The position numbers were made by a program, and so were the translations under genes. A DNA stretch of 60,204 nucleotides. It comes from Desulfobacteraceae bacterium. Its GTDB lineage: Bacteria > Desulfobacterota > Desulfobacteria > Desulfobacterales > UBA11574. Of this stretch, positions 1 through 60,204 are shown piece by piece. The DNA lies in assembly GCA_030604635.1 (NCBI GenBank), contig JAUVVL010000001.1, positions 1-60,204 on the forward strand, read 5' to 3'. Numbering within the stretch: position 1 is the first letter of the stretch; each line of letters starts with the position of its first letter. The notes beneath the pieces were generated by a model. The model was not told the origin of the DNA and made no database searches. It saw only the letters and a program-made list of their open reading frames with translations.

Positions 1-147
1 ATGCCATTTTTAATAAGAGGCACGTTAAAATTGACAAGAAACCCAAATAGATTCTTCTCTTTTTGATAAAGATTAATAATTCATACCTCTTCTTTGTGAC
101 TTAGTGACTTAGTGGCTGAACTGTTACTGAATAGTGTTAATTCCCCA

Positions 148-2577
148 TCACATATCTAATTTATAAAACTGTTCCGGCTCTGCCATCAAATCCGGCTTCT
201 TGGTATATTCGGTTGGGACGGTTCCTTCCTTGAAGCATTCAAAGATGGTCTTTTCAGACTCGGCAATAGGCAGAAGACCGGTTTCAGCATCGATTTTAGC
301 AAAGACAACTCCTTCGGGCACCTGAAAAACCCTTACAGGTTTATCTGCCAGGACTCTTTGCATGAAGCCGAGCCATATGGGGGCTGCGGCCCTGGAGCCG
401 GTTTCGGATATTCCCAGAGAACTATCATCATCAAAACCGACCCATGTTCCGGTTGTATAACGGGGTGTATACCCGGCAAACCAGGCATCAAAAAGATTGT
501 TGGTTGTGCCGGTCTTGCCCGCCACCGGCCGGTTCAATGCTCTGACTCTGTGCCCGGTCCCATGTTTAACCACACCTTCTAAAAGGCTGGTCATAATATA
601 GGCCGCATTCTGTTCTATTACCTTTTCTCTGACAGGATGTGCTTCCTCGAGCACGTTTCCATCCCGGTCGACGATTTTTGTTATAATGACAGGCTGCACG
701 AGATAGCCAAGGTTGTTAAAAACTGAATAAGCCCTGACAAGCTCAAGCAGGGATATACCTGATGATCCCAGGGCGATTGAAAGATCCCTGCTCAAATTTG
801 ACGTTATACCCAGTTTCCTTGCATAATCAATGGCATAATCAATGCCGATATCTCTTAAAATCTTTATGGTTACCACGTTCCGCGACTTTGTAAGGGCATT
901 GCGAAAAAGAGTGGGGCCGTAAAATTTTTCCCCGTAATTCCTGGGCTTCCAGGTATAGTCATGTTCCATATCATCAAGCACAATAGGGGAATCGATGATC
1001 GTCGTAACCGGTGTATATCCCTTGTCGAGTGCGGCTGCGTATATTATCGGCTTAAAAGCAGAGCCAGGCTGGCGTCTCGACTGGACGGCCCTGTTGAACT
1101 GACTTTCCCTGAAATCCCTTCCCCCTACCATTACCTTTACATGACCTGTTTCCGACTCGATACACAGCAAGGCAGCCTGCGCCTTCGGGATCTGTTCCAG
1201 GGCAAGTTCCCATAAATATGTATCGGCTATTTTACCTTTAACTTTTACCAGTATAACATCACCAATGCTTAAAACTTCTCCGGGATGATTAACTTTGGTT
1301 TCGTAGAAGGGAACTTCCGGATCCGGTTCTCTTGCCCAGCTCATATCGTCAATTTTGATTATTCCCAGAGTATTGCCCATGCGAACAGTTACCGTATTTT
1401 CGTTGTCATTAACTTCAATAACAACAACTTCTAAGGTCTTTCCTTCTTCCTGCGGGTTTATATTAAGCTCTTCTTGAAGCTCTTTGGAATATGCTTCAAT
1501 TTCTTCTGGTTCAAGGTGGTTTGTCGGACCGCGATAACCCTGGCGTTTATCAAGCTCAAACAACCCCTTTTTAATTTCTTCCCGAGCTATCTTTTGCATT
1601 TCAATGTTAACCGCGGAATAAATATTGAGCCCTTCCTTGTACAAGACATCCGGCCCGTATTTATTCTCAACATAACGTCTGATGTGCTCAGTATAAACCG
1701 GGACCTCTTCAATATACCAGTTGCGCCTCGGTTGTATATAAAGCACCTTATTTATGGTTTCTGAAGCTTGAATATCGGTGATATAGCCTTCGGAAACCAT
1801 CCGGTTTAAAACGTAAATCTGGCGTTCCTTTGCCTTTTCAGGATTTCTGAAAGGCGAATATCTGCTGGGAGCCTGGGGCAGACCAGCCAAAACAGCACAT
1901 TCCGCGAGGTTCAGTTCTTGAGCAGATTTTCCGAAATAATTCTCGGAAGCAGCTTCCACACCATATGCTCCGTGTCCCAAATAAATCTGATTTAAATATA
2001 AAAATAGAATTTCATCCTTGGCAAACTTCTTGTCAATGCGGTATGCGAGGATAGCCTCTTTCATTTTGCGGAGATAGCTTTTTTCCGGAGTCAAAAAAAA
2101 CGACTTTGTAACCTGCTGGGTGATCGTGCTGCCGCCCTGGACGATGGCACCGGCCTCGATATTCTTGTAAAACGCCCTGATAATGCTAAGAATATCTATC
2201 CCCTTGTGTTTATAAAATCTTGCATCCTCAGCGGCAATAAAAGCCTTCTGAAGCATTATGGGCATTTTATCTAAGGGGATCACAATTCTCCGTTCTTTAT
2301 AAAACTCGGCGATCTTACTATTGTCGTCTGAATAGACCGTTGTGATTATTGGCGGCCGGTAATCCTTAAGCGAGGATATTTTGGGAAGATTTATGCTGAG
2401 ATAGAAATAAACTCCGATAACCGTAAGAATTCCGGATATCATCATAAAAACAAGCGTCCAAATAAACAACCTGAAAATTTTTATTAAAAAACCACCTTGG
2501 TTTCGCCTGGCGCGCTTTTCGTGTATCTGAGATGAACTGTTGATTTTAGGCATAACACCTATACGAGACCTTTGCAA
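148..2577 (-). CDS. mrcA: Class A penicillin-binding protein 1A (glycosyltransferase + transpeptidase)
   Basis: 809-aa ORF with an N-terminal TM helix. GT51 motifs EDARFYKHKGID, GGSTITQQ and RKMKE. Transpeptidase motifs SAFK (SxxK), SRN and KTGT. Confidence 0.93.
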   Translation of the reverse strand: MQRSRIGVMPKINSSSQIHEKRARRNQGGFLIKIFRLFIWTLVFMMISGILTVIGVYFYLSINLPKISSLKDYRPPIITTVYSDDNSKIAEFYKERRIVIPLDKMPIMLQKAFIAAEDARFYKHKGIDILSIIRAFYKNIEAGAIVQGGSTITQQVTKSFFLTPEKSYLRKMKEAILAYRIDKKFAKDEILFLYLNQIYLGHGAYGVEAASENYFGKSAQELNLAECAVLAGLPQAPSRYSPFRNPEKAKERQIYVLNRMVSEGYITDIQASETINKVLYIQPRRNWYIEEVPVYTEHIRRYVENKYGPDVLYKEGLNIYSAVNIEMQKIAREEIKKGLFELDKRQGYRGPTNHLEPEEIEAYSKELQEELNINPQEEGKTLEVVVIEVNDNENTVTVRMGNTLGIIKIDDMSWAREPDPEVPFYETKVNHPGEVLSIGDVILVKVKGKIADTYLWELALEQIPKAQAALLCIESETGHVKVMVGGRDFRESQFNRAVQSRRQPGSAFKPIIYAAALDKGYTPVTTIIDSPIVLDDMEHDYTWKPRNYGEKFYGPTLFRNALTKSRNVVTIKILRDIGIDYAIDYARKLGITSNLSRDLSIALGSSGISLLELVRAYSVFNNLGYLVQPVIITKIVDRDGNVLEEAHPVREKVIEQNAAYIMTSLLEGVVKHGTGHRVRALNRPVAGKTGTTNNLFDAWFAGYTPRYTTGTWVGFDDDSSLGISETGSRAAAPIWLGFMQRVLADKPVRVFQVPEGVVFAKIDAETGLLPIAESEKTIFECFKEGTVPTEYTKKPDLMAEPEQFYKLDM

Positions 2578-2859
2578 AACGCCCCCTTTTGCCCAATTTC
2601 TGTGTCAGGCTCAAATTTTAATCCTCAAAATACTCAATGTATTCCTGTGGTTAAAATTTTCGCCTTCCTTGAACTTGAATCCCGCTTTAGCGGGAAGCAT
2701 TTTTCAAAGGTCTCTATACCTTTATTTAAACTTAGAAAATCTGGTCCTTTGGGCCCAGTGTCAAGATTATAAAATATAATATTTTATCAAATATCGATTC
2801 TTTAAGCAAGGCATTCTGTTAACATAAAAAAAAGAATTTGACTTTGTTCCCTATTCTGG

Positions 2860-2895
2860 TTATCCAAAAAAGCTTTTATGAACTTTTTTGGATAA
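2860..2895 (+). promoter_or_regulatory. Perfect 12-bp inverted repeat (TTATCCAAAAAA-N12-TTTTTTGGATAA) directly upstream of hisI. Candidate operator or leader hairpin.
   Basis: Read directly from the sequence. A TTGACT -35-like hexamer lies at 2838-2843, 17 nt before TATCCA, which overlaps the left arm. Confidence 0.4.
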
Positions 2896-2907
2896 AGAGT
2901 GTATATT

Positions 2908-3285
2908 ATGATCAAACTTGATTTTAGTAAGATGGACGGCCTGATACCGGCCATTGTTCAGGATTATCAAACCGGTGATGTATTAATGCTGGCATTTATG
3001 AATCAGGACGCCTGGGAGGCAACGCTTGCTACAGGCAAGGCAACGTATTACAGTCGCACCAGGCAAACTATCTGGGTAAAGGGCAAAACTTCCGGCAATG
3101 AACAACTCGTAAAAGAGGTCAGGATAGATTGTGATGATGATACTGTACTGTTGAAGGTTGAACAGATCGGCGGTGCGGCGTGTCACACAGGACACAAAAG
3201 CTGTTTTTTTAAAAAAGTTGAAGATGGGTCTGCCAGGATTATAGGAAAGCCGGTATTCGACCCTGAGGAGATATATAATCAATGA
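2908..3285 (+). CDS. hisI: Phosphoribosyl-AMP cyclohydrolase
   Basis: HisI-like sequence ([58 protein letters not shown]). ATG at 2908 follows AAGAG. GTG at 2899 is an alternative start. Confidence 0.9.
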
Positions 3286-4157
3286 CAAAACAATTAAAAC
3301 TTGGGATTCCCAAGGGAAGCCTTCAAAACGCAACCATAGACCTGTTCAAGCGCTCCGGATGGAAGATTAATATTAACGGCAGAAGCTATTTTCCCGAAAT
3401 CAACGATGATACTATTGAATGCGCAATCTGCAGGGCTCAGGAAATGTCCCGCAATGTAGAAAACGGTACATTTGATGCCGGGCTTACCGGTAAGGACTGG
3501 ATCGCTGAAAACAAATCTGACGTGCATGTTGTCGCTGACCTTGTCTATTCCAAAGTGAGCGCACGGCCTGCACGATGGGTCCTGGCGGTTTCATACGACT
3601 CGCCGATCAAGAAAATCGAGGATCTTGAGGGCAAAAAGATAGCAACCGAACTTGTCGAATTTACAAAAAATTATTTTTCCAAGCTGAACATTAATGTAAA
3701 GGTTGAGTTTTCATGGGGCGCCACCGAAGCAAAGGTCGTTACCGGGCTTGCCGATGCCATCGTGGAGGTTACCGAGACCGAAAGCACCATCAAGGCCCAT
3801 GGTCTTAGAATCATCCATGAATTGATGCAGACCAACACCCAGCTTATCGCAAACCATGACGCCTGGAAGGATCCGGATAAAAGAGAAAAACTTGAACAGA
3901 TAGCGCTTTTACTTAAAGGCGCTCTGTTGGGTGAAAAACTCGTGGGCCTTAAAATGAATGTTCCGGATAGACTCCTTAAAAAGGTCGTATCATTGCTGCC
4001 GAGTCTCAATGCTCCCACGGTTGCATCCCTTTACGATTCAAACTGGTTTGCGGTGGAAACGGTTGTAGATTCCAGTATTGTAAGGGATCTTATTCCCAAA
4101 CTTATGAAAAGTGGTGCTGAAGGTATTATTGAATATCCGTTGAATAAAGTTGTTTAG
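3282..4157 (+). CDS. hisG: ATP phosphoribosyltransferase, long form
   Basis: 291 aa. N-terminus [10 protein letters not shown], with a C-terminal regulatory-domain-length extension. 4-nt overlap with hisI. Confidence 0.9.
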
Positions 4158-4247
4158 TCTCCATTTAAGTAACTTCTCAATACGTTCTTGGGGATTAGAT
4201 GATAAAAGACTCGCCCACTGATAATAAAATGTAAAATAGGTAGAGAA

Positions 4248-5408
4248 ATGATTTCAAATCGAACCAAAGAAATGACCCCTTTTATCGTAATGGACGTCCT
4301 TGAAAGGGCCCATGAAATGGAACGTCAAGGGGTCCATATCATCCACATGGAAGTAGGGGAGCCGGATTTTGACACTCCACAGTGCATCAAGGAGGCTGCC
4401 TGCAAGGCCCTTGATAACGGTCATACCCATTACACACACAGTCTGGGAATGATAGAGCTCAGGGAAGCCATCAGCGAGCATTATTTAAAGACATACCGTG
4501 TATCGGTGGATCCTGATCATGTAGTAATATCGTCAGGTACGTCTCCTGCCATGTTTGTCATGTTTTCAACTCTTCTGGAAAAAGGAGACCAGGTCATTAT
4601 CTCAGACCCCCATTATGCATGCTATCCCAACTTTATAAAGTTCGTGCAGGGCGAACCGGTAAACATACCTGTTTATGAGGAAGACGGCTTTCAATACCGC
4701 CCAGAGACTATTCAGGAAAAGATAACGGACAAAACCAAGGCGATAGTCATAAACTCCCCGTCAAATCCAACCGGGAACCTGCTTTCAAAAGATCGTATGA
4801 AGGCTATTGCTGCCCTATCTTCAGAACCGGATTCGCCATATATTATTTCAGATGAAATTTATCATGGCCTGGTTTATGAGGGAAAAGAACACTCTATTCT
4901 GGAATTTACAGACAAGGCCTTTGTATTCAACGGCTTTTCAAAACTTTATGCCATGACAGGCTTAAGGCTTGGTTACATGATCGCACCAAAAGACTTCATC
5001 AGGCCCATACAAAAGGTTCAACAAAACTTTTTTATTTCTGCCAATGCCATGGTTCAGGTAGCAGGAATTGTCGCTCTTAAGGAATCAGGTGATGATGTAA
5101 CCCGCATGAAGAAGACCTATAATGAGCGAAGGAAATATATGATCCGTCGTCTTAAAGATATGGGCCTCGGGATTACCGTAGAACCTACAGGAGCGTTTTA
5201 TGTCTTTGCAAATGCAAAACATATTTCCAATGATTCGTATAAACTTGCCTTTGACATTTTGGAAAAGGCCCACGTGGGTGTGACACCCGGCATCGATTTT
5301 GGGAAAAACGGCGAAGGATACCTTCGATTTTCATATGCAACTTCTATGGAAAATATAGCCGAAGGGATGGACCGGTTGGAGAACTACTTGCTTAAAACGC
5401 CACTTTAA
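4248..5408 (+). CDS. Class I/II pyridoxal-phosphate aminotransferase (aspartate/aromatic type)
   Basis: 386 aa. Motifs NSPSNPTG and FSKLYAMTGLRLGY (PLP-lysine region), with C-terminal YLRFSY. Confidence 0.85.
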   Translation: MISNRTKEMTPFIVMDVLERAHEMERQGVHIIHMEVGEPDFDTPQCIKEAACKALDNGHTHYTHSLGMIELREAISEHYLKTYRVSVDPDHVVISSGTSPAMFVMFSTLLEKGDQVIISDPHYACYPNFIKFVQGEPVNIPVYEEDGFQYRPETIQEKITDKTKAIVINSPSNPTGNLLSKDRMKAIAALSSEPDSPYIISDEIYHGLVYEGKEHSILEFTDKAFVFNGFSKLYAMTGLRLGYMIAPKDFIRPIQKVQQNFFISANAMVQVAGIVALKESGDDVTRMKKTYNERRKYMIRRLKDMGLGITVEPTGAFYVFANAKHISNDSYKLAFDILEKAHVGVTPGIDFGKNGEGYLRFSYATSMENIAEGMDRLENYLLKTPL

Positions 5409-5519
5409 GCCAAAAAAAATAGCCAAGCTTCACGACCTTTTATTGTAATATCAAACCATTGCCTTGGACCGAACCCAGACACAAAACAACTTATTTTTTA
5501 AGGGATGCCCCCTTACTAA

Positions 5520-6299
5520 TCACAGTTTCTCGTATTGACGTTTAACCTCGTCAGTCCCGTAGACCCTCTCAAGCCTGCGTATAATAAAGTGACCCCGGGC
5601 CATGTCTTGAAAATGATCTATAAAAATCGTGTTTATCAATGCACCTCCTGCTGCTCCAATCAGAGGAACGGCCTGTGCAGCAATTTTCTCGGAAACGTTT
5701 ACTCCAAAACGGGATGCAATTGTGTTAATGAACCTTGCAATTGCCGGAGCACCTTTCTCGGCCACCCCTTTTTTCGCTATGTATTTGGCGACCTCGGAAA
5801 CCTCGCGGGCAAAAGCAGCCCGAATGACAAAATACCCGGTCTCCGTTGAATCGTCTCCGGGTGATTTTCCTCCAAGGGCAAAAACCTCCAGGCAAGCCAA
5901 CTTTGCTTCGAGCGTTTTGATCTTTTCACCTTCGCTCCGCGCGATATCGGCAATGGAACGGAGCATGATGATTGTTGAGACAGGCAACTCCACCGTAAGT
6001 GCTGGAAGACCAAATGCGCCACCTACTGCACCGGAAGTTGCAGCAAGCATTTTGTGCAAAAAACTCCAAGAAGATGCCCTTGGCCGATCATCCATGGTCA
6101 TGACCGCAAATTCCAGTGCCTTGCGCAATGATTCTTTTGTAGTCTGCTGAACCATCTCTGACCATTTGACGGGCAGAAGCTCAAACCCTTTATCAATAGC
6201 TGTTCCCAATGCATCGGTGATTCTTGCAGCCAGCCCCGGGTTTTCTAAAAGTTCTTTTGCATATTTCAGATCCTCAAATTCGTTTTGTGACATGGGCAT
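5520..6299 (-). CDS. EcsC family protein
   Basis: 259 aa. N-terminal LENPGLAARITDALGTAIDKGFELLP and the overall layout resemble the EcsC family. Recognised from memory only. Confidence 0.6.
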   Translation of the reverse strand: MPMSQNEFEDLKYAKELLENPGLAARITDALGTAIDKGFELLPVKWSEMVQQTTKESLRKALEFAVMTMDDRPRASSWSFLHKMLAATSGAVGGAFGLPALTVELPVSTIIMLRSIADIARSEGEKIKTLEAKLACLEVFALGGKSPGDDSTETGYFVIRAAFAREVSEVAKYIAKKGVAEKGAPAIARFINTIASRFGVNVSEKIAAQAVPLIGAAGGALINTIFIDHFQDMARGHFIIRRLERVYGTDEVKRQYEKL

Positions 6300-6322
6300 T
6301 TTGCTTGGCTCTCCTTCGGGTT

Positions 6323-7463
6323 CCGGGACGATGGTGAAATATTGACATTTAATCCTTATTTACGACGCTGCCAACTCTCAGGCAAGCTTTTATGATATGA
6401 TTTTTAAAATTTCCTTCCAAATTAATTCGCTATGATTATCAGAGCGCCCTCGTATTACCGCTTTACTTACGGCAGATGGTGATATGCTAAGCACCCTGGC
6501 CACTTCCCTGCCGCCAATGCTGAGCTTTTCAACGGCCAAAAAACAAGCGATTGACCTGGCCTTGCTCATTTTGCGATGTTTTCCGGCACCTTTGATAAAT
6601 TCCGGCTTAATATCAAAATACTTAGAAACCTCTTTTACGACAAAATCTATATCCAAGCCTTTTGCTATTGCCAACGTTTTACCTTCGTAATCTTCATTGG
6701 CTTGCTTTAAAACCGCCGCTACAAAGTCACTGCTACCAAGAATCCGTTCGTCACCCATGATGCGGGAGGCTTTGGATCGCAGCGCCTTTAGGGCGGACCA
6801 ACCCCCGACTGATCGAATCAAACCACCGCCTGTCAAATCCGGTCTCCGGCCCAGGTCTATACCTTTTGCGACAAAAGCCGCATACGATCTCCTGGCGTAT
6901 CCTACTTTCTTACCAAACATTTTAAGAATATAATCAACATGCTGCCAGTCGTTCTTAAGCTCGCCCATTATTACACTGTGGCCACTATACGGATACGTCT
7001 TTAATGCTTTAAGATCTTTTACAATTCCTGCTCGAAGGGGATTAAGATGGATATAGCGGACAAGTTCCAGAAGATAGGGTTCCTGTTCACATAAAATGGA
7101 TTTAAAGCGGTTCTGAAACAATTGGCCATGGCGTCTGTGACGTCGATTAAACTGCTGTGCATAACCCGTCAACAAGCGACGCATTACCGTAGAAAGAGGA
7201 ACATAACCTGTCCTGAGCAAAATGTGTGTGTGGTTGGTCATAAGAGCCCAGGCGAAACATGGTGTTTTTGTTTCCGTCAATACGTTTTTCAATCTGTTTA
7301 AAAAATTTGAATAATCCTGTGAGTCCTTAAAAATGACCATACGTTCGATACCGCGTATAATGATGTGATGCAGGGCTCCAGGCGCATCTATGCGAGCTTT
7401 CCTTGGCATGCTATTCTTATGACACACACTTCTTTAAATGTCAATATTTCACCATCGTCCCGG
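6323..7463 (-). mobile_element. RAYT/IS200-like unit: one HUH transposase gene flanked by perfect 30-bp inverted repeats
   Basis: CCGGGACGATGGTGAAATATTGACATTTAA at 6323-6352. Its exact reverse complement lies at 7434-7463. Confidence 0.75.
6390..7427 (-). CDS. IS200/IS605-family Y1 (HUH) transposase-like protein, RAYT-like, with a C-terminal DnaA-domain-IV-like HTH
   Basis: 345 aa. Motifs ALHHIIIRG, NHTHILL and YIHLNPLRAGIV. C-terminus is SKARSIACFLAVEKLSIGGREVARVLSISPSAVSKAV. Confidence 0.8.
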   Translation of the reverse strand: MCHKNSMPRKARIDAPGALHHIIIRGIERMVIFKDSQDYSNFLNRLKNVLTETKTPCFAWALMTNHTHILLRTGYVPLSTVMRRLLTGYAQQFNRRHRRHGQLFQNRFKSILCEQEPYLLELVRYIHLNPLRAGIVKDLKALKTYPYSGHSVIMGELKNDWQHVDYILKMFGKKVGYARRSYAAFVAKGIDLGRRPDLTGGGLIRSVGGWSALKALRSKASRIMGDERILGSSDFVAAVLKQANEDYEGKTLAIAKGLDIDFVVKEVSKYFDIKPEFIKGAGKHRKMSKARSIACFLAVEKLSIGGREVARVLSISPSAVSKAVIRGRSDNHSELIWKEILKIIS

Positions 7464-7578
7464 ATATTACGAAAAATCAAACTTGTTATAATTGCACTTC
7501 CGGATATTTATGTCCAGGGTGTGGTCGGACAAGTTCAGTCTTTTAATCACTTTTTGTTTTTTCGTTTTCTTTGCCATC

Positions 7579-8001
7579 TCAATTCACTTTGATATTTTCC
7601 CGGCCGCCGTACTCATTCTCCCTCTCCCCTCGGGGAGAGGGCCGGGGTGAGGGGGTAACATTCCTATCCAAAGACGAAAGAACAACGGACAAAACAGACT
7701 CTGTTTCTGTCAAAACTTCATTGTTCCAAAAGCGCAAGACTCTGTATCCTTTATCTTCCAAATAACCAGATCGCTTAGCATCTAATTCCAACTGCCCGGC
7801 ATGCTGTCCACCATCGACCTCAACAACAAGTTTTTTCTCTAAACAAACAAAATCAACTATGTAAGAACCTATAGGGCGCTGTCGACGGAATTTATATCCG
7901 CCGAGTTGACGATTACGAAAATATCGCCATAATAGTCTTTCGGCATCAGTCATATTCTTTCTAAGTTTTCTGGCAAGATGCTTAATTGTTTCACCCCTCA
8001 C
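7579..8001 (-). CDS. DUF559 (Vsr-like endonuclease fold) domain protein
   Basis: 140 aa. MTDAERLLWRYFRNRQLGGYKFRRQRPIGSYIVDFVCLEKKLVVEVDGGQH plus GYRVLRFWNNEV. The C-terminal tail PSPRPSPRGERE is encoded by the flanking repeat. Confidence 0.85.
   Translation of the reverse strand: MRGETIKHLARKLRKNMTDAERLLWRYFRNRQLGGYKFRRQRPIGSYIVDFVCLEKKLVVEVDGGQHAGQLELDAKRSGYLEDKGYRVLRFWNNEVLTETESVLSVVLSSLDRNVTPSPRPSPRGERENEYGGRENIKVN
7620..7655. repeat. GC-rich palindromic repeat (CCCTCTCCCCTCGGGGAGAGGG...GGTGAGGGGG). Its inverted partner is at 7992-8018.
   Basis: Read from the sequence. The two copies bracket the DUF559 ORF in inverted orientation, about 22 of 25 matching by eye. Confidence 0.7.
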
Positions 8002-8279
8002 CCTAACCCTCTCCCCTCAAGATAGTTTGACAGGTAAAACAGGTAAACAAAAGTAAACAGAATGTAAGTTGATTTGTCAATATTCTCAAAATGTTATCTT
8101 TCTTTACGTAACGAAAGTAAAAGAAAGTAAAAGGACAGAAACAGGGGGGTACTTTCTGTCAAATGTTACCCAAATGTTACCCAAAATCCCTTAGAGCAAA
8201 AAAAGCGAAAATCAATCTCTGTCACATTTTTTAAAATCTTATAAATAATGTTCTTGACAAGCTTTTTGGTAAATGATAG

Positions 8280-8816
8280 ATGACAATTATGACTAAAATT
8301 ACATCGAAGAAAATAGAGAAGCTGACAGGCCTCAAAAGCAACACCCTTCATTACTATATCAAGTCCGGAGCTCTTGTTCCTGAAGTTGATAAAGGTGAAG
8401 GCACCGGCCACACTAGATTGTTTTCAGTTAAAAATTTCTTAGAAGCCTGCATCATAAAGCGCATGATTGATTTTGGATATTCTAAGCATATTATTCTCAA
8501 ATTTTTTGAAAGTATTGCCAAGTCAGAAGAATGGCAAGATTTTAAAACAGATCAGGCCATAAAAGATCGCATAATATTCCTTATAATTTTTTATCGTTCT
8601 GGCAGTGAAATAGTCCACTGTTTTACTAAATCCAAACCGATAAAATCATTTAAGGATGTATCTGATAAAGATTTTCTTAATGGGTTAAAAAACCCTACCC
8701 TCTCTAGTGAATTTGAGCTAAGTCTTGCAATTAGCGAAACAACAGAAATGTTTTCAATTATTAATATATCGGCCATTATCGGTCATTTTTTTCATATTTT
8801 TGACCCCAAAAAATAA
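8280..8816 (+). CDS. MerR-like HTH protein (island regulator), function unknown
   Basis: 178 aa. N-terminal SKKIEKLTGLKSNTLHYYIKSGALVPEV resembles a MerR-type HTH. Confidence 0.5.
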   Translation: MTIMTKITSKKIEKLTGLKSNTLHYYIKSGALVPEVDKGEGTGHTRLFSVKNFLEACIIKRMIDFGYSKHIILKFFESIAKSEEWQDFKTDQAIKDRIIFLIIFYRSGSEIVHCFTKSKPIKSFKDVSDKDFLNGLKNPTLSSEFELSLAISETTEMFSIINISAIIGHFFHIFDPKK

Positions 8817-8881
8817 GGGTCATTTTTTTTCAACTATATAAGTGATGATTGTCAATTATCAACCAATATGGAGGTTATACA

Positions 8882-9079
8882 ATGAATAGGGCTTTACGAA
8901 TTGCAATTTTGAAGAAATTCGATTCCCAGTCTAATTTTGCAGAATACATCAGGGTGCATGAATCGAAAATTAGTCAAGTCGTTCATGGCCGGCGCTTTCT
9001 TTCTCTCAAAGATCAAAAGTTATGGGCCAAAGCTCTTGAATGCAGGCCTGAAAATATCTTCAAAGATTTGGAGGCTTAA
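8882..9079 (+). CDS. Small XRE/Cro-like HTH protein
   Basis: ATG at 8882 lies 7 nt after GGAGG. SNFAEYIRVHESKISQVVHGRR is HTH-like. Confidence 0.55.
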   Translation: MNRALRIAILKKFDSQSNFAEYIRVHESKISQVVHGRRFLSLKDQKLWAKALECRPENIFKDLEA

Positions 9080-9080
9080 A

Positions 9081-9272
9081 TTGGAGTCGAATCTTCAAAA
9101 AAGGCTTTTGTCGGTCGAAGAGGCGGCGGTTTATTTAGGGATCTCTCCGCGCACCATTTACAACCAGACCGGGCGAAAAGCAAAAAAGAAATTTCCGGTG
9201 AAACCTAAGCGGATCGGCAAGCTTGTAAAATTCGATCTCCGGGATCTGGATCGGTACATTGAATCGCTTTAG
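9081..9272 (+). CDS. Excisionase/AlpA-family HTH protein
   Basis: LLSVEEAAVYLGISPRTIYNQ...KFDLRDLDRYIE. Probable TTG start at 9081. The 5' part of track ORF 8937..9272 overlaps the preceding gene. Confidence 0.6.
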   Translation: MESNLQKRLLSVEEAAVYLGISPRTIYNQTGRKAKKKFPVKPKRIGKLVKFDLRDLDRYIESL

Positions 9273-9423
9273 GGCCTATCTTAATGAGTTTATCTAAGTG
9301 GGCCGCTATTTGGACGGCCGCGGTCATAACCAGTTTGAAATATACGCCCGCGCAACTAATTTTTTAAAGGCTCGGCACTATGAAAGAAAAAATCAAAAAC
9401 CATTTTGAAGGAAATTTTCCCAA

Positions 9424-9621
9424 ATGACGGTCAAAGATAACGCTTATATCCCGCGCAAGCGGCTTTACACGGTACTGGAATCCGCGGAGTATCTCGGACA
9501 TACAGTCTGGGGTATTCGACGGCTTATTTGGGCCAAGGCGCTTCCTATTGTTCAGTATGGCCGCAAGCAATGGATTGACTTGCGGGATCTGGAGAGCTTC
9601 ATTGAAAAGAACAAAAAATAA
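9424..9621 (+). CDS. Excisionase/AlpA-family HTH protein (second copy)
   Basis: LYTVLESAEYLGHTVWGIRRLIWAKALPIVQYGRKQWIDLRDLESFIE. Confidence 0.6.
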   Translation: MTVKDNAYIPRKRLYTVLESAEYLGHTVWGIRRLIWAKALPIVQYGRKQWIDLRDLESFIEKNKK

Positions 9622-9631
9622 TAGGTTATAA

Positions 9632-10513
9632 ATGCAACCAGACATCCCAGGCGGATACATCTTGTTTGCGCGAAGAGCCCTTGAGGGGTTTTTTATTGAT
9701 AAACCCTTGCTATGGCTGAACCTTTGGTTATGGATGCTTTGCCAAGCGAATTTTAAGGACCGAGACAAGCTCAAAAGGGGCCAATTTCTAACCACGATTG
9801 AAGATATGCGGAATGCTATGAGTTACAAGATTGGCTATCGAAAAATAAGACCTTCACGTGACCAGATACGAAGCACGTACGAAGCTTTTACGAAGGCCAC
9901 AATGATAACCAGAGCGAAGACCACACGGGGAATGATCATAACCATTTGTAAATATAACTTTTATCAGAATCCAAAAAACTACGAAACCCACAACGAAACC
10001 CACAACGAAAACACAGCGAAGCCCACAGTAACCCCACACGATACAGAAGGAACTAGAAAGAACGGGAAGAAAGGGAATAAAACCTTTAGTGAAAACTCTA
10101 TCGAATTTTCACTTTCAAAGCTTCTCCTTAACTTTATACTTTCCAGGAATCCAAAACACAAAAAGCCGGATCTCCAAGAATGGGCTGTTCATATTAATAG
10201 AGCAATACGGATCGACAAAAGAACACCGGCTGAACTGCAGGCCGTTATCGAATGGTGTCAAGCTGATGATTTTTGGCAATCCAACATACTCTCAACGAGG
10301 AAGGTCCGGGAGAAATTCGATCAATTATTTTTGAAAATGAAAAGCGATGGAGGCCAAAAAGCTAAGGGCGATCTTATTGAAGTTGACGGCAAGATAATCA
10401 GCAAGACCCATTTGCATAATCTAAAATCGTTAGAACAGGCCGCTGTAAATATGGGAATAGAAACGGATTTAAAACAGCAACCCTGGACAGAAAACAAAGG
10501 AATCAAGGAGTGA
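9632..10513 (+). CDS. Putative replication-initiator-like winged-helix protein
   Basis: 293 aa. The N-terminal pattern (LWLWMLCQANFKDRDKLKRGQFLTTIEDMRNAM) is typical of phage replication-organiser wHTH domains. Contains an ETHNETHNEN repeat. Function is inferred. Confidence 0.4.
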   Translation: MQPDIPGGYILFARRALEGFFIDKPLLWLNLWLWMLCQANFKDRDKLKRGQFLTTIEDMRNAMSYKIGYRKIRPSRDQIRSTYEAFTKATMITRAKTTRGMIITICKYNFYQNPKNYETHNETHNENTAKPTVTPHDTEGTRKNGKKGNKTFSENSIEFSLSKLLLNFILSRNPKHKKPDLQEWAVHINRAIRIDKRTPAELQAVIEWCQADDFWQSNILSTRKVREKFDQLFLKMKSDGGQKAKGDLIEVDGKIISKTHLHNLKSLEQAAVNMGIETDLKQQPWTENKGIKE

Positions 10514-10520
10514 TGAAAGT

Positions 10521-11105
10521 ATGAAGTCTGAGGATTACAAACGATTTGCCAACGCGCTTGGAGTGCTGTGCGAGATTCACGGCAGGGAATTATCGCCCAT
10601 AGCAGTCCAGGTTTATTTCCGGGCCCTCGAAAGGTTTTCGATTGAGGTAGTCGAGGCTGTATTCACCAATGCGTATGTAAGTTGTAAATGGTTCCCAAAA
10701 CCGGTCGAGTTGATCGAGTTAATAACCGGCGGACCTGAGAACGTAGCGGATCGGGCGGAGATCCAGGCCGCTGAAGTTCTGCGAGCTGTTCGGCATATTG
10801 GCTTTTATCAATCGGTTAAATTTGACGATCCGATAACGAATGCTGTTATTCAACAAGGATTCGGTGGCTGGATTCAATTATGCAAGGATTTACATATGGA
10901 CGGCGAAAAGTGGTTTTTTAAAGATTTCAACAAAAGCTATGCCGTTTATTCCAGGCAAAAAATAAAACAAAACGGACATCTCGCCGGACAGATTGAGCTT
11001 GAAAACTCAGCGCGAGGATTTGAGGATCAGGTCCCGGCTCCGGTACAGATCGGCATCAAGCATATAAAAAAGATTGATACGGAAAGCAATGAAGGCATTA
11101 CGTGA
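10521..11105 (+). CDS. Hypothetical island protein
   Basis: 194-aa ORF with a good RBS (AAGGAG) and tight spacing to neighbours. Confidence 0.5.
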   Translation: MKSEDYKRFANALGVLCEIHGRELSPIAVQVYFRALERFSIEVVEAVFTNAYVSCKWFPKPVELIELITGGPENVADRAEIQAAEVLRAVRHIGFYQSVKFDDPITNAVIQQGFGGWIQLCKDLHMDGEKWFFKDFNKSYAVYSRQKIKQNGHLAGQIELENSARGFEDQVPAPVQIGIKHIKKIDTESNEGIT

Positions 11106-11743
11106 ACATCCTTGGATTTGACCTGGCAACAAAAACCGGATGGGCCAGCAACGCGCACGGGCGGGGAATGATGAAGAAAAAATTACTTTTTATTATATCA
11201 TTACTACTTTTTTCAATCACAGCGATTGCCATGCCTCCGACACCTGGGCAACATCCTTCCAACAGCCCGACCGCTGTAAGCCGATCAATGCTGTCCGTTC
11301 AACCGATAATTTATCCGGGATTGGATTTTGACGCTCAAACAGGCTCGTTTACAGCCTTCAACACGATAACCGGCGCTACCTCCGGGGCGACTGCGACCAT
11401 AATCGGAGTAGTGGACACCGGTAGCGATGGGCGGCTTTATCTTGAGAGCATTTCCGGCACATTCCAAGACGATGAGATTATCTATGAGAGTGCTGAAGGG
11501 GCAGAATTAAATTCAGGGAATCTTACGGTAGGGGTTTTTATAAAATTACCGCTCGAACCGAACAGGATTTTATCTCAGATGGGTCCCCCGATAATAATGT
11601 CGGGACCTTTTTCCTTGCAACAGGTACAAGTGTCACGCTTGATGCTGATGATAAAGTCGTTTCAATTACAAATGCCGCTCTTGCGAATGGAGTGGTTTAT
11701 TGATGAAAAAGGTACTAGGAAAAACATTTTAACCCGAGGTTAG
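11102..11743 (+). pseudogene. Composite gene: a RuvC-like resolvase N-terminal stub fused to a signal-peptide protein, with a frameshift at a G4T5 tract
   Basis: MNILGFDLATKTGWA is RuvC-like. MMKKKLLFIISLLLFSITAIA is a signal peptide (start 11168). From ~11539 the convincing reading (FYKITARTEQDFISDGSPDNNVGTFFLATGTSVTLDADDKVVSITNAALANGVVY, stop 11702-11704) continues in another frame. Confidence 0.6.
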
Positions 11744-11823
11744 CGCAGCGTTTTTGATTTTTAGTTAGCCACCCCGGGAAGTTGTTAACTTTGAAGTTGT
11801 TAACTTTTTACATGGAGGTTGTC

Positions 11824-12261
11824 ATGAAAATGAGTCAGGCGGAATACGCCCGCCACAGAGGCGTGTCGAGGGCTTACGTTTCGAGGCTGGTCAAGACCGG
11901 CAAAATCCCCCCATCTGCCTGGGTCTGGTCGGGAAAAAAACGGTCGATTGACCGTGACCTTGCGGATCGGGCCTTAAGCGAAAATCTCGATCCAGCTTTT
12001 ACCCGGAAGATTAAGGCGGTGGAGCTGTCTGAAATAAAGCTGGATGATATTATCAAGGGCCTCGATAATGGCGATATTTTAATTGATGCAAAAATTGCCT
12101 GTCAGGAACTGGAAGAATTGTTGAAGTCACCGGCCAGCACACCGGAATCAAGCGCCGGTCTTTCAATCCAGGAGGTGGAGGAGCTCCTTGAATTTTTCAG
12201 ATTTTCGCTTAAAACAGAGCCGTTATTTGTAAAAAAAATGACGCCATGGATTATAGTCTAA
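11824..12261 (+). CDS. HTH DNA-binding protein, resembling a terminase small subunit
   Basis: ATG at 11824 follows GGAGG. MSQAEYARHRGVSRAYVSRLVKTGKIP. Confidence 0.5.
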   Translation: MKMSQAEYARHRGVSRAYVSRLVKTGKIPPSAWVWSGKKRSIDRDLADRALSENLDPAFTRKIKAVELSEIKLDDIIKGLDNGDILIDAKIACQELEELLKSPASTPESSAGLSIQEVEELLEFFRFSLKTEPLFVKKMTPWIIV

Positions 12262-12301
12262 TGATTAGAGTTTTGACATCGAATTAAAAGGAGGGTTTAT
12301 T

Positions 12302-12904
12302 ATGAGCAAAGAGTTTAAAAAATTAGGCAAGATGGTTAGCCAGATTGAAAACGAGATCAAGGCTGTTGAGGGCAGGATCGCAGAAATTGAGGTGCAGCGC
12401 GGTGGGACGGCGCAGAAAATTGACCAACTGACCGGTCAGCTTGAAGCTGCCCTGGTTGCTGATGATTCTGCCAAGGTCGTCTCCCTTGAGAAAGAGATTT
12501 TGAAGTTTCGGGGCCTGGAAAATCGCGATTTAATTTTAACCCCAGCCTTGCAGAAAAAAGTCGATCAACTCAACGTCGATTTCACCCAGGCACGGCAGAA
12601 CCTGGATTTAAGATTCTCCGAGCTGGCTGGGAGGTGGCTTGAAACGGAAGCAAAGCTTTATGACGACGCCGCGAAGGTTCTAATTTTGCAACTACACAGG
12701 CTATTCGCTTGCTCCGAGCTGTTAAGAGAGAAGGATTTTAGCGGCACCTGGCGCGAAATTGTTGGTCCCGGCCACGCAGCTTTGAATCAAATTAAGATCC
12801 CGATTTTGAAAGGTTTCGTCATGTCTGAGTTTAATCAACCCGGACGCCTACTTACTTTTAGCCAAGATGATGCTGACAAGGTGCATGGTGAAATCATTAA
12901 GTAA
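12302..12904 (+). CDS. Coiled-coil hypothetical protein
   Basis: 200 aa, strong RBS (AGGAGGG), heptad-like N-terminal half. Confidence 0.55.
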   Translation: MSKEFKKLGKMVSQIENEIKAVEGRIAEIEVQRGGTAQKIDQLTGQLEAALVADDSAKVVSLEKEILKFRGLENRDLILTPALQKKVDQLNVDFTQARQNLDLRFSELAGRWLETEAKLYDDAAKVLILQLHRLFACSELLREKDFSGTWREIVGPGHAALNQIKIPILKGFVMSEFNQPGRLLTFSQDDADKVHGEIIK

Positions 12905-12928
12905 TTGATTTAACAACAAAAAGGAGAA

Positions 12929-13297
12929 ATGAAAATGTTAAAATTAAAAGATTTATCAACCGAGGATTTTTGCAGAGCTTTGAACAAACCACAACTGGTG
13001 TCGGTTTCTAATAAGAGCCGGCCCAAGAAACAGATGACCATCGACAACGAGACCTTCATTGACATTTTGGCCAGGGCCAATGCTATTTCGGCTAAGTGTA
13101 AATCTCAGATCATCGACTTGGCCGCCGAGGGTAAGACGGAGAATGAGCTGCTCAGGGCCATTACCGATATTGCGAATGGTAAGGTCACGACGACCCAGAA
13201 GGCGAAAGGGGAGGTGATAACGTCTTTTAAGCAGATCAAAGATGAGGATTTCTTCGCCGGGTTGTCACGACCTCAACTCACGGCTTTTACGGCATAG
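12929..13297 (+). CDS. Hypothetical island protein
   Basis: 122 aa, RBS AAGGAG. Internal duplication of the motif FCRALNKPQLVS / FFAGLSRPQLTA at the two termini. Confidence 0.5.
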   Translation: MKMLKLKDLSTEDFCRALNKPQLVSVSNKSRPKKQMTIDNETFIDILARANAISAKCKSQIIDLAAEGKTENELLRAITDIANGKVTTTQKAKGEVITSFKQIKDEDFFAGLSRPQLTAFTA

Positions 13298-13323
13298 GGC
13301 GCCGGGGTTTCATTCAGGGTTTT

Positions 13324-13405
13324 GGCCTGTGACCCTGCCTCTACAAGTGCCCGCTAGTCCGGCGCTTGCTTGAATTTCTTCCTAGCGGGCACACAGGCCG
13401 TTTTT
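13324..13405 (+). terminator. Long imperfect hairpin followed by a T-run
   Basis: GTGCCCGCTAG (13347-13357) pairs with CTAGCGGGCAC (13382-13392). Outer arms GGCCTGTG/CACAGGCC. Followed by GTTTTT. Confidence 0.5.
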
Positions 13406-13485
13406 ACTCAAAGATTCGAAACATTTTTTGTCTGGAATTATGTCAACTTAACTTAAAATATGGAAAAAAAAGGAAGGAATAAAAA

Positions 13486-14172
13486 ATGAGACGATTGAAA
13501 CATATTATTATAGCCATTGTTGCCTTTGCCTTTGTTGTTACTTTGGCCTATGCCGGAACCGTGCACAAGCTTCGATATGGGGTAGCCACGCCGTATTGGT
13601 ATGGGTATTCAAGCGGGGCAAAATCAACATACTATTTAGAGCATCCGACCCTGACCGCAAACGATCAGGTTGTCGTAGAAGGCGTAGCACAAACCCTGAC
13701 TCTCAAGACTTTAACAAGCCCTGTTTTCAACACTGGTGTTTCCGGCACGGCTGTTAAAGATGAAGACGCCATGACGGCTGATAGCGCTACCCATTTAGCT
13801 ACACAGCAGTCAATCAAGGCTTATGTCGATGCTCAGAAAAAGTATATAACGGCTGAAATTGACGATATTTCATCGGCAGCCAGCCATTGGGTTGTGAGTC
13901 CAATAGCGGGTACGATTACTAAAATTTACACGGTAATTGACGGAGCTATAACCGTTGGCGACGCCGCGATTACTTTTGAGCTTGGCGGAACGGCGATAAC
14001 AGACAGCGCTATCACAATCGCTTATAGTGGCTCTGCCGCTGGGACTGTAGATAGCTCAACCCCAAGTGCCCTAAATACGGTCGCTGTTGGCGATGCAATT
14101 GAGTGCATTACATATGGCGGTAGCACAGACGCCGCTAAGGCCAGAATAACATTAGAGATAACACCATCTTAA
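13486..14172 (+). CDS. Secreted or structural protein with a tail-fibre-like motif
   Basis: 228 aa with a signal-like N-terminus. ATHLATQQSIKAYVDAQ resembles a motif common in phage fibre proteins. Gly/Thr/Ala-rich C-terminal half. Confidence 0.5.
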   Translation: MRRLKHIIIAIVAFAFVVTLAYAGTVHKLRYGVATPYWYGYSSGAKSTYYLEHPTLTANDQVVVEGVAQTLTLKTLTSPVFNTGVSGTAVKDEDAMTADSATHLATQQSIKAYVDAQKKYITAEIDDISSAASHWVVSPIAGTITKIYTVIDGAITVGDAAITFELGGTAITDSAITIAYSGSAAGTVDSSTPSALNTVAVGDAIECITYGGSTDAAKARITLEITPS

Positions 14173-14191
14173 AGCAGGGCTCTTAACAAAA

Positions 14192-14425
14192 ATGCGAAAC
14201 CCCTGTTGCTCAAAATATTCAGACTGCCTAAATGAAGCTGTAAGGCAGAGGCTTGATTCCTGGACGTGTGAGGGTTGTAACCATTGGGACGAAAAGGCTA
14301 AAATCCCGTTTTTTGATCTGGAGGGCTGTTATCTTCTCTTGTGGTGTTTATTCCGGCCGGATCTTTACCGGGAGTTTCGGCAGTTTGAAATGCTGAAACG
14401 ATTAGGGCTTGACAAAGCGAAATGA
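14192..14425 (+). CDS. Small Cys-rich hypothetical protein
   Basis: 77 aa with CC..C...C..C spacing. Confidence 0.35.
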   Translation: MRNPCCSKYSDCLNEAVRQRLDSWTCEGCNHWDEKAKIPFFDLEGCYLLLWCLFRPDLYREFRQFEMLKRLGLDKAK

Positions 14426-14596
14426 TTTGATATGAATAAACTATCTAAAAATCATCAACCGCGAAAGGCGGCGTTATGCCTTTTTTTAATCCTTTAAAAT
14501 TAGAACGCTTCAGGTGTCCGGTATCAGTAATGACCGGGACGGTAGTTGATGACCGTTTAGAGCACCTGGGGCGTTTCTGTTTTTTGGGAGGTGTAT

Positions 14597-14866
14597 ATGG
14601 AAATCATAATTTTTTCAGACAGGGACGGAATCGAACACAAATTGACAACCTGGAGCCCGCTGTCTTCTTATGGATTGCCGGTTTATAGGATTGAGGACGA
14701 TTCTCCAACTGATTATGGGCCTGCCGATATGGTGGAATTTGCGGGCTTACCTGTATCCATAGCGGCGCTGGTTGCTTTGTGGGCGAGACTTCAGGGCCGA
14801 ACTGATGAGGAAATTCAGGCGGCGAAAGACTTTTTATCTCAAAACCCTGAAGGATTGCAGATTTAA
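14597..14866 (+). CDS. Hypothetical island protein
   Basis: ATG at 14597 lies 5 nt after GGGAGG. Confidence 0.45.
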   Translation: MEIIIFSDRDGIEHKLTTWSPLSSYGLPVYRIEDDSPTDYGPADMVEFAGLPVSIAALVALWARLQGRTDEEIQAAKDFLSQNPEGLQI

Positions 14867-15248
14867 GTGATTAAATGGCCGCGCGAGAGCGCCGGCAATG
14901 GACGTTCTTATGTTGCCGAGGGTAGACCATTAACAACCCGGGGCGTTTTATGCGCCCTGGGCTACCCGTGACAAGCAGGGTTAAGAGTTCGCTTTTAACG
15001 AAGGGGTTAGGCAAGGGTTGAAAAAAAGAGGGCCTTAAATCGGCTGTTTTTGGAGCCTTGAACCAGGATAAATGAAAAAAGCAGAGCAAGCGGCCATTTA
15101 TCCCTTATTTTAAATGGTTTTGCAAAAAACGACTTGCTCAGAGCCGCTATATTAAACGATCTACGCTTGACGAAGGGTTACGGTTGTACCAGGAATCAGG
15201 GGTTTACACGATTTTGTAATTTAAAAACTTTGAGGAAAGGGGGGTTTT

Positions 15249-16460
15249 ATGTCAATTTTAGCAGAATGTCCAATATGCCGTAATAAGCAGGCTGTAAAAA
15301 ACAAAAAATGTAAATGCGGCGAGGATCTTGACCAGGCAAAACGAGGCCAAAGGATTAAATACTGGATTCAATACCGCCTGCCTGGTGGAAAACAGCGCAA
15401 AGAATATGTTGGTTCTTTTGAGGAATTGAACGGCTATTCTATTGAAGATGCCCAGATAGCAGAGAGCAAGCGCAAGACACAAAAGAGAGAAAACCGGCTG
15501 CTTGATATTAAACCGGATGTAAAAATGACCTTTGATGAACTTACCAAGTGGTATTTAAATCTTGAAAGCGTCAAAGCACTTGCTTCATACGATATCATTA
15601 AAATTAATCTGAATAAGTTCAACTCTATTTTTAGTGATACGATTGTCGGTCACATTAAGCCGGCTGATCTTGAAAATTACCAGGCCAGGCGTTTAAAACA
15701 GGGCAAGGCGTCAGGTACGGTAGATCATGAGGTCGGCAAGGCAAAGACAATGATCTATAAAGCTTTTGACAATGACATTATCGGAGGGGACACCTTAAAG
15801 GCTTTCAAGAGGGTTAAAAAGACGTTAAAGCCCGGTTCTGATGTTAGAGACAGGATACTTTTACCGGATGAATTTAAAGCACTCGTGGGGCACTCAGAGG
15901 GGCACACTAAGGCGATTATAAACATGGGGTACTATACAGGTATGCGCAAGGGTGAGATCCTTAATCTGACATGGGATAAGGTTGACCTTGCAGGCCGTAT
16001 GATTCAACTTGAACCCGAGGATACTAAGGATAAAGAAGCAAGGGGCATTCCTGTTTGTGATGAATTATATAAAATGTTGCTGTCAATGCCGAACCGGATT
16101 CAAGGAAGTAGTGAGGATAACCATATTTTTCAGTACAACGGAAAAGCTATTACAGATATCCGGGCCGGGATAAAGCGTGCTTGTAAAAAAGCCGGTATTG
16201 AATACGGTAGATTTATTAAGGGCGGTTTTATTTTCCACGACCTACGCCATACCTTCAATACAAACATGCGGAAGGCCGGGGTCTCTGAATCTGTCATCAT
16301 GGAAATCACAGGGCATTCAACAAGGGAAATGTTTGATCGATACAATACGGTTGATGAAGGAGACGCCCGGAAAGCGGTTAAGCAGCTGGAGGTATATTTC
16401 GCAAATGTTACCCAAACCGTTACCCAAAACGAAAAATCAGATAAAAAAGAAACAGGGTAG
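15249..16460 (+). CDS. int: Tyrosine recombinase / phage integrase
   Basis: 403 aa. Cys4 N-terminus. Catalytic-domain motifs TGMRKGEIL, HDLRHTF and MEITGHSTREMFDRYNTV. Confidence 0.92.
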   Translation: MSILAECPICRNKQAVKNKKCKCGEDLDQAKRGQRIKYWIQYRLPGGKQRKEYVGSFEELNGYSIEDAQIAESKRKTQKRENRLLDIKPDVKMTFDELTKWYLNLESVKALASYDIIKINLNKFNSIFSDTIVGHIKPADLENYQARRLKQGKASGTVDHEVGKAKTMIYKAFDNDIIGGDTLKAFKRVKKTLKPGSDVRDRILLPDEFKALVGHSEGHTKAIINMGYYTGMRKGEILNLTWDKVDLAGRMIQLEPEDTKDKEARGIPVCDELYKMLLSMPNRIQGSSEDNHIFQYNGKAITDIRAGIKRACKKAGIEYGRFIKGGFIFHDLRHTFNTNMRKAGVSESVIMEITGHSTREMFDRYNTVDEGDARKAVKQLEVYFANVTQTVTQNEKSDKKETG

Positions 16461-16522
16461 GGCTTGTCAATGCCTTTAGTTAAAGCATTTTTTAAGGGTA
16501 TACAGCGTTTAAGACAATAAAA

Positions 16523-16566
16523 AAAGGGTTTAACAGAGACGATACTTGTTAAACCCTTTATTTTTG
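16523..16566 (+). terminator. Rho-independent terminator downstream of int
   Basis: AAAGGGTTTAACA-N11-TGTTAAACCCTTT followed by ATTTTTG. Confidence 0.75.
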
Positions 16567-16568
16567 TA

Positions 16569-16616
16569 TGGTGCCGAAGGCCGGACTTGAACCGGCACGG
16601 GGTTACCCACTACCCC
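16569..16616 (-). tRNA. Orphan 3' fragment (~48 nt) of a tRNA-Leu-like gene, probably an att scar. Not a complete tRNA.
   Basis: The minus strand reads ...GGGTAACCCCGT GCCGG TTCAAGT CCGGC CTTCGGC A CCA (variable arm, T-arm, acceptor 3' strand, CCA). No GCCGAAG 5' acceptor strand and no foldable D or anticodon arm lie upstream. Confidence 0.6.
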
Positions 16617-16690
16617 CTCAAGGGAAGAGGGGATACTTTTAACGTCTCGGTAATTCTACAACTTATTGAAAACATAGACAATTTGTCGGC

Positions 16691-17038
16691 TCATAACACT
16701 ACAGCTCCATCTCGTGAGATTTCCCGGTAAACAGGAAACTCCGTGAATATACCATTCTCCCACTCATCAACGGATGTGAACAACGGACTGAAAATAACAT
16801 TATATTCCATACCGATATCGAATAAAGCCCCAATAATGGCCTTCTCTTCTTTCCAATGCAGCGACCTGGAAGCAACTACAAGCAAATCGATATCTGAATA
16901 CTCGTCATGGTCTCCGCGGGCCTTTGATCCAAACAGAATAACTTTAGCTATGGAGAATTCACTTTTTAGCATCTTGATGGTTGCTTTGATGGCGTCACTT
17001 TCATTTTTCATCAATGTGACGCTTTCAAACGATTTCAT
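16691..17038 (-). CDS. Nucleotidyltransferase-domain protein (MNT-type antitoxin-like), orphan
   Basis: 115 aa with ILFGSKARGDHDEYSDIDLLVV. No HEPN partner follows it. Confidence 0.75.
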   Translation of the reverse strand: MKSFESVTLMKNESDAIKATIKMLKSEFSIAKVILFGSKARGDHDEYSDIDLLVVASRSLHWKEEKAIIGALFDIGMEYNVIFSPLFTSVDEWENGIFTEFPVYREISRDGAVVL

Positions 17039-17529
17039 AATAACTCCTTCTCATGTTTCACTTCCGTTCTTCCTTTGTGCATTTCATAATTGCTGATGTA
17101 ATAATTGCCCTTTAGCTTGCCGCGGGACCGCAAAATGATCCCCTTGAGATACTTCTCATCAATCCTGATATTTTTCAAATACTCGTCATTCCACACATGG
17201 TAAACCTCAACCGGATCCCCGTCTTTTTCACCAAAAATATTGGTAAGCCTGTATTTGCCTGATAAATCCTTTTCATCCCGGTCCTTCAAAAGCGTCTTTC
17301 CAAAAACAATAGTTCTGATCCGGGATTGGTCAACATTTACGCCTTCAATGCGGTTTGAAGAAACGGCGCTTTCAACCAAAGCATGTTCGCGAAGAATCCT
17401 GAGTTTTTGAGGGGATTGATGAGTGAATAATTCCTGCTTGCCCTGTGCTTTACTCAGATCGGCCAGATACCAACTGGCGATTGTAGGGATCGTAGATGGT
17501 TCCGCAGAAAATTGTCGCAATGTCATCAT
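17035..17529 (-). pseudogene. Chimeric ORF: a Fic-family N-terminal stub fused to the C-terminal part of the repeated gene also seen at 25658-26140
   Basis: Residues 1-~85 match the stubs at 20464-20670 and 22062-22382. The remainder (GEKDGDPVEVYHVWNDEYLKNIRIDEKYLKGIILRSRGKLKGN) matches 25658-26140. Confidence 0.7.
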
Positions 17530-17632
17530 AATGGTTTCTTTCCGTTCATTTACTCCCTAATCCAATTCAGGTTTCTTCTTTCCGGCGCCATTAGGGAAAA
17601 GCTTTTAAAAATTCGTTCATGTTTTTAAGACC

Positions 17633-18007
17633 TCATTCCCTGCTTCGGTCGTTATATACCGCTGCTTGCTGCACTTGTGCGGTAACTGGTGCGGTAACTT
17701 GGTCCCGACCTAGTCCCGACTTGATCCCGACTTGTCCGGTCTCTTTCGAAACGACAAGGGGATGAGCAGGAAAATAACTCACAAAGTATGTTCGATCATC
17801 ATCAGTCTCAAAACGAGGAGCGGGAGAGCCATTATCATCGGCAATACCAAGGAAGATATAGCCCCCTCCCAGGTTGTGGAAGTCATTGGCAAAAGCGCAC
17901 AGGGTGTGCAAAACGGCCTCTGTATTCCGGCCGCGTTTAAACTCAAGCCGCTCCCACTCCACAGGGCGGCCCTGCAGCACTTTATGGATATTGATAGGTA
18001 GATTCAT
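17633..18007 (-). pseudogene. Truncated AlbA_2 (Schlafen-like) domain gene fragment with a QVT-repeat tail
   Basis: [36 protein letters not shown]. The ORF then runs into short tandem DNA repeats (GTGCGGTAACT x2, TCCCGAC x3). Confidence 0.6.
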
Positions 18008-18215
18008 ATTTTACAACTTGTACATTTTGTAAATGGTGTAGCCAAATTTCGCAGGAGAATACTTGGTTTTTGCCCATGCATTTCCATCACCCCGTCACAT
18101 AACCATCACATAAGCAACTAATTGATTTAACCTATATTTTTGTGTGCTAACACCTCTTGGTCATAAAGATGATCACATAAAATACATGGCGCGAGGCCTA
18201 CGCCTCAGCACACTC

Positions 18216-18515
18216 CTATCCTTTCCATTTCCACCGTTTTGCTCCTACAATCTCAATCATCATCGAGATGTGCTCTAATTGGCTCACTACATAGCTGGTC
18301 CGCTCATCATCCAGCCACGGCTTGCCCTCATCATCCAGATTGATCCTTTTCAGCGCTGCCCATAATCTTCCTGTCAACAAGACATCACGGAAGCTCTCCC
18401 TCTCCGTCAAATACGGCACATCAATATCACCCTCGATGTGATCCCATCCCATCTCTTTTAACTGCTTAATAAAGGGAACTTCTACGTAGGTTTTTTCATC
18501 AGGTGATTGTGCCAT
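18216..18515 (-). pseudogene. Type I restriction HsdR N-terminal stub (copy 1)
   Basis: MAQSPDEKTYVEVPFIKQLKEMGWDHIEGDIDVPYLTERESFRDVLL. No helicase domains follow. Confidence 0.65.
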
Positions 18516-18813
18516 ACGGTTCCTTCTTGTTGAACGCGCTTAATATATTTGCAATTTCTACATTTCGTGAATAATGTAGGCTCCCTATGTCTTTTCAGCA
18601 CACAGACTGCCCCGTCTGTTCCAGTATAGCATTGATGTTCTGGTAAAAGTCTTGACTTGCCGGCTGTTGCAAGGCCAATTCCTTGCCTGTACTGTTCTGT
18701 TTTTTCTTCTTTGCCATGGATTACAGTTCTCCACGAAAACGCTTTCTGCAATAACGCGGCGGCAGGTGCATTCCCGCATTCGCCCTGAGATCAGTAAGAT
18801 CCAAGATGACAGC

Positions 18814-18870
18814 CAGCTTATTCACCAGCGCATTCCAGCTTATTCACCAGCGCATTCCAGCTTATTCACC
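18814..18870. repeat. 22-bp tandem repeat (CAGCTTATTCACCAGCGCATTC), about 2.6 copies
   Basis: Read directly. It overlaps the 3' end of the AlbA_2/HATPase_c_4 pseudogene. Confidence 0.85.
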
Positions 18871-20354
18871 TGGCGTTACCAGTACCCAAATTGCTCCACG
18901 CCCTCGCCCTTTTAACTCAATGAGCCCCATACGCTTCAGGTGATAAAGATCGTCACGAACCGTTGCCGAAGCGGGTGGTGAAGTAAGTCTTTTCATAATA
19001 TCTCTCAAAGGGAACTTGTCTCCTGATAATATTTGTAAGATTTGCCGTTGCCTTGATGTGAGATCATGGGCTACACGGTTAGGAGCTATGTAGCTGCTTG
19101 GAAGAAAGCGGACACCGACAGCGCCAGCCTGCTCTATAAACTCAGGCTCAGGATGTCCCGCTTTGACACAGAGTTCAACTATCTTTTGAGTTCCTCGACC
19201 CCATTGCTCAAAGAGTCCACGCCTGTAAAAAACTCCTGCAACAAGAGGGTTGCGTGGACGGGAAAGATGGTCTTGCTTGAGATCCTCAACACGCAGTCCA
19301 AAAGGAAGGGTTCCATCGCTCCAAATTTCCAACCGGTCGTCATAAATTGCCAGGCTAATTCCACCACCAGGGTGTGAGTAATCGCGGTGGCAAATGGCAT
19401 TGACCAGAGCTTCTCTAAGGGCTGCTACCGGAAACAGAGGCTCATCTACACGTTCAAATAGTCCAGCCTGAATTCGACCGGCAACCGGAAGGTGGCGTTG
19501 GAGAAACAACATCGCATCATCCAGTAATTTGAATCCATGTCCGTGGATTTGACGATTATCAAGGAACTCTGTTTTATCGATACCTTTAAACCTTGCCATG
19601 CGCAGGTGACATTGCGAATAATAAGGTAAAAAGTTTATGCCGAACAAGACTACAGCGGCATTTAGAATTTCGCCATGAGTACTGAGGCCAAGACGGTCAA
19701 GAACATCTCCAGGGTCTGACCCGGTCGATTCCGGTATAGTCTACCCGTGGAAATGCCAATACGCACTGTACGCAATATCTCTTCCTGATCAAGGCCGGAA
19801 ATATTTTCGTCAACAGCAGTCATGTTTTCCCACCGGTGACGGTCATGCATACGGGCTATCAAGAGCTGCTGATACCGTTCTTGGGGCATAATAGATGTGG
19901 TGCTCCCTAAACGTTGATAAGGCCGCCCATCAAAGCTAAAAGGGTAGACGGACTGATCAAATTTTGCCTCGAAGACAATCAATTTCCGTTCTGAATCAGG
20001 GAGAGAAAGATAAATGGTCTCGATGGCGGCTGGTGGTTCAAAACGCCTAAAAATGGCTGCAATGTCTTGCTGGGTTTTATCGGATACTTGCTGACCTGTA
20101 ATCTTTCTATCCGGAGTAACACCAACAATCACTCTCCCGCCCTTTCCGTTAAGAAAGGCACACAGGGTTTCTGCTGCCCGTTTAATTTGTCCCGTAGACT
20201 TCTTTAACTCCAGGGTTTCTGATTCACCTTTAGTAATAAGACGTTTTATTTCAGCTAAAGTCATAGTGCCTCTTAAACTTACAATTTCTCCACGAAATAC
20301 CTGTTGCACCAGTGATTTTACTCCTGAGTTTATGTCACCAAGTTCGCAAATCAA
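18862..20354 (-). pseudogene. AlbA_2 + HATPase_c_4 + wHTH putative regulator ('RecG-like ATP-binding protein'), split by a single frameshift near 19737
   Basis: N-terminal ORF 19662-20354 (ESETLELKKS...LCAFLNGKGGRVIVGV). C-terminal ORF 18862-19647 (ALREALVNAICHRDYS). The C-terminal frame stays open upstream (STGSDPGDVLDRLGLSTHGEILNAAVVLFG) into the N-terminal ORF. Confidence 0.75.
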
Positions 20355-20463
20355 TTCCTACGGATAAAAACTCCCGTGCAAAATGCGTAACAACCTCCGC
20401 CCAATCCCACCCCCAAAATGCCAACATTCCATGGATATCTCGGATTTCACCCTCTAACATGAG

Positions 20464-20670
20464 TCAAGAGCAGACCTGACCCCCTGCCCTATTCCGAAGA
20501 ATCTTGAGTTTCTGAAGCGATTGATGAGCGAACAATTCCTGCTTGCCCTGCGCTTTACTCAAATCGGCAATATACCAACTGGTAATGGTGGGGATTGTGG
20601 ATGGTTCCGCAGAAAATTGTCGCAATGTCATCATAATGGTTTCTTTCCGTTTATTCTTTATAACAATCAA
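20464..20670 (-). pseudogene. Fic-family N-terminal stub (copy 2)
   Basis: MMTLRQFSAEPSTIPTITSWYIADLSKAQGKQELFAHQSLQKLKILR, then unrelated sequence. Confidence 0.65.
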
Positions 20671-20820
20671 CCATGGATGCTTCGACTTTGTCGAATCGCT
20701 TCAACAGACAAAAATCCAGGATAAAGTCTGAGCTTTCTAATTCTACCGGCTGTCCCCTGGATTAGCTCGGTGGATTGTAAAATGTCGGAAAATTTAAGCT
20801 CAACATTTCTTTGGATTTGC

Positions 20821-21105
20821 TTATAATGTTTTGATATCATTCTCTATCTCTTTTATTTCCGCTTCAATATTTTTAAGCTCGATCAAATCTTCCCATCCAG
20901 GATGTTCCGGCGCCTTTCCTTCAGTGATTTTCTGATTTAATTCATCCGCGGTGGTCGCCTGATATCTGGACAAAATTTCAAAACGTTCGATCTGAAGCAA
21001 TCGCTGTTTTTCTTTAAGGTTCATTATCACACCTGCCCGGATAAACTCTTCAGCAGATTCAGAATACTTTTCAGATATTTTTTCTAAATCGGTGAGTGTG
21101 CTCAT
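20821..21105 (-). CDS. Small hypothetical protein
   Basis: 94-aa acidic helical ORF with no recognisable family. Confidence 0.35.
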   Translation of the reverse strand: MSTLTDLEKISEKYSESAEEFIRAGVIMNLKEKQRLLQIERFEILSRYQATTADELNQKITEGKAPEHPGWEDLIELKNIEAEIKEIENDIKTL

Positions 21106-21319
21106 AAAACCTCCTATTCCGAATAAACGGAATCAAAACATAATTCATTTTTTTCAGGGCGGACCGCAGCCTGGGTACCAACAACACGTCGCGGAAGCTC
21201 TCCCTCTCCGTCAAATACGGCACATCAATATCACCCTCAATATGTTCCCAGCCCATCTTCTTTAACTGCTCGATAAAGGGAACTTCTACATAGGTTGTTT
21301 CATCAGGTGATTGTGCCAT
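21071..21319 (-). pseudogene. Type I restriction HsdR N-terminal stub (copy 2)
   Basis: MAQSPDETTYVEVPFIEQLKKMGWEHIEGDIDVPYLTERESFRDVLL. A third start-less remnant (IAQSPDEKTYVEIPFIEY) lies at ~21975-22040. Confidence 0.65.
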
Positions 21320-21424
21320 CTGTTTCCTTTTTTGGAGGGCTTTTGTGGGGGCTTTTATGAATCTTTTTCTTCTTTAATTGTCAAACGGTTCACAAGATCA
21401 TCCTGAGGTACAATCCTGCTTTTC

Positions 21425-21622
21425 TCACCTCACCCACATGGCTTTTAAGAGTCCCTTGAATGCCTTATCATCGTAAGCTGAGATTTCTTTCCAAACAGCC
21501 TCAGGTACAACAATTTTTTTAAAAAGACCGGGCAGAATAAATTCCAGCTCGGACTTAAACAGCACGATCAACGGCGAAGCATTGAGCACGATCCCATCCT
21601 GCATTGGCAGATTATTTGACAT
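21425..21622 (-). pseudogene. Truncated PIN-like (DUF3368-type) toxin fragment
   Basis: 65 aa (VLNASPLIVLFKSELEFILPGLFKKIVVPEAVWKEI), far shorter than a full domain. Overlaps the upstream UPF0175 gene. Confidence 0.5.
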
Positions 21623-21869
21623 TTTCTACCTCTTTGCGGACATCTTTGGCTGTATATTGAAAAGGAGAAACTCCAAGTCGAGATATTGCCAAAAGGAAAT
21701 CCAAACGGTTCAACCCGGCAACTTCTGCTGCCTTCTCCTGGGAAACAAGTCCCAGTTCATACCACTTGGCTGCTGCCAGCAAGCGTATTTCACTGGCAAA
21801 TTCCTGCGGGCTTTTTTGAAGTGCAGGCAGCAAACTCTCATTAAACTCCATCATTACTTTGAATTTCAT
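21612..21869 (-). CDS. UPF0175-family antitoxin-like protein
   Basis: The 85 aa starting at MKFKVMMEF include AAAKWYELGLVSQEKAAEVAGLNRLDFLLAISRLGVSPF. Confidence 0.65.
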   Translation of the reverse strand: MKFKVMMEFNESLLPALQKSPQEFASEIRLLAAAKWYELGLVSQEKAAEVAGLNRLDFLLAISRLGVSPFQYTAKDVRKEVENVK

Positions 21870-22061
21870 TTTCCTGTCTCCAAATATTAAATTCTGGATG
21901 ATAATATTTCTGTCAAAACATTCATACTGTATACTTATACCATACAATCGTATGGTTATGCAATACAAGTAGATTAAAGTTCTCCACCAAATACTCGATA
22001 AAAGGGATCTCCACATATGTCTTTTCATCAGGTGATTGTGCAATACAACTTGTTACCCTCT

Positions 22062-22382
22062 CTATTCCCCCTTTTTAAGGGTATTACCCTTTTCAGCCAA
22101 GGTGTCACGGTAGCCCCGGACCTCCTCTTCATTCCGGTCCTTCAAAAGCGTCTTTCCAAAAACAATAGTTCTGATCCGGGACTGGTCAACATTTATACCT
22201 TCAATGCGGTTTGAAGAAACGGCGCTTTCAATCAAGGCATGTTCGCGAAGAATCTTGAGTTTCTGAGGCGATTGATGAGTGAACAATTCCTGTTTGCCCT
22301 GTGCTTTACTCAAATCGGCAATATACCAAAAATCCCCGCACCCGTTCAATTTGGACGGTGATTTTACTCTTTTGTCAACCAA
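22062..22382 (-). pseudogene. Fic-family N-terminal stub (copy 3, lacks its own start region)
   Basis: YIADLSKAQGKQELFTHQSPQKLKILREHALIESAVSSNRIEGINVDQSRIRTIVFG...EEEVRGYRD. No Fic HxFxxGNGR core. Confidence 0.65.
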
Positions 22383-24168
22383 CCGGCAGATGCCTTGCTT
22401 TCATATCCCGCCACAGGTTTCGGCGTCGATTGTGTTTTTTACGCCAGTGAGTTATCAAAACGCTGTATTCGTCTCTGTTGAGTTCAAATAACGCCTGAGC
22501 CCACCGGGCATATTCCTCATAATTCGATTTATGAGCATTGGCAGGATCAGGAACAACAAGCCGTAGTTGCTTTTGCCAGACTTCCAGGGCGGTTTCAAGG
22601 TATGGACCGGCTTCCATTTCCCGCAAACCCTTACACCGAGAGGCGGTTATATCTCCCCTGGAATCACCTTCAGGAAGAACGGTTTCCCAAAAAGAAGGAT
22701 GTTTTGCTTTGATCTTTTCACTCTGGGGAAGATCTCTGGTTAATAAGGCCAGCCAGTGCCACTGTTTTTTCACCGCTTTTGTATTGTCTTTTAGATCAGA
22801 GAGCCACTCAGTGAGCTTGTTTAAAAACCATCTTTTATCTTGCTTGACATCTAATATGGCGTCAATCAACCAGTGAATCCAAGTGTCAGTAACTTTACGT
22901 GAGTCCATAAAATAAGGGTAGCTTCGAGCCGCCATTTCATTTTTCCACTGGACAAAAAGCGGAGCAAACGTCCCTTGAGTATCCGGTTTGGATAGACTTC
23001 GGTACGCCTTCAGGACCGTATCCCAATTTTCCGGCGTATGAAATGCCACGGCCTGTAATACGGCGGCGGCGCTGCGGCCCGGATGGTTCAGCCGCTTCGC
23101 AACATCAGCCCAACTTGTTAATAATGAAGCAATCTCTTCATCACCCTTATTAACAAAGGACCTTTTCTCTATAAGGAGCAAAGAAGTCTCCGGGCACCAC
23201 CTTTTTCCCCCATGCCCTTCCAAATAACTTGCGAATGTTTTGACAAGGAAAGATTCAGCCTTTTGAAAATCGTTTTGCTTCAAGGCCTCATCAACAAGCG
23301 GCCGGCCGTATCGCCAGTTTTTGACGAGGTGTTTTCGGCAGGATTCAAGGTATTTGCCTGCATCAAACCGTTCTTCATAATTGTGGTTGATGTGGTGCCA
23401 GGCCGAATAGGTGTTGTTCAAATCCAGATCATGATCGCCCTCTTTTAGAAACTCATAAATCTCCCGGCAGACACCATCACGGAGCCGGATAAAAAAAACA
23501 ATCAATGCGTCTTTATCCAGTTCCACCATTTCAAAGGCGTTTTCAAGATCAAAAGTCTTTTCCGCAAAGGTTTGGCCGGGATCTCTTTCGTGCCGCGACG
23601 ATAACCACAGCCACTTCAAAACGCATTGCGTCAATTTTTCTTCCAGAACGCACGGTTCCCCATGGTCAGCGCCCATCCATTCGGGATATGAGCCAATTTG
23701 GTCATCAATTTCCTCCAGAGCCTTCAAAAACAGATACGGATCATCCACTTCATCATAGACATCCTCCATCAGCGTCAACATATCTTCCGCGACAGGTTCC
23801 AGATCCCTGGCAAGGCTCCAGCCATCAAAATACGGCTCTTCCCAGTGATGGTCCTGAACCGCATATTTACCTTCCTCATCACCTACTTCACTTATGATGC
23901 CATCATAGTTGCCCCATAGTGAAAACCAGTACTCCATTGTTCGTTGAAGGGACGTCAATCGCCTGGTTTTACCTCTGCTTGCTGAATCCTTATCTGCGGC
24001 CAGAATTTTTTTCACAGTCATCGCCATGTCCGGGTCGATTTTTTCGAACTTCTCCATGTAGATGTTCAAATCGGTTGAAGCTGACACTACTGTAAGCAAG
24101 CCGGCGATCTGCTCCAAGGTCAATGATTTCATCAACCTCTGTCCGATACTATACTTTCTTTTCGTCAT
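22375..24168 (-). CDS. Large helical hypothetical protein
   Basis: 597-aa uninterrupted ORF with no motif I recognise. Confidence 0.6.
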   Translation of the reverse strand: MTKRKYSIGQRLMKSLTLEQIAGLLTVVSASTDLNIYMEKFEKIDPDMAMTVKKILAADKDSASRGKTRRLTSLQRTMEYWFSLWGNYDGIISEVGDEEGKYAVQDHHWEEPYFDGWSLARDLEPVAEDMLTLMEDVYDEVDDPYLFLKALEEIDDQIGSYPEWMGADHGEPCVLEEKLTQCVLKWLWLSSRHERDPGQTFAEKTFDLENAFEMVELDKDALIVFFIRLRDGVCREIYEFLKEGDHDLDLNNTYSAWHHINHNYEERFDAGKYLESCRKHLVKNWRYGRPLVDEALKQNDFQKAESFLVKTFASYLEGHGGKRWCPETSLLLIEKRSFVNKGDEEIASLLTSWADVAKRLNHPGRSAAAVLQAVAFHTPENWDTVLKAYRSLSKPDTQGTFAPLFVQWKNEMAARSYPYFMDSRKVTDTWIHWLIDAILDVKQDKRWFLNKLTEWLSDLKDNTKAVKKQWHWLALLTRDLPQSEKIKAKHPSFWETVLPEGDSRGDITASRCKGLREMEAGPYLETALEVWQKQLRLVVPDPANAHKSNYEEYARWAQALFELNRDEYSVLITHWRKKHNRRRNLWRDMKARHLPVG

Positions 24169-24286
24169 TTCTCTTCACATGCTTCCTTCCCAATTTCATA
24201 ATCCGGACATGCCAGACCCCATTGAATTTTCCAATTAAAACGATCTCCGGAATGTATAGACAAGGATAAGAGGACATCCTTTACTT

Positions 24287-25546
24287 TTATACTTTCTTTG
24301 AAAGCTTGTATAGATGTTCATGCAAGCCAAGTTCAGGACCGAGAATCCTGGTGACAAACCGATCACCGTAGACCTCGCCCGCGACCAGCTTGCGGACTCG
24401 CTCAATGGTTTCGGACTTGCGCTCCGCATTCTCGGCGGCTTTCATGGTGTGGTTGTAAGCCGCCCATACATCCATGCCGGTGATGTCGTAACCGTACCCC
24501 TTAACCAGCCACCGAAGCGCAGCCATACCGGCCTCGACAGCAAATATTGGCTCTGTCGTCTCCATGTCCCTCGCAGCCCGGGTGAGTGTTTTGGGATCGC
24601 AGGGCGTTCGGTTGGCCAGTTCGATTGCGTCGCTGTAAAGCCCCGCCGATTTCGCTGCTGCAAACCACTTGCCTTCATCACACGGAGTACTGGCTACGAG
24701 ATCACGCAGGATATCGCTTGCCTCCTTGTGTGGGTATTTCCTGGCGATGGTGCGAAACGTCGCAAGGTAGGTCATCTTCTGATTGGCCTCGATGGCGTAG
24801 CGGTTATAGGCTTCTTCGGCCATACCGCTTGACAGCAGGATCTCTTCGCAGGCGATGGCAATGGCGATGGGGCTGTCGTTCAGCCCACGGGAGTCCTCAG
24901 CATAACGAATCGCTTCGGCCTTCTTGCCCATGGCGGCCAGTGCTTTCACGCCCCACTCTCGATCATGCCATAATTTGTAAGGCGCGAGTTCGAGCAATTC
25001 CAGGATTTCGTCATTCCGCCCGGCCTTGAGCAATGCGCTCAAACAGGCGGTTGTGCCCTTGAAATAGCCGCGCAGCTCCGGATTCGGACCCCAGACCATC
25101 CGCACCGTTTCGATAAACTCATCCACCCAGCGTGAAGCCCGCTCAGCAGTGACGCAGAGCTCTCCCCAGTAATCCGGCAGAAGCTCAATGTAGGGCATCT
25201 CGTCCTCCTCCACCGCCCGCCAGAGACGTTCCATCCACTTGTCGCGCAATACGTCGTCGGCCGGAGCCCCGGCGATGATGGGTACAAGGGTTTTTATGGC
25301 GTTGTTGACCGCCGTCCCGATGGCGCCCGACGAGCTGTCCACCTGCTCAATTGCAAGGGACAGTTTTTCTAAAAGTAACACGGCACCTTCAGCGCCCAAT
25401 ATCGGATCTTTGCGGGCCGCCTTTTTGATTTCCGACACAGCCTCCTTGATTCGCTTTATCGCAGGCTGCGAACGCCACCCAAAAGCATTTCGCCTGAAGC
25501 GGGCGCGGAAGGTCCACTTGTGGGAAGGATGAATTTTTGATTTCAT
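24287..25546 (-). CDS. Helical-repeat hypothetical protein in a GC-rich segment
   Basis: 419-aa ORF. Composition is visibly more G+C-rich than the neighbours, which produces many spurious antisense ORFs in the track. Confidence 0.6.
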   Translation of the reverse strand: MKSKIHPSHKWTFRARFRRNAFGWRSQPAIKRIKEAVSEIKKAARKDPILGAEGAVLLLEKLSLAIEQVDSSSGAIGTAVNNAIKTLVPIIAGAPADDVLRDKWMERLWRAVEEDEMPYIELLPDYWGELCVTAERASRWVDEFIETVRMVWGPNPELRGYFKGTTACLSALLKAGRNDEILELLELAPYKLWHDREWGVKALAAMGKKAEAIRYAEDSRGLNDSPIAIAIACEEILLSSGMAEEAYNRYAIEANQKMTYLATFRTIARKYPHKEASDILRDLVASTPCDEGKWFAAAKSAGLYSDAIELANRTPCDPKTLTRAARDMETTEPIFAVEAGMAALRWLVKGYGYDITGMDVWAAYNHTMKAAENAERKSETIERVRKLVAGEVYGDRFVTRILGPELGLHEHLYKLSKKV

Positions 25547-25708
25547 TTTTCGTCCCGTTTGTGTTTTGCGTTTTTGGCGCAGGTGACGAGAATGGCGGTC
25601 AGTTCGTCAGCTTCGCTTATGAGGTCGTTCAATCGCTCGGAGGAGAATGTCCCGGCTTCAACGGTCAGTTCCAGCCAGTACAGGGTCTCCTCGAGTTCCT
25701 GCAATCGC
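25543..25708 (-). pseudogene. C-terminal fragment of a four-helix-bundle (23S rRNA IVS / bAvd-like) protein
   Basis: RRLQELEETLYWLELTVEAGTFSSERLNDLISEADELTAILVTCAKNAKHKRDEK. The stop overlaps the ATG of the 419-aa gene (ATGA). In-frame stops lie just upstream. Confidence 0.55.
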
Positions 25709-26140
25709 CTTCAATCTTACTGACAAACCCGATAGTTGAACGACTTCATACAGCTCTTTAAATGTCAATATTTCACCATCGTTAAAATAAAACCCTGTGG
25801 AATTGATAAGGTTATTGACATTTTCCTGGGAGCTTGGCGGCTGCTGTATCTGAAAATTGCGGGAGACATCTTCGAGTATTTTGTAAGGAAACTTCAGCAT
25901 CTTAAAATGCACATCATTACCGGCGCTGTTTTTCATGGTTGTATCACCAATCAGGGTGCATGTCTCCGGTGTGATGATAAAGCAATTGCCCTTAAGTTTG
26001 CCGCGGGACTGCAAAATGATCCCTTTGAGATATTTTTCATCAATCCTGATATTTTTTAAATACTCATCATCCCACACAGGAAGGCTTCCACAGGATCGCC
26101 GTCCTTTTCACCAAAGATTTTATCTGACATGGGGTCAATA
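25658..26140 (-). pseudogene. Frameshifted fragment of an unidentified gene, repeated at 17035-17260
   Basis: MSDKIFGEKDGDPVEAF (one frame) followed by WDDEYLKNIRIDEKYLKGIILQSRGKLKGN (another frame). Family not recognised. Confidence 0.5.
25755..25782. repeat. Solo copy of the RAYT terminal repeat
   Basis: TCTTTAAATGTCAATATTTCACCATCGT is identical to 7431-7458. Confidence 0.85.
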
Positions 26141-26347
26141 GTAGATCCCATTTGCATTCAAGATCAAAAACTATAGCATCGTAACTCATAATACGATCAT
26201 AGGACTCACAATCGTGGTCCGCCCCCGACATCCGTTTGATTTAGATTGTCACCAGCATAGGTCTTCATTCTTCACGTCTCAGCTTTACTTTGTCAAGAAT
26301 GAACGGGCTGACCCCCATGTTTTATCCACCTCGAATATATCTCGCAA

Positions 26348-26920
26348 TTAGAACCTAAGGCGGACGTGATCAATAGAATCCCAGTAATGTGGCTGCACGA
26401 AGTCTTCTATTAGATTCCTCAATTTGTCATAATGTTCAAACCATATCTCTGCATCATTACTATTATTAAAGGTCCATGGTATGTCAGGGCACAAACCGTA
26501 ACACCAACTGTCGTTAATCGTTCTTTCCGTAGCCCACAATTTAATTCCATATTTTTCGGGCTGACTCGCAAATTCTGTTCCCTGGTTCACAGATAATATT
26601 TCCGGTTCAATGGCGTCCACCATAGGCAATACTTTTTCAATTGCTTGTATTTGGTCATCAAGCTGCTTTTCTGTTGCGTCGGGAATAAATAATAATAACC
26701 CCAAAATCACCTTAACATTCTTCGAAAGGTTGATGACGGCGTTGATATTATTTTCTGTATTCACTCCCTTGTTAAGAATACGTAAAACTCCGTCATTTAA
26801 TGATTCAGCCCCGAGAAAAACGTCGGTACATGGCGATTCAGTCAGCAACTCCTCAATCTCTGCAAATATGGTAAAATTTGGTCTATCAGAATTTTGGTGG
26901 TTTTCGTTTGCTTTTTTTTT
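26348..26920 (-). pseudogene. 5'-truncated radical SAM gene (C-terminal two thirds only)
   Basis: IFAEIEELL..VFLGAESLNDGVLRILNKG. No CxxxCxxC cluster region, and the frame closes with a stop at ~26921. Confidence 0.6.
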
Positions 26921-27002
26921 AACTTAAACAGCTAGCGCACCCCCCTTCCCGCGCCGAGACTGCAGGGAGGGCATGCGATCAGTAGCAGTGGTCAACTTTC
27001 CA

Positions 27003-28418
27003 CTATTTGGCAGAGGAAGAAGCAGTCATAGGATAAGGTTTATTTTCGGTCTCTTGCTTATCAATCTGTTGTTGCTGAGTGGTAAAAGTCGTGTGAGTGT
27101 AGTTCGCATCAATGACTTTGGTATGTGCGAGAGGACGACGCACTGACTCCGGCGCTACTCCGGCCTTGAGAGCGTTCATCACACCAACCGCTTCCCAGTA
27201 ATTTTCCACCACAAAAAATTTGCCGGGCGCGAATGGCAATTCTTCGAGATTATTCTTCATTCGATTTTTGTTTTCTTTTACAGCTATAACAGGGATGCCC
27301 TGTTCAAGCGCTGCCAGAGTCGGCAGACCTACGCATCTATCCGGGATGACGAGGCAGGAAATATCTGTGGCAGTCAGAATACCAGAGTTACCATGTGTCG
27401 CAGGATTATTAATAATCCTCGGGCTCTTGTGGAGTCCCTTTAAAATACAATGAAGATAAGTTGTGGATATAGCTTCTGCAGATTTACGGGGGTCGACAAC
27501 ACCTACATCTAAGTTGAGGATTTTACGTGAACCTGCCATTGGAGAGTGGGCTGAAGGGACATCGAACATTAGCGATATTGCATGAGTAAGCATGGCTTCA
27601 ACACCGCCCCATGGATTTACCATATCACCATTTTCATCACGAAAATAATCTAAATGAAAGTTTTCAGGAACTTTGATGTTTGAAGATAATGCAACAGCGT
27701 CATATTGTGAACTATGCTCTTTTAAGATTTCATATAAATATTCAAGATATTCTATCCGCCCGACCGCCCTACCAGAACTAGAATAAAGAGATCGCATTAG
27801 CATTTTGTCATCCATTTTTACTACAAGAGGCAAGTCAAGCCCCATTGCTGCTCTGGCCGCTGATGCAGAATTAATGGCCGCTTCATTGAAGAATGCATCC
27901 GAGTTGTCATCAATAACCAACATGATACGATTCGAGCGTACTTTTTGAAGACCAATCGTCCCCATCATTAAACGTGTAATTACACTACCTTCAACATAGA
28001 GTGTATTTTCCGTTAATTCGTTAATATCGGCTGCGTTGACTACATTGGGATGTGTAATAAGATTGTCGCATGCCGATGCTATAAATCTAGCCAAAGCGCC
28101 GCCATCACCGGAATGTCCTCCAACATCAGCGCCAATACCTGTTGGAACAAGTAAAACTACATTAAATTGATTTACGTCTTCAAAATAACGTTTTTCAAAA
28201 TTGAAAATATGATTTTCGGGTGGAATTTTATATTTACCAAAATCTGAAAGTACTCCTAACTCACAATAATAGTTGTCCCGATCTGTTCGTGTAATGACAA
28301 ACCGAACAGGAATTTTATCTTGCGTCAGTTGATCAGATATTTTGTTTGAAAAGTACTCAAAAGTTTGATTAGCTTCTTTATTCCTTGGAATGGTGATTTC
28401 TTTTTCATTCAGGATCAT
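27003..28418 (-). CDS. DUF3326-like protein with an ~85-aa N-terminal extension
   Basis: 471 aa. LLVPTGIGADVGGHSGDGGALARFIASACDNLITHPNVVNAADINE matches my memory of the DUF3326 signature. Starts 3 nt after the upstream gene. Confidence 0.6.
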   Translation of the reverse strand: MILNEKEITIPRNKEANQTFEYFSNKISDQLTQDKIPVRFVITRTDRDNYYCELGVLSDFGKYKIPPENHIFNFEKRYFEDVNQFNVVLLVPTGIGADVGGHSGDGGALARFIASACDNLITHPNVVNAADINELTENTLYVEGSVITRLMMGTIGLQKVRSNRIMLVIDDNSDAFFNEAAINSASAARAAMGLDLPLVVKMDDKMLMRSLYSSSGRAVGRIEYLEYLYEILKEHSSQYDAVALSSNIKVPENFHLDYFRDENGDMVNPWGGVEAMLTHAISLMFDVPSAHSPMAGSRKILNLDVGVVDPRKSAEAISTTYLHCILKGLHKSPRIINNPATHGNSGILTATDISCLVIPDRCVGLPTLAALEQGIPVIAVKENKNRMKNNLEELPFAPGKFFVVENYWEAVGVMNALKAGVAPESVRRPLAHTKVIDANYTHTTFTTQQQQIDKQETENKPYPMTASSSAK

Positions 28419-28421
28419 TTT

Positions 28422-28793
28422 TTATTTCCTTTCAATCACATGAGAGTTGACAATTTCACCCTTAAACCAATCAGCAGAAAATTTTATTGCAGCATCTGCA
28501 TCGAAATCTTTGCATGAAAATATATTTATATACGCTTTTTTTAACAAGTCTAAAGTGTGAATCGTAATATTGCTCGTCAAGATGAATTGAATGGCAGAAG
28601 TCCCTTTCAAATGTGGTTCAGTCTGGCATTCTTCAGGTGGCAGGCCATGATCATCCCACCAAGACAACTTGCATCGCTCCATATCAATTAAGTCGCACAG
28701 TTTACGAAAATAATCTCTAATATTCTCTCTCGTAAATGTCACTGGGTCGCAATAATGTAGATCCAGGATCAATTCCTTCCCATATGGTTTCAT
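28422..28793 (-). CDS. S-adenosylmethionine decarboxylase-like (type 1 pyruvoyl proenzyme family) protein
   Basis: 123 aa. GKELILDLHYCD, ILTSNITIHT (position of the ES|H self-cleavage motif) and AYINIFSCKDFD (FTC-like). Confidence 0.65.
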   Translation of the reverse strand: MKPYGKELILDLHYCDPVTFTRENIRDYFRKLCDLIDMERCKLSWWDDHGLPPEECQTEPHLKGTSAIQFILTSNITIHTLDLLKKAYINIFSCKDFDADAAIKFSADWFKGEIVNSHVIERK

Positions 28794-28853
28794 ATTATCA
28801 ATACAATCCTATTTTATTCGAAAACAAAAAGTAAGGTGTTTAATAGAAAATCA

Positions 28854-30383
28854 TCATTTCTTAGAATGTTTATCAAACCACTCATCTAGTGACATTTTCT
28901 TGCCTTTGGCGTATTCGACATAGATTTTATCATCTATACATTTAACCGGATACTCGCGCTCGCTTAACTTCTGTCCTTCAAAGCTAACAGAGGGTAAAAA
29001 GGCCTTGTCGCCCGAATCTCTGAAAAATTGAATGAAGTGTTTCTTCTCGTTCTTCTCGGCTGTCATCTTGATACTCTTTATTGCGTAAACCTGGCGCTTG
29101 CCAGTCATTTCACTATGAGACTGCCTTAATGAATAAAACCTACACAACTCCTCGGCTTTCCTCTTGAAAAATACACCTAAATCATGGTGCTCAGCAACCT
29201 CATATCCAATAAAGATGTCGATGTCTTTGCCATTGCTTGATCTGTCGAATGCTATCGATGCCTCGGCTGTTGTGTCATGGTATTTTCGAGTTAACATTGG
29301 ACGCCCGTACCGAGAGAACTCCTCCAATTGGTCTGCAATGATGAGAATGTCGGCAAGGCTATTTAGAGATTCCAAATGGGTGAAATCGAACTCGTGTTGT
29401 GCGATTGCAAAAAGAATGTCGCCACGTATTATGTTATCTACGGCTTCTTCGTCATCTAAACCCCACTCCTCAGCCGCGCCTCGCACTGACGTATCCGCAA
29501 AGATACCAAGAATCTTGTAAATCAGGTATGAACTCATGATACCATGTTGTTTTTTTTCAAGTGCCCGGCAAAGCCTCCAATATGTTGAATCATCTCTATA
29601 ACATTTTATCAGCACTTGCTTTGTATCACTGCTGGGTACAATTCTTACATCCATTGCCATCAGTTCGAGGAACTGCGAGGCTATATAATGATGTTCAATG
29701 TCTAAAGTATATCCGATGCGCCTAAATCTTGGGATGTCGAAAAATTCCAGAACCCCTTGCACTTTTTCGTTGAGTTTATCAAGTTTAGCAAGAGAATACC
29801 CCAAATCATGGCATAGCGCCATCAAACACCATATGGCATCTTTCCTATCGTTGACCCCCTTACAGATTTCCTCCTCCCTTTCTCTGGCTTCGGCCAAAAG
29901 GCTACGCACGTCCAAGGATGTCTCACTTTCAATGTCATTGTACAAATACCAGTTGAGACTGTCTTGTTTCTCAGGCAGGTGATCCCTAAGGATATGTTCC
30001 CCTATGAAATATACCCACAACGAGTGAAGCGTATGATCTCTATAATAGGGCTCCAAGCCATACAATATTTCTTCGAAGCTCGTGGCAGCATCGAGGTAGT
30101 TAAATAACTTCGAGTTTCCTTTTGAATCGATGTCAATAGCATTTAAAGCGGAACTTGCCAGTTCCTGCCACAGGCCTCGGCCTTTTTTATGAGCATCCTG
30201 CCAGTCTAAATTTGTGCTCAAATCACCTTTTTTTGAAGCTTTTGAAAAATCAGATATTAAATCGTTTAAAAGTTGTAAAATATTTTGTTGCTCCGGAGTG
30301 TTTTTCTGTAAGAACTGGATCTTATCTTTTTTAACCAAATTTTGATAATTTTTTAGCAGTTCAAGCACATTCAGCTTTTTCAT
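28854..30383 (-). CDS. HD-superfamily phosphohydrolase, distantly dGTPase/SAMHD1-like
   Basis: 509 aa. YRDHTLHSLWV (His), LMALCHDLGY (HD) and ILIIADQLEEF (Asp). Confidence 0.7.
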   Translation of the reverse strand: MKKLNVLELLKNYQNLVKKDKIQFLQKNTPEQQNILQLLNDLISDFSKASKKGDLSTNLDWQDAHKKGRGLWQELASSALNAIDIDSKGNSKLFNYLDAATSFEEILYGLEPYYRDHTLHSLWVYFIGEHILRDHLPEKQDSLNWYLYNDIESETSLDVRSLLAEAREREEEICKGVNDRKDAIWCLMALCHDLGYSLAKLDKLNEKVQGVLEFFDIPRFRRIGYTLDIEHHYIASQFLELMAMDVRIVPSSDTKQVLIKCYRDDSTYWRLCRALEKKQHGIMSSYLIYKILGIFADTSVRGAAEEWGLDDEEAVDNIIRGDILFAIAQHEFDFTHLESLNSLADILIIADQLEEFSRYGRPMLTRKYHDTTAEASIAFDRSSNGKDIDIFIGYEVAEHHDLGVFFKRKAEELCRFYSLRQSHSEMTGKRQVYAIKSIKMTAEKNEKKHFIQFFRDSGDKAFLPSVSFEGQKLSEREYPVKCIDDKIYVEYAKGKKMSLDEWFDKHSKK

Positions 30384-30397
30384 TTATTCACCTGAAT

Positions 30398-31177
30398 TTA
30401 TGGCAATATAATTTCATTGGCCCAGTCAAGAGCGTCTTTCCAAATAAGATCTAGCGCACGATAATGCAGCTCAAGTAAATCTGACTTGTCTTTTATCCAC
30501 CATTCGCCTTCCAACTTACCACTCGATTGAATCATTCCGTGTTGATTAATCTCAAAGGATATAAGCGGTTTATCCTCAAGTCCATCGCATTTTGATATCC
30601 TTTGGCACCTTTCACAAGTTTTTGGATCTTTCGAATTTGGATAAATACAATCCGAGAAACACAGCGTTCTGCTGGTACCATAGATAATACTTCCCTTAAT
30701 ATTACTCTGTCCATCACGTTCTGATGCCACTACGGTAAAATCAATATAAAATTTCAGACTATTGAAATCGAACTCGATTCGCTCTGGTGCAATAGCTACC
30801 ATGCTTCGTTTTTTCTGTTCACTACTTGGAACGGCCAAAATTAAAATATCAGTTATATCTTGCTCAAATTTTTCATTTTCAGGCGTAAGGTTCAGTGTAA
30901 ATTTCTTGTCATTTGGATTAATTCCCTTTTTTATCTTACCATTTTTATTTATATAGCCTTTTTTCTTTAATTCCTTCCAGATTTCCTCTGATTTTTTATC
31001 GTCTATCCCTTCAATCTTTGAAAAAGCTTGTTTTGGAACAGTCACAATTATATCTTTAAGAATAGTTCGGGCATTATCTAATTGTCCTTTTATTCCTTTT
31101 ACTTTTTTATCGACTGCATCTAATCTGTTTTTTGCCTTTTTGCTCTTTCCTGTGGGTTTATATGGATCTTCTGTCAT
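30398..31177 (-). CDS. Hypothetical Lys-rich protein with a C-terminal Cys cluster
   Basis: ATG at 31177 follows GGAAGGGGGG (the track ORF extends to 31258 and overlaps the helicase). CFSDCIYPNSKDPKTCERCQRISKC. Confidence 0.6.
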   Translation of the reverse strand: MTEDPYKPTGKSKKAKNRLDAVDKKVKGIKGQLDNARTILKDIIVTVPKQAFSKIEGIDDKKSEEIWKELKKKGYINKNGKIKKGINPNDKKFTLNLTPENEKFEQDITDILILAVPSSEQKKRSMVAIAPERIEFDFNSLKFYIDFTVVASERDGQSNIKGSIIYGTSRTLCFSDCIYPNSKDPKTCERCQRISKCDGLEDKPLISFEINQHGMIQSSGKLEGEWWIKDKSDLLELHYRALDLIWKDALDWANEIILP

Positions 31178-31230
31178 CGTAGTCCCCCCTTCCATTAATT
31201 GAATCATTTTCTTATTTTGTTCCCGTATCT

Positions 31231-34023
31231 TCAATTCACAGTCTGAACGCCAACGCACTTGTGTCGGACATTGATAACCGCGTCATAGTCTGAACGGATC
31301 TTTGCTTCATGATTCCTAGTGAACATTTTTAGTTTATCCGCATTAAACAATATAGGTTCTAATGATTCAACCTTTTTAAAGTCTTTATGAAGCAGAAAAT
31401 CCAAATCGTCTGGAACTTCTTTTCCATCAATAACAAAACTCTGATACAGCTCTCGTCTGGTTCCATCCTCAAATTCAATCGTAAAAAGATGTCGAGATGT
31501 CAGGCATGGGGCTACACCATCACATTTTATATTCGACAATTCACCGGATACGGATTCGCTCTTATAGAAGTCTAATAAAGCATCTATAAGCGTGTGCCCG
31601 ATCCCGAGTAAATCCACATTTTTTTTGCGGGTAGCGGTTTTCCTGGAAAAGGTAACGTTTTCATATCGAGATGCCACGTCTGAATATTTCCTTAGCGCAG
31701 GAGGAACAACAATTTGAATAATATCTCCAGAGGGGATGAAGCTTCCTCCCAGGCGCAAGATCGCCTTTTCCGTGAATCGTTTCAAATCTTTAAGCGTAAA
31801 CTTCCCTTCTAGCTCTCTGTAGTATTCCAGGTTGAATGTTGATAGGTCCTGTGTAAGCTGCAAGAGGGCTTGGCTGGCATCTTTCGCTGCCTCGATGGCT
31901 TCGGTGATCTCTTGCTCAGTTCTTTCGTAGTCTCGATATAGAAGGGCCTCCCTGTAGAGAGATGTGTAATTTGTGCTTGATCCTAATAATCCGAGTATCT
32001 CCGACCGGAAATCCTCACTTACGTCACCTGTGACAGCATCTACTTTACCAATGGTCGTTGCTATCTCCAAAAGTTTTTCCTCGAGAATTGCGTAAACCTT
32101 TTCTTCTATGGTTCCTTCAGCAACAAGGTGATACGCCTGAACTGTATCGGCTTGGCCGTATCTATGGATTCTACCAATACGCTGTTCAACAGCCATAGGA
32201 TTCCACGGCAGATCATAGTTGAATAGAATTCTACAAATCTGAAGGTTGATTCCCTCGCCTCCTGCAGAGGTGGAGATGAGGAACTGTGCGCCATTCTCAT
32301 CCCAGAAAGATTCACAAGATGCAATTTTATCCTCCAATGGCCCACCTCTTACAATTGCTATCTTCTCAGGATCATAGTATTTACCTATCTCGTCTTGAAG
32401 GAAATAGAGAGTTTCAAGGTATTGGGTAAAAATGATCATCTTTTCATTCTTATGTTCCCTTCTGATTTGTTCAATAGCTCGAATTAATGTGTCAAATTTC
32501 CGGTCAGGTCCTTCGTCCACAAGGTCTATAAGTTCTTTTATTTTTTCCTCCTCATCAGGGATATTGGCCGCGGCTTCAATGATTCCTTCTCCCGATTCCA
32601 TAGCATCCAGAGCCCAATGGGTGACTTCTTCCTTAAACCGGGGCCTTTTCATAAGACGCTGTTTTAGTCTTGTGATATATGAATCAGCTTCCGTATAGTC
32701 AATGATAGACTCTCGATAGGACAGTAACTCAGCAACTATTCTCCGCATCTCTTCCTGATAATTAATGATTTTAGATGAGATTTCCGGCCTGGTTATCGCG
32801 CCATATGCACCACTTTCGAGAGACATCTGTTTGCGGGCGTAAAGTGCAATCAGGCGCCGCCTCAATGCCTGTTTGATGGCCCTTGGACTGGAGGACATAA
32901 TCTTCTGAAAAGTAGCCATCACAAAGCCCACTGCGCGCTGTTGTTTAGTGGTTTTGTCTTTTCCTGCGCCGGCAGCATCGTAACCTTCTTTAAGATATTC
33001 GGTAAGTCTATCGTAAAATCTCTGCTCACGCATGGAGAGTTGAAATTTTTGGGTGTGCACCTGTCTCCGCATGAAAATCGGATCGCCCTGGGCATCTGTA
33101 ACTTCCTTTTTTGTACGCCGAAACATTACCCTGCCCAGGAGACCTCTGTGATCCATCATCGCCTCTGGTTCTTCAAAAAGCTGATCATCCAAAAGTTGAA
33201 TCAAGGACCAGAATTGGTAAGCATTCCCCTGGTGAGGAGTAGCTGTCAGAAAAAGGAAATCCCGGGCTTTTCCCTTGATTTTCTCTGCCAGTCGATAATT
33301 CTGGGTGATATCTATTTTTTTGCCGTATCGCTTCCTGCTCAAATGATGGGCTTCATCAAAAACAATCAAGTCCCAGTCCGGACCTTTCATCATTTTTTCC
33401 AAACGTTGTGGTTTTTTGATCGTGTCTATGGAAACAATTACTAAACTGTGTCGTTCCCACACATGAGGATTGGTATCGGAAAAGTCCCGGCCGAAGATGT
33501 CAAAAAAAATCCTGAAACAATCCTTCATTTCATTCTGCCAGTTAACGGTAAGACCTGCGGGGCAAATGACCAGTATTCTCCTTGCTTCTCCACGTGCTAA
33601 AAGCTCCTTAATAATCATTCCCACTTCAATGGTTTTCCCCAGGCCCACTTCGTCGGCAATCAAGTATTTTCGCCTACGGGAGCTGACAATCTGATGGGTT
33701 AACAGAATCTGGTGAGGAAGGAGGTCTGTTTTACTATTGGAAAGTTCACCCCCGGAATTTTCAAGGGGTAGCTGGTATGCTAATTGTTTCAGAAAAAAGT
33801 CTGTGGGATGATCAGATTCACCGTTTTGATACCGCTGAAAGATATCAGCGACAGGCGTAAGACTACCCTGGGGAAAGGTTTCTAAAAACCGCTTTCCGTC
33901 TTTTTCAAAAACCACGTCAACCTGGTATTCTCCACCTGATGCTTCTGCAACCTGGAGCACCTCGCCGGTACCCAGTTCAGGACGGTATGTGACTCTTACT
34001 TTTGTATCTTTTTTGATTTGCAT
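31231..34023 (-). CDS. SNF2-family helicase/ATPase with an N-terminal Tudor/SH3-like domain
   Basis: 930 aa. LLPHQ, LIADEVGLGKTIEVG, VFDEAHHL, FLTATPHQG, STSAGGEGINLQ, YDLPWNPMAVEQRIGRIHRYGQ. Confidence 0.92.
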   Translation of the reverse strand: MQIKKDTKVRVTYRPELGTGEVLQVAEASGGEYQVDVVFEKDGKRFLETFPQGSLTPVADIFQRYQNGESDHPTDFFLKQLAYQLPLENSGGELSNSKTDLLPHQILLTHQIVSSRRRKYLIADEVGLGKTIEVGMIIKELLARGEARRILVICPAGLTVNWQNEMKDCFRIFFDIFGRDFSDTNPHVWERHSLVIVSIDTIKKPQRLEKMMKGPDWDLIVFDEAHHLSRKRYGKKIDITQNYRLAEKIKGKARDFLFLTATPHQGNAYQFWSLIQLLDDQLFEEPEAMMDHRGLLGRVMFRRTKKEVTDAQGDPIFMRRQVHTQKFQLSMREQRFYDRLTEYLKEGYDAAGAGKDKTTKQQRAVGFVMATFQKIMSSSPRAIKQALRRRLIALYARKQMSLESGAYGAITRPEISSKIINYQEEMRRIVAELLSYRESIIDYTEADSYITRLKQRLMKRPRFKEEVTHWALDAMESGEGIIEAAANIPDEEEKIKELIDLVDEGPDRKFDTLIRAIEQIRREHKNEKMIIFTQYLETLYFLQDEIGKYYDPEKIAIVRGGPLEDKIASCESFWDENGAQFLISTSAGGEGINLQICRILFNYDLPWNPMAVEQRIGRIHRYGQADTVQAYHLVAEGTIEEKVYAILEEKLLEIATTIGKVDAVTGDVSEDFRSEILGLLGSSTNYTSLYREALLYRDYERTEQEITEAIEAAKDASQALLQLTQDLSTFNLEYYRELEGKFTLKDLKRFTEKAILRLGGSFIPSGDIIQIVVPPALRKYSDVASRYENVTFSRKTATRKKNVDLLGIGHTLIDALLDFYKSESVSGELSNIKCDGVAPCLTSRHLFTIEFEDGTRRELYQSFVIDGKEVPDDLDFLLHKDFKKVESLEPILFNADKLKMFTRNHEAKIRSDYDAVINVRHKCVGVQTVN

Positions 34024-34056
34024 TTAAGAGATGATATCAGTTCCTATTGCTAAAAT

Positions 34057-34731
34057 TTAACAAAATGAGAAAAACACATGAAACAGAGTTATCGGTTTTC
34101 CGACCGAGGGTCTGTTATGTTTTGAGCGGTAACAATTATCGAGATTCGTTAAGTTATCAACATGTTTCCAGTTGCCATCAAAGCATAGCCAGAGCAACTC
34201 TGTGTTTTTTATAAACGTGTCATGCGCTTTTTTTGCCCAGTATGACGGTGTTTCCGATTGGACGTAACCTAACATCCCTGCCTCATCCTGTTCACGTGCA
34301 TAATTTCCGGAAAGGAACTGCCTCAACCCATCCGGCCCGAGATACTTGTCCATTTTAGCATGAGTTTGAGAAGAGAGCCTTTTGGCTTCGAAAGGGTAGC
34401 GTGGATGCTTGCCGGCGCCTGTACGTTCAAATTCGATGTCCAGCTTAAGGCGTCGTTTTCCTAGCCTCCCAGGAGCATTGATTCTAGGATCGTCATGTAT
34501 TGCATAATAATGAGTCCATGAGGGACTTAAACGATCTTCTATCACATTCCTGATCTCTCTTATGAGTTCACCTGTAATATCTTCTTCCTCGGAATCCTGG
34601 AAATCCGGGGAATCAAGACGTTCATATCCCAGCCTAAGCAATTCAAAGACTTGTCTGCGAAAACTTTTATGATATTCGTGTCGATCATCAGAAGCGCTTG
34701 TGCGTACTTGAAAGCCACTGCTTATAGTCAT
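34057..34731 (-). CDS. PD-(D/E)xK-like putative nuclease
   Basis: 224 aa. IHDDP...LKLDIEFERTGAGKHPRYPFEAKRL (D-x17-E-x-K). Its ATG abuts the MTase stop (TAGATG). Confidence 0.45.
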   Translation of the reverse strand: MTISSGFQVRTSASDDRHEYHKSFRRQVFELLRLGYERLDSPDFQDSEEEDITGELIREIRNVIEDRLSPSWTHYYAIHDDPRINAPGRLGKRRLKLDIEFERTGAGKHPRYPFEAKRLSSQTHAKMDKYLGPDGLRQFLSGNYAREQDEAGMLGYVQSETPSYWAKKAHDTFIKNTELLWLCFDGNWKHVDNLTNLDNCYRSKHNRPSVGKPITLFHVFFSFC

Positions 34732-37700
34732 CTATTTGGTATCTCCGGTCATGGTCAGCTTTTCGGCAATGAATTCATCTGCATCAATGAGAGCCTGACT
34801 CTTAAGCCAGGAAAGTCTTTGCAGCGGTTTTGCAAAGCAAGTAGTGCGGCCTTCAAATAGCTTGAGATTCCGGTTAAAATATATCCACTGCCCCTGTTCC
34901 CTTAAAAGACTCTCTCTGATCCTTTTGAACTCTTTTTTTGTGTCCTGATCTTCAACCCTGACAACACTCACCGGACCAGCAGGCGGTTTTCGGGAATGTT
35001 CTATTTTTGCAATAGCTAAATCATTTGAATAGAAAACCGTAATGCGATGCTGATCTTTTATATCGCCGTTCAGAAAACTATCAAGTTCCGCTTTTAATAC
35101 ATTTGCGTATGCGCGCATTTCTGTTTCATCTGCTGGCATAGTGGCCTCTTTAGCTATCCTGCCTTCGTTCAGGTTTTTACGCACATGGAGCAAATCCTGA
35201 ATCAGCCAGCGTTCGCTCTGATTAATACCCATAAGGGCATAGACTCTTTCGTTTAACTGTTCCAGCAATGGCAAAGCATCAATCATTTCTTTACGCGGGT
35301 CGAATAGCGTATTTTGTGATTCCCTTGAAGTTGCCCGGACGAGTTCATCATGTAAAGATACCCATTCGGAAAGCTCATGGGAAGACAGATCATCAAGTGG
35401 AATTGGAAGATTCTCTATATCGCTATTGTTTGCGCGATCCCGTTCAATTCCCAATATTGGGGATGATAGAAATTGATGATAGATGAAAAAATCAGAGGCG
35501 AAATATAGAGCTAACGCCTTTAATAGGCTATTATCTCCAGGACTTCCAGCAATACCGATTTGTCTGTGCGGAACTACGATAAATTCGTCTGAAAACACAG
35601 CAAACCTTCGCGCCGCATCAACAATAATGTGTGGTGGATAGCATGCTTTTAGCGGTGTTTTCCCGCGCCCCTTTCTTACATAGGCTCTTGAAGCTACTAC
35701 AGGTTTCAACGCCTCTTTGGGAAACGCAAATATTCTACCGCACTTACTCAGCACACTCATATCTAGTTCAAGTTTGCCTTCTATTTCCGCCAAAGGTTCT
35801 ACTGGTTCTTTAGCATATTTTGTGCGAAGAACAATGCCCTGATGTATTATCAGTCGATGTTGGGCTTTGAATTCAGAAAACGATGGATAACGTTTTTGCA
35901 GGCTATTCAAAAGGTGTTTATCCCGCACAGAGCCCCACATAGCGAGCTTCCATGGCAGACTATCTCCCGAGGCTGCATCCATACGAGAAACCTCACGAAT
36001 TTCATCGGCATTGACGATAATGATCCATAGCTTTTTATCTTGCCTGTTATCAACCTGATACCGTGATAATTGATGAACAGCAAATGGGGCAAATGTAACG
36101 ATATGATGAGACGAGCAGTTATTGTCTTCTTGCCGAATAGAGTAAAAAAATGCTGCCGCGGGGCTTGTAGAGCCTTGAAATATAAGATGCCGGAGATTGG
36201 AAAAATTCACAATAGACCAGACGTCCATCCGGTCGAAAAATTGCTGCCTGAATTTTGTTGCATGTGTTTTGAACAATGTAACAGCAGGCAATAACAAGCC
36301 TACCACTCCCTGGCTGGAAAGATGTCGCGTTACTTCCCAGGCAAAGGCTTCGGCTATCTGATTATCGCTGGTTGGAAATTGATCTTTATTTTTCTTAATC
36401 CAATCAAGGGCAGACTTATCGCCTTTCTCTAGTTTATTAGCTTTCAGTTGTTTCCATGGAGGATTGCCAACGATCCAGTCAAAGCTGTTCCCTGGCTTGT
36501 TCTCCTCCCATTCCGAATTCGGCTTGAAAAAGCCGTCCTTACAACAAAAGATGTTCTGATTACGCAAAGCAGGCAGTTTAAATTTTTTATACCCCGGTTT
36601 TTCAAGGTCAGGAGGGCTAACATAATCAAGAAGTGTGAGGATAAGGCTGAGTTCTGTTACTCCGCATGCATCCTCGTCCACGTCCATGCCATAGATGTGG
36701 TTGGTCATTAGATACCGCAATTCGGAAGGTTGAAGCCGTTTTTCAGGATTCTTTGTTTGTTCTCGCTCAACAAGCCTTCTATAGCATTGGACCAGGAATG
36801 CCCCTGAACCGCACGCAGGATCAAAGGCTTTCATGCCCTTTTGGAATGGGCGTTTTGAGTCAAGTTCATCCAGGACAAAATTTACTAAATGAATAGGGGT
36901 GTAATAGGCGCCCTGACTTCTTCCCTTTCCTTCAGCGTGAAGAAACTGCTGATATACAATAGAAAGGGTCTCTATCGGAATATACTCAAAGTTGTATGCC
37001 TTGAAATCCAGATGCATCTGATCGGATTTGGGATCGTCGCCGAGGAAAACAGACGATACTTTTTGGATATGTTCAACTTTAGGGGCAGGCCGACCTTTTC
37101 TTGGAACAGGAAAAACGACTCCATTCAGCCAATCTTCAAGCCTATCGTTAACCGCATAAAAGCCCTCAATAGTCGAGTTGCGACCAAAAACCGATTCTTT
37201 ATCAATCGACCATTGCTCCAGCTTGCGATCTGAAAGGATTTTTCTATCTCTTAAATAATATAGGTATACAAACTTGCCGATAAGAGCGTGAGCCGTGTGT
37301 CGGGGCAATCCATTGCTGCGCAGCCATGTACCAAGGGACCTGAGACTTCCAAGTAATCTCCTGTCAACCCTCTTATTTTGAGGAATCTCTTTCTCCCATC
37401 TCGTCCACAGGTCCCCTTTGTTAATTGAGTCGGATGTAAAATCAGAAAGCTTTTCAAGGACTTCGTTTGTCCTCTTTGCGACTTTAAGAATGGATTGATT
37501 TTTGTCCTCACTCAATCTGGGGTCAAACTTGAAGCCAGGATAAAGACGAATAGTTTTTGGCGTTAGAACAATAAGAAATGGGACGATATTCTGATTCCAA
37601 ACCAGTCTGTGAAATTCTCTTGCCTTTTGCTCCGTGTCTGCCTCACATACATACACCACGGGAATTATAGATTCATGTGAGGGATGATTTCTCTCCGGTG

Positions 37701-37851
37701 TTTTTAATGTATAAACGCCGTGCAAGTCGCATTTTTCACTGGCAAGACGAAATATGTGGGAGTAACCTGGGTGCTCGTAAAGACGCTCACCTGAGAGATA
37801 ATATGGAGAATCAGTATAGTTCAGGCATCTTATAAGGTGATCTATATCCAT
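34732..37851 (-). CDS. Large gamma-class N6-adenine DNA methyltransferase (type IIG/IIL or PglX-like architecture)
   Basis: 1039 aa. GAYYTPIHLVNFVLDEL, FDPACGSGAFLV (motif I), IYGMDVDEDAC and WIVGNPPW (motif IV), with long N- and C-terminal extra domains. Confidence 0.85.
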   Translation of the reverse strand: MDIDHLIRCLNYTDSPYYLSGERLYEHPGYSHIFRLASEKCDLHGVYTLKTPERNHPSHESIIPVVYVCEADTEQKAREFHRLVWNQNIVPFLIVLTPKTIRLYPGFKFDPRLSEDKNQSILKVAKRTNEVLEKLSDFTSDSINKGDLWTRWEKEIPQNKRVDRRLLGSLRSLGTWLRSNGLPRHTAHALIGKFVYLYYLRDRKILSDRKLEQWSIDKESVFGRNSTIEGFYAVNDRLEDWLNGVVFPVPRKGRPAPKVEHIQKVSSVFLGDDPKSDQMHLDFKAYNFEYIPIETLSIVYQQFLHAEGKGRSQGAYYTPIHLVNFVLDELDSKRPFQKGMKAFDPACGSGAFLVQCYRRLVEREQTKNPEKRLQPSELRYLMTNHIYGMDVDEDACGVTELSLILTLLDYVSPPDLEKPGYKKFKLPALRNQNIFCCKDGFFKPNSEWEENKPGNSFDWIVGNPPWKQLKANKLEKGDKSALDWIKKNKDQFPTSDNQIAEAFAWEVTRHLSSQGVVGLLLPAVTLFKTHATKFRQQFFDRMDVWSIVNFSNLRHLIFQGSTSPAAAFFYSIRQEDNNCSSHHIVTFAPFAVHQLSRYQVDNRQDKKLWIIIVNADEIREVSRMDAASGDSLPWKLAMWGSVRDKHLLNSLQKRYPSFSEFKAQHRLIIHQGIVLRTKYAKEPVEPLAEIEGKLELDMSVLSKCGRIFAFPKEALKPVVASRAYVRKGRGKTPLKACYPPHIIVDAARRFAVFSDEFIVVPHRQIGIAGSPGDNSLLKALALYFASDFFIYHQFLSSPILGIERDRANNSDIENLPIPLDDLSSHELSEWVSLHDELVRATSRESQNTLFDPRKEMIDALPLLEQLNERVYALMGINQSERWLIQDLLHVRKNLNEGRIAKEATMPADETEMRAYANVLKAELDSFLNGDIKDQHRITVFYSNDLAIAKIEHSRKPPAGPVSVVRVEDQDTKKEFKRIRESLLREQGQWIYFNRNLKLFEGRTTCFAKPLQRLSWLKSQALIDADEFIAEKLTMTGDTK

Positions 37852-37995
37852 TAAGTGTGCCCTCCGTTCAAGGAAATAGCCTAATCAAAGCTTAAAACTA
37901 AACCTTTATCACATACAATCACTTTTAGTAAACATCCGTTCTGTTTAAGCTCTATGAAGACGGTTAAAGAAGTTTAATATCTCTACGCACTATTG

Positions 37996-38649
37996 TTATC
38001 TAAATTCCCTGCAAACCCATATAACTTTTCCAATAATGCGTACTCTGTTGATATCCTCATTCTCCAAATAAAGAGATTTATATTTAGTATTATCACTAAA
38101 CAAGACGAGTCCTTTCGGATGTTTTTCCACCCTTTTAACCATGATAGTGTCGTCGATTCCCACTGCATAGACAGCACCGGCCAATACATCTTTCTGGGCC
38201 TCATCAATAAGTACGGTATCCCCCTCTCTGAATTCCGGCTCCATGCTGTTGCCGAAAATATCCAGCAAAACCATTTTTTCAGCAGTCCCTTTTCTTGACA
38301 GCCAGTCCATTCTAAAGGAATAATATCCTTCGATTTCAGATCCGACTTCAAAAGAACCGCCGCCTGCACACAGCCTGGCTTTCACCTTGGGGACCTTTTT
38401 GAATTCAGATTCATTTGTACTGAAGGATTTAATGAAAACAGGGCCGATCCCCTCTTCAAGCCAATTGGGATTTAGACCATATTTGCGATAAAGCAGCAAG
38501 ATCCACCTGGCCGGAATTGAGTCCTTTTTACGGGCCTGGGTAATGGCTGACGGGTTGATTCCGAGAGCGGAAGCCAGCTCATTTTGATAGCGAAAGCCCG
38601 TAGCCTCGTAAACCTTATGAATAAAAGCGTCAAATCGAGTAAGGGGCAT
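37996..38649 (-). CDS. LexA/CI-like repressor (XRE HTH + S24 peptidase)
   Basis: 217 aa. QNELASALGINPSAITQARK (HTH), GNSMEPEF (Ser) and IMVKRV (Lys). Confidence 0.88.
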   Translation of the reverse strand: MPLTRFDAFIHKVYEATGFRYQNELASALGINPSAITQARKKDSIPARWILLLYRKYGLNPNWLEEGIGPVFIKSFSTNESEFKKVPKVKARLCAGGGSFEVGSEIEGYYSFRMDWLSRKGTAEKMVLLDIFGNSMEPEFREGDTVLIDEAQKDVLAGAVYAVGIDDTIMVKRVEKHPKGLVLFSDNTKYKSLYLENEDINRVRIIGKVIWVCREFR

Positions 38650-38685
38650 GAGGTTTGATGCATCCGTGTTAAAAAATAAATATAA

Positions 38686-38720
38686 TTGATATTTATAAAT
38701 TAAGATTTTATAAATATCAA
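38686..38720 (-). promoter_or_regulatory. Perfect 14-bp inverted repeat TTGATATTTATAAA-N7-TTTATAAATATCAA, 36 nt upstream of the S24 repressor start. Candidate operator.
   Basis: Read directly from the sequence, in an AT-rich promoter-like region. Confidence 0.6.
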
Positions 38721-38868
38721 GTTTTTTTCAAAAGAAAGTACTATTTACATTGAAAATACGATTTTCTTAGGTCTACGTTTTTGGTGTAAAAATTGACGGT
38801 TTGAGGTTTGTAAAGAGTGCTATTTTTCGGTTTTACTTCAGCAAATCAATACGTTAGTTTGATGCGAG

Positions 38869-38997
38869 TTAAAAGACCAGAAAGCGGCACAGCCAGGGAC
38901 TCTGAGCCTGTAGAGCTGCTCGCCACCTAAGCACCGCGCCACTACCCAGTTCGGGACGATATGGAACTTTTAGTTTTGTATCTTTTTTGATTTGCAT
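38869..38997 (-). pseudogene. Degenerate 5' remnant of an SNF2 helicase gene, paralogous to the start of 31231-34023
   Basis: MQIKKDTKLKVPYRPELGSGAVL versus MQIKKDTKVRVTYRPELGTGEVL. DNA similarity extends over ~100 nt by eye. It begins 13 nt after the stop of the 142-aa gene. Confidence 0.8.
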
Positions 38998-39010
38998 TTG
39001 ATAACGCCTA

Positions 39011-39439
39011 TCAACTCGATAGATTAAAGCTGGTAGTGTAAACCGGGAATCCTCTAATTTCCTGTTTTCTGGGAGTGCCAAAAATGAAATCAAGCGGGAA
39101 AGTCTCCCCTCGATATTCCACCCAAAAAGAGTCTCCCTTGACCAGCCTCCCTTTGCAAACGATCTGAACCTCGATTTTTTTCTTTTCAAGATCAGTTGCC
39201 GCGGATTGAAGGACTTTATGGATATCAAGGGCAACGGCGTGTCGCTTTTCCCGTTCCGCTAGATAAAGAACATCATCAATGCCCACAACCATGAAAGAAG
39301 AATACCTTGATAGCCCCTCAGACCCGGCATTAAGTTCCCGAAGAAAATCAAGAAGACCGATCTTTATCTCGTAAGGAGCTATACCATCTTCTCTATAAAG
39401 CTTCAGATATTTTTGTTCCAGGATTTCATAGCCTTTCAT
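39011..39439 (-). CDS. Small hypothetical protein coupled to the DUF1156 methylase
   Basis: 142 aa starting at MKGYEILEQ. Its ATG lies 1 nt after the methylase stop (TGAGATG). Confidence 0.6.
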   Translation of the reverse strand: MKGYEILEQKYLKLYREDGIAPYEIKIGLLDFLRELNAGSEGLSRYSSFMVVGIDDVLYLAEREKRHAVALDIHKVLQSAATDLEKKKIEVQIVCKGRLVKGDSFWVEYRGETFPLDFIFGTPRKQEIRGFPVYTTSFNLSS

Positions 39440-39440
39440 C

Positions 39441-42419
39441 TCAAACCTCAATGATATTGAGTACTTTGTTGATTGGTCCCTGAAAAGTAGGGTTTTTATC
39501 CAGCAGATACTCAAAAGAAACCCGGATATTGGGGATAACAGGCTTAAACTCGTTTAGCCACGGAACCAGGTTTTCGCCTGCCTCGGCAAGACCCATCAGG
39601 TAATGGAGAACATCGACCAGGGCCACGTTATCAAATTTGGCCTCCTCCAATTCAGGAAAAAGCAAGAGCTGGCTCAGGCTTTTAAATTTGCTTTTAAACA
39701 ATTTGGCCAGATCCGTATAGCGTTCATTCGGAAGCTTTACCTCGTAAGTCCTGCCTCGTTTGGCCCGGCCTTTTCTGATAACACCGGCTTTAATAAGAAC
39801 CTCGGGCTCCATAATGCCCCTGGTAGTCTTATGCACTTCATCACTTTTGATCTCTTTCCTGTCACAAAGACAGGTGAGATATATGTAACTTGCCGGATCA
39901 ATATGCTCAAGCTCCGAAGGGAGGGGCTGTTGAGTGGTGACGATCTGCTCCACCATCATCCGTATGGATGTAAGAGCTTCACCAAGAGGTACAACAGCGC
40001 CTTTATAGTCCACGATCATTCCATAATGCCTGCTGTAAAGTTCAAGGCATTTGCCAATGAGGATGATGTTGACGTCGTCCGGAGAAAGTTTTTCTTTGCC
40101 ATATCTTCCGGCCTCTATCATCTCAATTTCTTTACGGGCTTTCTTGCGAATTTCTTCTCTGACCCCGGCCCAGGATCGCTGCCGGGTCTCTGATTGACCA
40201 TTGCGCTTTTTACAGACATGGATAAGATCGTAGGCAATGGACTGTTTTCCCATGAGGTGGAGGGAACTTTCAGATTCTCCGTGTATGGGATATATCGCTT
40301 CAATCACAAAACCCGCATTACAGAGAGAATCCAAAAGGGATTCCCAGGCGCTCCCTTCCCTGTGATGGAAAGTAAACACCATTAAGCCGTCATCTTTCAG
40401 ATTTTCACAGCACCTTCGCCAGGCTTCTGTAAGACCTTCTTGATAGTCTGATGCGGTTTTCCCACGGGTTGGGTTTTCAATAATTTCTTCAGCCTTGGGG
40501 GTGATTTCCGGAGCAAAATGCGGGTATGTTCTTGAAAGAATCAGCCTCAGCCAGACATAGAAGAAATCAGCAAGTTCGGAGTAGTTGACGTTTCCGGCAT
40601 AGGGAGGATCTGTGATTACTAAATCTGCTTTTAAGGGGAACTTCATGTTTTGAGATGTTGTACAGTCAAGTGCACAATTTCTCCGAGTGCCCTGAATTTT
40701 TTCTTGTGAATTTTCAAAAACACTCTTATTGCCTATGATCTTTCGGTCAAATGGTTTTAAGTTATAATTTTTTCCTCTAATGATAGCATCAAACAAGGAA
40801 ATAAATGTTCCCATTCCTATTGAAGTTCCCCAAACGTTACTTTCACATATCGTTGCCTTGGGTTGAAAATCATGCCGAGCAAAAATCTGTCTAATACAAT
40901 CTCGTTGCCAAATATAGGTACAAAAGTCACTCATATTATTCAAAAGATTATAAAACCCGCTCAACAACATCTCCTTCAAAACTTGGTTCTCTTCTTCCCC
41001 AATAGCCGCAAGCAGCGTACTCAGGCACAACAACTGCCTGGAGTTGAACATCTGATGCCAATATGCATAGTGATGCTCTAACAACCTATGCGTTTCTTGT
41101 CCGTCTGGAATTTCACTCTTCGGATAAGGCAGCCTGTCCTTTTCCTCTCCCCACCTCCTCTCTGCATTCTGATATTTTTTGAGATCAGCAGGTGTGATCC
41201 TTTTGAAGAATTTGCCTCTGTTATTATGGATATTGCATTGATGTGCTATTATTTTCTTATGTTTCAAAAGGTCTCCATGTATATCCAATTCTTCTTTATC
41301 CCCCGCGCATTCCGCACAATAACCCTCTACAGCATAAGGCCTGGTTGGAAGGAGTTGATTCTCGGGAAGCTTTCGGATGGAATTAATAATCTTATCCTTG
41401 GTCCCGCAGGAAGGGCAAATAAAAGCGCCTTTTCCTGTATTTCCCTGTAAAGGCTTGCAGCTTTTTGAACAAACAGGACAAGACACCTCTTCCGGCAATG
41501 TTCCACGATACTGCCAGACAGCATAGCAGTGGGGGCACAATAAAATTGTTAGAGGAACCTTTTTCCTCGCCTTTTTTAAATTGTCTGGATTTGAACCATG
41601 CAAATTGTTGGTTTGCGCACACCAGGGACACTTGACGCTATATTCGATCGAATTATACGGCGCCCAACGCCTGTTGTTTCTTTCCTTTCCGACCGCATCC
41701 CTTGCATTATTTATCATCATGGATTTTTCGGCGACTAAAGATGCCATATCCATATCCAGATCGAATGTTTTTTTGCATTTGACGCATTGATAATCCGGCA
41801 AATAGCGGACGGAGGGGGACTTTTTGGCAATAATGTAATTTGGAAACAAAGGAACTTCTTTAAGGCAGGTAGGGTTCGTACAGATAGCCGACTTGACCCA
41901 GAAAGTATATATGATATCAGCTTGTTCGCGACCTGCCCCGCAACAGGGACATTCGGTTTTGTAATGACCGAGAAGTTCTTCCTTCAAAGGCTTTCCACTT
42001 GAAGTGGTCCTCACCTCCAGCCTCTTGAATGCGGCCTTTAGCTCATCTATATCTACCGGCTCCACTTCGGTCTTTACAATGAACCACGCCACGGGGCTGA
42101 GATCGATGCCGGTGACGTGACAACCCAAACGAAGGGCCTCCACTATGGTGGTTCCTCCGCCCATAAACGGGTCCAATATCCTGACTCCGTTGGTATCGGG
42201 ATCATTGGTGTGATCCTTGTAAAACTCAGTCATTATATCTGTTCCGGCAGGTTTCATGGCGGCCAGCAGAATTGCTCGAAATACGCACGAAGCCCTGCGC
42301 GCAAACCATTTGTGCATCTTGTAAATAGGTTTAAAGGCGTTTCTTTCCGGTATGGCAAGCCGGTTGATCTCGACAACCGGGAAACTTTCTTCAATAGCCT
42401 TTCTAATGCTGTTTTCCAT
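39441..42419 (-). CDS. DUF1156-type adenine-specific DNA methyltransferase with Zn-ribbon insertions (PglXI-like)
   Basis: 992 aa. The N-terminus FPVVEINRLAIPERNAFKPIYKMHKWFARRASCVFRAILLA is DUF1156-like. DPFMGGGTTIVEA (motif I), multiple CxxC pairs, and VITDPPYAGNVNY (motif IV). Confidence 0.85.
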   Translation of the reverse strand: MENSIRKAIEESFPVVEINRLAIPERNAFKPIYKMHKWFARRASCVFRAILLAAMKPAGTDIMTEFYKDHTNDPDTNGVRILDPFMGGGTTIVEALRLGCHVTGIDLSPVAWFIVKTEVEPVDIDELKAAFKRLEVRTTSSGKPLKEELLGHYKTECPCCGAGREQADIIYTFWVKSAICTNPTCLKEVPLFPNYIIAKKSPSVRYLPDYQCVKCKKTFDLDMDMASLVAEKSMMINNARDAVGKERNNRRWAPYNSIEYSVKCPWCAQTNNLHGSNPDNLKKARKKVPLTILLCPHCYAVWQYRGTLPEEVSCPVCSKSCKPLQGNTGKGAFICPSCGTKDKIINSIRKLPENQLLPTRPYAVEGYCAECAGDKEELDIHGDLLKHKKIIAHQCNIHNNRGKFFKRITPADLKKYQNAERRWGEEKDRLPYPKSEIPDGQETHRLLEHHYAYWHQMFNSRQLLCLSTLLAAIGEEENQVLKEMLLSGFYNLLNNMSDFCTYIWQRDCIRQIFARHDFQPKATICESNVWGTSIGMGTFISLFDAIIRGKNYNLKPFDRKIIGNKSVFENSQEKIQGTRRNCALDCTTSQNMKFPLKADLVITDPPYAGNVNYSELADFFYVWLRLILSRTYPHFAPEITPKAEEIIENPTRGKTASDYQEGLTEAWRRCCENLKDDGLMVFTFHHREGSAWESLLDSLCNAGFVIEAIYPIHGESESSLHLMGKQSIAYDLIHVCKKRNGQSETRQRSWAGVREEIRKKARKEIEMIEAGRYGKEKLSPDDVNIILIGKCLELYSRHYGMIVDYKGAVVPLGEALTSIRMMVEQIVTTQQPLPSELEHIDPASYIYLTCLCDRKEIKSDEVHKTTRGIMEPEVLIKAGVIRKGRAKRGRTYEVKLPNERYTDLAKLFKSKFKSLSQLLLFPELEEAKFDNVALVDVLHYLMGLAEAGENLVPWLNEFKPVIPNIRVSFEYLLDKNPTFQGPINKVLNIIEV

Positions 42420-43399
42420 TATTGATTTACCTTAAGTTCGATCCAGGGCGTTATCATTTCCATCAATGACAGCCCGCCATGCCTGTAAAGTCTGCTTGCC
42501 GCTTCGCCGGATGATCTTGTTCTTACCCGGCCTTTGACCATGGCTAGATTTTGCGATTGGACTATAAAAATATCATCACTTGCAGGTGTGTCTGGTTTTT
42601 CTTCCAATGGAACATTCCGGTCGTTTCCAAAATAGGCGTTTAAAGTCTTCATTTCAGATGGGCTTCGGGGAAAATCCATCCCTGTTCCGAAAAAAATGTA
42701 TCCATGGTCGCTTGTGATAATGATCTTCTCTTTTCCTTTTATGGACTGGACAGTATTGATCCAAGCTGTTTCAAAAAGAGCATGGATATTCTCAAAGTGG
42801 CCCTCAAATTTGGCTCCGCTGTCTTTGTACGTTACATCCGGGAATGAAGACCATACAAGCAGCGGGGAATTTTGATACTCCCCTGAAATGGGGTGGGTAA
42901 TATTCTTGCTGTAGATCGTGACAATTCCTTTTTCTTTGAGCTCTTTTCTGGTTTCAAGCTGAGACGGCGCAATATGACCACAGGGGAGTTCCCGGTGGAT
43001 AAAATCGATGGTTTCGCTGGGTATGGCGGCCTGCGATGCACCTGTCAAAGAAACGGGAAGCCCTGATTTATCTGCAAGGGTCAAAATCATCGGCACTTCT
43101 CTGATGGACAGCCCGTCGAAAACAACTACCGCAGTATCAGGATCGGAGAGCGCTTCCAGCAGATTTCCTGAGGTGTCCGGGGTAGAAAGAAGCTCCCCAT
43201 AAATCCTGTCAGCGGCTGACGCGACTAACATTTCAAAACGATTAACCTTTTCCTCTCCACCTCGAAGGAATTCGATTGGGCTTAAGTTGCGATAACGCTC
43301 AGGGCTCCATACCTCTTCCAGCAGCCACTCTATTATCCAAGCCAGACGAGGGCCTGATTCGATCAACCTGTTGAAAAGGGCCTGGTCCAGGGTATCCAT
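42419..43399 (-). CDS. Compact PglZ-domain (alkaline-phosphatase superfamily) protein
   Basis: 326 aa. VVVFDGLSIRE, IPSET, IITSDHGY and YRHGGLSLMEMITP. Its stop overlaps the methylase start (TAATG). Confidence 0.75.
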   Translation of the reverse strand: MDTLDQALFNRLIESGPRLAWIIEWLLEEVWSPERYRNLSPIEFLRGGEEKVNRFEMLVASAADRIYGELLSTPDTSGNLLEALSDPDTAVVVFDGLSIREVPMILTLADKSGLPVSLTGASQAAIPSETIDFIHRELPCGHIAPSQLETRKELKEKGIVTIYSKNITHPISGEYQNSPLLVWSSFPDVTYKDSGAKFEGHFENIHALFETAWINTVQSIKGKEKIIITSDHGYIFFGTGMDFPRSPSEMKTLNAYFGNDRNVPLEEKPDTPASDDIFIVQSQNLAMVKGRVRTRSSGEAASRLYRHGGLSLMEMITPWIELKVNQ

Positions 43400-43402
43400 T
43401 TT

Positions 43403-46063
43403 TCACCTCTTTGCCTGTTTTAAGACTTCCACTTCCAGGTCCACAGAAAAATCGGCATCATTAATGACCGGAAGTGATTCAATCTGCTGCTCAATCTGTG
43501 ATTTCGAGAATGTTCCGGTCTTTGAGATGACAATTTCTGCCGTAATATCACCCTCACCGCTGAGAGATCCCCTAATACCAGAAGAAATGGTGCTGAGATC
43601 GCCGATATTGGTTTTTTGCAGGAATATTTTGTAAGTAACTTTGGTAATGATCCCCTCCTCGCAGTCCTGGAGCCTGAAAGCTGTCTCTTGCCTGAGATTT
43701 ACGATACTGTTCTGAGGGGGTATTTTAATAGGCAGAATCTCCTTTTCCGGGCATTCACAAGGATCTTTTCCGCAGTTGGAACAGACCGCAGGAGGTGTCG
43801 GACATTGGCAGGGGAATTCTCCACAAACCGGACATTTCTGAGGCGGTTTTGGGCATTGGCAGGGGAATTCCCCACATTTGGAACATGGCTCCGGTTTTGA
43901 TGGTTCTTCAAAAGGATCGGTCACTTTGGCATTGAATAGTTCGGTTTCATTCAGAGTAGGGCTGACATGGCAAAAGTTTCCCGCGCTATGCTGAATGCCG
44001 ATAACACCCTCCTTGCAAAGATTGCGTATGGCACTTGAAACGGCTCTTACAATCAGGGGAACAGGAAAACCGAGGGTAGCCCGATATTCGGCGTCTATCT
44101 CCTTGACCAAAAGATTCTTTATCTGGTCGAGCCTACCCTCGAGATGTTCCTTGAAGCGCAACATCGGGAAATAGTCCTGATTTAGCTTTTCCAAAACTTT
44201 ATCTTTTGAAAGATCTCCGGGAAGAGGTTCAAGCTCCACCTGGTCTTCAGCGACTGAACTTCCATACTTTTCCCAGCTTACAAAGACCAGACCGGCCTTC
44301 TTGATCCTTTCGATGATATACCTTTTATCCGTACCGGCAATGCGATGATAATCGTTTCGCCGAGCCGTATTTTTCGTACTTTCCGCCAGGTCCTTCGCTG
44401 CAAGAAGTCGTTTAGCCCACTTGAGCAAGTCCTTATCGTTTGCGATTTGAAATCTATCATCCTTTGGTTCCAAAAGAAGAATCATGTTTCTGACATCCAT
44501 TCCATAATAAATCTGATGCCTTTCCTCTCGAGTGAGCCTTCGACCTGTTAAAACATAGCGGAGGCGGGATTTATCGAACTGTTTTAATAATTCCTGGGCT
44601 TGTTCTATTGAATCGAAAATAACCGTATTTACAGCTTCCCTGAATATGTCCGCCTTCAGAATCACATATAATTCCTCGCGGGCCTGCGCATCCGAATATT
44701 GAAGGGATTTGAATTCTACTTTTGCTTCGGAATTTTCTTCCAGGTCAAAATAGTAGCGGCCTTCCTGGTGATGAAAGTAGGAGGCGTACTTTTGAAAGCC
44801 CATCAATGTTTGTTCAATGTCATTGATATCCGTTGAAGGCGATAAAATATCCCGGACGAGATTTTCCCTGGCAACACCGGTATCGGCTCCAACACCGGTC
44901 AATGTATAAAGAAGAACGGCAGGCGCCAGCTGGCGGGCTAGTGGCGTTCTGGGAATAAGATCTTCCATGTTCTCTTTGGCACGGTTGATCAGGTCACCGC
45001 TCAAGTCAAGATCTTTCAACATAATCGCAGTGGCCTTATCCTCAAGGGAAACATCACCAGGTGTTATGATATCATTTCCGGTATGGGTTAATCTGATCAG
45101 GTTGCCGAGAAAGGCTAAAGCGCCACGTACGTTTTGAAAACCTCCCCTTGCCGGTATTTTTTTGAGGATAATCTCCATGAGAGATGGCGAGAAAGGATAA
45201 GTATCGTTGAATTTGGCTTTGAGCTCTTCCTGGTCAACCGGCGCATGCCTGTTCCACAATTGGATGTAACTCCCAAGCACCGGCAAAATAGAAGCTCTGT
45301 CAAACTGTTTATAGTTTTCAAAAAGCCTGTGCAAAATAATGTGGCTCTGGTCTTTGGCGTTATCAAATTGAACCACGCATCGAGGAACACGTTTCAGGGT
45401 ACTGCCCGGTTCTTGCTGAGTGCTGTATATACTCGCAAATAGGGTTACCTGTCTTGAACGGTTACTAAATTCAGAAAGCATCTGAAGAAAGGCTATATTC
45501 TGGGCTTGTAGTGCGGGATCACCAATGACCTTGATGCCTTGCTCCAGCTCATCGAAGATCAGGATGATCTTTTTATCTCCAAGGGCTTTCTCAAATTCAG
45601 ACAATTTCGGATGAGTCTTGCCCTTCTTAACCTCTGTTCCAAGTGCCTCGAATATCATATTCCAGATGGAATCATGAGGATCATCGGTGAACTTATTGAT
45701 TAGCACAACAGCATCCTGGAAAATCTCACATGATAATCCATTTTCATTGAGCCATCCCTGAGCAACCTGGGGGTGTTTAAACAAATGGTAAATCATCAAA
45801 AGCAGGTGGGATTTACCACTGCCTTTGAGGCCCTCGAAAAGAAAAAGCCCGGAAGAATCCCTTGAAGATGAAAAACGAACATTGATTTCATACAGGACCT
45901 TTTTGACATCCGAAGTAGGGTAAGTAAGTTGGAAAAAATCATCCGGGCGAGCCTCGATTTTGGTTCTGGATTCATCTTTCAAGTTCGCCAGATCGATAAT
46001 TCCTTCAATTCCCTCTTCAGAAATCGCCTCTTGCCGTGGTTTCAGAAATGCGGAGTAGCCCAT
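43403..46063 (-). CDS. DUF499-type P-loop ATPase (BrxC/PglY-like)
   Basis: 886 aa. Walker A GLKGSGKSHLLL and Walker B ILIFDELEQG. Three tandem CxxCG(E/K)(F/D)PC(Q/E)CP units sit near the C-terminus. Confidence 0.75.
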   Translation of the reverse strand: MGYSAFLKPRQEAISEEGIEGIIDLANLKDESRTKIEARPDDFFQLTYPTSDVKKVLYEINVRFSSSRDSSGLFLFEGLKGSGKSHLLLMIYHLFKHPQVAQGWLNENGLSCEIFQDAVVLINKFTDDPHDSIWNMIFEALGTEVKKGKTHPKLSEFEKALGDKKIILIFDELEQGIKVIGDPALQAQNIAFLQMLSEFSNRSRQVTLFASIYSTQQEPGSTLKRVPRCVVQFDNAKDQSHIILHRLFENYKQFDRASILPVLGSYIQLWNRHAPVDQEELKAKFNDTYPFSPSLMEIILKKIPARGGFQNVRGALAFLGNLIRLTHTGNDIITPGDVSLEDKATAIMLKDLDLSGDLINRAKENMEDLIPRTPLARQLAPAVLLYTLTGVGADTGVARENLVRDILSPSTDINDIEQTLMGFQKYASYFHHQEGRYYFDLEENSEAKVEFKSLQYSDAQAREELYVILKADIFREAVNTVIFDSIEQAQELLKQFDKSRLRYVLTGRRLTREERHQIYYGMDVRNMILLLEPKDDRFQIANDKDLLKWAKRLLAAKDLAESTKNTARRNDYHRIAGTDKRYIIERIKKAGLVFVSWEKYGSSVAEDQVELEPLPGDLSKDKVLEKLNQDYFPMLRFKEHLEGRLDQIKNLLVKEIDAEYRATLGFPVPLIVRAVSSAIRNLCKEGVIGIQHSAGNFCHVSPTLNETELFNAKVTDPFEEPSKPEPCSKCGEFPCQCPKPPQKCPVCGEFPCQCPTPPAVCSNCGKDPCECPEKEILPIKIPPQNSIVNLRQETAFRLQDCEEGIITKVTYKIFLQKTNIGDLSTISSGIRGSLSGEGDITAEIVISKTGTFSKSQIEQQIESLPVINDADFSVDLEVEVLKQAKR

Positions 46064-46114
46064 TGAAAGCCTTTCACAAAAAATAAAAATTGATATTTTG
46101 GACAGGATTATCTG

Positions 46115-46158
46115 GATTATAATTATAATATTAAAGCATAGATAGCGATTTTATGTCA
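46115..46158 (-). promoter_or_regulatory. Candidate promoter of the DUF499 operon (TTGACA-N18-TTTAAT on the minus strand), with a perfect 14-bp palindrome ATTATAATTATAAT abutting the -10 and covering the expected transcription start
   Basis: -35 at 46153-46158 and -10 at 46129-46134 (reverse-complement coordinates). Palindrome at 46115-46128. Confidence 0.4.
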
Positions 46159-46289
46159 ATTTTTTTGTATTGAACATTAAAATGCATGAAAGAGTTTTGT
46201 CATCAGCTCCGGAGGTGGTGTTTGAGACCTTGAAAAAGGCAATAACATGTACACTGTTCCCTATTTTCCCCTGGCATCATTTGTATTCT

Positions 46290-46560
46290 GTGTTGCACTA
46301 CGCAGGTTTTGCCTCCAGCCGTTTCCGCGCCAATTCAACCGCTTTGTGAAGCTTTTGCTCCAGCAGTACACGTTTCGGTAGCCGGCGTTAACCGAAACGG
46401 CGACATTATTCCTGGCAGTTTCAATGAGCCAGCGGATATCACCGGTAAGATCGCCGGAAATGGACTTATTGTTTTTTTGTAATCCGCATCTTTTTTGAGT
46501 TTTCTTAAGAGGCTGGAAATATCCATAGCGCTTCCACGGGGGCTTTCGGAGACCACATAG
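46290..46560 (-). pseudogene. Mosaic remnant: a wHTH-gene fragment plus an internally deleted DUF1016 (YhcG-like PDDEXK) piece
   Basis: Different frames read MDISSLLRKLKK, GDIRWLIETARNNVAVSVNAG and LPKRVLLEQKLHKAVELARKRLEA. No continuous frame exists. Confidence 0.4.
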
Positions 46561-46561
46561 A

Positions 46562-47659
46562 CTAACTGGCTATTGACTTGAGACGAAACTTGCGCGTTAA
46601 ATCATTGTGCCATTTGTGTTGAATGTGTCCATCGCGTTGCAGCCTGCCAACAACAATGCCCGGGCAGATGTCAATGGATTGTGCAAAGGCGACAATGTCG
46701 CCTTTATAAAATTGCCTCTTTGCCACGAAAGTCTTGTATTTACTTTCAGGTATTAATTTGTTTGCCGCAAATCTATTTGCTGCTTCCTCAGCCTCGTTTG
46801 TGCCCATATCGACTTCATCGATAAATACACTGGTTTTTCCGTGAAGGATTATGTGACCTGCTTCATGAAAAAAAGTAAGCCAGAAATGGTCATCTCTCTT
46901 ATAGCGGAGGCTGAGCATGATCAACGCTTTATCCGGGCCGAGCCATCGCGTTACGCCGCTCAGACGGGTCTTTGGAAGTTCGGGAATAAATACAAGTGCA
47001 ACGCCGGAATTTCGACAGAGCTCTTTCATACGTGGCTCAAAAACCTCCGGGTCTTCCCCGGTAAGGAATCGTATCTCCTGCAATGCATTTTTAAATGTGT
47101 TCTTGTCGAACGGAGATGTTTTAATATTTTCCGCTTCAATTTCACCGATCCGGAGCCATGCCGACACCGATTCTTTTGAGCTTGTAAAGGTTGGTGATTT
47201 TCTGTATGAAACAGCAATGCGCTGAAACTGGGCCTTCCAGGCCTCTACGCTCGCAACGCCAAAGAAATCCAGAAGTTCTTCAACTTTTTCGGCAAGGGTT
47301 TGTCGTCTGCGAATAAAGCCTCTTTTCGCAAGCTCCGTCAGGGGAAATTTCTTTGCCCATTCTTTTTTGTTCTCAAGCATTCGCCGGTCGGCAATTTTAG
47401 CAACATGCAGCCGATAATATGCGTTAAGATTATTCCATATATTTGCAGATACGCCCAAAACCCGCTCGAAGTGAATAGCGGTTTCAGGGGTAACCGGAGC
47501 TTTTCCATGGATGATTTGGCTGACTGTCTTTAAGGATAGGCCGGTGCGTTCGGCAAACGCAGTCCTTGTTATCCCTCGGGCTTCAAGAGTCTCTTCTAAA
47601 ATCTTCCCCGGATGAATGGCGTAGTCGGGAGTATATTGATTCAGGGTTGTCGCGGCCAT
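46562..47659 (-). CDS. higA: HigA-type antitoxin: XRE HTH fused to an ImmA/IrrE metallopeptidase domain
   Basis: 365 aa. ERTGLSLKTVSQIIHGKAPVT (HTH) and FFHEAGHIILHG (HExxH). Confidence 0.8.
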   Translation of the reverse strand: MAATTLNQYTPDYAIHPGKILEETLEARGITRTAFAERTGLSLKTVSQIIHGKAPVTPETAIHFERVLGVSANIWNNLNAYYRLHVAKIADRRMLENKKEWAKKFPLTELAKRGFIRRRQTLAEKVEELLDFFGVASVEAWKAQFQRIAVSYRKSPTFTSSKESVSAWLRIGEIEAENIKTSPFDKNTFKNALQEIRFLTGEDPEVFEPRMKELCRNSGVALVFIPELPKTRLSGVTRWLGPDKALIMLSLRYKRDDHFWLTFFHEAGHIILHGKTSVFIDEVDMGTNEAEEAANRFAANKLIPESKYKTFVAKRQFYKGDIVAFAQSIDICPGIVVGRLQRDGHIQHKWHNDLTRKFRLKSIAS

Positions 47660-47994
47660 TAATGATAGTCCTCCACTCCAAGAATTTTGATTGCTGTTAT
47701 TTGTGTTAAGTCAATTCCGCCATCGTCCTTTCTTGGCAATGGCTCATGATCCGGTTTGAATATGAGACGATAAGGATGTTTTAAATCAACTGCGAATTGA
47801 CCGCTGCGTTTTCCGCTGAGTTCATGTCTTCGTTCAGGTTTTGTATACGGCACTTCAGCCAATACCGATGATGCTCTAAGTACTGCCATGCGGCGCATTA
47901 TCAAACGTGCTTTCTCTGCTCCGAATTCTTTTTTCAGCTCTTTTTCAGAATTAAAGACCTTCTTAAGAGTTTTATTTCTGAAAGCCATATCCAT
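47659..47994 (-). CDS. higB: HigB-like (RelE/ParE superfamily, 'killer protein') toxin
   Basis: 111 aa. HELSGKRSGQFAVDLKHPYRLIFKP. 1-nt overlap with the antitoxin, with the toxin upstream as in higBA. Confidence 0.75.
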   Translation of the reverse strand: MDMAFRNKTLKKVFNSEKELKKEFGAEKARLIMRRMAVLRASSVLAEVPYTKPERRHELSGKRSGQFAVDLKHPYRLIFKPDHEPLPRKDDGGIDLTQITAIKILGVEDYH

Positions 47995-48242
47995 TCTTTA
48001 AAATATCCTTTACCAGACAGGTAAAACATTTTCAAGCCAAATTTAATATTTTAATTCATTTAATCTCGAAAACCACTTCAATTACAGGGACAATATGCCT
48101 ATTTCCCGAAGAACAAAGGCAATAATATGTCTCCTGATTTCCCCTTTGATTCCTTTCCCCCTCTTCTGTCCGTCCGGGCTACAGCCGCTTTGGCTTCCAT
48201 AGTCACGTTATAGAATGAAAATTGTTCTACATCTTTTTAAAT

Positions 48243-48476
48243 GTAATTCAAGCCAACCGCCAGTGTCCGAACCTCTTTGACCCCACATGATAATTTTTCC
48301 CTCTTCTTTGAGTTCTCTTAACAGATTTGAAATATCCATGGGGCTCAACTTCGGAAAGATGTCCTTGAAATCCTGCAAATCACCTTTACTATTTATATTA
48401 AGATGGTTGAGTATTAATTCTTTTTTGCTTTTTACGTGAAATACCTGACAGCCGCCCCTTTTATTCTTGTGTTATG
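48243..48476 (-). pseudogene. C-terminal wHTH fragment of an AlbA_2/Fic-type regulator gene
   Basis: ...LNHLNINSKGDLQDFKDIFPKLSPMDISNLLRELKEEGKIIMWGQRGSDTGGW. Homologous to the remnant at ~46470-46525. Confidence 0.45.
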
Positions 48477-48661
48477 GTTTTGTCATCCTGGCTCGGTGTC
48501 GGGTCACCGCTGGGATGATTATGCACCAGAATAAGGGATGAAGCCGATTCCCGTACGGCAGGGTTGAAAACTTCTCGAGGATGGGCTAGGCTTTGGCTTA
48601 AAAGACCCACAGTTGGGCAACGTGCCTCTCTCCGGCTCGCCCAATCTTTTTCTTTCACCAT
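48461..48661 (-). pseudogene. RadC-like JAB/MPN domain fragment
   Basis: [38 protein letters not shown]. Truncated at both ends. Confidence 0.65.
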
Positions 48662-48887
48662 GGATTGAACCTGATGGTATAATATCTTAGGTTTTAGTCA
48701 AGAAATTTTACCTGCCATTTTCAGCGTTTAACCGGGTATAGCAGGAAATCTGGCGTTAAGCTTGTTGCGCCCTTTTGACAGACAAGGGCAAAGTAATTTA
48801 TTTGCTTGACTTGCATAAAGCATAACATATTAATAGAAAATAAAGACCATTAATTAAAAAAATAAAATTTAATATTTAAAAATCTAT

Positions 48888-49478
48888 ATGATCATCAAAT
48901 CTGCTGAATTTGTTAAAAGCGCAGTCAAGCCTTCACAGTATCCTTCCGCGGAATTGCCGGAGATCGCTTTTGCAGGGCGTTCCAACGTGGGAAAATCTTC
49001 TCTGATCAATACACTCGTAAACCGCAAACATCTGGTAAAGACCAGCTCCACACCGGGGCGAACCCAGCTTATCAACTTTTTTATCATCAACAAAGCATTT
49101 TTGTTTGTAGACCTTCCGGGATATGGGTATGCCAGGGTTCCGGCTTCTGTAAAGAAATCGTGGGGCCCCATGGTTGAGACATACCTTTCAACAAGAAAGA
49201 CGTTAAAAGGGGTGGTTCTCATCATGGATATCCGTCGGAAACCCGGGCTGCAAGAGCTCAACTTTATTGACTGGCTTGATTATTATAGTATTTCCAGCAT
49301 ATTGATACTTACAAAAACCGATAAACTCTCCAAAACAAAACAGATTAAGCAGCGTCTTTCCATAGCAAAAGACCTTGGCGTCGATAACAATGCCCTGATC
49401 CTGTTTTCCGCTAAATCAAGCCGTGGAAAAGATTCTGTTTGGGATGCAGTTGATCGATTGATCGATATTAGTACATAG
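48888..49478 (+). CDS. engB: Ribosome-biogenesis GTPase YihA/YsxC
   Basis: 196 aa. AFAGRSNVGKSSLIN, DLPGYGY and TKTDK. Confidence 0.92.
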   Translation: MIIKSAEFVKSAVKPSQYPSAELPEIAFAGRSNVGKSSLINTLVNRKHLVKTSSTPGRTQLINFFIINKAFLFVDLPGYGYARVPASVKKSWGPMVETYLSTRKTLKGVVLIMDIRRKPGLQELNFIDWLDYYSISSILILTKTDKLSKTKQIKQRLSIAKDLGVDNNALILFSAKSSRGKDSVWDAVDRLIDIST

Positions 49479-49496
49479 AGAGATGAAAAGCATAAC

Positions 49497-50405
49497 ATGT
49501 CGAATCTAAAGAATAAATATTCAGACTTTAAATCCGGGTATATTGCCATTGCAGGCGCTCCCAATGTGGGGAAATCGACACTTTTAAACCAGATGCTGGG
49601 CGAAAAGATTTCAATTACCTCCAAAAAACCGCAAACTACCCGTAACCGTATCCTCGGCATTGTACACAGACCGTCATCACAACTGGTTTTCATCGATACT
49701 CCCGGGATCCACAAAGCAATACGCACGTTAAACATCAGAATTGTGGCTGCAGCCCTTTCAGCTCTGGTTGATGTGGATATTGTCCTTATTGTCGTTGACG
49801 TAGCAAACCCGGACCCGGAATCTGAGGCTTATCTGGTAAGGAAACTAAAAAATCAAAAACAGCCAGTTGTTCTTGTCCTTAATAAGATAGACCTTGTTGA
49901 AAAATCTAAGCTGCTAAAGATTATAGATAAATGGGCAAAGGCGCATGTCTTTGAGGCTATAATACCGGTTTCCGCTATTCTTGGAGCCCAGGTTGAAGAA
50001 CTCCTTGAGGCTTTGGAAGCTCTGCTGCCAAAAGGCCCGCCCTTTTTTCCTGAAGAAGCACTCACCGATTTGTCGGAACGCTTTATTGCCGCTGAAATGA
50101 TACGTGAAAAAGTTTTTCGTTTAAGCGGCCAGGAAATACCTTATTCCACAGCAGTCTCTGTAGATTCATTTTCCGAAGAGAAAAAAGGCGCCCTTGTAAA
50201 AATTCATGCAACGATTCATGTTGAACGTGCCTCACAGAAAGGTATGATAATCGGAAAAGACGGGAGCAGGCTGAAAATGATCGGTATTGAGGCCAGAAAA
50301 GAAATAGAACGGATGGTGGGCGCAAAGGTTTTTCTAAAGCTTTTTGTACGGGTACATAAAAACTGGAGTAAAGACACAAAAGCCCTTAGAAGATTTGGTT
50401 ATTGA
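49497..50405 (+). CDS. era: GTPase Era
   Basis: 302 aa. IAGAPNVGKSTLLN, DTPG, NKID and a C-terminal KH domain (VERASQKGMIIGKDG). Confidence 0.93.
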   Translation: MSNLKNKYSDFKSGYIAIAGAPNVGKSTLLNQMLGEKISITSKKPQTTRNRILGIVHRPSSQLVFIDTPGIHKAIRTLNIRIVAAALSALVDVDIVLIVVDVANPDPESEAYLVRKLKNQKQPVVLVLNKIDLVEKSKLLKIIDKWAKAHVFEAIIPVSAILGAQVEELLEALEALLPKGPPFFPEEALTDLSERFIAAEMIREKVFRLSGQEIPYSTAVSVDSFSEEKKGALVKIHATIHVERASQKGMIIGKDGSRLKMIGIEARKEIERMVGAKVFLKLFVRVHKNWSKDTKALRRFGY

Positions 50406-51253
50406 TGATCCTTTCCTATCACCCCTGCTTTGAGGCAGATAAAAATCTACTCTGCGCGGGACGGGAGCCCGGTGCTGATGATCTTATAACAATCAAAGCC
50501 GCCGATGCCGTCATCCTGCCCCAGGGATGCTATCAATCCCTCTACGAAATGGCGCGTAACAATTGTAGGCATGTCTTCCCCAATTTCGATGCAAGATTCA
50601 AATATACAAGTAAAATCGGTCAGGCTCAGCTTTTTCAGGAACAAAATGTTGCCCATCCAAAGACCGAAACATATCTAAATCTTGACGCTTTTTCCAAACA
50701 TTATGGCGGTTTTCCAAAAAAGGTTGCTTTGAATTTTCCGTTTGTATTCAAGTTTGACTGGGGCGGAGAAGGGGATCAAGTTTATTTGATAAAGTCGGCT
50801 TCAGAATTTCTGAATGTTTTGCAAACCGCCGAAAACTTTGAAAAGACCGGACAGACGGGTTTTATAATCCAGGAATATATTCCTTCAAAAAACAGGTCGT
50901 TAAGAGTTGTTGTCATCGGCCGGACATATATTTCCTACTGGCGGATTCAGAACTACACCGAATGCTTTTGCTCCAATCTGGCCAAAGGGGCTGTTATCGA
51001 TGCCGATGCCGATCCGGATCTGCAGGAGGCTGCCGTGAAATCGGTAAATGATTTTTGTTTTCGGACCGGCATCAACATGGCTGGTTTCGATGTTCTGTTT
51101 TCATTTGATGAGAAAATAAAAAAACCTCTGTTTCTCGAAATAAACTATTATTTCGGTCGAAGAGGTCTGGGAGGGTCTGAAAGATTTTATGAAATACTTA
51201 ATACAGAAATCACAAAGTGGCTTGCCCGAATTTCTCATGAAGAATGTATCTGA
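50402..51253 (+). CDS. ATP-grasp fold protein (RimK-like)
   Basis: 283 aa. FPFVFKFDWGGEGDQVYLI, FIIQEYIP, AGFDVLF. 4-nt overlap with era. Confidence 0.6.
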   Translation: MMILSYHPCFEADKNLLCAGREPGADDLITIKAADAVILPQGCYQSLYEMARNNCRHVFPNFDARFKYTSKIGQAQLFQEQNVAHPKTETYLNLDAFSKHYGGFPKKVALNFPFVFKFDWGGEGDQVYLIKSASEFLNVLQTAENFEKTGQTGFIIQEYIPSKNRSLRVVVIGRTYISYWRIQNYTECFCSNLAKGAVIDADADPDLQEAAVKSVNDFCFRTGINMAGFDVLFSFDEKIKKPLFLEINYYFGRRGLGGSERFYEILNTEITKWLARISHEECI

Positions 51254-51441
51254 CTTTTAAAAATATTTTAGAATTGATGGTTTCGTAAAAAGTCAAAACT
51301 TGCTGAATTATTCAATTTTGCGCATTCATAATGTCTTTAAATAATTCGCAATTCCTTAATCCCTAAATTCCTTAATCCATGTAAAAAGGACTTTGTACAT
51401 GGGCATCAAGAATTAATAATTTCAAAAAATAGTGCGTAAAT

Positions 51442-51750
51442 ATGAAACCATTTGCAATTGATCTGAATGAGTCGGATATAAAGAGAGAACGCCTCAAAGC
51501 CAGACAGCTCAGGGCGTCACAGTGGTGGAAACGTCGCCTGGCCAAAGGTGTCTGCTACTACTGCGGCCGCTCTGTGTCCCCAAAAGAACTCACCATGGAC
51601 CATATAGTGCCCATCGCCCGTGGCGGCCGAAGCACAAAAGGGAACGTGGTTGCAGCATGCAAGGAATGCAACAACGCAAAAAAGCAGCTTCTTCCAATGG
51701 AATGGGAGCAGTACTTAAAGGACATTCAGTTTAACCCGAATTCCTCATGA
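51442..51750 (+). CDS. HNH endonuclease
   Basis: CYYCGRSVSPKELTMDHIVPIARGGRSTKGNVVAACKECNNAKK. Confidence 0.85.
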   Translation: MKPFAIDLNESDIKRERLKARQLRASQWWKRRLAKGVCYYCGRSVSPKELTMDHIVPIARGGRSTKGNVVAACKECNNAKKQLLPMEWEQYLKDIQFNPNSS

Positions 51751-51875
51751 AGAATTCATATGGCTTTTTTACCTTTTTATTCTTTGGGATATCGACGCCA
51801 CCCTTTTTTTCTTGTAACATTTTATCCCTTTGAAAATATTATCGCATTGTGGGACACGTTTTTCATAAAGCTAAA

Positions 51876-52946
51876 TTAATACTTTTTCTTTTGTTTTTTT
51901 GTTCGGTACAGATTTTTATCTGCATTTCTTAGTAGTTGTAACGGGGTCCTGATCGACTTGTCTTCGGTAGATGCCACCCCAAAGCTGATGGAGACTCGAA
52001 TTGCAATTTTCCCTGTTTGCAAGGGGTTTTTTGAGAAATATATCATGAGGCGAGACATGAGACGTTCTGCATTTTCAGCAGAAGTTTGAGGAAGAATAAC
52101 GACAAATTCATCTCCGGCAAACCTTGCGACAACGTCGGTTTCCCGGCTTATTTTAATCAATTGTTCTGCAACGTGTTTTAATAGATCATCCCCGCGATCA
52201 TGCCCGTAGGTGTCATTTACCCCCTTAAAATCGTCAAGGTCGATAAAGGCAACCGAAAGGCTGTTTTCGTATCTGATTGCACGGACAAATTCCCTTTTTA
52301 GAACGTGCTCCATGACTCTCCGGTTAAGCAGGCCTGTAAGCGGATCACGGTTGGCAAGAAACTTTAATCTTTCATGGGCAGCAACATTTGAAAGGCAGAG
52401 CGACATCTTCACGGCAAGATGTTCAAGGAGGCTTGTGTCAAGGCCGGCATGGAAACGCGATTTGGAAATATCCCCCTGGTTCAGGCTGCCGATAATTTCA
52501 CCGTCAAAAGAAATAGGGGCTACGGCCAAAGACTTGATAACATATTTTGTATGCCGGGGGAAAAGCTTGAAATATGGCTTTAAATTGTCGTTAACAAGTT
52601 TCGGCTTCATCGTGTGGCCGACAAGTTGTGTAAACGAGCTTCTATTGATCAGGTTCAGGTGTTTCTTCAGAATATTGGAAGACTCCAGGGAACGGATAAG
52701 GCTGGACAACTCGCTCTTTTCAATTAAGGAGAGCCATACATAAGGCACATCGAATTTTTCTCTGATTTCTGACAGGAGTTCTTCGAAAAGATCCCGGAAA
52801 TTTAGTATGGAGAGAATTTTTTTTTCAACCAAAAAGAAGTTTTGAGCTATTTCTTCATTTTCACTTAATCTTTCAAATAATTTTTGAGTTGCTTTTTCGT
52901 CGTTTTTCCTTAATGTCCTTAATATATCAACAATAGAGTCTTGCAT
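51876..52946 (-). CDS. Diguanylate cyclase (GAF-like sensor + GGDEF)
   Basis: 356 aa. DPLTGLLNRR, FIDLDDFKGVNDTYGH and RFAGDEFVVILP. Confidence 0.88.
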   Translation of the reverse strand: MQDSIVDILRTLRKNDEKATQKLFERLSENEEIAQNFFLVEKKILSILNFRDLFEELLSEIREKFDVPYVWLSLIEKSELSSLIRSLESSNILKKHLNLINRSSFTQLVGHTMKPKLVNDNLKPYFKLFPRHTKYVIKSLAVAPISFDGEIIGSLNQGDISKSRFHAGLDTSLLEHLAVKMSLCLSNVAAHERLKFLANRDPLTGLLNRRVMEHVLKREFVRAIRYENSLSVAFIDLDDFKGVNDTYGHDRGDDLLKHVAEQLIKISRETDVVARFAGDEFVVILPQTSAENAERLMSRLMIYFSKNPLQTGKIAIRVSISFGVASTEDKSIRTPLQLLRNADKNLYRTKKQKKKY

Positions 52947-53192
52947 GGTTTTTCGTCATTGAATAGTTGAAAATGTTAAATTTGTCGAGATGTAAGATCT
53001 GCTCCCAACTAGCTAATCCGAATTTCCTTGGAACTATACGCTGATTTGGATCTTCACTCAAGAAATACTTGCATAGCCCGGATATTTCACGGGCAGGAAG
53101 AAAAAAGCTTGTGCAACAATTTTCATGCTTGAATTTTACTTTTGTTATTGCTAAAGTTCGCCAATCAATAAACCAAAGAGGAGGTATTAATA

Positions 53193-53405
53193 ATGGCACA
53201 AATTGACATAAAGCAACTCGGGTTAAAAATTGGACAGGCTGTGGCTTATATCCTGGGTTCGGCTCTTTTCTGTTACAACATTACCGCCTTCAAGGTAGAG
53301 AAACACGGTTCGTACTACTTTTTGGACAAGAACCAGTATTGGCTTGCTGTTGGGGTGGCCCTGATTGCACTGGGTTTGATTATCAGGCACTGGAAGAAGC
53401 TGTAA
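53193..53405 (+). CDS. Small membrane protein
   Basis: 70 aa with a strong RBS (AGAGGAGG) and two hydrophobic helices. Confidence 0.55.
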   Translation: MAQIDIKQLGLKIGQAVAYILGSALFCYNITAFKVEKHGSYYFLDKNQYWLAVGVALIALGLIIRHWKKL

Positions 53406-53536
53406 CCCCCTTGTTCCTTCACATACCATGTAGTGTAATTGTAACCAAGTTTTGAGACATAAATTCAGAAACAGCGGGGAATTTCGGATTTAGCCTGACA
53501 GGACTTTTCGTTCAGGCACTAATTAGCGGGGGCGGT

Positions 53537-54580
53537 TCATGACGAGACTGCCAATCTGTCCTCTGCAAGGGATGGATCCGGGATAATTTCGAGTGATTTG
53601 ATGTGAAATTTTCTTTTCAGAGTTTCGACGTTCTTATTCTTTAAACCTCTCATTTTGGAGATGCTTCGCGGGTTAACCTTTATGGTAATTGTTTTATGCG
53701 ATACTTTTTCAGTTTCCATGATGGCTGTGGCCATATCAAGAAAAATTTCTGAATAAACCAGGTGTCCGAAGGCAGGATGGTAAGGTCCTGCCACGATTGC
53801 TGCGCCTTTTTCAAAATTCTCCGATGCCTGAAGCCCCATACGGATGACCGGGATCTTTTTATTTCTGAAAAAAAGGTAAAGTTTTGTAACAAAGGTAACA
53901 CATCGTTCGAGGGGCCAGGGCGTATATTTTCCTTTTTGATACCATAGGGCAAGACGGCTGTTTGCAAGAACAACCGTAGGATAAACTCTGACAAAATCAG
54001 GAGAAAGATCTGCAATCCTGTGCGCTGTAGCCAGTGATTTGGTTTCGTCATCACCAGGCAGCCCAACCATCATCTGCAAACCGATTTCATAGTTTCGCTT
54101 CTTTAGCTGCGCCACTGCATTTTCCGTATCTAATGCCGTGTGTCCCCGTTTTGCCATGAGCAGCACCCGGTCATCCATGGATTGAACACCGATTTCAATG
54201 GTTGAAACCGGATAATCTTCAAGGATATCAAGCCGTTCATGGTCTATGGTATCAGGCCGTGTGGAAAACCGGATACTGTCAATGCTGCCGTTCTTGACGA
54301 ATTTTGTCGATTCATCAAGAAGAAGTTTGATGTAATCTTTATTTAGACCCAGAAAATTTCCACCGTAGAATGCCACCTGAACCGACTGCCTCTGTCTGTT
54401 TTTATATTTTAGAAATTCATTTATATGAAAACGAAGTTTTTCGGGGGTGAAAATGTCATGCTTTACACCAGTGATGGATGTCTGGTTGCAGAAGGCGCAC
54501 TGGTGTGGGCACCCGACATGGGGTAAAAAAATTGGAATGATAAAAGGTCGGTTCATCGAGTATTCAGTGACAAGTATCAA
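53537..54580 (-). CDS. Radical SAM protein (ELP3-like family)
   Basis: 347 aa. IPIFLPHVGCPHQCAFCNQ. 4-nt overlap with rnc. Confidence 0.8.
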   Translation of the reverse strand: MILVTEYSMNRPFIIPIFLPHVGCPHQCAFCNQTSITGVKHDIFTPEKLRFHINEFLKYKNRQRQSVQVAFYGGNFLGLNKDYIKLLLDESTKFVKNGSIDSIRFSTRPDTIDHERLDILEDYPVSTIEIGVQSMDDRVLLMAKRGHTALDTENAVAQLKKRNYEIGLQMMVGLPGDDETKSLATAHRIADLSPDFVRVYPTVVLANSRLALWYQKGKYTPWPLERCVTFVTKLYLFFRNKKIPVIRMGLQASENFEKGAAIVAGPYHPAFGHLVYSEIFLDMATAIMETEKVSHKTITIKVNPRSISKMRGLKNKNVETLKRKFHIKSLEIIPDPSLAEDRLAVSS

Positions 54581-55275
54581 GCACCAGATTTTAAAATATC
54601 AAGGCCTTTTCTGGCAGCATCTTGTTCAGCCATCTTCTTGCTCTTTCCGATGCCTTCTGTCTGGAGTTCTCCCGCTTTCAACTGGACCCGAAAGGTCTTG
54701 TCATGGTCCGGGCCGCTTTCGTGAATAACTCTGTAAGTCGGGATTAACCTGTGCGTCACCTGGACAAGCTCCTGAATCTGGCTTTTGTAGTCATGATTTG
54801 TTGTTGGCGTTGTCATAGAATTCAGCAGGGATGAAAAATGGCTGTCAATGATTTTGAAGGCAGCATCTAAACCGCCATCCAGGTAGACCGCCGCAATGAC
54901 TGCTTCAAATGTGTCAGCCAATATGGATTTCTTTTCCCGGCCTTTTGTCTGAATCTCTCCTTTGCCGAGTTGTATATAAGAACCAAGATCTATTTTACGG
55001 GCAATTGATGCAAGTTGAGATTCATTGACCAGGTTGGCTCGCATCCTGGACAAATCACCCTCTGTTAAGTCCGGGTAGCGCTGCATAAGAATGTGTCCCA
55101 CAACTAGATTCAAAACCGCATCCCCCAGAAATTCAAGCCGCTCATTATCCTGAATATCGGCATCGGTTTGTTCATTGACAAATGAACTGTGTCTAATGGA
55201 TTCGTAAAGAAGATCTGTATTCTTAAATTCATAGCGAAGTTTACGCTTGAATTCAGAAAGATCTGTTTGTGCCAT
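54577..55275 (-). CDS. rnc: Ribonuclease III
   Basis: 232 aa. NERLEFLGDAVL, DTFEAVIAAVYLD and a C-terminal dsRBD. Confidence 0.93.
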   Translation of the reverse strand: MAQTDLSEFKRKLRYEFKNTDLLYESIRHSSFVNEQTDADIQDNERLEFLGDAVLNLVVGHILMQRYPDLTEGDLSRMRANLVNESQLASIARKIDLGSYIQLGKGEIQTKGREKKSILADTFEAVIAAVYLDGGLDAAFKIIDSHFSSLLNSMTTPTTNHDYKSQIQELVQVTHRLIPTYRVIHESGPDHDKTFRVQLKAGELQTEGIGKSKKMAEQDAARKGLDILKSGA

Positions 55276-55297
55276 CTGGGTTCCTTGTTTGCAGGAT

Positions 55298-56155
55298 TTA
55301 GGTTAAACTTGAAATTAGTTTCTCGTACAATGCATAAGGTATAAAGAGATTGCCCTTGCCTGAACCCATTCTTATTTCAGGCTTTATAGGGCCATGAAAG
55401 TCTGTACCACCTGTTATCAATAAGCCGTGGCGATTTGCAATCTCAGTATAACAGGCAATACGTTCCGGCGTGTGCTCCGGATAATAGACTTCTATTCCTT
55501 TCAGCCCCATTTCAGTTAGAGTGATAATCAGGTTTTCAAGGACCGCATCATTTTTGATTTGAAGAAGAAATGGATGGGCCAGAACAGGAATCCCTCCGGC
55601 ACCCAGTATGATTTCGATTGCTCTGGCGCCGTCAATACGATATTTGTCAACATATGCTGGTTTGCCTTTTGACAGGTACTTGGCAAATGCTTCGTCAATC
55701 GATTGAGCAAAGCCTTTTTTTACCATTAGACATGCAATGTGAGGTCTTCCAATCTGACATTCTCCCACCTCATTCCGGACCTCGTTTAATGTAAGTTCGA
55801 AACCCATACGGTTAAGCAGTTCAATAATCTTGGGGTTTCGATTCTTCCTGGACTCTTGGAGTAGGGCAAGTGTATGGTTCAAGACAGGATCATCTATATT
55901 GATTGCATAACCCAAAACATGGAAGCTTCCGGGACAGTGAAAAGATGGCGGTGGAGACGCGCTTATTTCAATACCGGTTAAGAATTTAACGTAAGGGGGT
56001 ATCCCAAATGCAAGGGCATCTTTAGAACCATTGATGGTATCGTGATCTGTAATCGCAATAGCCCCGAGGTTAAGTTTTTGGGCCATAGCTAGGATTTCTA
56101 ATGGAGAAAGTGATCCGTCAGAGGCGGTTGAATGAATATGAAGGTCGATTTTCAC
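55298..56155 (-). CDS. PHP-domain phosphoesterase (TrpH/YciV-like)
   Basis: VKIDLHIHSTASDGS, AITDHD, GTDFHG. GTG at 56155 avoids the overlap with dksA that the longer track ORF would create. Confidence 0.8.
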   Translation of the reverse strand: MKIDLHIHSTASDGSLSPLEILAMAQKLNLGAIAITDHDTINGSKDALAFGIPPYVKFLTGIEISASPPPSFHCPGSFHVLGYAINIDDPVLNHTLALLQESRKNRNPKIIELLNRMGFELTLNEVRNEVGECQIGRPHIACLMVKKGFAQSIDEAFAKYLSKGKPAYVDKYRIDGARAIEIILGAGGIPVLAHPFLLQIKNDAVLENLIITLTEMGLKGIEVYYPEHTPERIACYTEIANRHGLLITGGTDFHGPIKPEIRMGSGKGNLFIPYALYEKLISSLT

Positions 56156-56162
56156 ATGTTGA

Positions 56163-56525
56163 TTATAACCCAAGAGCCTTCTCAAAAGCTTCTTCTTTGG
56201 TTTTACAGTCAATACAGTGAGTTGTAACGGGTCTTGCCTTGAGACGTTTAAGCGCAATATGTTCACCGCATTTTTCACAAACTCCGAAAGTACCGTTTTC
56301 AATACGGCCAAGGGCTTTTCTTATCTTCTTAATAAGCTTGTTTTCTCTGTCTCGTATGCGAAGCATAAAATTCCGGTCTGCTTCAAGGGAAGCACGGTCT
56401 GTGGGATCCGGAAAATTTTCTTTCGGGGTAGTCATCCCTGAGACAGTATTATCTGCATGGTTCAAAAGCTCTTCCAATCGGTTGGTTAGAAACTCTTTAA
56501 AATGTTCAATATCCTTATTCTTCAT
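56163..56525 (-). CDS. dksA: DksA/TraR-family zinc-finger regulator
   Basis: 120 aa. CEKCGEHI...RPVTTHCIDC. Confidence 0.88.
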   Translation of the reverse strand: MKNKDIEHFKEFLTNRLEELLNHADNTVSGMTTPKENFPDPTDRASLEADRNFMLRIRDRENKLIKKIRKALGRIENGTFGVCEKCGEHIALKRLKARPVTTHCIDCKTKEEAFEKALGL

Positions 56526-57027
56526 GATCAGGCCTTTGAAATTATAAAATATCTAACTTTTTAAAAAATATACAATTTACATCAATTATTTTTCAATGTA
56601 AAGACAAAATTTGCATTTTTTTACTATTTTTGGGATTTGTCTTTTTAAAGCTGATATGTTTTTATAAACTGCTATCCAGAATTCCTCATGAAAAAGTTTA
56701 ATTGACTAATCTTTTTATGTTTTTTAATATCTCGAAAGCCACATACCTTGTGGGCAGCGGACAACGGCATCAAGGGGCAAATATTATTAGTTAAAGAAAA
56801 GGTAACTGCTCAGGTATCTTGCCACTAAGGCACGCCGACTTCGCCAAAGCAGCTGCGACGGCTGAACAAGTCACCAAGATTATTGAATATTATTTTTCTA
56901 CTTTTTTCTTGCAATGCGTTCTTTTCTTTCAGATAAGAGTGTAAAATTGATATTTTTTTTATTTCTTTTGTGCTTTTGTGTCTTAGTGGCTGAATAGTAA
57001 CAAGAAAAGAATAAAAGGGGTGGTGCA

Positions 57028-57267
57028 ATGGAGAAAAGCGCAGACAACTATCAGGCTGAATACAAAAAAATAACCATAAGAACCTCGGATGGATCGACCA
57101 TATATGGAAAGGTAAACATCGCTGAAAAAGATAGAGTGTCTGATATCTTCACCAGCAGCGAAGACCTTTTCGTTATAATGGTTGATGTTTCTTGCGAAGA
57201 TAGCTTCGGTAGGACAATGTTTGTCAACAAAAGGCATATTGTTTGGGCGGAACCCGAAGAGCTATAA
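57028..57267 (+). CDS. Small hypothetical protein
   Basis: 79-aa ORF with no recognised family. Confidence 0.4.
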   Translation: MEKSADNYQAEYKKITIRTSDGSTIYGKVNIAEKDRVSDIFTSSEDLFVIMVDVSCEDSFGRTMFVNKRHIVWAEPEEL

Positions 57268-57284
57268 AAGTAGCATAACTCCTT

Positions 57285-57570
57285 CTATCCCGCATTTCTC
57301 ATGAAGAATTTATCTGGCCTTTATTTTTGTTAGTAAATATAAAGATATTAATCACTTAAATTGGCATAGACGGATTATTTGATTAATCACTCTGATATTT
57401 ATCTTTTTTTAGATAAATTTTTCACCAAAGGCGAGCCAGAGCGGCGCAGTGCCTTCGGCATGACTCCTTCGGCGTCTGCGTTATTCAGCCCTTGAAGTAG
57501 AGTATACTACGTCTTCGGGCTGAAATGCCTTGTTCCTGCACCGCTCGGGCTCGTGAGAAATGCGGGATAG
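57285..57570. mobile_element. MITE-like 286-bp element with 17-bp perfect terminal inverted repeats and a long internal hairpin
   Basis: CTATCCCGCATTTCTCA at 57285-57301 and its exact reverse complement at 57554-57570. Internal arms are 57433-57449/57536-57552 and 57483-57491/57517-57526. Confidence 0.6.
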
Positions 57571-57659
57571 ATTTATTGATTCGTAAAAAGTCTATTTTGC
57601 TCACCTGGGTGAGCATTTTGGGGATTATTGTTTATGCAGGTTTTAAGTGATAAAAAAGA

Positions 57660-58622
57660 TCAAGTTGTTTCTTTAAAGAATCGCTCCAGGCTCTTCATAT
57701 TGTTGAGGTTATATGTTTTACAAGGATAATCTTTTGGTAAAATCTTTTTTAATAAACCGGTAAGAACCTTGCCCGGACCGACCTCGACAAATATTTCCAC
57801 GTTTTCCGCCATAAGCTTGCACATTGAGTCATACCACCTTACAGGGCTGCAAAACTGCCGGGCCATGATCGATTTGATTTCATCGGTATCCTTGGCAAAG
57901 TCAGCCGTGACATTAAAAACCATGGGTCTTACCGGCGTATTAAAACGAACAGCGTCGAGATAATCTTTAAACTCTTCTTGGGCTCCTTTTATCAACTCAC
58001 TATGCCATGCGCCGCTTACTTTCAGTGGTATGGCTTTTGCGCCCTGGGAGGAAGCCAGAGAAGAAACTTTTTTAACCGGGCCCGGCGCGCCGGTTACAAC
58101 TATCTGCTGTTCGGTGTTGTGATTTGCAACGGCAACAATGCCGTCCTTTTGAACCCCGGCAACAAGTTCCTCAACAGCATTTATGTCGAGACCAATAACC
58201 GCATGCATGGCCCCTTTATGCTTGGTCGATTCCCGGTGCATCAGTTCACCCCTTTTAAAGACGAGTCTGAAAGTATCTTCCTTTGAAACAATTCCTGATG
58301 CACACATTGTGCTGTATTCACCGAGACTATGACCCGCAGAAATGTCGGGTTTAATATTCTCTTTTTCGATTGCAGCGAGGCAGGCAAGATTTACCGCGGT
58401 TATGGCAGGTTGAAGATTAATCGTTTCGGTGAGATCGTCGAAGGGACCTTTAAAGCAGAGTTGCGATATGTTTATTCTGGCAATTTCATCTACCATATCA
58501 AAAAGTTCTCTGACTATGTCGTATTCCTGATAAAAGTCAAGGCCCATACCGACGGCCTGTGAACCCTGGCCGGGAAAAAGGAATGCTGTTTTTTTCAAAT
58601 TGGCCCTCCGTCTACTCATCAA
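57660..58622 (-). CDS. fabD: Malonyl-CoA:ACP transacylase
   Basis: 320 aa. FPGQGSQ and GHSLGEYS. Confidence 0.92.
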   Translation of the reverse strand: MMSRRRANLKKTAFLFPGQGSQAVGMGLDFYQEYDIVRELFDMVDEIARINISQLCFKGPFDDLTETINLQPAITAVNLACLAAIEKENIKPDISAGHSLGEYSTMCASGIVSKEDTFRLVFKRGELMHRESTKHKGAMHAVIGLDINAVEELVAGVQKDGIVAVANHNTEQQIVVTGAPGPVKKVSSLASSQGAKAIPLKVSGAWHSELIKGAQEEFKDYLDAVRFNTPVRPMVFNVTADFAKDTDEIKSIMARQFCSPVRWYDSMCKLMAENVEIFVEVGPGKVLTGLLKKILPKDYPCKTYNLNNMKSLERFFKETT

Positions 58623-59880
58623 GTTTAAAAAGTTTTCGGGTTATATCGAGATAAACAGATTTGTCTCCATGGGAGCTATTTCTTTTTAACAAAAGGGTAG
58701 GGTCATGCAAGATTTTATTTATCATTGCGTTTGTCATCCTGTTAATGGCCTGACAATCATCATCTGACAGGTGGTTTAAAGTTTGCAGTGTTTTTTTGAC
58801 CTCAGATCTTGCAATGTTATCCATTTTGTCCCTCAACGCAACGATGGTCGGCACCACATCCATGTTATCATACCACTGTCGGAAATGGATGACCGCTTCG
58901 TCAACTATTCTTTCCCCTTTGATCGCTTCCTGGTTGCGACTTTTAATGTTGTTATCAATAACTCCTTTTAAATCATCAATATCATAAATATATGAATTGT
59001 TGAGCCGGTTTATTTCCGGGTCAATATCGCGGGGAACGGCGATATCGATAAAGAAAAGGGGACGATTTCGCCGGCTGCGCATGATACCCTTGACCTGATC
59101 GCGGGTGACGACATAATCTGGCGAACCTGTTGAGCTGATGATAATGTCCACGCGTTGTAAGCAGTCTGTAATCTCTTCAAACCGGACAGCTTTGCCCTTG
59201 AATTTGTTGGCAAGCTTAACACCCCGTTCAAATGTCCTGTTGGCAACAAAAATATCTCCGGTCCTGTTTCGAGTCAGGTGTTCCACTGCAAGTTCGGCCA
59301 TTTCACCGGCTCCGATAAGGAGCACCTTTTTCCCTTCAAGGGTGCCGAATATTTTCCGTCCCAGTTCAATGGCCGCATAACTTATGGATACAGCATGATC
59401 TCCAATTCCTGTTTCACTTCGAACGCGTTTTGCCACGAAAAAGGTTCGATGAAATAATTTATTCAGGAGAACACCGGATGTCTTTTTTAGGGTAGCGGTT
59501 TGATAAGCATCTTTTATCTGACCCAGAATCTGGGGCTCTCCCACCACCATGGAATCGAGACTTGATGCAACCCTGAAGATATGCCGGACAGCATCATCAC
59601 CATCATGGATATATAGAGCATTCTCAAATTCAGTAACAGGTATTTTCTTGAATTCGGAAAGAAGCAATTTAACAGCATCCATGGCGTTCGATTTGTCCTC
59701 GGTTGCTATAAGAATTTCTACACGGTTGCAGGTGGAAATAAGGATTGCCTCGCTGATAGCAGGAGATTCTTGAAAAGCTTTTAGGGCAGCGGATGTCTCA
59801 TCTTTCGAGAATGCAAGGTTCTCCCTTAGTTCCACCGGTGCTGTTTTATGATTCAATCCTAATAATACGATATCTAACAT
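58612..59880 (-). CDS. hemA: Glutamyl-tRNA reductase
   Basis: 422 aa. STCNRVE, GAGEMAE, and the length and layout typical of HemA. Confidence 0.92.
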   Translation of the reverse strand: MLDIVLLGLNHKTAPVELRENLAFSKDETSAALKAFQESPAISEAILISTCNRVEILIATEDKSNAMDAVKLLLSEFKKIPVTEFENALYIHDGDDAVRHIFRVASSLDSMVVGEPQILGQIKDAYQTATLKKTSGVLLNKLFHRTFFVAKRVRSETGIGDHAVSISYAAIELGRKIFGTLEGKKVLLIGAGEMAELAVEHLTRNRTGDIFVANRTFERGVKLANKFKGKAVRFEEITDCLQRVDIIISSTGSPDYVVTRDQVKGIMRSRRNRPLFFIDIAVPRDIDPEINRLNNSYIYDIDDLKGVIDNNIKSRNQEAIKGERIVDEAVIHFRQWYDNMDVVPTIVALRDKMDNIARSEVKKTLQTLNHLSDDDCQAINRMTNAMINKILHDPTLLLKRNSSHGDKSVYLDITRKLFKLDE

Positions 59881-60009
59881 ATTTCTTAGTTCATGTATTC
59901 ATCAATACGTTATCATACAAACTTGAAAACTTAGTGCTCTAATTCGTAAATTCGATTACGTATTTTTATTAAGACAACTATCCCGTACAAGTTGAATTCT
60001 AAAAGTTTG

Positions 60010-60204
60010 AAGTGCCTAAAGTGAGCTAAAGCCCGCCCTGGTGCGACTCGTTCATATTTATTGATATAGGCTATGCATCATTCCAGACCTGACTTTTAGA
60101 GTATAGAGTATTGGTGATCGGTCTGGGCCAGGGTTGAGGAACGCGCTTTCAGCGCGATCAATTATAATTAAAATTGACAGAATACCTTAACTTTAGGCAC
60201 TTTA
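60010..60204. repeat. 13-bp perfect inverted repeat (AAGTGCCTAAAGT / ACTTTAGGCACTT) enclosing ~170 bp upstream of hemA
   Basis: Read directly. The right arm touches the window edge. Confidence 0.6.

Follow-up and report, generated by a model that had tools for sequence, protein, structure and literature searches.

Gene order and homology divide the region between 27 and 34 kb of a Desulfobacteraceae contig into two units, an SNF2 helicase gene that belongs to a neighbouring Hma (type-2 BREX-related) system and a separate four-gene cassette (X - HD-like hydrolase - decarboxylase - DUF3326), which the same evidence indicates is a self-contained, horizontally mobile and unnamed operon. The window, i.e. 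the whole stretch of DNA that was analysed, comprises 60,204 nt of Desulfobacteraceae bacterium (GCA_030604635.1, contig JAUVVL010000001.1, positions 1 to 60,204). Our best explanation of the whole, held at a probability of about one half, is that a mobile, amine-making cassette follows the Hma helicase and would be a co-expressed accessory of restriction-type defence. An earlier, sequence-only reading had placed five complete minus-strand genes here, separated by 53, 14, 60 and 3 nt, and this was confirmed, taking the ATG as the start codon of gene two (Table 1). It had also described the surroundings as a defence array, and DUF499/HmaC, DUF1156/HmaB, a type IIG enzyme and a HigB-like toxin with an XRE-M78 partner were indeed found. 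The AT-richness that it noted at 27-31 kb was mild and held in two of the four 1-kb bins only (GC per kb of 0.431, 0.354, 0.435 and 0.357, mean about 0.39, against about 0.43-0.44 in the flanks).

Table 1. Coordinates of the cassette, its borders and the adjoining Hma genes in the window
Feature	Position	Strand	Basis or remark
Radical SAM remnant, C-terminal 166 aa	26348..26848	-	L100/L097 identity
Recombination junction, just 3' of DUF3326 stop	26849..27002	.	Ends of homology
DUF3326 protein (PavB family), 471 aa, with extra N-terminal alpha/beta domain (residues 1-86)	27003..28418	-	PF11805
Probable AdoMetDC-fold decarboxylase paralogue, 123 aa	28422..28793	-	PF02675
Probable HD-like hydrolase with C-terminal beta-rich domain, 509 aa	28854..30383	-	Weak PF01966 in relatives; invariant residues
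Gene X, small orphan protein	30398..31177 (ORF to 31258 from GTG)	-	259 aa from ATG at 31177; 286 aa from GTG
SNF2-family helicase, HmaA, 930 aa	31231..34023	-	SNF2-rel_dom and Helicase_C; PADLOC HmaA; L100 collinearity
Embedded gene block, 4.9 kb (context, outside cassette)	34024..38913	-	Pfam and PADLOC; missing from L100
224-aa protein	34057-34731	-	Within embedded block
Type IIG R-M enzyme	34732-37851	-	Within embedded block
CI/LexA-like S24 repressor	37996-38649	-	Within embedded block
Rest of Hma / type-2 BREX-related system (context only)	38914..46063	-	PADLOC, NCBIfam, L100 collinearity
p146	39014-39451	-	Hma system
HmaB/DUF1156 methyltransferase	39441-42419	-	PADLOC HmaB 2e-41
326-aa protein (p326)	42419-43399	-	Hma system
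HmaC/DUF499 ATPase	43403-46063	-	PADLOC DUF499 7e-14, HmaC 7e-9

The helicase matched the Pfam domains SNF2-rel_dom (3e-22) and Helicase_C (3e-18), had HmaA as its best PADLOC model (9e-104) and scored below the NCBIfam DrmD cutoff (353 vs 610 bits). Metagenome contig L100 carries an uninterrupted HmaC-p326-HmaB-p146-SNF2 array, followed by X-HD-decarboxylase-DUF3326-radical SAM, and is collinear with the window; the window helicase shares 79 % nucleotide identity over its full length with the L100 helicase that directly follows p146, and collinearity of the window Hma set with L100 positions 3-6624 was at 76 % nucleotide identity. NCBIfam DUF1156_antiphage and DUF499_antiphage were also matched in the Hma genes, both under cutoff. 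Judged by homology and collinearity, the SNF2 gene is HmaA of the neighbouring system and lies outside the conserved cassette. The upstream genes had been called a BREX-like set, a related term for what is more exactly Hma, or DUF499-centred BREX-related type 2. In the window, this system is split between hmaB/p146 and hmaA by the block of repressor, type IIG and 224-aa genes that collinear L100 lacks, and the opening ~75-80 nt of hmaA are present twice, once on each side of the block. An embedded same-strand block has been reported for 63 % of Hma systems (bioRxiv 10.1101/2024.01.29.577857).

These comparisons bear on the main hypothesis of the sequence-only reading, in which all five genes form one system whose SNF2 protein senses or translocates foreign DNA and whose effectors deplete nucleotide or SAM pools. 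An SNF2 helicase does lie directly 5' of X in the window and in loci L089, L091, L096, L097, L100 and L004/L134 (in L087 it is one gene farther upstream, with a methyltransferase gene between helicase and X), and an AdoMetDC fold could consume SAM. However, the L100 helicase is the last gene of a complete Hma array, the cassette is found equally often behind IIG, type III or type I genes, or alone, and the HD protein has no dNTPase similarity. The attack on nucleotide or SAM pools is a further misfit, since the enzyme that shares the slot of the AdoMetDC-like protein is a homologue of carboxynorspermidine decarboxylase (CANSDC), which is not SAM-directed and suggests synthesis of a polyamine-type product, not the emptying of a pool. 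The comparative data largely refute the five-gene hypothesis, to which we attach a very slim chance; the L100 array and the HmaA match favour the alternative offered in the same reading, that the helicase goes with the genes upstream of it, leaving the four downstream ones as a separate unit.

The cassette was surveyed in 79 clusters of HD proteins formed at 90 % identity and was found across many bacterial and archaeal phyla. Hosts included a Thermoplasmata archaeon, Desulfobacteraceae, Bacteroidota, Verrucomicrobia, Planctomycetota and Dehalococcoidia, at HD-protein identities of 45-95 %. Homologues of these genes adjoin in other genomes wherever the flank suffices, with the decarboxylase and DUF3326 genes downstream of close HD homologues (53 AMDC-type and 9 CANSDC-type among the 79 clusters) and two exceptions, one inverted cassette and one without decarboxylase and DUF3326. 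A lack of such neighbourhood elsewhere, which the sequence-only reading had named as a ground for its refutation, was thus not observed. None of the four proteins matched a PADLOC model and the NCBIfam and Pfam searches returned AdoMet_dc and DUF3326 domains only, in line with the earlier statement that no named system combines such genes. Copies on viral contigs or plasmids were searched for and not found. One cassette (L105) has an AAA_15/AAA_21 ATPase gene pair embedded inside it, and such embedding has been described for defence systems (Payne et al.).

The 123-aa protein matched AdoMet_dc (PF02675) at 4e-13 (50 bits vs a cutoff of 25) and fell below the NCBIfam SpeH equivalog cutoff (23 vs 76 bits). 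Cleavage is predicted at T73/S74, with H79 and C94; the motifs ILTS-x-I-x-IHT and NIFSCK were present in 13 of 14 aligned cassette homologues, and the pyruvoyl Ser, His and Cys in all 14. It is probably a pyruvoyl-dependent decarboxylase, to judge from these residues. The CANSDC homologue that takes its slot in nine clusters had 9eaf (1e-82) and 3n29 (5e-63) as its best PDB matches, with DAP decarboxylases at 1e-15, and in P0244 the AdoMetDC-like protein is naturally fused to DUF3326. AdoMetDC and CANSDC have a reaction in common, the decarboxylation of a 3-amino-3-carboxypropyl group. In the 471-aa protein, PF11805 was matched at 4e-90 over residues 87-426, with D105, N125, E274, H291, E315 and Y407 invariant family-wide; its AF2 model (pLDDT 77) had no significant match among PDB folds. 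In the pathway to pavettamine, a hydroxylated polyamine, formation of the triamine depends genetically on both PavB (DUF3326) and the CANSDC-like PavA (bioRxiv 10.64898/2026.06.12.731819).

We propose that the PavB-like DUF3326 protein is a counterpart of carboxy(nor)spermidine dehydrogenase that would join an amine and a C4 amino-acid unit into an N-(3-amino-3-carboxypropyl) intermediate, a step that we infer, and that the decarboxylase, an AdoMetDC-fold pyruvoyl enzyme in the window and a CANSDC homologue in other copies, would strip off the carboxylate, yielding an amine of aminopropyl type (polyamine). The decarboxylation step is supported by homology, same-slot gene displacement and the natural fusion. 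Taken together, the CANSDC swap, the fusion and the PavB precedent suggest that the product of the pair is most likely an aminopropyl-type amine. The AdoMetDC-like enzyme could instead be a genuine decarboxylase of SAM, arginine or ornithine, and neofunctionalised arginine and ornithine decarboxylase paralogues of AdoMetDC/SpeD have been described (PMC10407285).

X and the HD enzyme would form a second pair, possibly with a part in regulating, sensing or processing the product. From a Lys-rich N-terminus, X runs through a variable central part and a Cys cluster to a conserved helix at its C-terminus; it keeps the motifs FYIDF, IIYG, EDKPL and H.R.L..IW..AL.W.NE. The window protein has this cluster as C-x3-C...C-x2-C-x5-C, and 36 of 50 homologues have the five Cys. 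X lies directly 5' of the HD gene in 41 of the 79 clusters; Pfam, PADLOC and NCBIfam searches with it gave no match, none of 113 homologues had a Pfam domain or name, and homology outside the cassette was not detected. Among the domain labels of the sequence-only reading, SNF2, Cys cluster, AdoMetDC-like and DUF3326 were upheld and HD was weakly supported by Pfam, whereas dNTPase-like was backed by no search match, nuclease-type similarity being likewise sought and not found. The window HD protein had no Pfam match, and PF01966 reached best E values of 0.019 among close members (10 of 30 matched) and 0.0027 among distant ones (3 of 28), all under the gathering score. The H..HD..H..H..D pattern (H120, H192-D193, H280, H330, D351) and R115-D116-H117 are invariant. 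Its AF2 model (pLDDT 82, pTM 0.88) had no Foldseek match in the PDB. The 509-aa protein is probably a two-metal, HD-like hydrolase of an undescribed family, an assignment that is sub-threshold. Its homologues number more than 299, spread over phyla; members also occur alone, and a distant one sits between speE and CASDH in Acetatifactor polyamine clusters, a polyamine link confined to that one genus.

This last context would fit an ordinary metabolic operon with no defence role that makes spermidine, norspermidine or a similar polyamine by a non-canonical pathway independent of SAM, in which DUF3326 stands in for CASDH beside an AdoMetDC-fold or CANSDC decarboxylase, and that lands near R-M genes through mobile-island travel. 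The CANSDC homologue in the decarboxylase slot, the PavAB precedent, the lack of R-M genes in about half of contexts and the failure to find viral-contig or plasmid copies agree with such an operon, but we consider it unlikely: the cassette never occurs together with speE, speB, aguAB or CASDH, is repeatedly attached to R-M/Hma operons, at their 3' or 5' end and with very little space between, is scattered patchily across domains at high identity, includes two extra orphan genes with no obvious need in a polyamine route and in L105 holds the ATPase pair. The two-plus-two layout (X-HD gap of 14 nt, decarboxylase-DUF3326 gap of 3 nt, the second pair naturally fused), the separate beta-rich domain of the HD protein and the defence-island context could also be read as signal-effector abortive infection, the decarboxylase and DUF3326 making an amine messenger upon infection that binds this C-terminal domain (X being a partner) and switches on nuclease or nucleotide-hydrolase activity. 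We regard this as highly improbable, as amine messengers in defence are without precedent, the HD family also occurs alone and within a polyamine operon, and a nuclease-type similarity was not found.

We return to the cassette as an amine-making accessory, a role inferred from its association with restriction-type genes. An R-M-type gene (Hma, type I, IIG or III) lay within 3 kb in 16 of 31 informative clusters and in 1 of 52 distant-HD-homologue loci (Fisher p = 8e-8), a contrast with the control that is inflated by an R-M label set derived from the cassette loci themselves. The neighbour is usually adjacent and co-directional, with same-strand gaps often of -7 to 100 nt; such a neighbour is lacking in about half of the informative contexts, and no defence-specific domain (nuclease, TIR, SIR2 etc.) is present in the cassette. 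A polyamine-like product would be the route by which the cassette assists SAM-dependent restriction-type systems (Hma, type I, IIG, III). Tight operon linkage to diverse DNA methyltransferases, with a PRMT-like methyltransferase in four clusters, and the invariant Lys-rich motif at the N-terminus of X could alternatively suggest a hypermodification module that puts an amino-carboxypropyl and then an aminopropyl group on DNA, protein X or a restriction subunit, as a self-mark or activation step with the adjacent methyltransferase or restriction genes. Phage thymidine tailoring, which evades restriction, uses PLP decarboxylases, radical SAM enzymes and host polyamines (PMC13458397). We find such a module decidedly unlikely, given that DNA-binding, glycosylase, transglycosylase and kinase components were not detected in the cassette, that the CANSDC-type enzyme is about as near to genuine small-molecule CANSDCs (1e-82) as those are expected to be to each other, that the partner methyltransferases are too diverse for one special substrate and that the radical SAM gene is optional.

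This gene follows DUF3326 in some cassettes, overlapping its stop in L100 and L097, and is reduced to a remnant in the window. The remnant shares 71-74 % amino acid identity with residues 280-445 of the 458-aa L100 protein and 309-474 of the 474-aa L097 protein, and lacks the N-terminal ~280-310 residues, where the Pfam Radical_SAM match of the full proteins begins; its own match is weak and to the C-terminal part of the model. Close relatives with AMDC-type cassettes (91-92 % nucleotide identity) match the window up to 27001-26978 and homology with the L097/L100 radical SAM gene begins at 26830-26848, which places a junction at about 26.85-26.98 kb. The rearrangement junction previously proposed at about 26.92-27.0 kb was confirmed. 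The interval contains a G+C-rich inverted repeat and an A9 run.

Compared with known systems, the window HmaC/DUF499, 326-aa, HmaB/DUF1156 and SNF2/HmaA genes correspond to the Hma system of PADLOC, i.e. the type-2 DUF499-centred BREX-related system (PMC12839542), whereas the cassette stands behind hmaA as an appended, not an embedded, unit, is absent from PADLOC models and also joins other R-M types. HEC-07 likewise brings an AdoMetDC-like fold into an Hma-associated gene, but is a single Hma-embedded protein with AdoMetDC-like, thioredoxin-like and RelE RNase domains, whereas the cassette protein is free-standing, keeps its catalytic residues and is partnered with DUF3326. Phage thymidine hypermodification (putrescinyl- and diaminopropanyl-thymine; PMC13458397) also draws polyamines, PLP decarboxylases and radical SAM enzymes into the restriction arms race; it is phage-encoded and needs 5-hmdU, a kinase and a Pplase transferase, whereas the cassette has none of these and no viral copy was found. 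With class 1, SpeH-type AdoMetDC/SpeD (PMC10407285) the 123-aa protein shares its Pfam family, a proenzyme of ~125 aa, the pyruvoyl Ser/His/Cys and horizontal spread; it differs in having Thr, not Glu, before the Ser, in its score below the SpeH cutoff, in its gene not clustering with speE, speB, hss or speY, and in a predicted carboxy-polyamine substrate not described for this fold. As in the pavettamine system, a DUF3326 gene adjoins, and its product would work with, a CANSDC-type decarboxylase, the relatedness to PavB being at Pfam family level; PavA, however, carries Rieske and hydroxylase functions, PavC is a JmjC enzyme, and that system has no HD gene, X, AdoMetDC-fold enzyme or R-M linkage. 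In relation to CASDH/CASDC, DUF3326 takes the place of a saccharopine-dehydrogenase-type CASDH and most cassettes, including that of the window, use an AdoMetDC-fold decarboxylase, but variant cassettes hold a CANSDC homologue (1e-82) and the proposed logic is alike, in that an amino-carboxypropyl amine would be built and then decarboxylated.

The minus strand at 27003-34023 carries five complete open reading frames in tandem, with gaps of 53, 14, 60 and 3 nt when the second gene is started at its ATG, as the sequence-only reading had described, and Pfam agrees with the SNF2, AdoMetDC-like and DUF3326 labels proposed there. Our analysis did not support its further proposal that the five genes make up one defence system. 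The 930-aa SNF2 protein gave its best PADLOC match to HmaA (9e-104), above BrxH and DrmD, and scored 352.8 bits against the NCBIfam model DISARM_DrmD, which has a cutoff of 610. Neither DrmA, DrmB or DrmC nor a full PglZ or BrxL was found among the neighbouring genes by PADLOC and NCBIfam, so the gene does not classify as a DISARM (DrmD) or BREX (BrxHI/HII) helicase. A DUF499-type AAA+ ATPase, a DUF1156 N6-adenine methyltransferase and the SNF2-type helicase are all encoded on the minus strand, and the 'BREX-like set' of the earlier description is therefore roughly right, being more exactly an Hma system. Hma was described by Payne et al. (bioRxiv 10.1101/2024.01.29.577857), who report that 63 % of such systems contain embedded genes, and was reclassified in a 2026 NAR paper as a DUF499-centred BREX-related system (PMC12839542).

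Features of the window in and around the cassette, with coordinates, strand and annotation
Feature	Position	Strand	Annotation
Radical SAM remnant	26348-26848		C-terminal 166 aa left; N-terminal ~280-310 residues missing
DUF3326 gene	27003-28418	-	471 aa; Pfam DUF3326 4e-90
AdoMetDC-like gene	28422-28793	-	123 aa; Pfam AdoMet_dc 4e-13, above gathering
HD-like gene	28854-30383	-	509 aa; no Pfam, NCBIfam or PADLOC match
Gene X	30398-31258	-	286 aa from GTG; 259 aa from ATG at 31177
SNF2 helicase gene	31231-34023	-	930 aa; Pfam SNF2-rel_dom and Helicase_C
Embedded block	34024-38995		4.9 kb, between p146/hmaB and hmaA
224-aa gene	34057-34731		In embedded block
Type IIG R-M enzyme	34732-37851		In embedded block
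CI/LexA-like S24 repressor	37996-38649		In embedded block
HmaB/DUF1156 methyltransferase	39441-42419	-	PADLOC HmaB 2e-41
HmaC/DUF499 ATPase	43403-46063	-	PADLOC DUF499 7e-14, HmaC 7e-9

On a metagenome contig, L100, the array HmaC-p326-HmaB-p146-SNF2 runs uninterrupted. L100 and the window align collinearly with 76-79 % nucleotide identity (L100 3-6624 with window 45522-38913, and L100 6539-9358 with window 34024-31204), which indicates that p146 and the helicase gene are separated in the window by an embedded block of 4.9 kb. The first ~75-80 nt of hmaA are duplicated, once at 34023 and again as an orphan copy at ~38995-38915, so that a direct repeat flanks the insert. This arrangement fits the account of Hma-embedded genes given by Payne et al. 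By homology and gene order, the SNF2 gene is the helicase of the upstream Hma set, and the alternative already considered in the sequence-only reading, in which the other four genes form a unit of their own, was borne out. Both the window and L100 have a 326-aa gene between ATPase and methyltransferase, with weak PADLOC PglZ matches alone (2e-5); in type 2 DUF499-centred systems this is the place of a stand-alone DUF3780 gene. At the edge of the island, a HigB-like toxin (111 aa) lies beside an XRE-HTH/Peptidase_M78 protein of the ImmA/IrrE type (365 aa) at 46562-47994, and the island boundary is marked by engB and era, two housekeeping genes for GTPases that begin at 48.9 kb.

The remaining four genes, X, HD-like, decarboxylase and DUF3326, were followed through gene-neighbourhood look-ups, GTDB species genomes (73 loci) and JGI metagenomes (163 hits, 80 kept). 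Six-frame ORFs were labelled by phmmer and hmmsearch, and clustering of the HD-like proteins at 90 % identity gave 79 clusters. The 509-aa protein has many homologues in distant phyla (50-95 % identity), all annotated as hypothetical. The order HD, decarboxylase, DUF3326 was found in all 62 clusters with a resolved downstream slot, and a homologue of X lies directly upstream of the HD gene in 41 of the 79. One cluster, L157, has no decarboxylase-DUF3326 pair, and at L139 (3209-5064) the pair is inverted relative to X-HD, consistent with assembly of the cassette from two two-gene units. Distant HD homologues, which share 24-31 % identity and come from Asgard archaea, Clostridia and other groups, occur without the partner genes. 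No copies were found on the viral contigs or PLSDB plasmids searched. With 163 metagenome hits and 79 clusters, the cassette is common among uncultivated bacteria and archaea of sediments and the subsurface. None of its four proteins matched PADLOC-DB v2.0.0 at E ≤1e-3, in keeping with the earlier statement that no named system has this composition, and no literature was found on AdoMetDC with anti-phage defence or on DUF3326 in defence. Since the cassette is absent from every defence catalogue tested, annotation pipelines currently miss it.

Half of the cassette consists of orphan families. The family of X has 113 members, none of them with a Pfam domain, and the window protein is also without an NCBIfam or PADLOC match; in these proteins the N-terminal motif is rich in Lys, the middle part varies and the C-terminal helix is conserved, and the cluster C-x3-C...C-x2-C-x5-C is present in 36 of 50. 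One clade of cassettes has longer HD proteins and lacks X; the idea that these contain a fused X domain was tested and rejected.

The second orphan is the HD-like protein. PF01966 was not detected in the window protein, and sub-threshold Pfam HD matches were seen in 10/30 close and 3/28 distant members (best E 0.0027-0.019). Residues R115-D116-H117, H120, H192-D193, H280, H330 and D351 are invariant in close and distant members alike. The family thus has the H...HD...D metal-ligand motif, and in sequence its invariants follow the H..HD..H..H..D order of ligands known from two-metal HD enzymes. Sequence and profile searches of the PDB with the HD and DUF3326 proteins were empty save for 30 residues matching a hydrolase of the isochorismatase family (E 0.33); the idea of a Cys-hydrolase suggested by that match was rejected, as Cys362 lacks conservation across the family. 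The AF2 model of the HD-like protein is confident (pTM 0.88), and Foldseek against the PDB returned nothing significant (best E 0.43). Alignment of the HD profile by hhalign with two genuine HD proteins from the locus set gave probabilities <1 %. The label 'dNTPase-like' consequently found no backing in Pfam, PDB sequence and profile searches or Foldseek. In two Acetatifactor genomes (L040 355-12537 and L041 6602-17279) a distant HD homologue sits between speE and the gene for carboxy(nor)spermidine dehydrogenase (CASDH), in a complete polyamine operon encoding SpeD, arginine decarboxylase, SpeE, HD, CASDH, carboxy(nor)spermidine decarboxylase (CASDC), AguA and AguB. This placement is a lead from one genus that would fit a polyamine-related function of the HD protein.

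The AdoMetDC-like protein scores 50.0 bits against PF02675 (cutoff 25; residues 8-122 of 123) and 23.4 bits against the SpeH equivalog TIGR03330, whose cutoff is 75.65, and no speE was found near any cassette. The predicted pyruvoyl-forming Ser74, together with His79 and Cys94, is kept in 14/14 cassette homologues. Class 1 AdoMetDC has a Glu-Ser self-processing site, whereas in the cassette proteins Thr, not Glu, precedes the Ser. The Thr-for-Glu change and the score below the SpeH cutoff mark these proteins as paralogues, probably with a changed substrate, for which the AdoMetDC fold offers published precedent (PMC10407285). Nine clusters have a ~390-aa PLP-dependent decarboxylase in exactly the slot that the ~125-aa AdoMetDC-like gene fills elsewhere. 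By sequence comparison this protein is a clear homologue of carboxynorspermidine/carboxyspermidine decarboxylase (CANSDC): the L100 copy (11505-12659), directly upstream of DUF3326, matches PDB entries 9eaf (1e-82) and 3n29 (5e-63), and DAP decarboxylases at 1e-15. A CANSDC beside the condensing-enzyme position was seen in the variant cassettes only, the window having an AdoMetDC-fold gene in this slot. Such non-orthologous displacement indicates that the job of the slot is decarboxylation. Both the AdoMetDC and CANSDC families strip the carboxylate of a 3-amino-3-carboxypropyl group, which is carried on a sulfonium in SAM and on a secondary amine in carboxyspermidine.

Homologues of the saccharopine-dehydrogenase-type CASDH of L041 were found in no cassette locus, and DUF3326 occupies the neighbouring position. 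One protein, P0244, is a natural AdoMetDC-like::DUF3326 fusion. In the pavettamine pathway, PavB belongs to the DUF3326 family and is needed, together with the CANSDC-like PavA, for the triamine precursor (bioRxiv 10.64898/2026.06.12.731819). Taken together, displacement in the slot, the shared chemistry, the P0244 fusion and the membership of PavB suggest that the decarboxylase-DUF3326 pair is most likely a polyamine-type chain-extension module making an aminopropyl-type amine, in which, we infer, DUF3326 would stand in place of carboxy(nor)spermidine dehydrogenase. The AF2 model of DUF3326 (pLDDT 77) retrieved only generic flavodoxin-like and HAD folds from the PDB by Foldseek (E ≥1.6e-3, query TM ≤0.23), and the family-wide invariants D105, N125, E274, H291, E315 and Y407 point to no particular cofactor. 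Two further DUF3326 proteins were observed: P0373, in which what seems to be the C-terminal half of a CANSDC continues into DUF3326, probably through a gene-call merge in a high-GC genome, and P0257, which has a C-terminal extension of ~300 aa whose GYHAVH and ELQVTT motifs look RelA/SpoT-synthetase-like by eye alone.

The window copy appears to have a composite history. A rearrangement junction downstream of DUF3326 had been noticed from the sequence, and both the end of the match to relatives and a radical SAM remnant confirmed it. The closest AMDC-type cassettes, those with the AdoMetDC-like decarboxylase (91-92 % nucleotide identity), align to the window only from 30809 to ~27001. L097 and L100 have a radical SAM gene of 458-474 aa that overlaps the stop codon of DUF3326, and it is present also in the AMDC-type locus L113; the window ORF at 26348-26848 shares 71-74 % identity with the last 166 residues of the L097/L100 protein. 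Judged by this limited match and the remnant, the window resembles a locus of L100 type whose stretch between mid-X and the DUF3326 end was swapped for an AMDC-type segment, an exchange that seems to have removed most of the radical SAM gene. The truncation marks the radical SAM gene as dispensable. At 26900-26990, exactly at the recombination junction, lie an inverted repeat rich in G+C (CCCTCCC...GGGAAGGGGGG) and, after it, an A9 run. A scan for promoters and terminators gave counts close to those of shuffled sequence. The AT-richness reported for 27-31 kb is real, yet modest and patchy (per-kb GC 0.431, 0.354, 0.435 and 0.357, compared with ~0.43-0.44 nearby).

Restriction systems are recurrent neighbours of the cassette. 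Directly upstream of X and on the same strand lies an Hma or other SNF2 helicase in the window and in L089, L091, L096, L097, L100 and L004, a type IIG enzyme in L002, L010, L081, L087, L109, L117 and L137, a type III Mod or Res in L083, L094, L099 and L104, and a type I M+S pair in L105. Elsewhere, X-less cassettes have methyltransferase or type I genes 3' of DUF3326 (L012/L085, L018), L123, which has X, carries type I genes after DUF3326, and L141 has a type I HsdR upstream of the HD gene with a 221-aa ORF between. Distances to the neighbouring gene span -43 to ~730 nt, many being -7 to 100 nt. A gene for a PRMT-like methyltransferase borders directly on the HD gene in four clusters without X (L013 9042-9959, L162 5523-6563, L015 and L157 1550-2515), overlapping its start in L162; these clusters may represent a third variant, and the neighbour hints at a guanidino- or arginine-related substrate. 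Among the 31 clusters whose flank reaches 3 kb or more, 16 have an R-M-type gene within 3 kb, compared to 1/52 distant-HD-homologue loci (Fisher p=8e-8), a contrast that is overstated because the label set was drawn from the cassette loci themselves, although the direction of the enrichment is clear. The cassette of L105 also hosts further genes: its HD and CANSDC genes are separated (5691-8702) by a gene for an AAA_15/AAA_21 ATPase of 433 aa, a second gene of 272 aa and an ORF of 192 aa on the minus strand, an insert that resembles the ATPase-effector pairs embedded in defence systems, a pattern of embedding reported by Payne et al. (bioRxiv 10.1101/2024.01.29.577857).

The repeated operon-level attachment of the cassette to SAM-dependent restriction systems makes a defence accessory of such systems our best guess, with a confidence of about 0.5 in the statement as a whole. 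A purely metabolic role is the main rival explanation. A more specific and rather doubtful version is that the four genes form a new class of defence accessory, a unit placed on Hma and types I, IIG and III systems that would produce an aminopropyl-type polyamine locally through a new route, the product aiding restriction or blocking phage DNA. DUF3326 would then perform the condensation, and the AdoMetDC-fold protein would be the first carboxy-polyamine decarboxylase of that fold. Phages hypermodify their DNA against restriction using host polyamines (PMC13458397), and this would be one plausible arena for the cassette; its product might counter phages that escape restriction through host polyamines or SAM depletion.

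Should the inference hold, it would provide a function and a testable reaction for two orphan families, DUF3326 and the undescribed HD-like family, and would predict that the AdoMetDC fold acts on a new class of substrate. Polyamine chemistry would also become tied to the host side of restriction-based immunity. To our knowledge, polyamines have so far been met only as a signal of general threat or, on the phage side, in the form of putrescinyl- and diaminopropanyl-thymine.

Follow-up and report, generated by a model that had tools for sequence, protein, structure and literature searches.

Embedding of accessory genes in Hma operons was reported for 62.7% of 1,485 systems, with 96.7% co-oriented, in a text that does not discuss the entry route of the cassettes and from which the words 'recombination' and 'remnant' are absent (Payne et al. 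2024, bioRxiv 10.1101/2024.01.29.577857). The locus described here resembles those systems in carrying extra co-oriented defence genes set between the hma core genes, at a place occupied by many alternative cassettes, and the GmrSD-like HEC-05, Lamassu-type ABC ATPases and toxin-antitoxin genes are common to the published cassettes and to the relatives of this slot. Unlike those systems, the locus has at its junction a 5′ stump from another helicase allele, and its cargo is an S24-controlled type IIG-like restriction-modification (R-M) module. The type 3 BREX-related systems comprise a standalone PglZ, an iSTAND protein and a helicase that bears an N-terminal TUDOR domain and lacks a fused active nuclease (PMC12839542), and they share with this locus the DUF499 ATPase, the DUF1156 methylase with a nested recognition domain and the SNF2 helicase without a nuclease domain fused to it, as judged by Pfam. 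Two extra small to medium genes occupy here the positions of the standalone PglZ and iSTAND, the PglZ identity of the former, a 326-aa protein, consisting of weak matches only. Similarly, a co-oriented second defence module is nested in a methylation-based system in the case of PrrC in the type I R-M operon EcoprrI and of BrxU in BREX; unlike these, the link demonstrated here between host and guest is that of gene position.

The stretch analysed, hereafter the window, comprises 60,204 nt from a Desulfobacteraceae bacterium (GCA_030604635.1 JAUVVL010000001.1:1-60204). By its predicted gene content, the host locus is an Hma-type, DUF499-centred BREX-related phage-defence operon, with all genes, and all features given below, on the minus strand, in the order ATPase, PglZ-like, DUF1156 methylase, DUF8076 and SNF2 helicase. 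The first core gene (43403-46063) encodes an 886-aa AAA+ ATPase of the DUF499/HmaC type, which matched the PADLOC DUF499 (6.8e-14) and HmaC (6.6e-9) models, Pfam AAA_22 and, under the curated cutoff, NCBIfam DUF499_antiphage (2e-19). The 326-aa protein (42419-43399), whose position is kept in relatives, gave weak PADLOC PglZ matches only (2.3e-5, in the C-terminal part) and none in Pfam, and it is possibly the standalone PglZ of the type 3 BREX-related systems. The 992-aa HmaB-type DUF1156 N6-adenine methyltransferase (39441-42419; Pfam DUF1156, 30.1 bits for a cutoff of 24, and N6_N4_Mtase; PADLOC HmaB, 2.3e-41) contains a variable TRD-like segment at about 40700-41060, where identity to locus L008 drops to 51-58%. 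The 142-aa DUF8076 protein (39011-39439), the product of the final conserved gene ahead of the variable slot, has 60-94% identical orthologues in 50+ loci, on which Pfam DUF8076 is recorded, and its position plausibly fits that of the small inactive-STAND (iSTAND) gene. The intact SNF2 helicase of 930 aa (31231-34023), of the HmaA/BrxHII type (Pfam SNF2-rel_dom and Helicase_C; PADLOC HmaA, 9.3e-104), has more than 5000 homologues, and no nuclease domain was found in it with Pfam.

With the DUF8076 gene on one side and the helicase on the other, the cassette (34024-38752) shares their orientation and occupies a slot that is empty or otherwise filled in relatives; in this sense it is embedded. 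Gene coordinates bore out the view of the earlier note that an S24 repressor, a 1039-aa methyltransferase and a 224-aa gene are placed between two helicase 5′ ends. The left end of the mobile module is the S24 control region (38650-38752), with an AT-rich palindrome at 38678-38728; homology with the copy in locus L065 begins at 38752, and the 27 nt at 38674-38700 are 100% identical in that copy. The first gene encodes a predicted CI/LexA-type repressor of 217 aa (37996-38649) with an N-terminal HTH and an S24 self-cleaving peptidase bearing a Ser/Lys dyad (Pfam Peptidase_S24, 5e-21, and Phage_CI_repr, 4e-7; NCBIfam lexA, 7e-13, under cutoff), whose translation contains the motifs GNSMEP and VKR, together with a CAGGG (Ala-Gly) site, and which has an operator of its own and may exert control of the SOS/RecA type. 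The 1039-aa product (34732-37851) is a type IIG-like N6-adenine methyltransferase/specificity protein (Pfam N6_Mtase, Eco57I and MmeI_Mtase; PADLOC REase_MTase_IIG, 4.7e-54), to which the PADLOC IIG models align from residue 79, residues 1-290 having no Pfam or PDB sequence match. Its gene presented a mosaic identity profile, with the recognition segment (about 35450-36000) exchanged between copies, and mosaic recombination evidently occurred inside the module. As in the MmeI-family type IIG enzymes, one long polypeptide combines a gamma-class N6-adenine methylase with a recognition segment that can be swapped; unlike those enzymes, this protein has no N-terminal nuclease domain by Pfam, it is accompanied by a separate conserved D...ExK protein of 224 aa, and a repressor gene precedes the methylase gene. 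Cleavage may be supplied by this 224-aa partner (34057-34731), which always adjoins the methylase gene, co-occurs with it on shared contigs and preserves D98, E115 and K117 (the D...E-x-K motif) in all of 44 homologues. Foldseek returned no significant match for its AF2 model (pLDDT 87.5), the best weak ones being mostly type II restriction endonucleases, and the protein is probably a PD-(D/E)xK nuclease. Next to the helicase ATG lies a 33-nt spacer (34024-34056) that moves together with the module, the homology with L065 and L062 extending to 34026-34029. Pfam and PADLOC scans of the cassette revealed no transposase, integrase or other recombinase.

The cassette lies between the copies of a 70-nt direct repeat (33956-34025 and 38930-38999; 61/70 identical, 87%) with a start-to-start spacing of 4974 nt, by far the longest in the 27000-48000 interval, where the next families reach at most 30 nt at 70%. 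Both copies begin 2-3 nt 5′ of an ATG, align ungapped and in frame, and have a perfect stretch of 26 nt in common. The first 23 helicase codons are consequently found twice, in the intact gene (start 34023), whose first 70 nt form the second repeat copy, and 13 nt past the 142-aa gene (38997). As the earlier note had described, a mini-ORF (38869-38997) begins 13 nt past the stop of the 142-aa gene and matches the helicase start, its product being MQIKKDTKLKVPYRPELGSGAVL... and that of the helicase MQIKKDTKVRVTYRPELGTGEVL...; the roughly 100 nt of diverged similarity claimed for the DNA proved a fair description. Past +69, similarity to the resident helicase is no better than chance in local alignments against shuffles, whereas a profile of 17 helicase alleles extends the match, with small indels, to about +80 and possibly to +106 (about 38890; nhmmer E=3.6e-19, far above chance). 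The stump of what would be an older helicase allele spans 38890-38997, with codons 1-23 intact at 38929-38997 and, past codon 23, similarity with indels to about 38913-38890, through which the mini-ORF reads.

That this stump derives from a different natural helicase allele, distinct from the resident one, is supported by comparison of the alleles, since, of the 10 positions at which it departs from the resident copy, 8 carry bases seen in other natural alleles (3.5 under the null; P=0.003). It is identical at 59/69 positions to the resident copy and at 55-59/69 to most close foreign alleles, the AGGTGGCG sequence past its +69 matches other alleles and not the resident one, and its peptide stands near the family consensus and is not randomly decayed. 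Upstream, the 13 nt that separate the 142-aa gene from the start of the old helicase (TAGGCGTTATCAA, 38998-39010) are an ancestral spacer; in L005 the identical sequence stands before another helicase stump, and related TAGGC... spacers are found in the empty-site locus L045. On the other side lies an orphan filler (38753-38889) that had no match by blastn, with words of 7-11, in any of the fetched loci. This filler is possibly a leftover of earlier cargo or of a donor flank, and no donor locus in which it adjoins the S24 gene was found. At the left join, an 8-nt overlap of AGGTGGCG is possible.

Across 60+ related loci (labelled L0xx), the gap between the DUF8076 gene and the helicase was either empty or filled with varied cargo. 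In at least eight loci (L028, L029, L030, L036, L045, L047, L049 and L051) the helicase follows 10-25 nt past the stop of the 142-aa gene; among them is a close relative, L045, with a helicase N-terminus 87% identical. Relatives without the cassette, with which the earlier note had suggested a comparison, therefore exist, and since they do, the order of 142-aa gene and then helicase is established as ancestral. Elsewhere the slot holds at least nine other cargo types, such as the toxin-antitoxin pairs MJ0235+TumE and DUF433+DUF5615, Lamassu with PIN, DUF4365, SIR2, AbiJ with GmrSD-like HEC-05, and DUF1016. Embedding of accessory defence genes recurs in this short gap ahead of the helicase, and the modular exchange within defence operons that had been suggested is upheld, having already been published for Hma (bioRxiv 10.1101/2024.01.29.577857). 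The same cassette was also found at other loci. Homology to the module spans 38752 to 34026 of the window, and the complete S24-IIG-224 unit is present outside Hma in L064, L066, L067/68 and L065, in the last case inside a type I R-M operon, between hsdS and hsdM, preceded by a brief stretch that matches the beginning of the DUF1016 N-terminal domain (E=0.0022, under cutoff). The methylase and 224-aa genes, without S24, fill the same Hma slot cleanly in four loci (L008 and L069-71), and the junction of the 224-aa gene with the helicase in L069-L071 is the same as in the window. Judged from these copies, which show no terminal or flanking direct repeats and no helicase-like flanks, the S24 repressor, type IIG-like methylase and 224-aa protein form a self-contained portable R-M module. 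Transposon, integron cassette and integrative element were considered as identities for it and rejected (no recombinase, no terminal or flanking repeats, variable junctions).

The mini-ORF region is probably a recombination scar, with an illegitimate join on the left and a homologous one on the right. Homology-facilitated illegitimate recombination has been described for naturally transformable bacteria; with one homologous anchor and one illegitimate end, it would explain a duplicated and allelically different gene start, as well as the loss of intervening recipient DNA at this locus. The stump would represent the beginning of the helicase allele that in the original arrangement lay 3′ of the 142-aa gene, and DNA from another Hma locus, carrying the module and an intact helicase start, would have replaced the old helicase 5′ region. 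The right crossover would have been homologous, in the helicase or in the methylase and 224-aa genes, and the left join illegitimate, about 70-86 nt into the old helicase, the overall process corresponding to homology-facilitated illegitimate recombination, possibly in two steps. The different-allele stump and the mosaic right-hand genes fit this process, for which the order and mechanism of the joins are those that appear best to account for the present arrangement. The resident helicase is 78.8% identical in nucleotides to that of L070, which bears the methylase and 224-aa genes, versus 85% to those of L044 and L001; not being especially close to the helicases of such loci, it was not recently co-inherited with the module, and several recombination events must consequently be assumed. 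The entry of a different helicase allele, proposed in the earlier note, is sustained for the 5′ end, the stump being a distinct natural allele. The further proposal of that note that the helicase 5′ end served as homology or target found no support as regards a specific target, since left junctions differ between loci, falling at spacer +5, spacer +20 or helicase about +45, +50, +61 and +70; this variation argues for illegitimate joining rather than for a specific site.

A duplicative insertion at the helicase start, with a target duplication of about 70 nt produced by wide staggered breaks or a replication error and subsequent drift of the upstream copy, would account for the common -2/-3 start of both copies, for their perfect 26-nt stretch and for the right end of the module abutting the ATG. 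It is nevertheless unlikely, given that the differences of the stump are mostly states of other natural alleles and its peptide is not that of random decay, that the cassette has no transposase or integrase, that the other module copies have no flanking direct repeats and that 180 nt of unrelated filler separate the stump from the module. Still less probable is site-specific integration with the helicase start as a recombinase attachment site, as for integron cassettes or target-restoring integrative elements, even though many different cargos share one slot, a conserved leader of about 60 nt precedes unrelated cargos in 14 loci and all junctions fall within about 100 nt. Neither the cassette nor the nearby ORFs scanned (18862-30383 and 46562-56311) yielded a recombinase gene, the left junction differs by locus, the module occurs elsewhere without helicase-like flanks, the leader shows neither structure nor covariation, and the clustering of junctions is explained by selection against core-gene disruption.

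The contig comes from a metagenome assembly, no independent assembly of the junctions was found, and related strains with different slot contents occur in the same sample series (SDBS/SDBT/SDBV contigs), all of which would suit a chimera of an empty-slot and a cassette-bearing strain. Such an artefact is nonetheless very improbable, because the stump-filler junction shares no sequence with the cassette side, so that no k-mer path creates it, and because stumps of other lengths were recovered in the independent assemblies of L005, L027 and L061. Just as hard to credit is a functional upstream ORF or leader that couples the cassette to the translation or transcription of the 142-aa gene. The start codon, the 13-nt spacing and the 23 intact first codons, with indels in the part that follows, would agree with it, as would the retention of the same spacer and start in L005; on the other hand, the ORF ends in an out-of-frame, unconserved tail, L005 and L027 end differently, the loci with a clean insertion of the methylase and 224-aa genes need no such element, and the public collection holds no gene call for the product.

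Independent stumps that end elsewhere were found in L005 (+61), L027 (about +50) and L061 (about +45), so that stumps are present in only 4 of about 60 loci, most cargo lying in the spacer without a scar. Beyond the recombination scar of the window, it might tentatively be proposed that the helicase start, i.e., the presumably TUDOR-coding first 90 nt or so and the short spacer, is a habitual junction for the gain and swap of cargo in Hma and BREX-related systems, in which the conserved helicase would act as the homologous anchor while the other end joins illegitimately, leaving behind 45-90-nt stumps of older alleles, as in the window, L005, L027 and L061. If true, stumps that agree with the live gene over 26 uninterrupted nt would allow precise cargo loss, and the published embedding phenomenon would gain a concrete mechanism.

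The embedding of genes in Hma, BREX, DISARM and type I R-M operons has been used to discover new defence systems. Embedding in Hma is already known; the stump adds only a clue to how it happens, and the value of the locus is incremental, as a worked example with a testable mechanism and not as a new kind of system. The window and three relatives carry a datable scar, the stump of a different helicase allele, which points to recombination between related operons rather than to a dedicated mobile-element mechanism, and the locus documents a portable, repressor-controlled R-M module moving between Hma and type I R-M operons.

A repeat search of the window returned a single outstanding direct repeat, formed by positions 33956-34025 and 38930-38999, which are 61/70 identical over 70 nt and lie 4974 nt apart in a region (28-48 kb) where all the genes are on the minus strand. 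The earlier note had described a cassette lying between two helicase 5′ ends that were diverged rather than identical, and its coordinates, the encoded peptide and the degree of divergence were all confirmed. Aligned from their ATGs, the start of the intact resident SNF2 helicase gene and the partial helicase start that follows the gene for the 142-aa protein (hereafter, the stump) matched in frame and ungapped across 69 nt, where the match ended, and they shared a perfectly identical stretch of 26 nt (38972-38999 and 33998-34025). The stump begins 13 nt past the stop of the 142-aa gene, and its ORF of 42 codons (38869-38997; MQIKKDTKLKVPYRPELGSGAVL...), later out of frame, would encode the initial strands of the helicase TUDOR domain. 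Past +69, the similarity of the stump region to the resident helicase was no better than that of shuffles. It emerged only with a profile of 17 helicase alleles, to which the stump could be aligned across model positions 1-106, allowing three small indels beyond +69 (E=3.6e-19).

The host locus is an Hma system of PADLOC. Searches of Pfam, PADLOC and NCBIfam identified, all on the minus strand, a DUF499/HmaC ATPase (43403-46063), a 326-aa protein with weak PglZ matches (42419-43399) and a DUF1156/HmaB adenine methylase (39441-42419); these are accompanied by the 142-aa protein (39011-39439), assigned to DUF8076 in its orthologues, and by the SNF2 helicase (31231-34023; HmaA, 9e-104). PMC12839542 gives Hma the new name "DUF499-centred BREX-related (BR)" system and defines its type 3 by three features: PglZ as a standalone gene, a small iSTAND protein, and a helicase that has a TUDOR domain at its N-terminus but lacks a fused nuclease. 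The gene set of the window best fits this type, with a putative PglZ and a putative iSTAND. Within the DUF1156 methylase gene, the segment 40700-41060 presented 51-58% identity to comparison locus L008, against 80-90% in the rest of the gene; it is probably the recognition domain nested in the host methylase, in which case methylation motifs would be strain-specific.

In the comparison set of 71 fetched loci (L001-L071), the slot between the 142-aa gene and the helicase gene was empty in L028, L029, L030, L036, L045, L047, L049 and L051, in which the helicase begins 10-25 nt past the 142-aa stop. Relatives devoid of the cassette thus exist, among them the close relative L045, whose helicase N-terminus is 87% identical, and they support the ancestral order proposed in the earlier note, 142-aa gene then helicase. 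In other loci, the slot was occupied by distinct cargo genes, such as MJ0235+TumE or DUF433+DUF5615 pairs, a PIN toxin-antitoxin pair, Lamassu LmuA/C/B plus PIN (L046), a DUF4365 nuclease (L044), SIR2 (L006/L016), AbiJ with a GmrSD-like HEC-05 protein (L014), and DUF1016/PDC-S02 (L032, L034, L048). This varied cargo is an instance of what Payne et al. (bioRxiv 10.1101/2024.01.29.577857) call embedding; they reported embedded genes in 62.7% of 1,485 Hma systems, with 376 cassette types and 96.7% co-orientation, and proposed the idea of a "genomic sink" without a molecular mechanism.

A conserved leader of ~60 nt (consensus CAGGCAGGCAGATTGAATCTTAATAATTGTGTTGGATAGATATCTAATTTCATGATATAT), not present in the window, was observed ahead of unrelated cargos in 14 loci, placed just past the 142-aa stop in L010, L011, L013, L014, L025, L026, L043, L046, L053, L054 and L057-L059, and after a helicase stump in L005 (1165-1225). 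It presented neither RNA structure nor covariation (-1.8 kcal/mol) and was not called as a σ70 promoter in a promoter scan. In L053, L057, L058, L059 and L060, the 142-aa gene survived only as C-terminal fragments (from about residue 56-96 on), and in most of them leader and cargo were still found behind these fragments, suggesting that, once the operon is lost, cargo can remain in place or move together with part of the left flank. Decayed operons were also observed in L001 (5785-9246), with fragmented ATPase and methylase genes, L002 (9735-10033), with a frameshifted helicase, L062 (10085-11290), with a truncated helicase, and L027 (2439-2607), where a stump precedes an inverted helicase fragment.

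The cargo of the window, also on the minus strand, comprises a repressor with a CI-type HTH and an S24 peptidase (37996-38649; GNSMEP/VKR motifs and a possible Ala-Gly site), a 1039-aa N6-adenine methylase (34732-37851) matching PADLOC type IIG models at 4.7e-54, and a 224-aa protein (34057-34731) with no match in Pfam, PADLOC or NCBIfam. Residues D98, E115 and K117 of the latter were invariant in 44/44 aligned sequences among 166 homologues, which were found on the same contigs as methylase homologues across 40-95% identity. Its AlphaFold model was confident (pLDDT 87.5); with Foldseek, no PDB entry was hit below E=0.1, the top weak hits being mostly type II restriction endonucleases, e.g., PaqCI, SwaI, MunI and BamHI, and a profile search of PDB sequences returned no match. 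The invariant D/E-x-K motif, together with these weak restriction-enzyme matches, suggests that the 224-aa protein may be a nuclease, and the trio can be read as a repressor-controlled restriction-modification (R-M) module, putatively under SOS-type control. Upstream of the S24 gene lies an AT-rich palindrome (38674-38728), likely the operator of the repressor, 27 nt of which were 100% identical in L065; a second, unrelated variant of the control region was common to L064, L066 and L067. The segment of ~180 nt between stump and module (38753-38928) presented stop codons in the frame tried and matched none of the 71 loci; it may be what remains of a previous cargo or of the flanking DNA of the donor.

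The presence of the cassette at other loci was also verified. The complete module was found in L064, L066 and L067/68, with 78-87% nucleotide identity and without Hma genes, and in L065 (351-10844), embedded in a type I R-M operon with hsdS on one side and hsdM on the other. Homology to the L065 copy covered window positions 38752..34026, beginning ~100 nt ahead of the S24 start and ending 2-3 nt short of the helicase ATG. The L065 module was preceded by a short peptide resembling the DUF1016 N-terminal domain over its first 34 positions, a sub-threshold Pfam match (E=0.0022) which suggests that newer cargo displaced older cargo whose start remained. Moreover, the methylase and 224-aa genes without S24 cleanly filled the Hma slot in L008 and L069, and L069-L071 share with the window the 33-nt junction that joins the 224-aa gene to the helicase. 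Sliding-window identity revealed a mosaic methylase gene: the stretch 35450-36000 was 96-98% identical to L064 and only 57-72% to L008, L062 and L065, and its flanks presented the opposite pattern, suggesting a target-recognition domain that has been swapped. To L008, the methylase 3′ end and the 224-aa gene presented 94-98% identity. The resident helicase had no special relationship to those of other loci carrying the methylase and 224-aa genes; co-inheritance of module and helicase allele was rejected, since the L070 helicase, which follows the same 224-aa gene, matches the resident one at only 78.8% identity. Several recombination events were therefore needed.

Judged by its sequence, the stump is another helicase allele. 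It differed from the resident copy at 10/69 sites, and 8 of these 10 carried a base present in other natural alleles (random substitution mean 3.5, P=0.003); it was 59/69 identical to the resident copy and 55-59/69 to most close foreign alleles. Its peptide was near the family consensus VKVPYRPELGTGAVL and, after a 1-nt gap, it continued as AGGTGGCG, like many alleles (CAGGTGGCGGAA), where the resident copy has CAGGTTGCAGAA. The bases, peptide and continuation therefore make simple duplication followed by drift unlikely. A duplicative insertion of the module is likewise unlikely, given that 8/10 stump differences match other natural alleles (P=0.003) and that no direct repeats flanked the module copies of L062, L064, L065 and L066. 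Independent stumps were found in L005, ending at +61 behind an identical 13-nt spacer, in L027, ending at about +50 before the inverted helicase fragment, and in L061, ending at about +45; most cargo was joined within the spacer and not inside the helicase. Such variable junctions argue against site-specific integration, as does the absence of a recombinase in any of the module copies; no integrase or recombinase families were found among the ORFs scanned in the flanks (18862-30383 and 46562-56311), nor tRNA genes in the window. An assembly chimera is unlikely, as the sequence in which the stump meets the filler is unique and independent assemblies also contain stumps; exact-protein searches with the mini-ORF, S24 and helicase sequences found no second assembly of the junction on record. 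No supporting evidence was found for the stump as a functional leader ORF.

The simplest account would be recombination between related operons, with a homologous crossover on the right side, either in the helicase or in the methylase and 224-aa genes followed by the helicase, and an illegitimate join on the left side, ~70-86 nt into the old helicase. Alternatively, an illegitimate insertion could have broken the helicase, which would then have been repaired from an L069-type locus. Clustering of the junctions near the helicase start would be expected, as core genes would not survive joins elsewhere and long stumps would recombine with the live copy and disappear. Speculatively, the 26-nt perfect stretch could allow precise cargo loss.

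Elsewhere in the window, the region just upstream of the operon (46562-47994, minus strand) encodes a protein with HTH and M78 peptidase domains (PADLOC PD-Lambda-2_B, 1.6e-38; also CapP/RmrA-like) and a HigB-like toxin, and may form an additional module of defence or regulation. Downstream of the helicase (27003-31258, minus strand) come proteins of 286 and 509 aa, without matches in Pfam, PADLOC and NCBIfam, and then an AdoMet-decarboxylase-like protein (123 aa) and a DUF3326 protein (471 aa). The genes found there in relatives are different ones, which may mark the region as a second variable one. At 14506-14575 on the plus strand, the sequence matched the Rfam model of c4-2 RNA, an antisense RNA family (42.1 bits, gathering score 41).

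The cassette between two helicase 5′ ends described in the earlier note is a real finding, and the interpretation given there was essentially right. The embedding of defence genes in Hma/BREX-related operons is an already documented phenomenon, to which the present analysis adds the scar of a different helicase allele, with stumps in four loci, as a pointer to how embedding and cargo turnover happen, as well as a portable S24-controlled R-M module common to Hma and type I R-M operons.

Follow-up and report, generated by a model that had tools for sequence, protein, structure and literature searches.

A three-gene cassette, in which a putative self-cleaving repressor of the S24 family precedes a type IIG-like methyltransferase and a small candidate nuclease, occupies positions 34026-38929 of the analyzed DNA (a stretch of 60,204 nucleotides from a Desulfobacteraceae bacterium, referred to here as the window). 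The second and third genes represent an apparently undescribed two-gene family with a candidate function in restriction, distributed over at least six phyla, in which the nuclease domain of a type IIG enzyme would have decayed and a separate small nuclease would have taken over its role. As judged from related loci, S24 repressors, including true LexA, joined this family several times, which suggests that restriction is tuned by DNA damage. What the analysis shows directly is the gene content of the cassette, its motifs, a non-random palindrome, the co-mobility of the three genes and, in relatives, a recurring association with S24/LexA proteins and SOS boxes.

The gene upstream of the methyltransferase gene (37996-38649, minus strand) encodes a protein of 217 amino acids, for which the preliminary description had proposed an HTH domain and an S24 peptidase domain with an intact Ser/Lys dyad. 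Profile searches against Pfam confirmed this proposal, with matches to Peptidase_S24 (PF00717, E 5e-21) and, for residues 8-69, to the Phage_CI_repr HTH (PF07022, E 4e-7, above the cut-off). The dyad is formed by Ser135 within GNSMEPEF and Lys172 within VKRV, and an Ala95-Gly96 cleavage site can be read from the sequence within VKARLCAGGG. The Ala-Gly site lies 40 residues ahead of the Ser, the corresponding distance in E. coli LexA being 35 residues. Both the site and the dyad are strictly kept across all aligned relatives and all pair-linked S24 proteins. These features support the assignment of the gene product as a complete, LexA/CI-type autocleavable repressor. In characterized members of the family, self-cleavage is stimulated by RecA, and RecA is encoded in this genome. 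A canonical LexA identity was ruled out, as the protein scored 48.6 bits against the LexA equivalog TIGR00498 (cut-off 110.95), with the alignment restricted to the S24 half, and no match to the LexA winged helix (PF01726) was found at this gene. A prophage or plasmid repressor was ruled out as well, because the cassette lacks phage genes and because a search of 50,697 records of phages and 72,556 of plasmids detected no homologues of its nuclease. A search of this genome for another chromosomal copy of the CI-type gene was negative; its remaining S24 genes are umuD, which accompanies umuC on C230, and, on C162, a partial match to S24.

A perfect 35-bp palindrome, TTGATATTTATAAA-N7-TTTATAAATATCAA (14-N7-14), precedes the repressor gene at 38686-38720 (minus strand), exactly where the preliminary description had placed it. 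Of all perfect inverted repeats in the 60-kb window it is the longest, and its occurrence is non-random: arms of at least 14 nucleotides appeared in none of 40 dinucleotide shuffles of the whole window and in one of 5000 shuffles of the local core of 18% GC. The promoter of the S24 gene was found inside the palindrome, with a -35 element TTGATA (38720-38715) and a -10 element TATAAA (38697-38692) on the minus strand separated by a 17-nt spacer; these hexamers were read directly, since the consensus scanner missed a -10 element ending in A. The palindrome thereby overlaps the TTGnnn-N17-TATaaa promoter that is conserved in the whole S24 family. Because it spans the region from -35 to -10, its architecture is operator-like, which supports it as the candidate site of the S24 repressor.

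Further indications came from the comparison with related S24 genes. In the chromosomal sister clade (L154-L160), a 35-bp palindrome is present in the same register, with the form TTGCATTATATAAAC-N5-GTTTATATAATGCAA (15-N5-15) in L156, L159 and L160. The sister-clade palindrome differs at arm positions 4, 5, 6 and 8, and all four differences are mirrored in the opposite arm. In L007, the nearest relative, 12 of the 14 arm positions are retained. Against the operator model we counted that the operator sequence varies within the cassette clade, in which L087-L090 carry different inverted repeats, and that 35 bp, with about 21 bp between the centers of the half-sites, is unusually long for a single HTH dimer. 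With up to three mismatches allowed, the palindrome is present only once in the 3.5-Mb assembly, so the 217-aa protein would be a local regulator and not the master of a regulon. Scanning the rest of the window with one mismatch allowed revealed no more copies, and a search at up to three mismatches for additional half-sites at 37852-37995 and 34024-34056, suggested as a check in the preliminary description, was negative.

The S24 and methyltransferase genes are separated by a spacer of 144 nt (37852-37995, minus strand), in which terminator scanning and RNA folding on that strand detected neither a terminator or attenuator nor significant RNA structure (z = -0.46); read-through is therefore possible. 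Since there is no operator copy near the methyltransferase gene, control by the repressor would be exerted only via read-through from the S24 promoter. The spacer also contains a conserved promoter-like element proximal to the methyltransferase gene, TTTACT-N16-TGtGATAAA with an extended -10 (37905-37932, minus strand; read directly), and it is at this element that homology with the S24-less relatives L006, L001 and L002 starts.

The methyltransferase (34732..37851, minus strand; 1039 amino acids) is predicted to be a gamma-class N6-adenine enzyme with a C-terminal target-recognition region (TRD) and a type IIG/IIL-like architecture. Pfam matches to N6_Mtase, Eco57I and MmeI_Mtase were obtained at residues ~295-570, and the long N-terminal and C-terminal parts (residues 1-290 and 650-1039) matched no Pfam family, in agreement with the preliminary description, which had left them unassigned. 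The invariant D344-x-x-C347-G-S349 lies within FDPACGSG, and N463-P-P-W466 forms the second motif. The PADLOC model REase_MTase_IIG matched with E 5e-54, and Foldseek gave a probability of 1.0 to type IIG/IIL and PglX-type structures. Motifs I and IV and the TRD are thus carried on a single chain, as in type IIG enzymes, but conservation analysis revealed no active nuclease domain on it: none of the D, E or K residues within positions 1-160 is invariant, and position 70 is occupied by E, Q, K or D. We propose as part of the best explanation that the N-terminal domain at the nuclease position is catalytically dead.

The third gene (34057..34731, minus strand) begins immediately after the stop codon of the methyltransferase gene (TAGATG) and encodes a protein of 224 amino acids, which matched nothing in Pfam, NCBIfam, PADLOC or a sequence search of the PDB. 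Across 27 sequences that are 38-90% identical, its residues E49, D98, E115, A116 and K117 do not vary. The best Foldseek matches of its structure model (pLDDT 86) were restriction enzymes, namely MunI, SwaI (probability 0.9), BamHI, PaqCI and FokI, all of them weak (E >= 0.04, TM <= 0.38). Owing to the invariant E49/D98/E115-x-K117 residues, this protein is likely the nuclease of the pair, of the PD-(D/E)xK type. The suggestion that the methyltransferase could be a type IIG/IIL enzyme to which the 224-aa protein is only an accessory was therefore rejected, since the conserved catalytic residues are absent from the N-terminal domain of the former and present in the latter.

The cassette is flanked by repeats of 70 nt. 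The downstream repeat (33956-34025, minus strand) is the 5' end of an intact BrxHII-like SNF2 helicase gene (31231-34023), and the upstream one (38930-38999, minus strand; 87% identical to the former) is a remnant copy of the initial 68 nt of that gene and marks the upstream insertion boundary. In this genome the cassette thus interrupts a Type-3 BREX-related operon. Since a comparison with 60 related genomes yielded no close helicase homologue, an empty insertion site was not found. In the S24 clade of the window (11 rows, support 99/94) the pair is always present and the flanking contexts differ. These comparisons show the repressor, methyltransferase and nuclease genes to be co-mobile, as expected of a horizontally mobile cassette. 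The window's BREX-related genes have no counterpart beside the pair in 165 related loci except for fragments of the helicase gene and of a 167-aa gene in the two close relatives L001 and L086, and we consequently rejected the pair as a component of the neighboring Hma/BREX-related system.

The methyltransferase and 224-aa genes lie side by side in 82 of the 85 loci, the remaining three having no room for the second gene. When the 58 loci with at least 1.5 kb of upstream sequence were considered, an S24 protein was the only recurrent upstream neighbor of the pair, being present in 11 and absent in 47 (81%). Six of the linked proteins are CI-type and five are bona fide LexA, which score 165-202 bits on the LexA equivalog (cut-off 111). 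Four of the five lexA genes are tightly coupled to the methyltransferase gene, overlapping its start or lying 4-31 nt away, and in the same four loci TACTG-N10-CAGTA SOS boxes adjoin the -35 hexamer. Cultured carriers of the LexA-headed operon are Desulfonema magnum 4be13 and strain NaphS2. The tree of S24 proteins requires three changes of the methyltransferase-linked label, and the methyltransferase tree requires four CI-type and two LexA-type changes; shuffling never gave numbers this low. In L004 and L010 a distance of 630-660 nt separates the pair from a chromosomal S24 operon upstream, and the two might simply be neighbors. The closest relatives of the methyltransferase (L001, L002 and L006, 82-84% identical) lack an S24 gene and retain the promoter-like element, and the repressor is consequently dispensable. 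A control link between the pair and S24/SOS is therefore well supported by comparison, yet optional. The preliminary description, which had placed the pair under a LexA/CI-type repressor, is borne out with respect to the complete repressor, the operator-like palindrome and the recurrent linkage, but not by the surroundings of the methyltransferase gene, where an operator is lacking, and the repressor proves facultative.

We lean, by a modest degree, towards a joint model of a mobile cassette with a self-repressing S24 repressor, read-through and damage-induced, methyltransferase-first expression of the pair. A dimer of the CI-type repressor, or a pair of dimers, would most likely bind the 35-bp palindrome and repress its own promoter, while the weak promoter of the pair would provide basal expression. 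RecA-ssDNA filaments, arising upon DNA damage, during phage replication or through self-inflicted cuts of the system, would stimulate cleavage of the repressor at Ala95-Gly96 and free the S24 promoter. In the absence of a terminator, transcription would then read into the pair, and here maybe also into the downstream BREX-related helicase gene, so that expression would rise with the methyltransferase first. The methyltransferase would act as a type IIG-derived N6-adenine enzyme carrying the specificity domain, with a dead domain at the nuclease position, and the translationally coupled 224-aa PD-(D/E)xK nuclease would supply cleavage in trans. DNA binding, self-cleavage, read-through, induction and restriction activity are steps that we infer. 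We counted against the model the lack of an operator or half-site near the methyltransferase gene, the pair's own promoter-like element and the 47 of 58 loci without S24, as well as the fact that classical restriction alleviation after DNA damage runs in the opposite direction, restriction being reduced.

The same observations could also mean that the S24 protein regulates only itself, or was captured as a copy of a LexA-like regulator from the chromosome, and is an inert passenger beside a pair driven solely by its own promoter. This is suggested by the conserved element directly 5' of the methyltransferase gene, the close S24-less relatives, the missing operator near the methyltransferase and the fact that most S24 homologues of 63-70% identity lie in housekeeping synteny with no methyltransferase alongside. 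We nevertheless consider it unlikely, given that the linkage arose independently with two S24 architectures, that the overlapping or 4-31 nt spacing of the LexA-type genes leaves no room for a separate promoter, and that in the window the spacer lacks a terminator and the three genes have moved as a unit between many contexts. Another reading takes the S24 protein for a C-protein-like controller of establishment and homeostasis that acts independently of damage, its cleavage competence being vestigial or serving another signal. A naive host without repressor would allow a methyltransferase-first burst, after which accumulating repressor would shut the strong promoter and leave the weak one. 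The order regulator, methyltransferase, nuclease, the autoregulatory palindrome over the promoter and the need of a mobile cassette to establish itself in new hosts all fit this, and IrvR is reported to be a LexA-like protein that acts without RecA (PMC7101444). The strict conservation of the Ala-Gly site and Ser/Lys dyad in all linked S24 proteins, and the canonical SOS boxes of the LexA-type relatives, which the cell's LexA/RecA circuit would read too, make it quite improbable in our opinion.

We regard as very improbable that the pair is not anti-phage but serves the DNA-damage regulon, for instance in damage-induced, methylation-dependent processing or as a suicide module. Such a function would explain the SOS wiring, with the pair repeatedly behind lexA and SOS boxes, and would suit a 224-aa protein that belongs to no described family and has no copies in the phage and plasmid records searched. 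However, the architecture and folds fit methyltransferases of the type IIG/IIL and BREX kinds that carry a target-recognition domain, the distribution across phyla is patchy and includes defence islands (this window, and L007, beside which an HsdS-like gene is located), and 81% of the loci have no SOS regulator.

To our knowledge, restriction-modification (R-M) is controlled by C proteins, by methyltransferase autoregulation or by antisense RNA, and none of these mechanisms senses the cellular state. With an SOS-type, self-cleaving repressor heading an R-M-like operon, an arrangement that recurs with two repressor architectures and canonical SOS boxes, restriction would gain an input from damage or infection. 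More broadly, and only tentatively, RecA-sensing S24 repressors may have been linked on at least three independent occasions to a widespread unnamed "split type IIG" family, composed of a methyltransferase-TRD protein whose cis nuclease domain is dead and a PD-(D/E)xK subunit acting in trans. The repressors would be CI-like in Desulfobacterota, those of Acidobacteriota, Pseudomonadota and, again, Desulfobacterota would be genuine LexA accompanied by SOS boxes, and SOS-induced R-M would be a general selected strategy. If true, this would be the inverse of classical restriction alleviation and a new class of R-M controller, and methylation and cutting might be topped up when ssDNA signals infection or self-damage.

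In C-protein type II R-M systems (PvuII, BamHI, AhdI, Esp1396I; PMC3874152), a dedicated HTH regulator likewise heads the R-M genes and is autoregulated via a palindromic operator over its own promoter. C proteins are Xre-type HTH proteins of about 80-100 aa without protease domain or signal input, have C-boxes upstream of the C/R genes and usually activate, then repress, the nuclease, whereas the regulator of the cassette is a 217-aa HTH+S24 protein, heads the methyltransferase rather than the nuclease gene, and is optional. A LexA/S24 controller is not listed in that review of R-M regulation, and no description of an S24/LexA-controlled R-M or defence system was found in the full-text literature searched. 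The methyltransferase is collinear with type IIG/IIL enzymes (MmeI, 5hr4; BpuSI, 3s1s; DrdV, 7lo5) and BREX PglX/BrxX, sharing the N-terminal alpha/beta domain, helical connector, gamma-class N6A methyltransferase (FDPACGSG, NPPW) and C-terminal TRD. Unlike the former, it has no cis nuclease site and has an obligatory separate 224-aa PD-(D/E)xK partner downstream; unlike PglX/BrxX, which stand alongside PglZ, BrxC and others, the family is not accompanied by BREX genes, those of the window belonging to the interrupted neighboring operon.

LexA, the non-canonical LexA with CI/XRE-type HTH of Bacteroidetes (PMC8565304), phage CI and SXT SetR share with the repressor the HTH and S24 domains, the Ala-Gly site, the Ser/Lys dyad and an operator palindrome that covers the promoter. 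A true LexA with TACTG-N10-CAGTA boxes is employed by relatives of the cassette, but the repressor of the window differs from LexA in its score below the equivalog cut-off, the lack of a winged helix and an operator unique in the genome. CapH/CapP and the WYL regulators BrxR/CapW, which sense damage or ssDNA, regulate defence systems. DriD (PMC9186387) and a Moraxellaceae regulator (PMC12392091) are reported to be DNA-damage- or ssDNA-sensing regulators of defence. As in these systems, a dedicated repressor lies by an immune operon, whose expression it would link to signals of damage or infection, and the RecA/S24 circuit proposed here would parallel the control by CapH/CapP and WYL proteins. 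However, whereas the latter rely on a metallopeptidase acting on its partner or on ligand binding by WYL, the cassette combines a predicted self-cleaving S24 repressor with R-M-type cargo.

The gene upstream of the methyltransferase-nuclease pair (37996-38649, reverse strand) encodes a protein of 217 aa, in which residues 8-69 form a Phage_CI_repr HTH and residues 92-210 a Peptidase_S24 domain. As proposed in the preliminary description, its Ser/Lys dyad is intact (Ser135 in GNSMEPEF and Lys172 in VKRV), and both residues, together with the predicted cleavage site Ala95-Gly96, are kept in relatives. A second copy of this CI-type repressor is absent from the 3.5-Mb source assembly (92.7% complete), in which it was the sole HTH-S24 repressor found and in which no LexA winged-helix match exceeded the cut-off. 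The other S24 genes of the assembly are a umuD adjoining umuC (G000:C230:2165-3200, equivalent to 666-1699 of locus L169) and a partial S24 match on another contig; RecA is encoded on contig C318.

The sequence upstream of the repressor gene indeed contains a perfect inverted repeat, TTGATATTTATAAA-N7-TTTATAAATATCAA (38686-38720, coding strand -), a candidate operator. No other perfect inverted repeat in the window is as long; arms of 14 nt appeared in none of 40 window shuffles and once when the local core (18% GC) was shuffled 5000 times, and the repeat is single-copy in the assembly when up to 3 mismatches are allowed. Its inner part forms an 8-N7-8 core, and a second repeat, ATAAATAT-N5-ATATTTAT, overlaps it. 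Since the coding strand carries a -35-like TTGATA at the start of the palindrome and TATAAA 17 nt on, the candidate operator would be the promoter itself.

A TTGcat-N17-TATaaa arrangement is common to all promoters of the CI-type S24 family, among which three kinds of palindrome can be observed. In the chromosomal clade L154-L160 the palindrome is TTGCATTATATAAAC-N5-GTTTATATAATGCAA (perfect in L156, L159 and L160); it spans 35 bp and begins at the -35 hexamer, in a register identical to that of the 14-N7-14 repeat of the window. The two differ at arm positions 4, 5, 6 and 8, and every change is mirrored in the opposite arm, the pattern that would be expected for a symmetric protein-binding site and not for a bare promoter. 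Other chromosomal clades carry TGTTTA-N6-TAAACA at the -10 element. Within the clade of the cassette (the unit of repressor, methyltransferase and nuclease candidate) the palindrome drifts, with 12 of the 14 arm positions retained in L007 and different repeats in L087-L090, which indicates that the exact 14-mer is young. Upstream of the chromosomal S24 gene of L158, an 83-nt perfect hairpin with 38-nt arms (4871-4953) stands in place of the usual promoter/operator and resembles a MITE-like insertion.

The 1039-aa protein of the pair (34732-37851, reverse strand) is a gamma-class N6-adenine methyltransferase, for which PADLOC REase_MTase_IIG scored best among families (E 5e-54). MmeI has a collinear methyltransferase block, and the AlphaFold model of the 1039-aa protein (pLDDT 74) matches CamA, BrxX/PglX, BpuSI, DrdV and LlaBIII. 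In type IIG enzymes a nuclease domain occupies the position matching residues 1-160. The 224-aa gene (34057-34731, reverse strand) directly abuts the methyltransferase stop (TAGATG), and searches of Pfam, NCBIfam and PADLOC gave no family for its product. Its predicted structure is confident (pLDDT 86), and the closest structural neighbours, all weak, are the restriction endonucleases MunI, SwaI, BamHI, PaqCI and FokI. The earlier suggestion that this protein is a mere accessory is rejected, because E49, D98 and E115-A-K117 are invariant in it (27 homologues), whereas no Asp, Glu or Lys is invariant within residues 1-160 of the methyltransferase among 16 homologues of 46-84% identity, residue 70 being E, Q, K or D. 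We interpret the two proteins as a "split" type-IIG derivative, in which a methyltransferase-specificity subunit with a decayed cis nuclease domain would be served by a putative PD-(D/E)xK nuclease cutting in trans.

The family has about 325 genomic members, 80 of which were retrieved for this analysis, and ranges over Desulfobacterota, Planctomycetota, Acidobacteriota, Pseudomonadota, Binatota and further groups. In 82 of 85 related loci the nuclease gene sits next to the methyltransferase gene; in the remaining three the available sequence ends too early. Unlike these two, the repressor is not a constant partner: in the 58 genome loci whose upstream sequence extends to 1.5 kb or more, S24 proteins were the only recurring upstream cluster (11 loci), every other neighbour being unique. 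Six of the 11 are CI-type, as in the window, and five are genuine LexA proteins (165-202 bits on TIGR00498, cut-off 111). In four loci, from Terriglobia, another Acidobacteriota MAG, a Pseudomonadota MAG and strain NaphS2, the lexA gene overlaps the methyltransferase start or lies 4-31 nt from it, and TACTGC-N8-GCAGTA-type SOS boxes are found upstream of each lexA, beside a TTGAC/TTGCA -35 hexamer. The methyltransferases of these loci form a single clade across three phyla, so the lexA-methyltransferase-nuclease operon travels as one unit. In the complete genome of Desulfonema magnum, the sole LexA gene lies 208 nt upstream of the pair. There (L013, 5000-6000) two copies of the heptamer ATCGAGT/ACTCGAT precede lexA, and an inverted pair of it surrounds a hairpin in the 208-nt spacer; it may be the LexA box of that lineage, set before the methyltransferase.

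A metagenome scan with the S24 protein of the window as query gave 80 loci. Copies at least 75% identical, plus a few at 64-69%, stand upstream of the methyltransferase pair. No methyltransferase follows 36 distinct copies (61-70% identity) for which 1.5 kb or more of downstream sequence is available; their neighbours, where identified, show conserved housekeeping synteny (hisHF, prfC, ferritin, sensor kinase). In the S24 tree the window falls in a clade of 11 (support 99/94), all with the pair and with unrelated flanks. Two more methyltransferase-linked lineages lie elsewhere in the tree, one (L010/L004) within a chromosomal clade and the other (L016/L023) only 49% identical. Three changes of the methyltransferase-linked label are required on this tree, and none of 500 shuffles needed as few; the methyltransferase tree requires four CI-type and two LexA-type changes. 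Behind the chromosomal CI-type homologues in L004 (6716-7900), L010, L096, L109 and L135 lies a gene for a conserved protein of 60-100 aa with the motif ..YHG..RDWI(L/F)F(D/N)SV(E/Q)EAQ(E/D)FF, and several of these loci add a hydrophobic peptide of about 31 aa. Such loci resemble non-canonical LexA-like SOS operons that include a small gene of the membrane division-inhibitor type.

The cassette (34026-38929) lies between two directly repeated copies of a SNF2 helicase gene's 5' end (33956-34025 and 38930-38999; 70 nt, 87% identical). The homology shared with L007 spans exactly 34026-38751, limits that define the mobile unit. The cassette splits an operon that comprises genes for a DUF499 ATPase (43403-46063), a mini-PglZ (42419-43399), a DUF1156 methyltransferase (39441-42419), a 167-aa protein (39011-39514) and the helicase (31231-34023), and matches the Type-3 BREX-related system of Rakesh and Krishnan (PMC12839542). 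The divergence of the repeat copies makes a target-site duplication less likely than one-sided homologous recombination with a donor allele. The helicase gene now follows the nuclease gene at a distance of 33 nt and may rely on transcription of the cassette. In L001, a close relative without S24, a UPF0175/DUF3368 toxin-antitoxin pair follows the nuclease gene, and then what is left of the same helicase gene after an internal deletion (its 5' 160 nt fused to its 3' 1 kb); this region (8381-11290) is a decayed version of the arrangement in the window. Just upstream of the BREX-related operon, 46562-47994 encodes a HigB-like toxin and a 365-aa protein that joins a HigA-HTH to an ImmA/IrrE-type metallopeptidase (PADLOC matches PD-Lambda-2_B, RmrA and CapP), a candidate second, different damage-type regulator in the same island.

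Control of the pair by the S24 protein is favoured by the co-orientation of repressor and methyltransferase genes across a 144-nt spacer, in which neither a terminator-like site nor significant structure (z = -0.46) was found, and by the movement of the cassette as a unit. Against an obligatory link, neither a copy of the operator nor a further half-site was found near the methyltransferase, which has a conserved promoter-like element of its own (TTTACT-N16-TGtGATAAA, 37932-37905, reverse strand). Homology with the closest relatives, the S24-less L001, L002 and L006 (methyltransferases 82-84% identical), starts exactly at this element, and in the methyltransferase tree these loci nest among S24-bearing ones, which shows that loss of the repressor is possible. 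The interpretation given in the preliminary description is supported in part: the comparisons speak strongly for it, but control would be optional and indirect. The best model is a dual-promoter operon, which would have a weak constitutive promoter for the pair and a strong autorepressed one, which RecA-stimulated self-cleavage of the repressor would clear, adding methyltransferase-first expression. We lean slightly towards this full mechanism, from autorepressed S24 promoter through RecA-stimulated cleavage to raised expression of the pair.

In the literature searched, including the review of Mruk and Kobayashi, we found no description of an R-M or defence system under a controller of the S24/LexA type. 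The nearest concepts are the C proteins, the non-canonical LexA of Bacteroidetes (PMC8565304), and CapH/CapP and WYL proteins, which are damage-sensing regulators of other defences.

Follow-up and report, generated by a model that had tools for sequence, protein, structure and literature searches.

BREX type 3 comprises BrxF, BrxC, PglXI, BrxHII, PglZ and BrxA (Goldfarb 2015, as cited in PMC12839542), and in the PglZ proteins of BREX systems a phosphatase core is flanked by long extensions on its N- and C-terminal sides (PMC12839542). [quoted passage not shown] Type-1 BR, or Hma, contains three genes encoding the helicase-nuclease HmaA, the methylase HmaB and the ATPase HmaC, and its helicase carries a C-terminal PD-(D/E)XK nuclease. 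Type-2 BR, formerly Gao_RL, is now called MANTIS; its methylase MtsC is loaded by MtsA and MtsB, modification takes the form of hemimethylation, and restriction is carried out by a helicase-nuclease (bioRxiv 10.64898/2026.09.23.753747). For no other BR type has a mechanism been worked out. Its small co-factor MtsB is assigned to DUF3870 in that preprint and to DUF3780 in PMC12839542, which also describes MtsB as helical and the MANTIS helicase as carrying an N-terminal PLD/HKD nuclease and lacking a Tudor domain; MANTIS has no PglZ. Type-3 BR was defined by Rakesh & Krishnan (Nucleic Acids Res, January 2026; PMC12839542) and combines a DUF499 ATPase, a DUF1156 methylase with a Zn-finger insert, a nuclease-free Snf2 helicase, a stand-alone active PglZ and a separate gene for an inactive STAND (iSTAND) protein.

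In this work, we analysed a window of 60,204 nt from a Desulfobacteraceae bacterium. Because the published definition of Type-3 BR matches feature by feature, we assign four coupled genes and a displaced helicase gene in this window to one five-gene Type-3 BR anti-phage system, a predicted defence that we consider the probable reading of the locus. It is an intact example of an already described class, so far defined by comparative genomics, and not a new kind of system.

Gene content and order

Four ORFs on the minus strand span positions 39011-46063, as the initial annotation had them. They encode a DUF499-type AAA+ (ORC/Cdc6-STAND-like) ATPase (43403-46063, 886 aa), a stand-alone PglZ of the alkaline-phosphatase/NPP fold (42419-43399, 326 aa), a DUF1156 N6-adenine DNA methyltransferase (39441-42419, 992 aa) and an inactive STAND, P-loop-like protein of Pfam family DUF8076 (39011-39439, 142 aa from its ATG). 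The translational coupling described for these genes is evident at all three junctions: a 3-nt gap between the ATPase and PglZ genes (“...agg tga aaa atg”), a TAATG overlap between the PglZ and methylase genes (“caa taatg gaa”) and a TGAGATG junction between the methylase and iSTAND genes (“gtt tga g atg”). The fifth core gene, encoding a Swi2/Snf2 (RapA-like) helicase of 930 aa, is located on the same strand at 31231-34023. Catalytic motifs are kept in all four predicted enzymes, that is, ATPase, PglZ, methylase and helicase. A scan for promoters and terminators between 30000 and 48500 gave counts equal to the shuffled expectation, and an Rfam scan of 28000-49000 returned no matches.

The order ATPase, small PglZ, DUF1156 methylase, ~142-aa protein and Snf2 helicase is fixed, as far as the contigs permit, across 80 related loci from Desulfobacterota, Nitrospirota, Planctomycetota, Verrucomicrobiota, Ignavibacteria, Binatia, Proteobacteria and others. 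These loci were chosen by their PglZ, which is hence found in 80/80. An ATPase homologue lies upstream of PglZ in nearly every related locus with a long enough contig, the 142-aa protein was detected in most loci covering the methylase-to-helicase interval, and most loci with enough sequence beyond the iSTAND gene have a helicase homologue next. A search of the 80 loci for additional conserved gene families, including a concealed BrxA, turned up just an RHH+PIN pair, confined to one distant clade. Likewise, PADLOC and Pfam scans of 20 proteins in the interval 27003-55275 gave no match to BrxA, in agreement with the earlier impression that a BrxA-like gene is absent.

Core proteins compared with BREX and BREX-Related systems

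The ATPase contains a Walker A (GLKGSGKS, 78-85) and a Walker B motif (IILIFDE, 166-172) and matches Pfam AAA_22. PADLOC matches it to DUF499 (6.8e-14) and HmaC (6.6e-09), and NCBIfam to DUF499_antiphage (2e-19, 69 bits versus a cut-off of 1200 bits), the two DUF499 matches being partial and sub-threshold; a sequence search against the PDB yielded nothing usable. With its intact Walker motifs, the protein appears to belong to the DUF499 clades typical of Type-3 BR and not to BrxC, the ATPase of BREX type 3. The C-terminal linker carries three tandem CPxCGxxPCxC Cys4 knuckles (aa 727-771), one of the details that set this locus apart from the published description of Type-3 BR, with which it is otherwise of the same kind.

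The methylase matches Pfam DUF1156 (5.5e-07, 30.1 bits with a cut-off of 24 bits) and N6_N4_Mtase (1.3e-11, 45.3 bits), the PADLOC models HmaB (2.3e-41), DUF1156_MTase (2.6e-33) and PglXI (2e-32), and NCBIfam DUF1156_antiphage (9.8e-42); a sequence search against the PDB again returned nothing usable. Between the SAM-binding motif (DPFMGGG at 83) and the catalytic DPPY (at 604) lies an insert of ~500 aa whose eight Cys pairs (aa 157-371) persist within the close clade and could form up to four Cys4 sites, compared with one or two Zn fingers in PMC12839542. An N-terminal DUF1156 domain together with an insert that probably bears Zn fingers is what characterizes a Type-3 BR methylase.

In the helicase, the motifs GLGKT (127), DEAH (223) and QRIGRIHR (614) are intact. 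The N-terminus is Tudor-like and aligns with RapA/BrxH models, the best PDB match is RapA (6.3e-39), and Pfam detects nothing beyond SNF2-rel_dom, Helicase_C, ResIII and similar domains. The PADLOC model HmaA (9.3e-104) is matched over positions 100-694 of its 1176, the nuclease end missing; BrxHI|BrxHII scores 1.8e-102 and the NCBIfam model DrmD 5e-105, and the NCBIfam PLD-helicase profile is matched on its motor part only (640-835 of 895). Because only the motor parts of the HmaA and PLD-helicase profiles align, the helicase seems to lack either nuclease domain, as expected for Type-3 BR.

These matches raise the question of whether the locus belongs to Type-1 BR (Hma) or Type-2 BR (MANTIS/Gao_RL), with the PglZ-like and 142-aa genes as unrelated passengers. 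For three of the five proteins, PADLOC indeed scores HmaA, HmaB and HmaC best, and NCBIfam weakly matches the anti-phage trio of DUF499, DUF1156 and PLD-helicase. MANTIS, too, combines a DUF499 ATPase and a DUF1156 methylase with an SF2 motor protein and a small co-factor. However, the stretch of the HmaA profile for the active C-terminal PD-(D/E)XK nuclease of the three-gene Hma systems is unmatched here, and PglZ and iSTAND are added. Neither a DUF3780/MtsB-like gene nor a PLD/HKD nuclease at the helicase N-terminus was found, so that in place of the helical MtsB there is a P-loop-like iSTAND, and the helicase N-terminus is Tudor-like. Moreover, the passengers do not behave as such: PglZ accompanies all 80 loci (selected by it), and the small protein recurs in most loci that cover its position and is translationally coupled here. 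We therefore regard this interpretation as very improbable.

The 326-aa PglZ had been read as a bare phosphatase domain, and all motifs noted for it are present: FDG at residue 94, PSET at 127, SDHG at 230 and HGG at 307. They are invariant across 16 homologues of 58-87 % identity, with the metal and nucleophile residues D95, T130, D231/H232 and H307 conserved. The protein is genuinely small. It has more than 520 homologues of ~325 aa, nearly all of 322-330 aa (322-335 aa for nearly all of those listed), and a library-wide profile search retrieved 260 clusters, of which the best 150 representatives are all ≤362 aa, with no long form among them. The small PglZ is thus a discrete, conserved, full-length family that is always short, and truncation or an assembly artefact, which the initial annotation had considered, is ruled out. 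PADLOC recognizes it as PglZ at 2.3e-05; Pfam gives no match at default thresholds and only E=0.26 in a search at E up to 10.

An AF2 model (pLDDT 74.5, pTM 0.72) predicts six core strands, three further short strands at 262-288 and a helical N-terminal extension of ~85 aa as the sole addition to the domain. The top Foldseek hits are the PglZ domain of PorX (1.4e-08) and the BREX PglZ 9zn5_B (6.8e-06). Sequence comparison of the PglZ profile with the PDB gave nothing usable (best PglZ chain E=0.8). The closest solved folds are thus PorX (PDB 7pv7, 8thp and others) and the PglZ-BrxB-BrxC complex of BREX type 1 (PDB 9zn5). A conserved nucleophile Thr and conserved metal ligands are the common ground; sequence identity is 10-15 %, and the receiver domain of PorX and the large extra domains of BREX PglZ are absent from the 326-aa protein. 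A stand-alone PglZ with metal-binding residues and, according to the model, an α/β/α core and a three-strand cap agrees with the published Type-3 BR family.

The 142-aa protein escaped the Pfam search as well, with no match at default thresholds and nothing meaningful at E up to 10; the local copy of Pfam did not return DUF8076 for it, but DUF8076 (PF26277) is precomputed on all 120 homologues listed. The protein is clearly homologous to the reference sequence of the published alignment “Type-3 BR inactive-STAND, Representative 2”, which is labelled BrxB/BrxF homologue and uses a Desulfobacterium orthologue (PMC12839542). In an AF2 model (pLDDT 86), strands S1-S4 are followed by a three-strand insert and S5, with strand 4 at 90-95, the insert at 98-101, 105-109 and 112-115, strand 5 at 124-128 and the end of the protein at 142. 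Walker A is absent and a Walker-B-like remnant (FMVVGIDD) is present. Foldseek matches of the model are mostly P-loop NTPases (DnaI, RFC, p97, RAD51 paralogues), weak (E≥0.1) and none significant; no BrxB chain is among the 50 matches listed, and a profile search against PDB sequences yielded nothing usable. The predicted structure thus fits the Type-3 BR iSTAND, which has eroded Walker motifs, carries three inserted strands behind strand 4 and lacks a helical bundle at its C-terminus. By alignment and model topology, we take this conserved full-length family to be the BrxB/BrxF counterpart, correcting the view that no BrxF-like gene is present. BrxA and DUF3780, both proposed as possible identities, are ruled out, since the model is a five-strand α/β fold and not helical.

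With these data, we can weigh a second explanation, that the locus is a decayed canonical BREX type 3 system in which PglZ is truncated and brxA, brxF and brxHII are lost or disrupted. The locus does resemble BREX type 3 in its ORC/Cdc6-like ATPase, its N6-methylase with an inserted target-recognition domain, its PglZ, an inactive STAND protein (BrxF-like, in the form of the DUF8076 protein) and a RapA-like Snf2 helicase with a single Tudor domain. PADLOC matches PglXI to the methylase and BrxHI|BrxHII to the helicase, and a helicase stub exists (see below). Against decay stand the 326-aa length kept in >500 homologues and in all of the best 150 library representatives, the five-gene order shared by 80 loci across phyla, the DUF1156 N-terminus that separates BR methylases from BREX type 3 PglXI, and a full-length helicase with intact motifs. 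In addition, the multi-domain PglZ of BREX type 3, with iSwi2/Snf2 or Ig-like domains, is lacking, and BrxA (DUF1819-type, three HTH domains) was not found nearby. Because of the PglZ length distributions and the synteny, we regard the decay explanation as refuted, its remaining probability being negligible.

Profile typing with PADLOC and NCBIfam likewise bears out the suspected departure from BREX type 3, the best models being HmaB/DUF1156_MTase, DUF499/HmaC and HmaA/BrxH/DrmD, with scores of the core proteins that fall well short of the curated NCBIfam cut-offs for these nearest named families. The initial annotation had proposed a minimal or distinct subtype of the DUF499/DUF1156 systems: distinct it is, but not minimal, since the full five-gene set including the helicase is present.

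The displaced helicase and the inserted cassette

The helicase gene was thought to have been replaced by a stub. The stub does exist, but the intact 930-aa Snf2 gene lies beyond a cassette (34026-38929, minus strand) that displaces it by 4,974 nt. At the native helicase start position, 13 nt past the iSTAND stop codon, a 42-aa ORF (38869-38999, minus strand) begins with an ATG at 38997. It is part of a direct repeat of the helicase start: 38930-38999 and 33956-34025 agree over 70 nt at 87 % with a spacing of 4974, and the first 23 codons of the stub are a copy of the real helicase start. No helicase-head stub was found in the other 80 related loci. Together with the stubless module in locus L081, this rules out such stubs as a general signature of cargo insertion.

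The cassette, whose genes were identified by Pfam and PADLOC matches, lies outside the core system. It opens with an AT-rich intergenic stretch, followed on the minus strand by its own S24/CI-type repressor gene (37996-38649), a gene for an MmeI/Eco57I-like methylase of 1039 aa (34732-37851) and one for its 224-aa partner (34057-34731), in which a motif resembles PD-(D/E)XK. The latter two form a two-gene restriction-modification-like module. The same pair of methylase and ~220-aa protein recurs as a unit at the iSTAND|helicase junction in loci L081-L083, and it occurs without any BR genes in loci L084-L089. A dependence of this IIG-like methylase and its partner on the helicase, or joint transfer with it, is ruled out, since the pair also adjoins ileS, transporters and CRISPR loci where the helicase is missing. 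The cassette is separate cargo, co-oriented with the operon, that leaves the helicase gene intact.

This arrangement separates the helicase from the other four genes, and their co-expression is not assured. The system could thus be inactive in the source genome, with the helicase uncoupled or silenced by the cassette, whose position and leading AT-rich stretch and repressor gene would fit such an effect. We consider this unlikely: the helicase ORF and motifs are intact, the cassette is co-oriented, the helicase starts 33 nt past the 224-aa gene just as in L081/L082, which carry the same module at the same junction, and many relatives tolerate inserts of 0.6-5 kb there.

A broader view would be that Type-3 BR operons serve as fixed docking platforms for defence cargo, and that the window shows an exchange caught in the act. 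The PglZ|methylase, methylase|iSTAND and iSTAND|helicase junctions would repeatedly receive unrelated toxin-antitoxin, abortive-infection and restriction-modification modules. In this view, the cassette with its independently mobile methylase-plus-nuclease pair, bordered by a diverged 70-nt copy of the start of the helicase gene, would suggest that modules are swapped by recombination at the conserved helicase head, and the S24-type repressor might possibly control the helicase. We offer this as speculation that is rather doubtful in its full extent.

Predicted function and relevance

The locus might also be a non-immune housekeeping or regulatory epigenetic module, composed of a methylase, a RapA-like remodeller and a nucleotide or signal phosphodiesterase comparable to the PglZ of PorX. 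This would suit the closest solved structures, as PorX is a phosphodiesterase of a signalling pathway and RapA an RNA-polymerase recycling factor, and in the literature searched we found no experimental report on any Type-3 BR system, including one of defence. In contrast, the genomic context points to immunity: the locus is part of an island that also contains a HigB-like toxin, an HTH-M78 protein and the restriction-modification-like cassette and is surrounded by housekeeping genes, and the cargo found inside related operons includes PIN, Fic, HEPN-MNT, DUF3800, OLD-like and Hachiman-like genes. The system occurs patchily across phyla, and defence has been proven for both sister subtypes, Hma and MANTIS. 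A non-immune role is therefore quite unlikely, and we retain Type-3 BR defence as our reading.

By analogy to MANTIS, which provides the template, and to the BrxC-BrxB-PglZ complex of BREX type 1, we propose the following as the likely mechanism. The DUF499 ATPase would bind DNA and, with the help of iSTAND, recruit and activate the DUF1156 methylase, which would mark host DNA by N6-methylation of adenines in a short asymmetric motif, presumably read by its Cys-rich insert. On unmethylated incoming DNA, the ATPase/iSTAND scaffold would instead engage PglZ and the RapA-like Snf2 translocase. In BREX type 1, BrxC binds PglZ-BrxB via the inactive AAA+ domain of BrxB, and iSTAND is correspondingly predicted to link PglZ to the ATPase as an adaptor or sensor. 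The PglZ of BREX acts as a nicking nuclease that depends on metal (Readshaw 2025, PMC12205998). The small PglZ is thus the predicted effector, a metal-dependent phosphodiesterase/nuclease that may nick or cut the invader and would substitute for the PD-(D/E)XK or PLD nuclease that the helicases of BR types 1 and 2 carry as a fusion.

The importance of the locus is modest. Standard typing misses Type-3 BR, and such loci will be under-called in censuses of defence systems, because the Pfam match to PglZ reaches only the E-value given above and PADLOC and NCBIfam yield matches that are incomplete or fail the cut-off. The locus offers a clean case, with motifs intact, of a class in which a bare PglZ seemingly replaces the helicase-fused nuclease of the sister systems. 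With five genes, a 326-aa PglZ and a 142-aa adaptor, it is a much simpler substrate than the six-gene BREX, one that bears on how PglZ acts on DNA, on the way in which an inactive STAND protein connects PglZ with the ATPase, and on how far the ATPase-loaded methylation of MANTIS generalizes.

A five-gene unit with a displaced helicase gene

Direct reading of the sequence bore out the four genes and three junctions that the initial annotation had described on the minus strand. The ORFs lie consecutively and encode a DUF499 ATPase (886 aa; 43403-46063), a PglZ protein (326 aa; 42419-43399), a DUF1156 methylase (992 aa; 39441-42419), and a 142-aa inactive-STAND (iSTAND) protein (39011-39439). ATPase and PglZ genes are separated by a 3-nt gap (“tga aaa atg”), PglZ and methylase genes share a TAATG overlap, and the methylase/iSTAND junction reads TGAGATG.

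For comparison, 80 genome loci encoding a relative of the small PglZ were fetched and their ORFs searched with the window proteins. These loci span Desulfobacterota, Nitrospirota, Planctomycetota, Verrucomicrobiota, Ignavibacteria, Cloacimonadota, Binatia, Proteobacteria, and other phyla. On every sufficiently long contig, the gene order was ATPase, PglZ, methylase, ∼142-aa protein, and Snf2 helicase. This constant order indicates a unit of five genes, the fifth in the window being a 930-aa Snf2 helicase gene on the minus strand at 31231-34023.

This gene had been thought to be replaced by a stub. The stub, a 42-aa ORF, starts with an ATG at 38997, 13 nt past the iSTAND stop, which is the position where the helicase begins in the relatives. 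Its first 23 codons duplicate, with an 87% match, the start of the genuine helicase gene 4,974 nt further downstream, and such a duplicate is found in none of the other loci among the 80. Between the two repeat copies lie the three genes of a cassette (34026-38929): an S24/CI-type repressor, a 1039-aa MmeI/Eco57I-like methylase, and a 224-aa protein, in which we recognized by eye, without HMM support, a PD-(D/E)XK-like motif (LDIEFE...FEAKR). The methylase gene and its neighbor (∼1040 and ∼220 aa, the latter without a family) also occupy the iSTAND/helicase junction of at least three additional Type-3 BREX-Related (BR) loci, L081 (6863-10675), L082, and L083. L081 contains neither stub nor repressor gene, and its flanks are near-identical to those of the window. 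In L084-L089, the pair occurs in unrelated surroundings, without BR genes and mostly without a helicase, too. It behaves as an autonomous, mobile two-gene module. Since the module is autonomous elsewhere and an intact helicase gene follows downstream, we conclude that the helicase gene was displaced rather than replaced, and that the cassette is cargo. The upstream repressor gene and the 70-nt, 87% flanking repeat are found only in the window copy of the module, an arrangement reminiscent of the “insertion with long target duplication” known from restriction-modification units.

Features of the core proteins

The PglZ motifs named in the initial annotation are all present (FDG at 94, PSET at 127, SDHG at 230, HGG at 307) and do not vary across 16 aligned homologues (58-87% identity). 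More than 520 homologues emerged from a search of 5.8 billion proteins, and nearly all of the 120 listed measure 322-330 aa. A profile search, for which all 1.84 billion cluster representatives were read, identified 260 clusters. The best 150 matches are all ≤362 aa, with no long BREX PglZ among them, indicating that the mini-PglZ family is discrete. An artefactual shortening of PglZ is ruled out by this constancy of length among homologues and library profile matches, and the small PglZ is a real protein, as originally proposed. Standard HMMs barely detect it (Pfam PglZ, E=0.26; best PADLOC PglZ model, 2.3e-05). In the AlphaFold2 model (pLDDT 74.5, pTM 0.72), six strands form the core and three more a cap at residues 262-288. 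The best Foldseek match of this model is the PglZ domain of PorX (E=1.4e-08, probability 1.00), followed by the Acinetobacter BREX PglZ 9zn5_B (6.8e-06) and later by generic NPP and phosphonoacetate-hydrolase enzymes.

A BrxF-like gene had been reported missing, and BrxA and DUF3780 had been named as candidate identities to check for the 142-aa protein. Rakesh & Krishnan (Nucleic Acids Res 2026, PMC12839542) label their Type-3 BR iSTAND alignments “BrxB/BrxF-homolog” in the index of Supplementary Data S3. The reference sequence “Type-3 BR iSTAND Representative_2” opens with MKGYEIFEQK, has FMVVGIDDV and VQIVCKGR internally, and closes with FNLSS; heading the accession list is CBX30016.1 from an uncultured Desulfobacterium (PMC12839542). 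Judged by sequence comparison, the 142-aa protein and its homologue P0224 are plainly homologous to this reference. Precomputed Pfam annotation places PF26277 (DUF8076 in one source) on all 120 listed homologues of the 142-aa protein. In the structural model (pLDDT 86), strands 1-4 are followed by three short strands (98-101, 105-109, 112-115), strand 5, and a terminal strand; this modelled order is the published iSTAND topology. The protein has no Walker A motif. Foldseek returned only weak matches (E of at least 0.1), most of those listed being P-loop NTPases, which agrees with the iSTAND assignment without being independent proof. Alignment, Pfam family, and topology identify the 142-aa protein as the BrxB/BrxF-type component, and the view that this component was absent is incorrect. 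BrxA is of the HTH type and DUF3780 is helical (PMC12839542); the predicted α/β fold speaks against both and rules them out at the level of the model. One iSTAND homologue of 87% identity, P0141, is attributed to an archaeal (Methanococcoides) MAG, which could reflect a recent transfer between bacteria and archaea or a binning error.

The ATPase retains Walker A (78-85) and Walker B (166-172) and matches the PADLOC models DUF499 (6.8e-14) and HmaC. The methylase retains DPFMGGG at 83 and DPPY at 604 and matches HmaB (2.3e-41), DUF1156_MTase (2.6e-33), and PglXI (2e-32). The NCBIfam DUF499 and DUF1156 anti-phage equivalogs were matched with scores far below their cut-offs. The linker preceding the C-terminal domain of the ATPase carries three tandem CPxCGxxPCxC(P) Cys4 knuckles (aa 727-771; 43751-43885), which are unmentioned in the published description of DUF499 ATPases. 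Zero to three copies occur in the close relatives L001-L022, and the distant clade lacks the motif. The methylase contains an insert (aa 157-371; 41307-41951) with eight Cys pairs, which could form as many as four Cys4 sites, whereas only one or two Zn fingers are stated for Type-3 BR methylases (PMC12839542). The positions of these pairs are conserved in the close clade, and distant relatives have 4-5 pairs.

The helicase matches HmaA (9.3e-104), BrxHI|BrxHII (1.8e-102), and DrmD, and its motifs GLGKT, DEAH, and QRIGRIHR are intact. Its matches to the HmaA and PLD-helicase profiles are confined to the motor part, and it therefore lacks a fused nuclease. Among solved structures, RapA is its closest relative (6.3e-39).

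Cargo at the junctions and in the surrounding island

In the relatives, the PglZ/methylase, methylase/iSTAND, and iSTAND/helicase junctions include gaps of 0.6-5.9 kb. By ORF reading, these gaps contain Fic, HEPN-MNT, and DUF3800 proteins, OLD-like ATPases, a Hachiman-like pair, REP-associated (IS200-like) tyrosine transposases, and PIN toxins, with Pfam support only for PIN. This fits the auxiliary effectors described as embedded in BR loci (PMC12839542). The transposase-like genes in the iSTAND/helicase gap of L008 (15922-16524) and L011 (15892-16461), in L011 adjoining a tandem repeat that reads as a repetitive ORF, suggest a different insertion route at the same junction.

In 40 of the 80 loci, all from a clade with PglZ ≤45% identical to that of the window, PglZ is directly followed by an ∼80-aa RHH-like protein and an ∼165-aa PIN protein (Pfam PIN, 6.4e-11), encoded before the methylase (L033-L080, e.g., L037:6653-7398). 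Within this distant clade, the pair resembles a conserved component of the operon more than cargo acquired sporadically. The window does not contain it.

The locus is part of an island (∼28854-47994) between housekeeping genes, with SAM decarboxylase and DUF3326 genes on one side and an Era-to-RNase III run on the other. About 500 nt upstream of the ATPase gene and on the same strand, a HigB-like toxin (111 aa) and a 365-aa HTH and M78-peptidase protein (PADLOC PD-Lambda-2_B, 1.6e-38) are encoded at 46562-47994; this pair is not conserved in related loci. Directly downstream of the helicase gene lie genes for proteins of 286 and 509 aa (28854-31258), the former listed with a GTG start and a 28-nt overlap with the helicase 3′ end. 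Neither protein matched a Pfam, NCBIfam, or PADLOC family or had a homologue in the 80 related loci, and both genes may be further island cargo.

Classification and proposed mechanism

HMM typing with Pfam, PADLOC, and NCBIfam did not return BREX type 3; the best matches were to Hma, DUF499, DUF1156, BrxH, and DrmD models. The Type-3 BR class, found in 569 taxa, comprises a DUF499 ATPase, a DUF1156 N6-methylase that carries additional Zn fingers in some cases, a Snf2 helicase no longer fused to a nuclease, an active PglZ that stands alone and is near-universal, and iSTAND as a separate protein in 82% of taxa (PMC12839542). Every defining item is matched by the window, and the locus is very probably a Type-3 BR system.

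Our literature search found no experimental study of Type-3 BR; the nearest worked example is the Type-2 BR system MANTIS, in which loading and activation of the DUF1156 methylase MtsC depend on both the DUF499 ATPase MtsA and the small co-regulator MtsB. The sites hemimethylated by MtsC are asymmetric and 6 bp long, and unmodified DNA is restricted by a helicase-nuclease (bioRxiv 10.64898/2026.09.23.753747). In BREX type 1, the inactive AAA+ domain of BrxB mediates binding of BrxC to PglZ-BrxB. PglZ of this system is reported to be a metal-dependent nicking nuclease (Readshaw 2025, PMC12205998, as cited in PMC12839542). Transferring these findings to Type-3 BR, we propose that host DNA would be marked by the methylase, loaded by ATPase and iSTAND, and that unmarked DNA would be restricted by an ATPase/iSTAND scaffold together with the RapA-like motor and PglZ as the nuclease. 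By analogy, we give this specific mechanism even chances of being correct.

Taken together, HMM typing, synteny, and the published classification (PMC12839542) agree with the original view of a distinct DUF499/DUF1156 subtype with a genuine mini-PglZ, separate from canonical BREX-3. This subtype was already published in January 2026 as Type-3 BR, and the window represents a further member of this known class.
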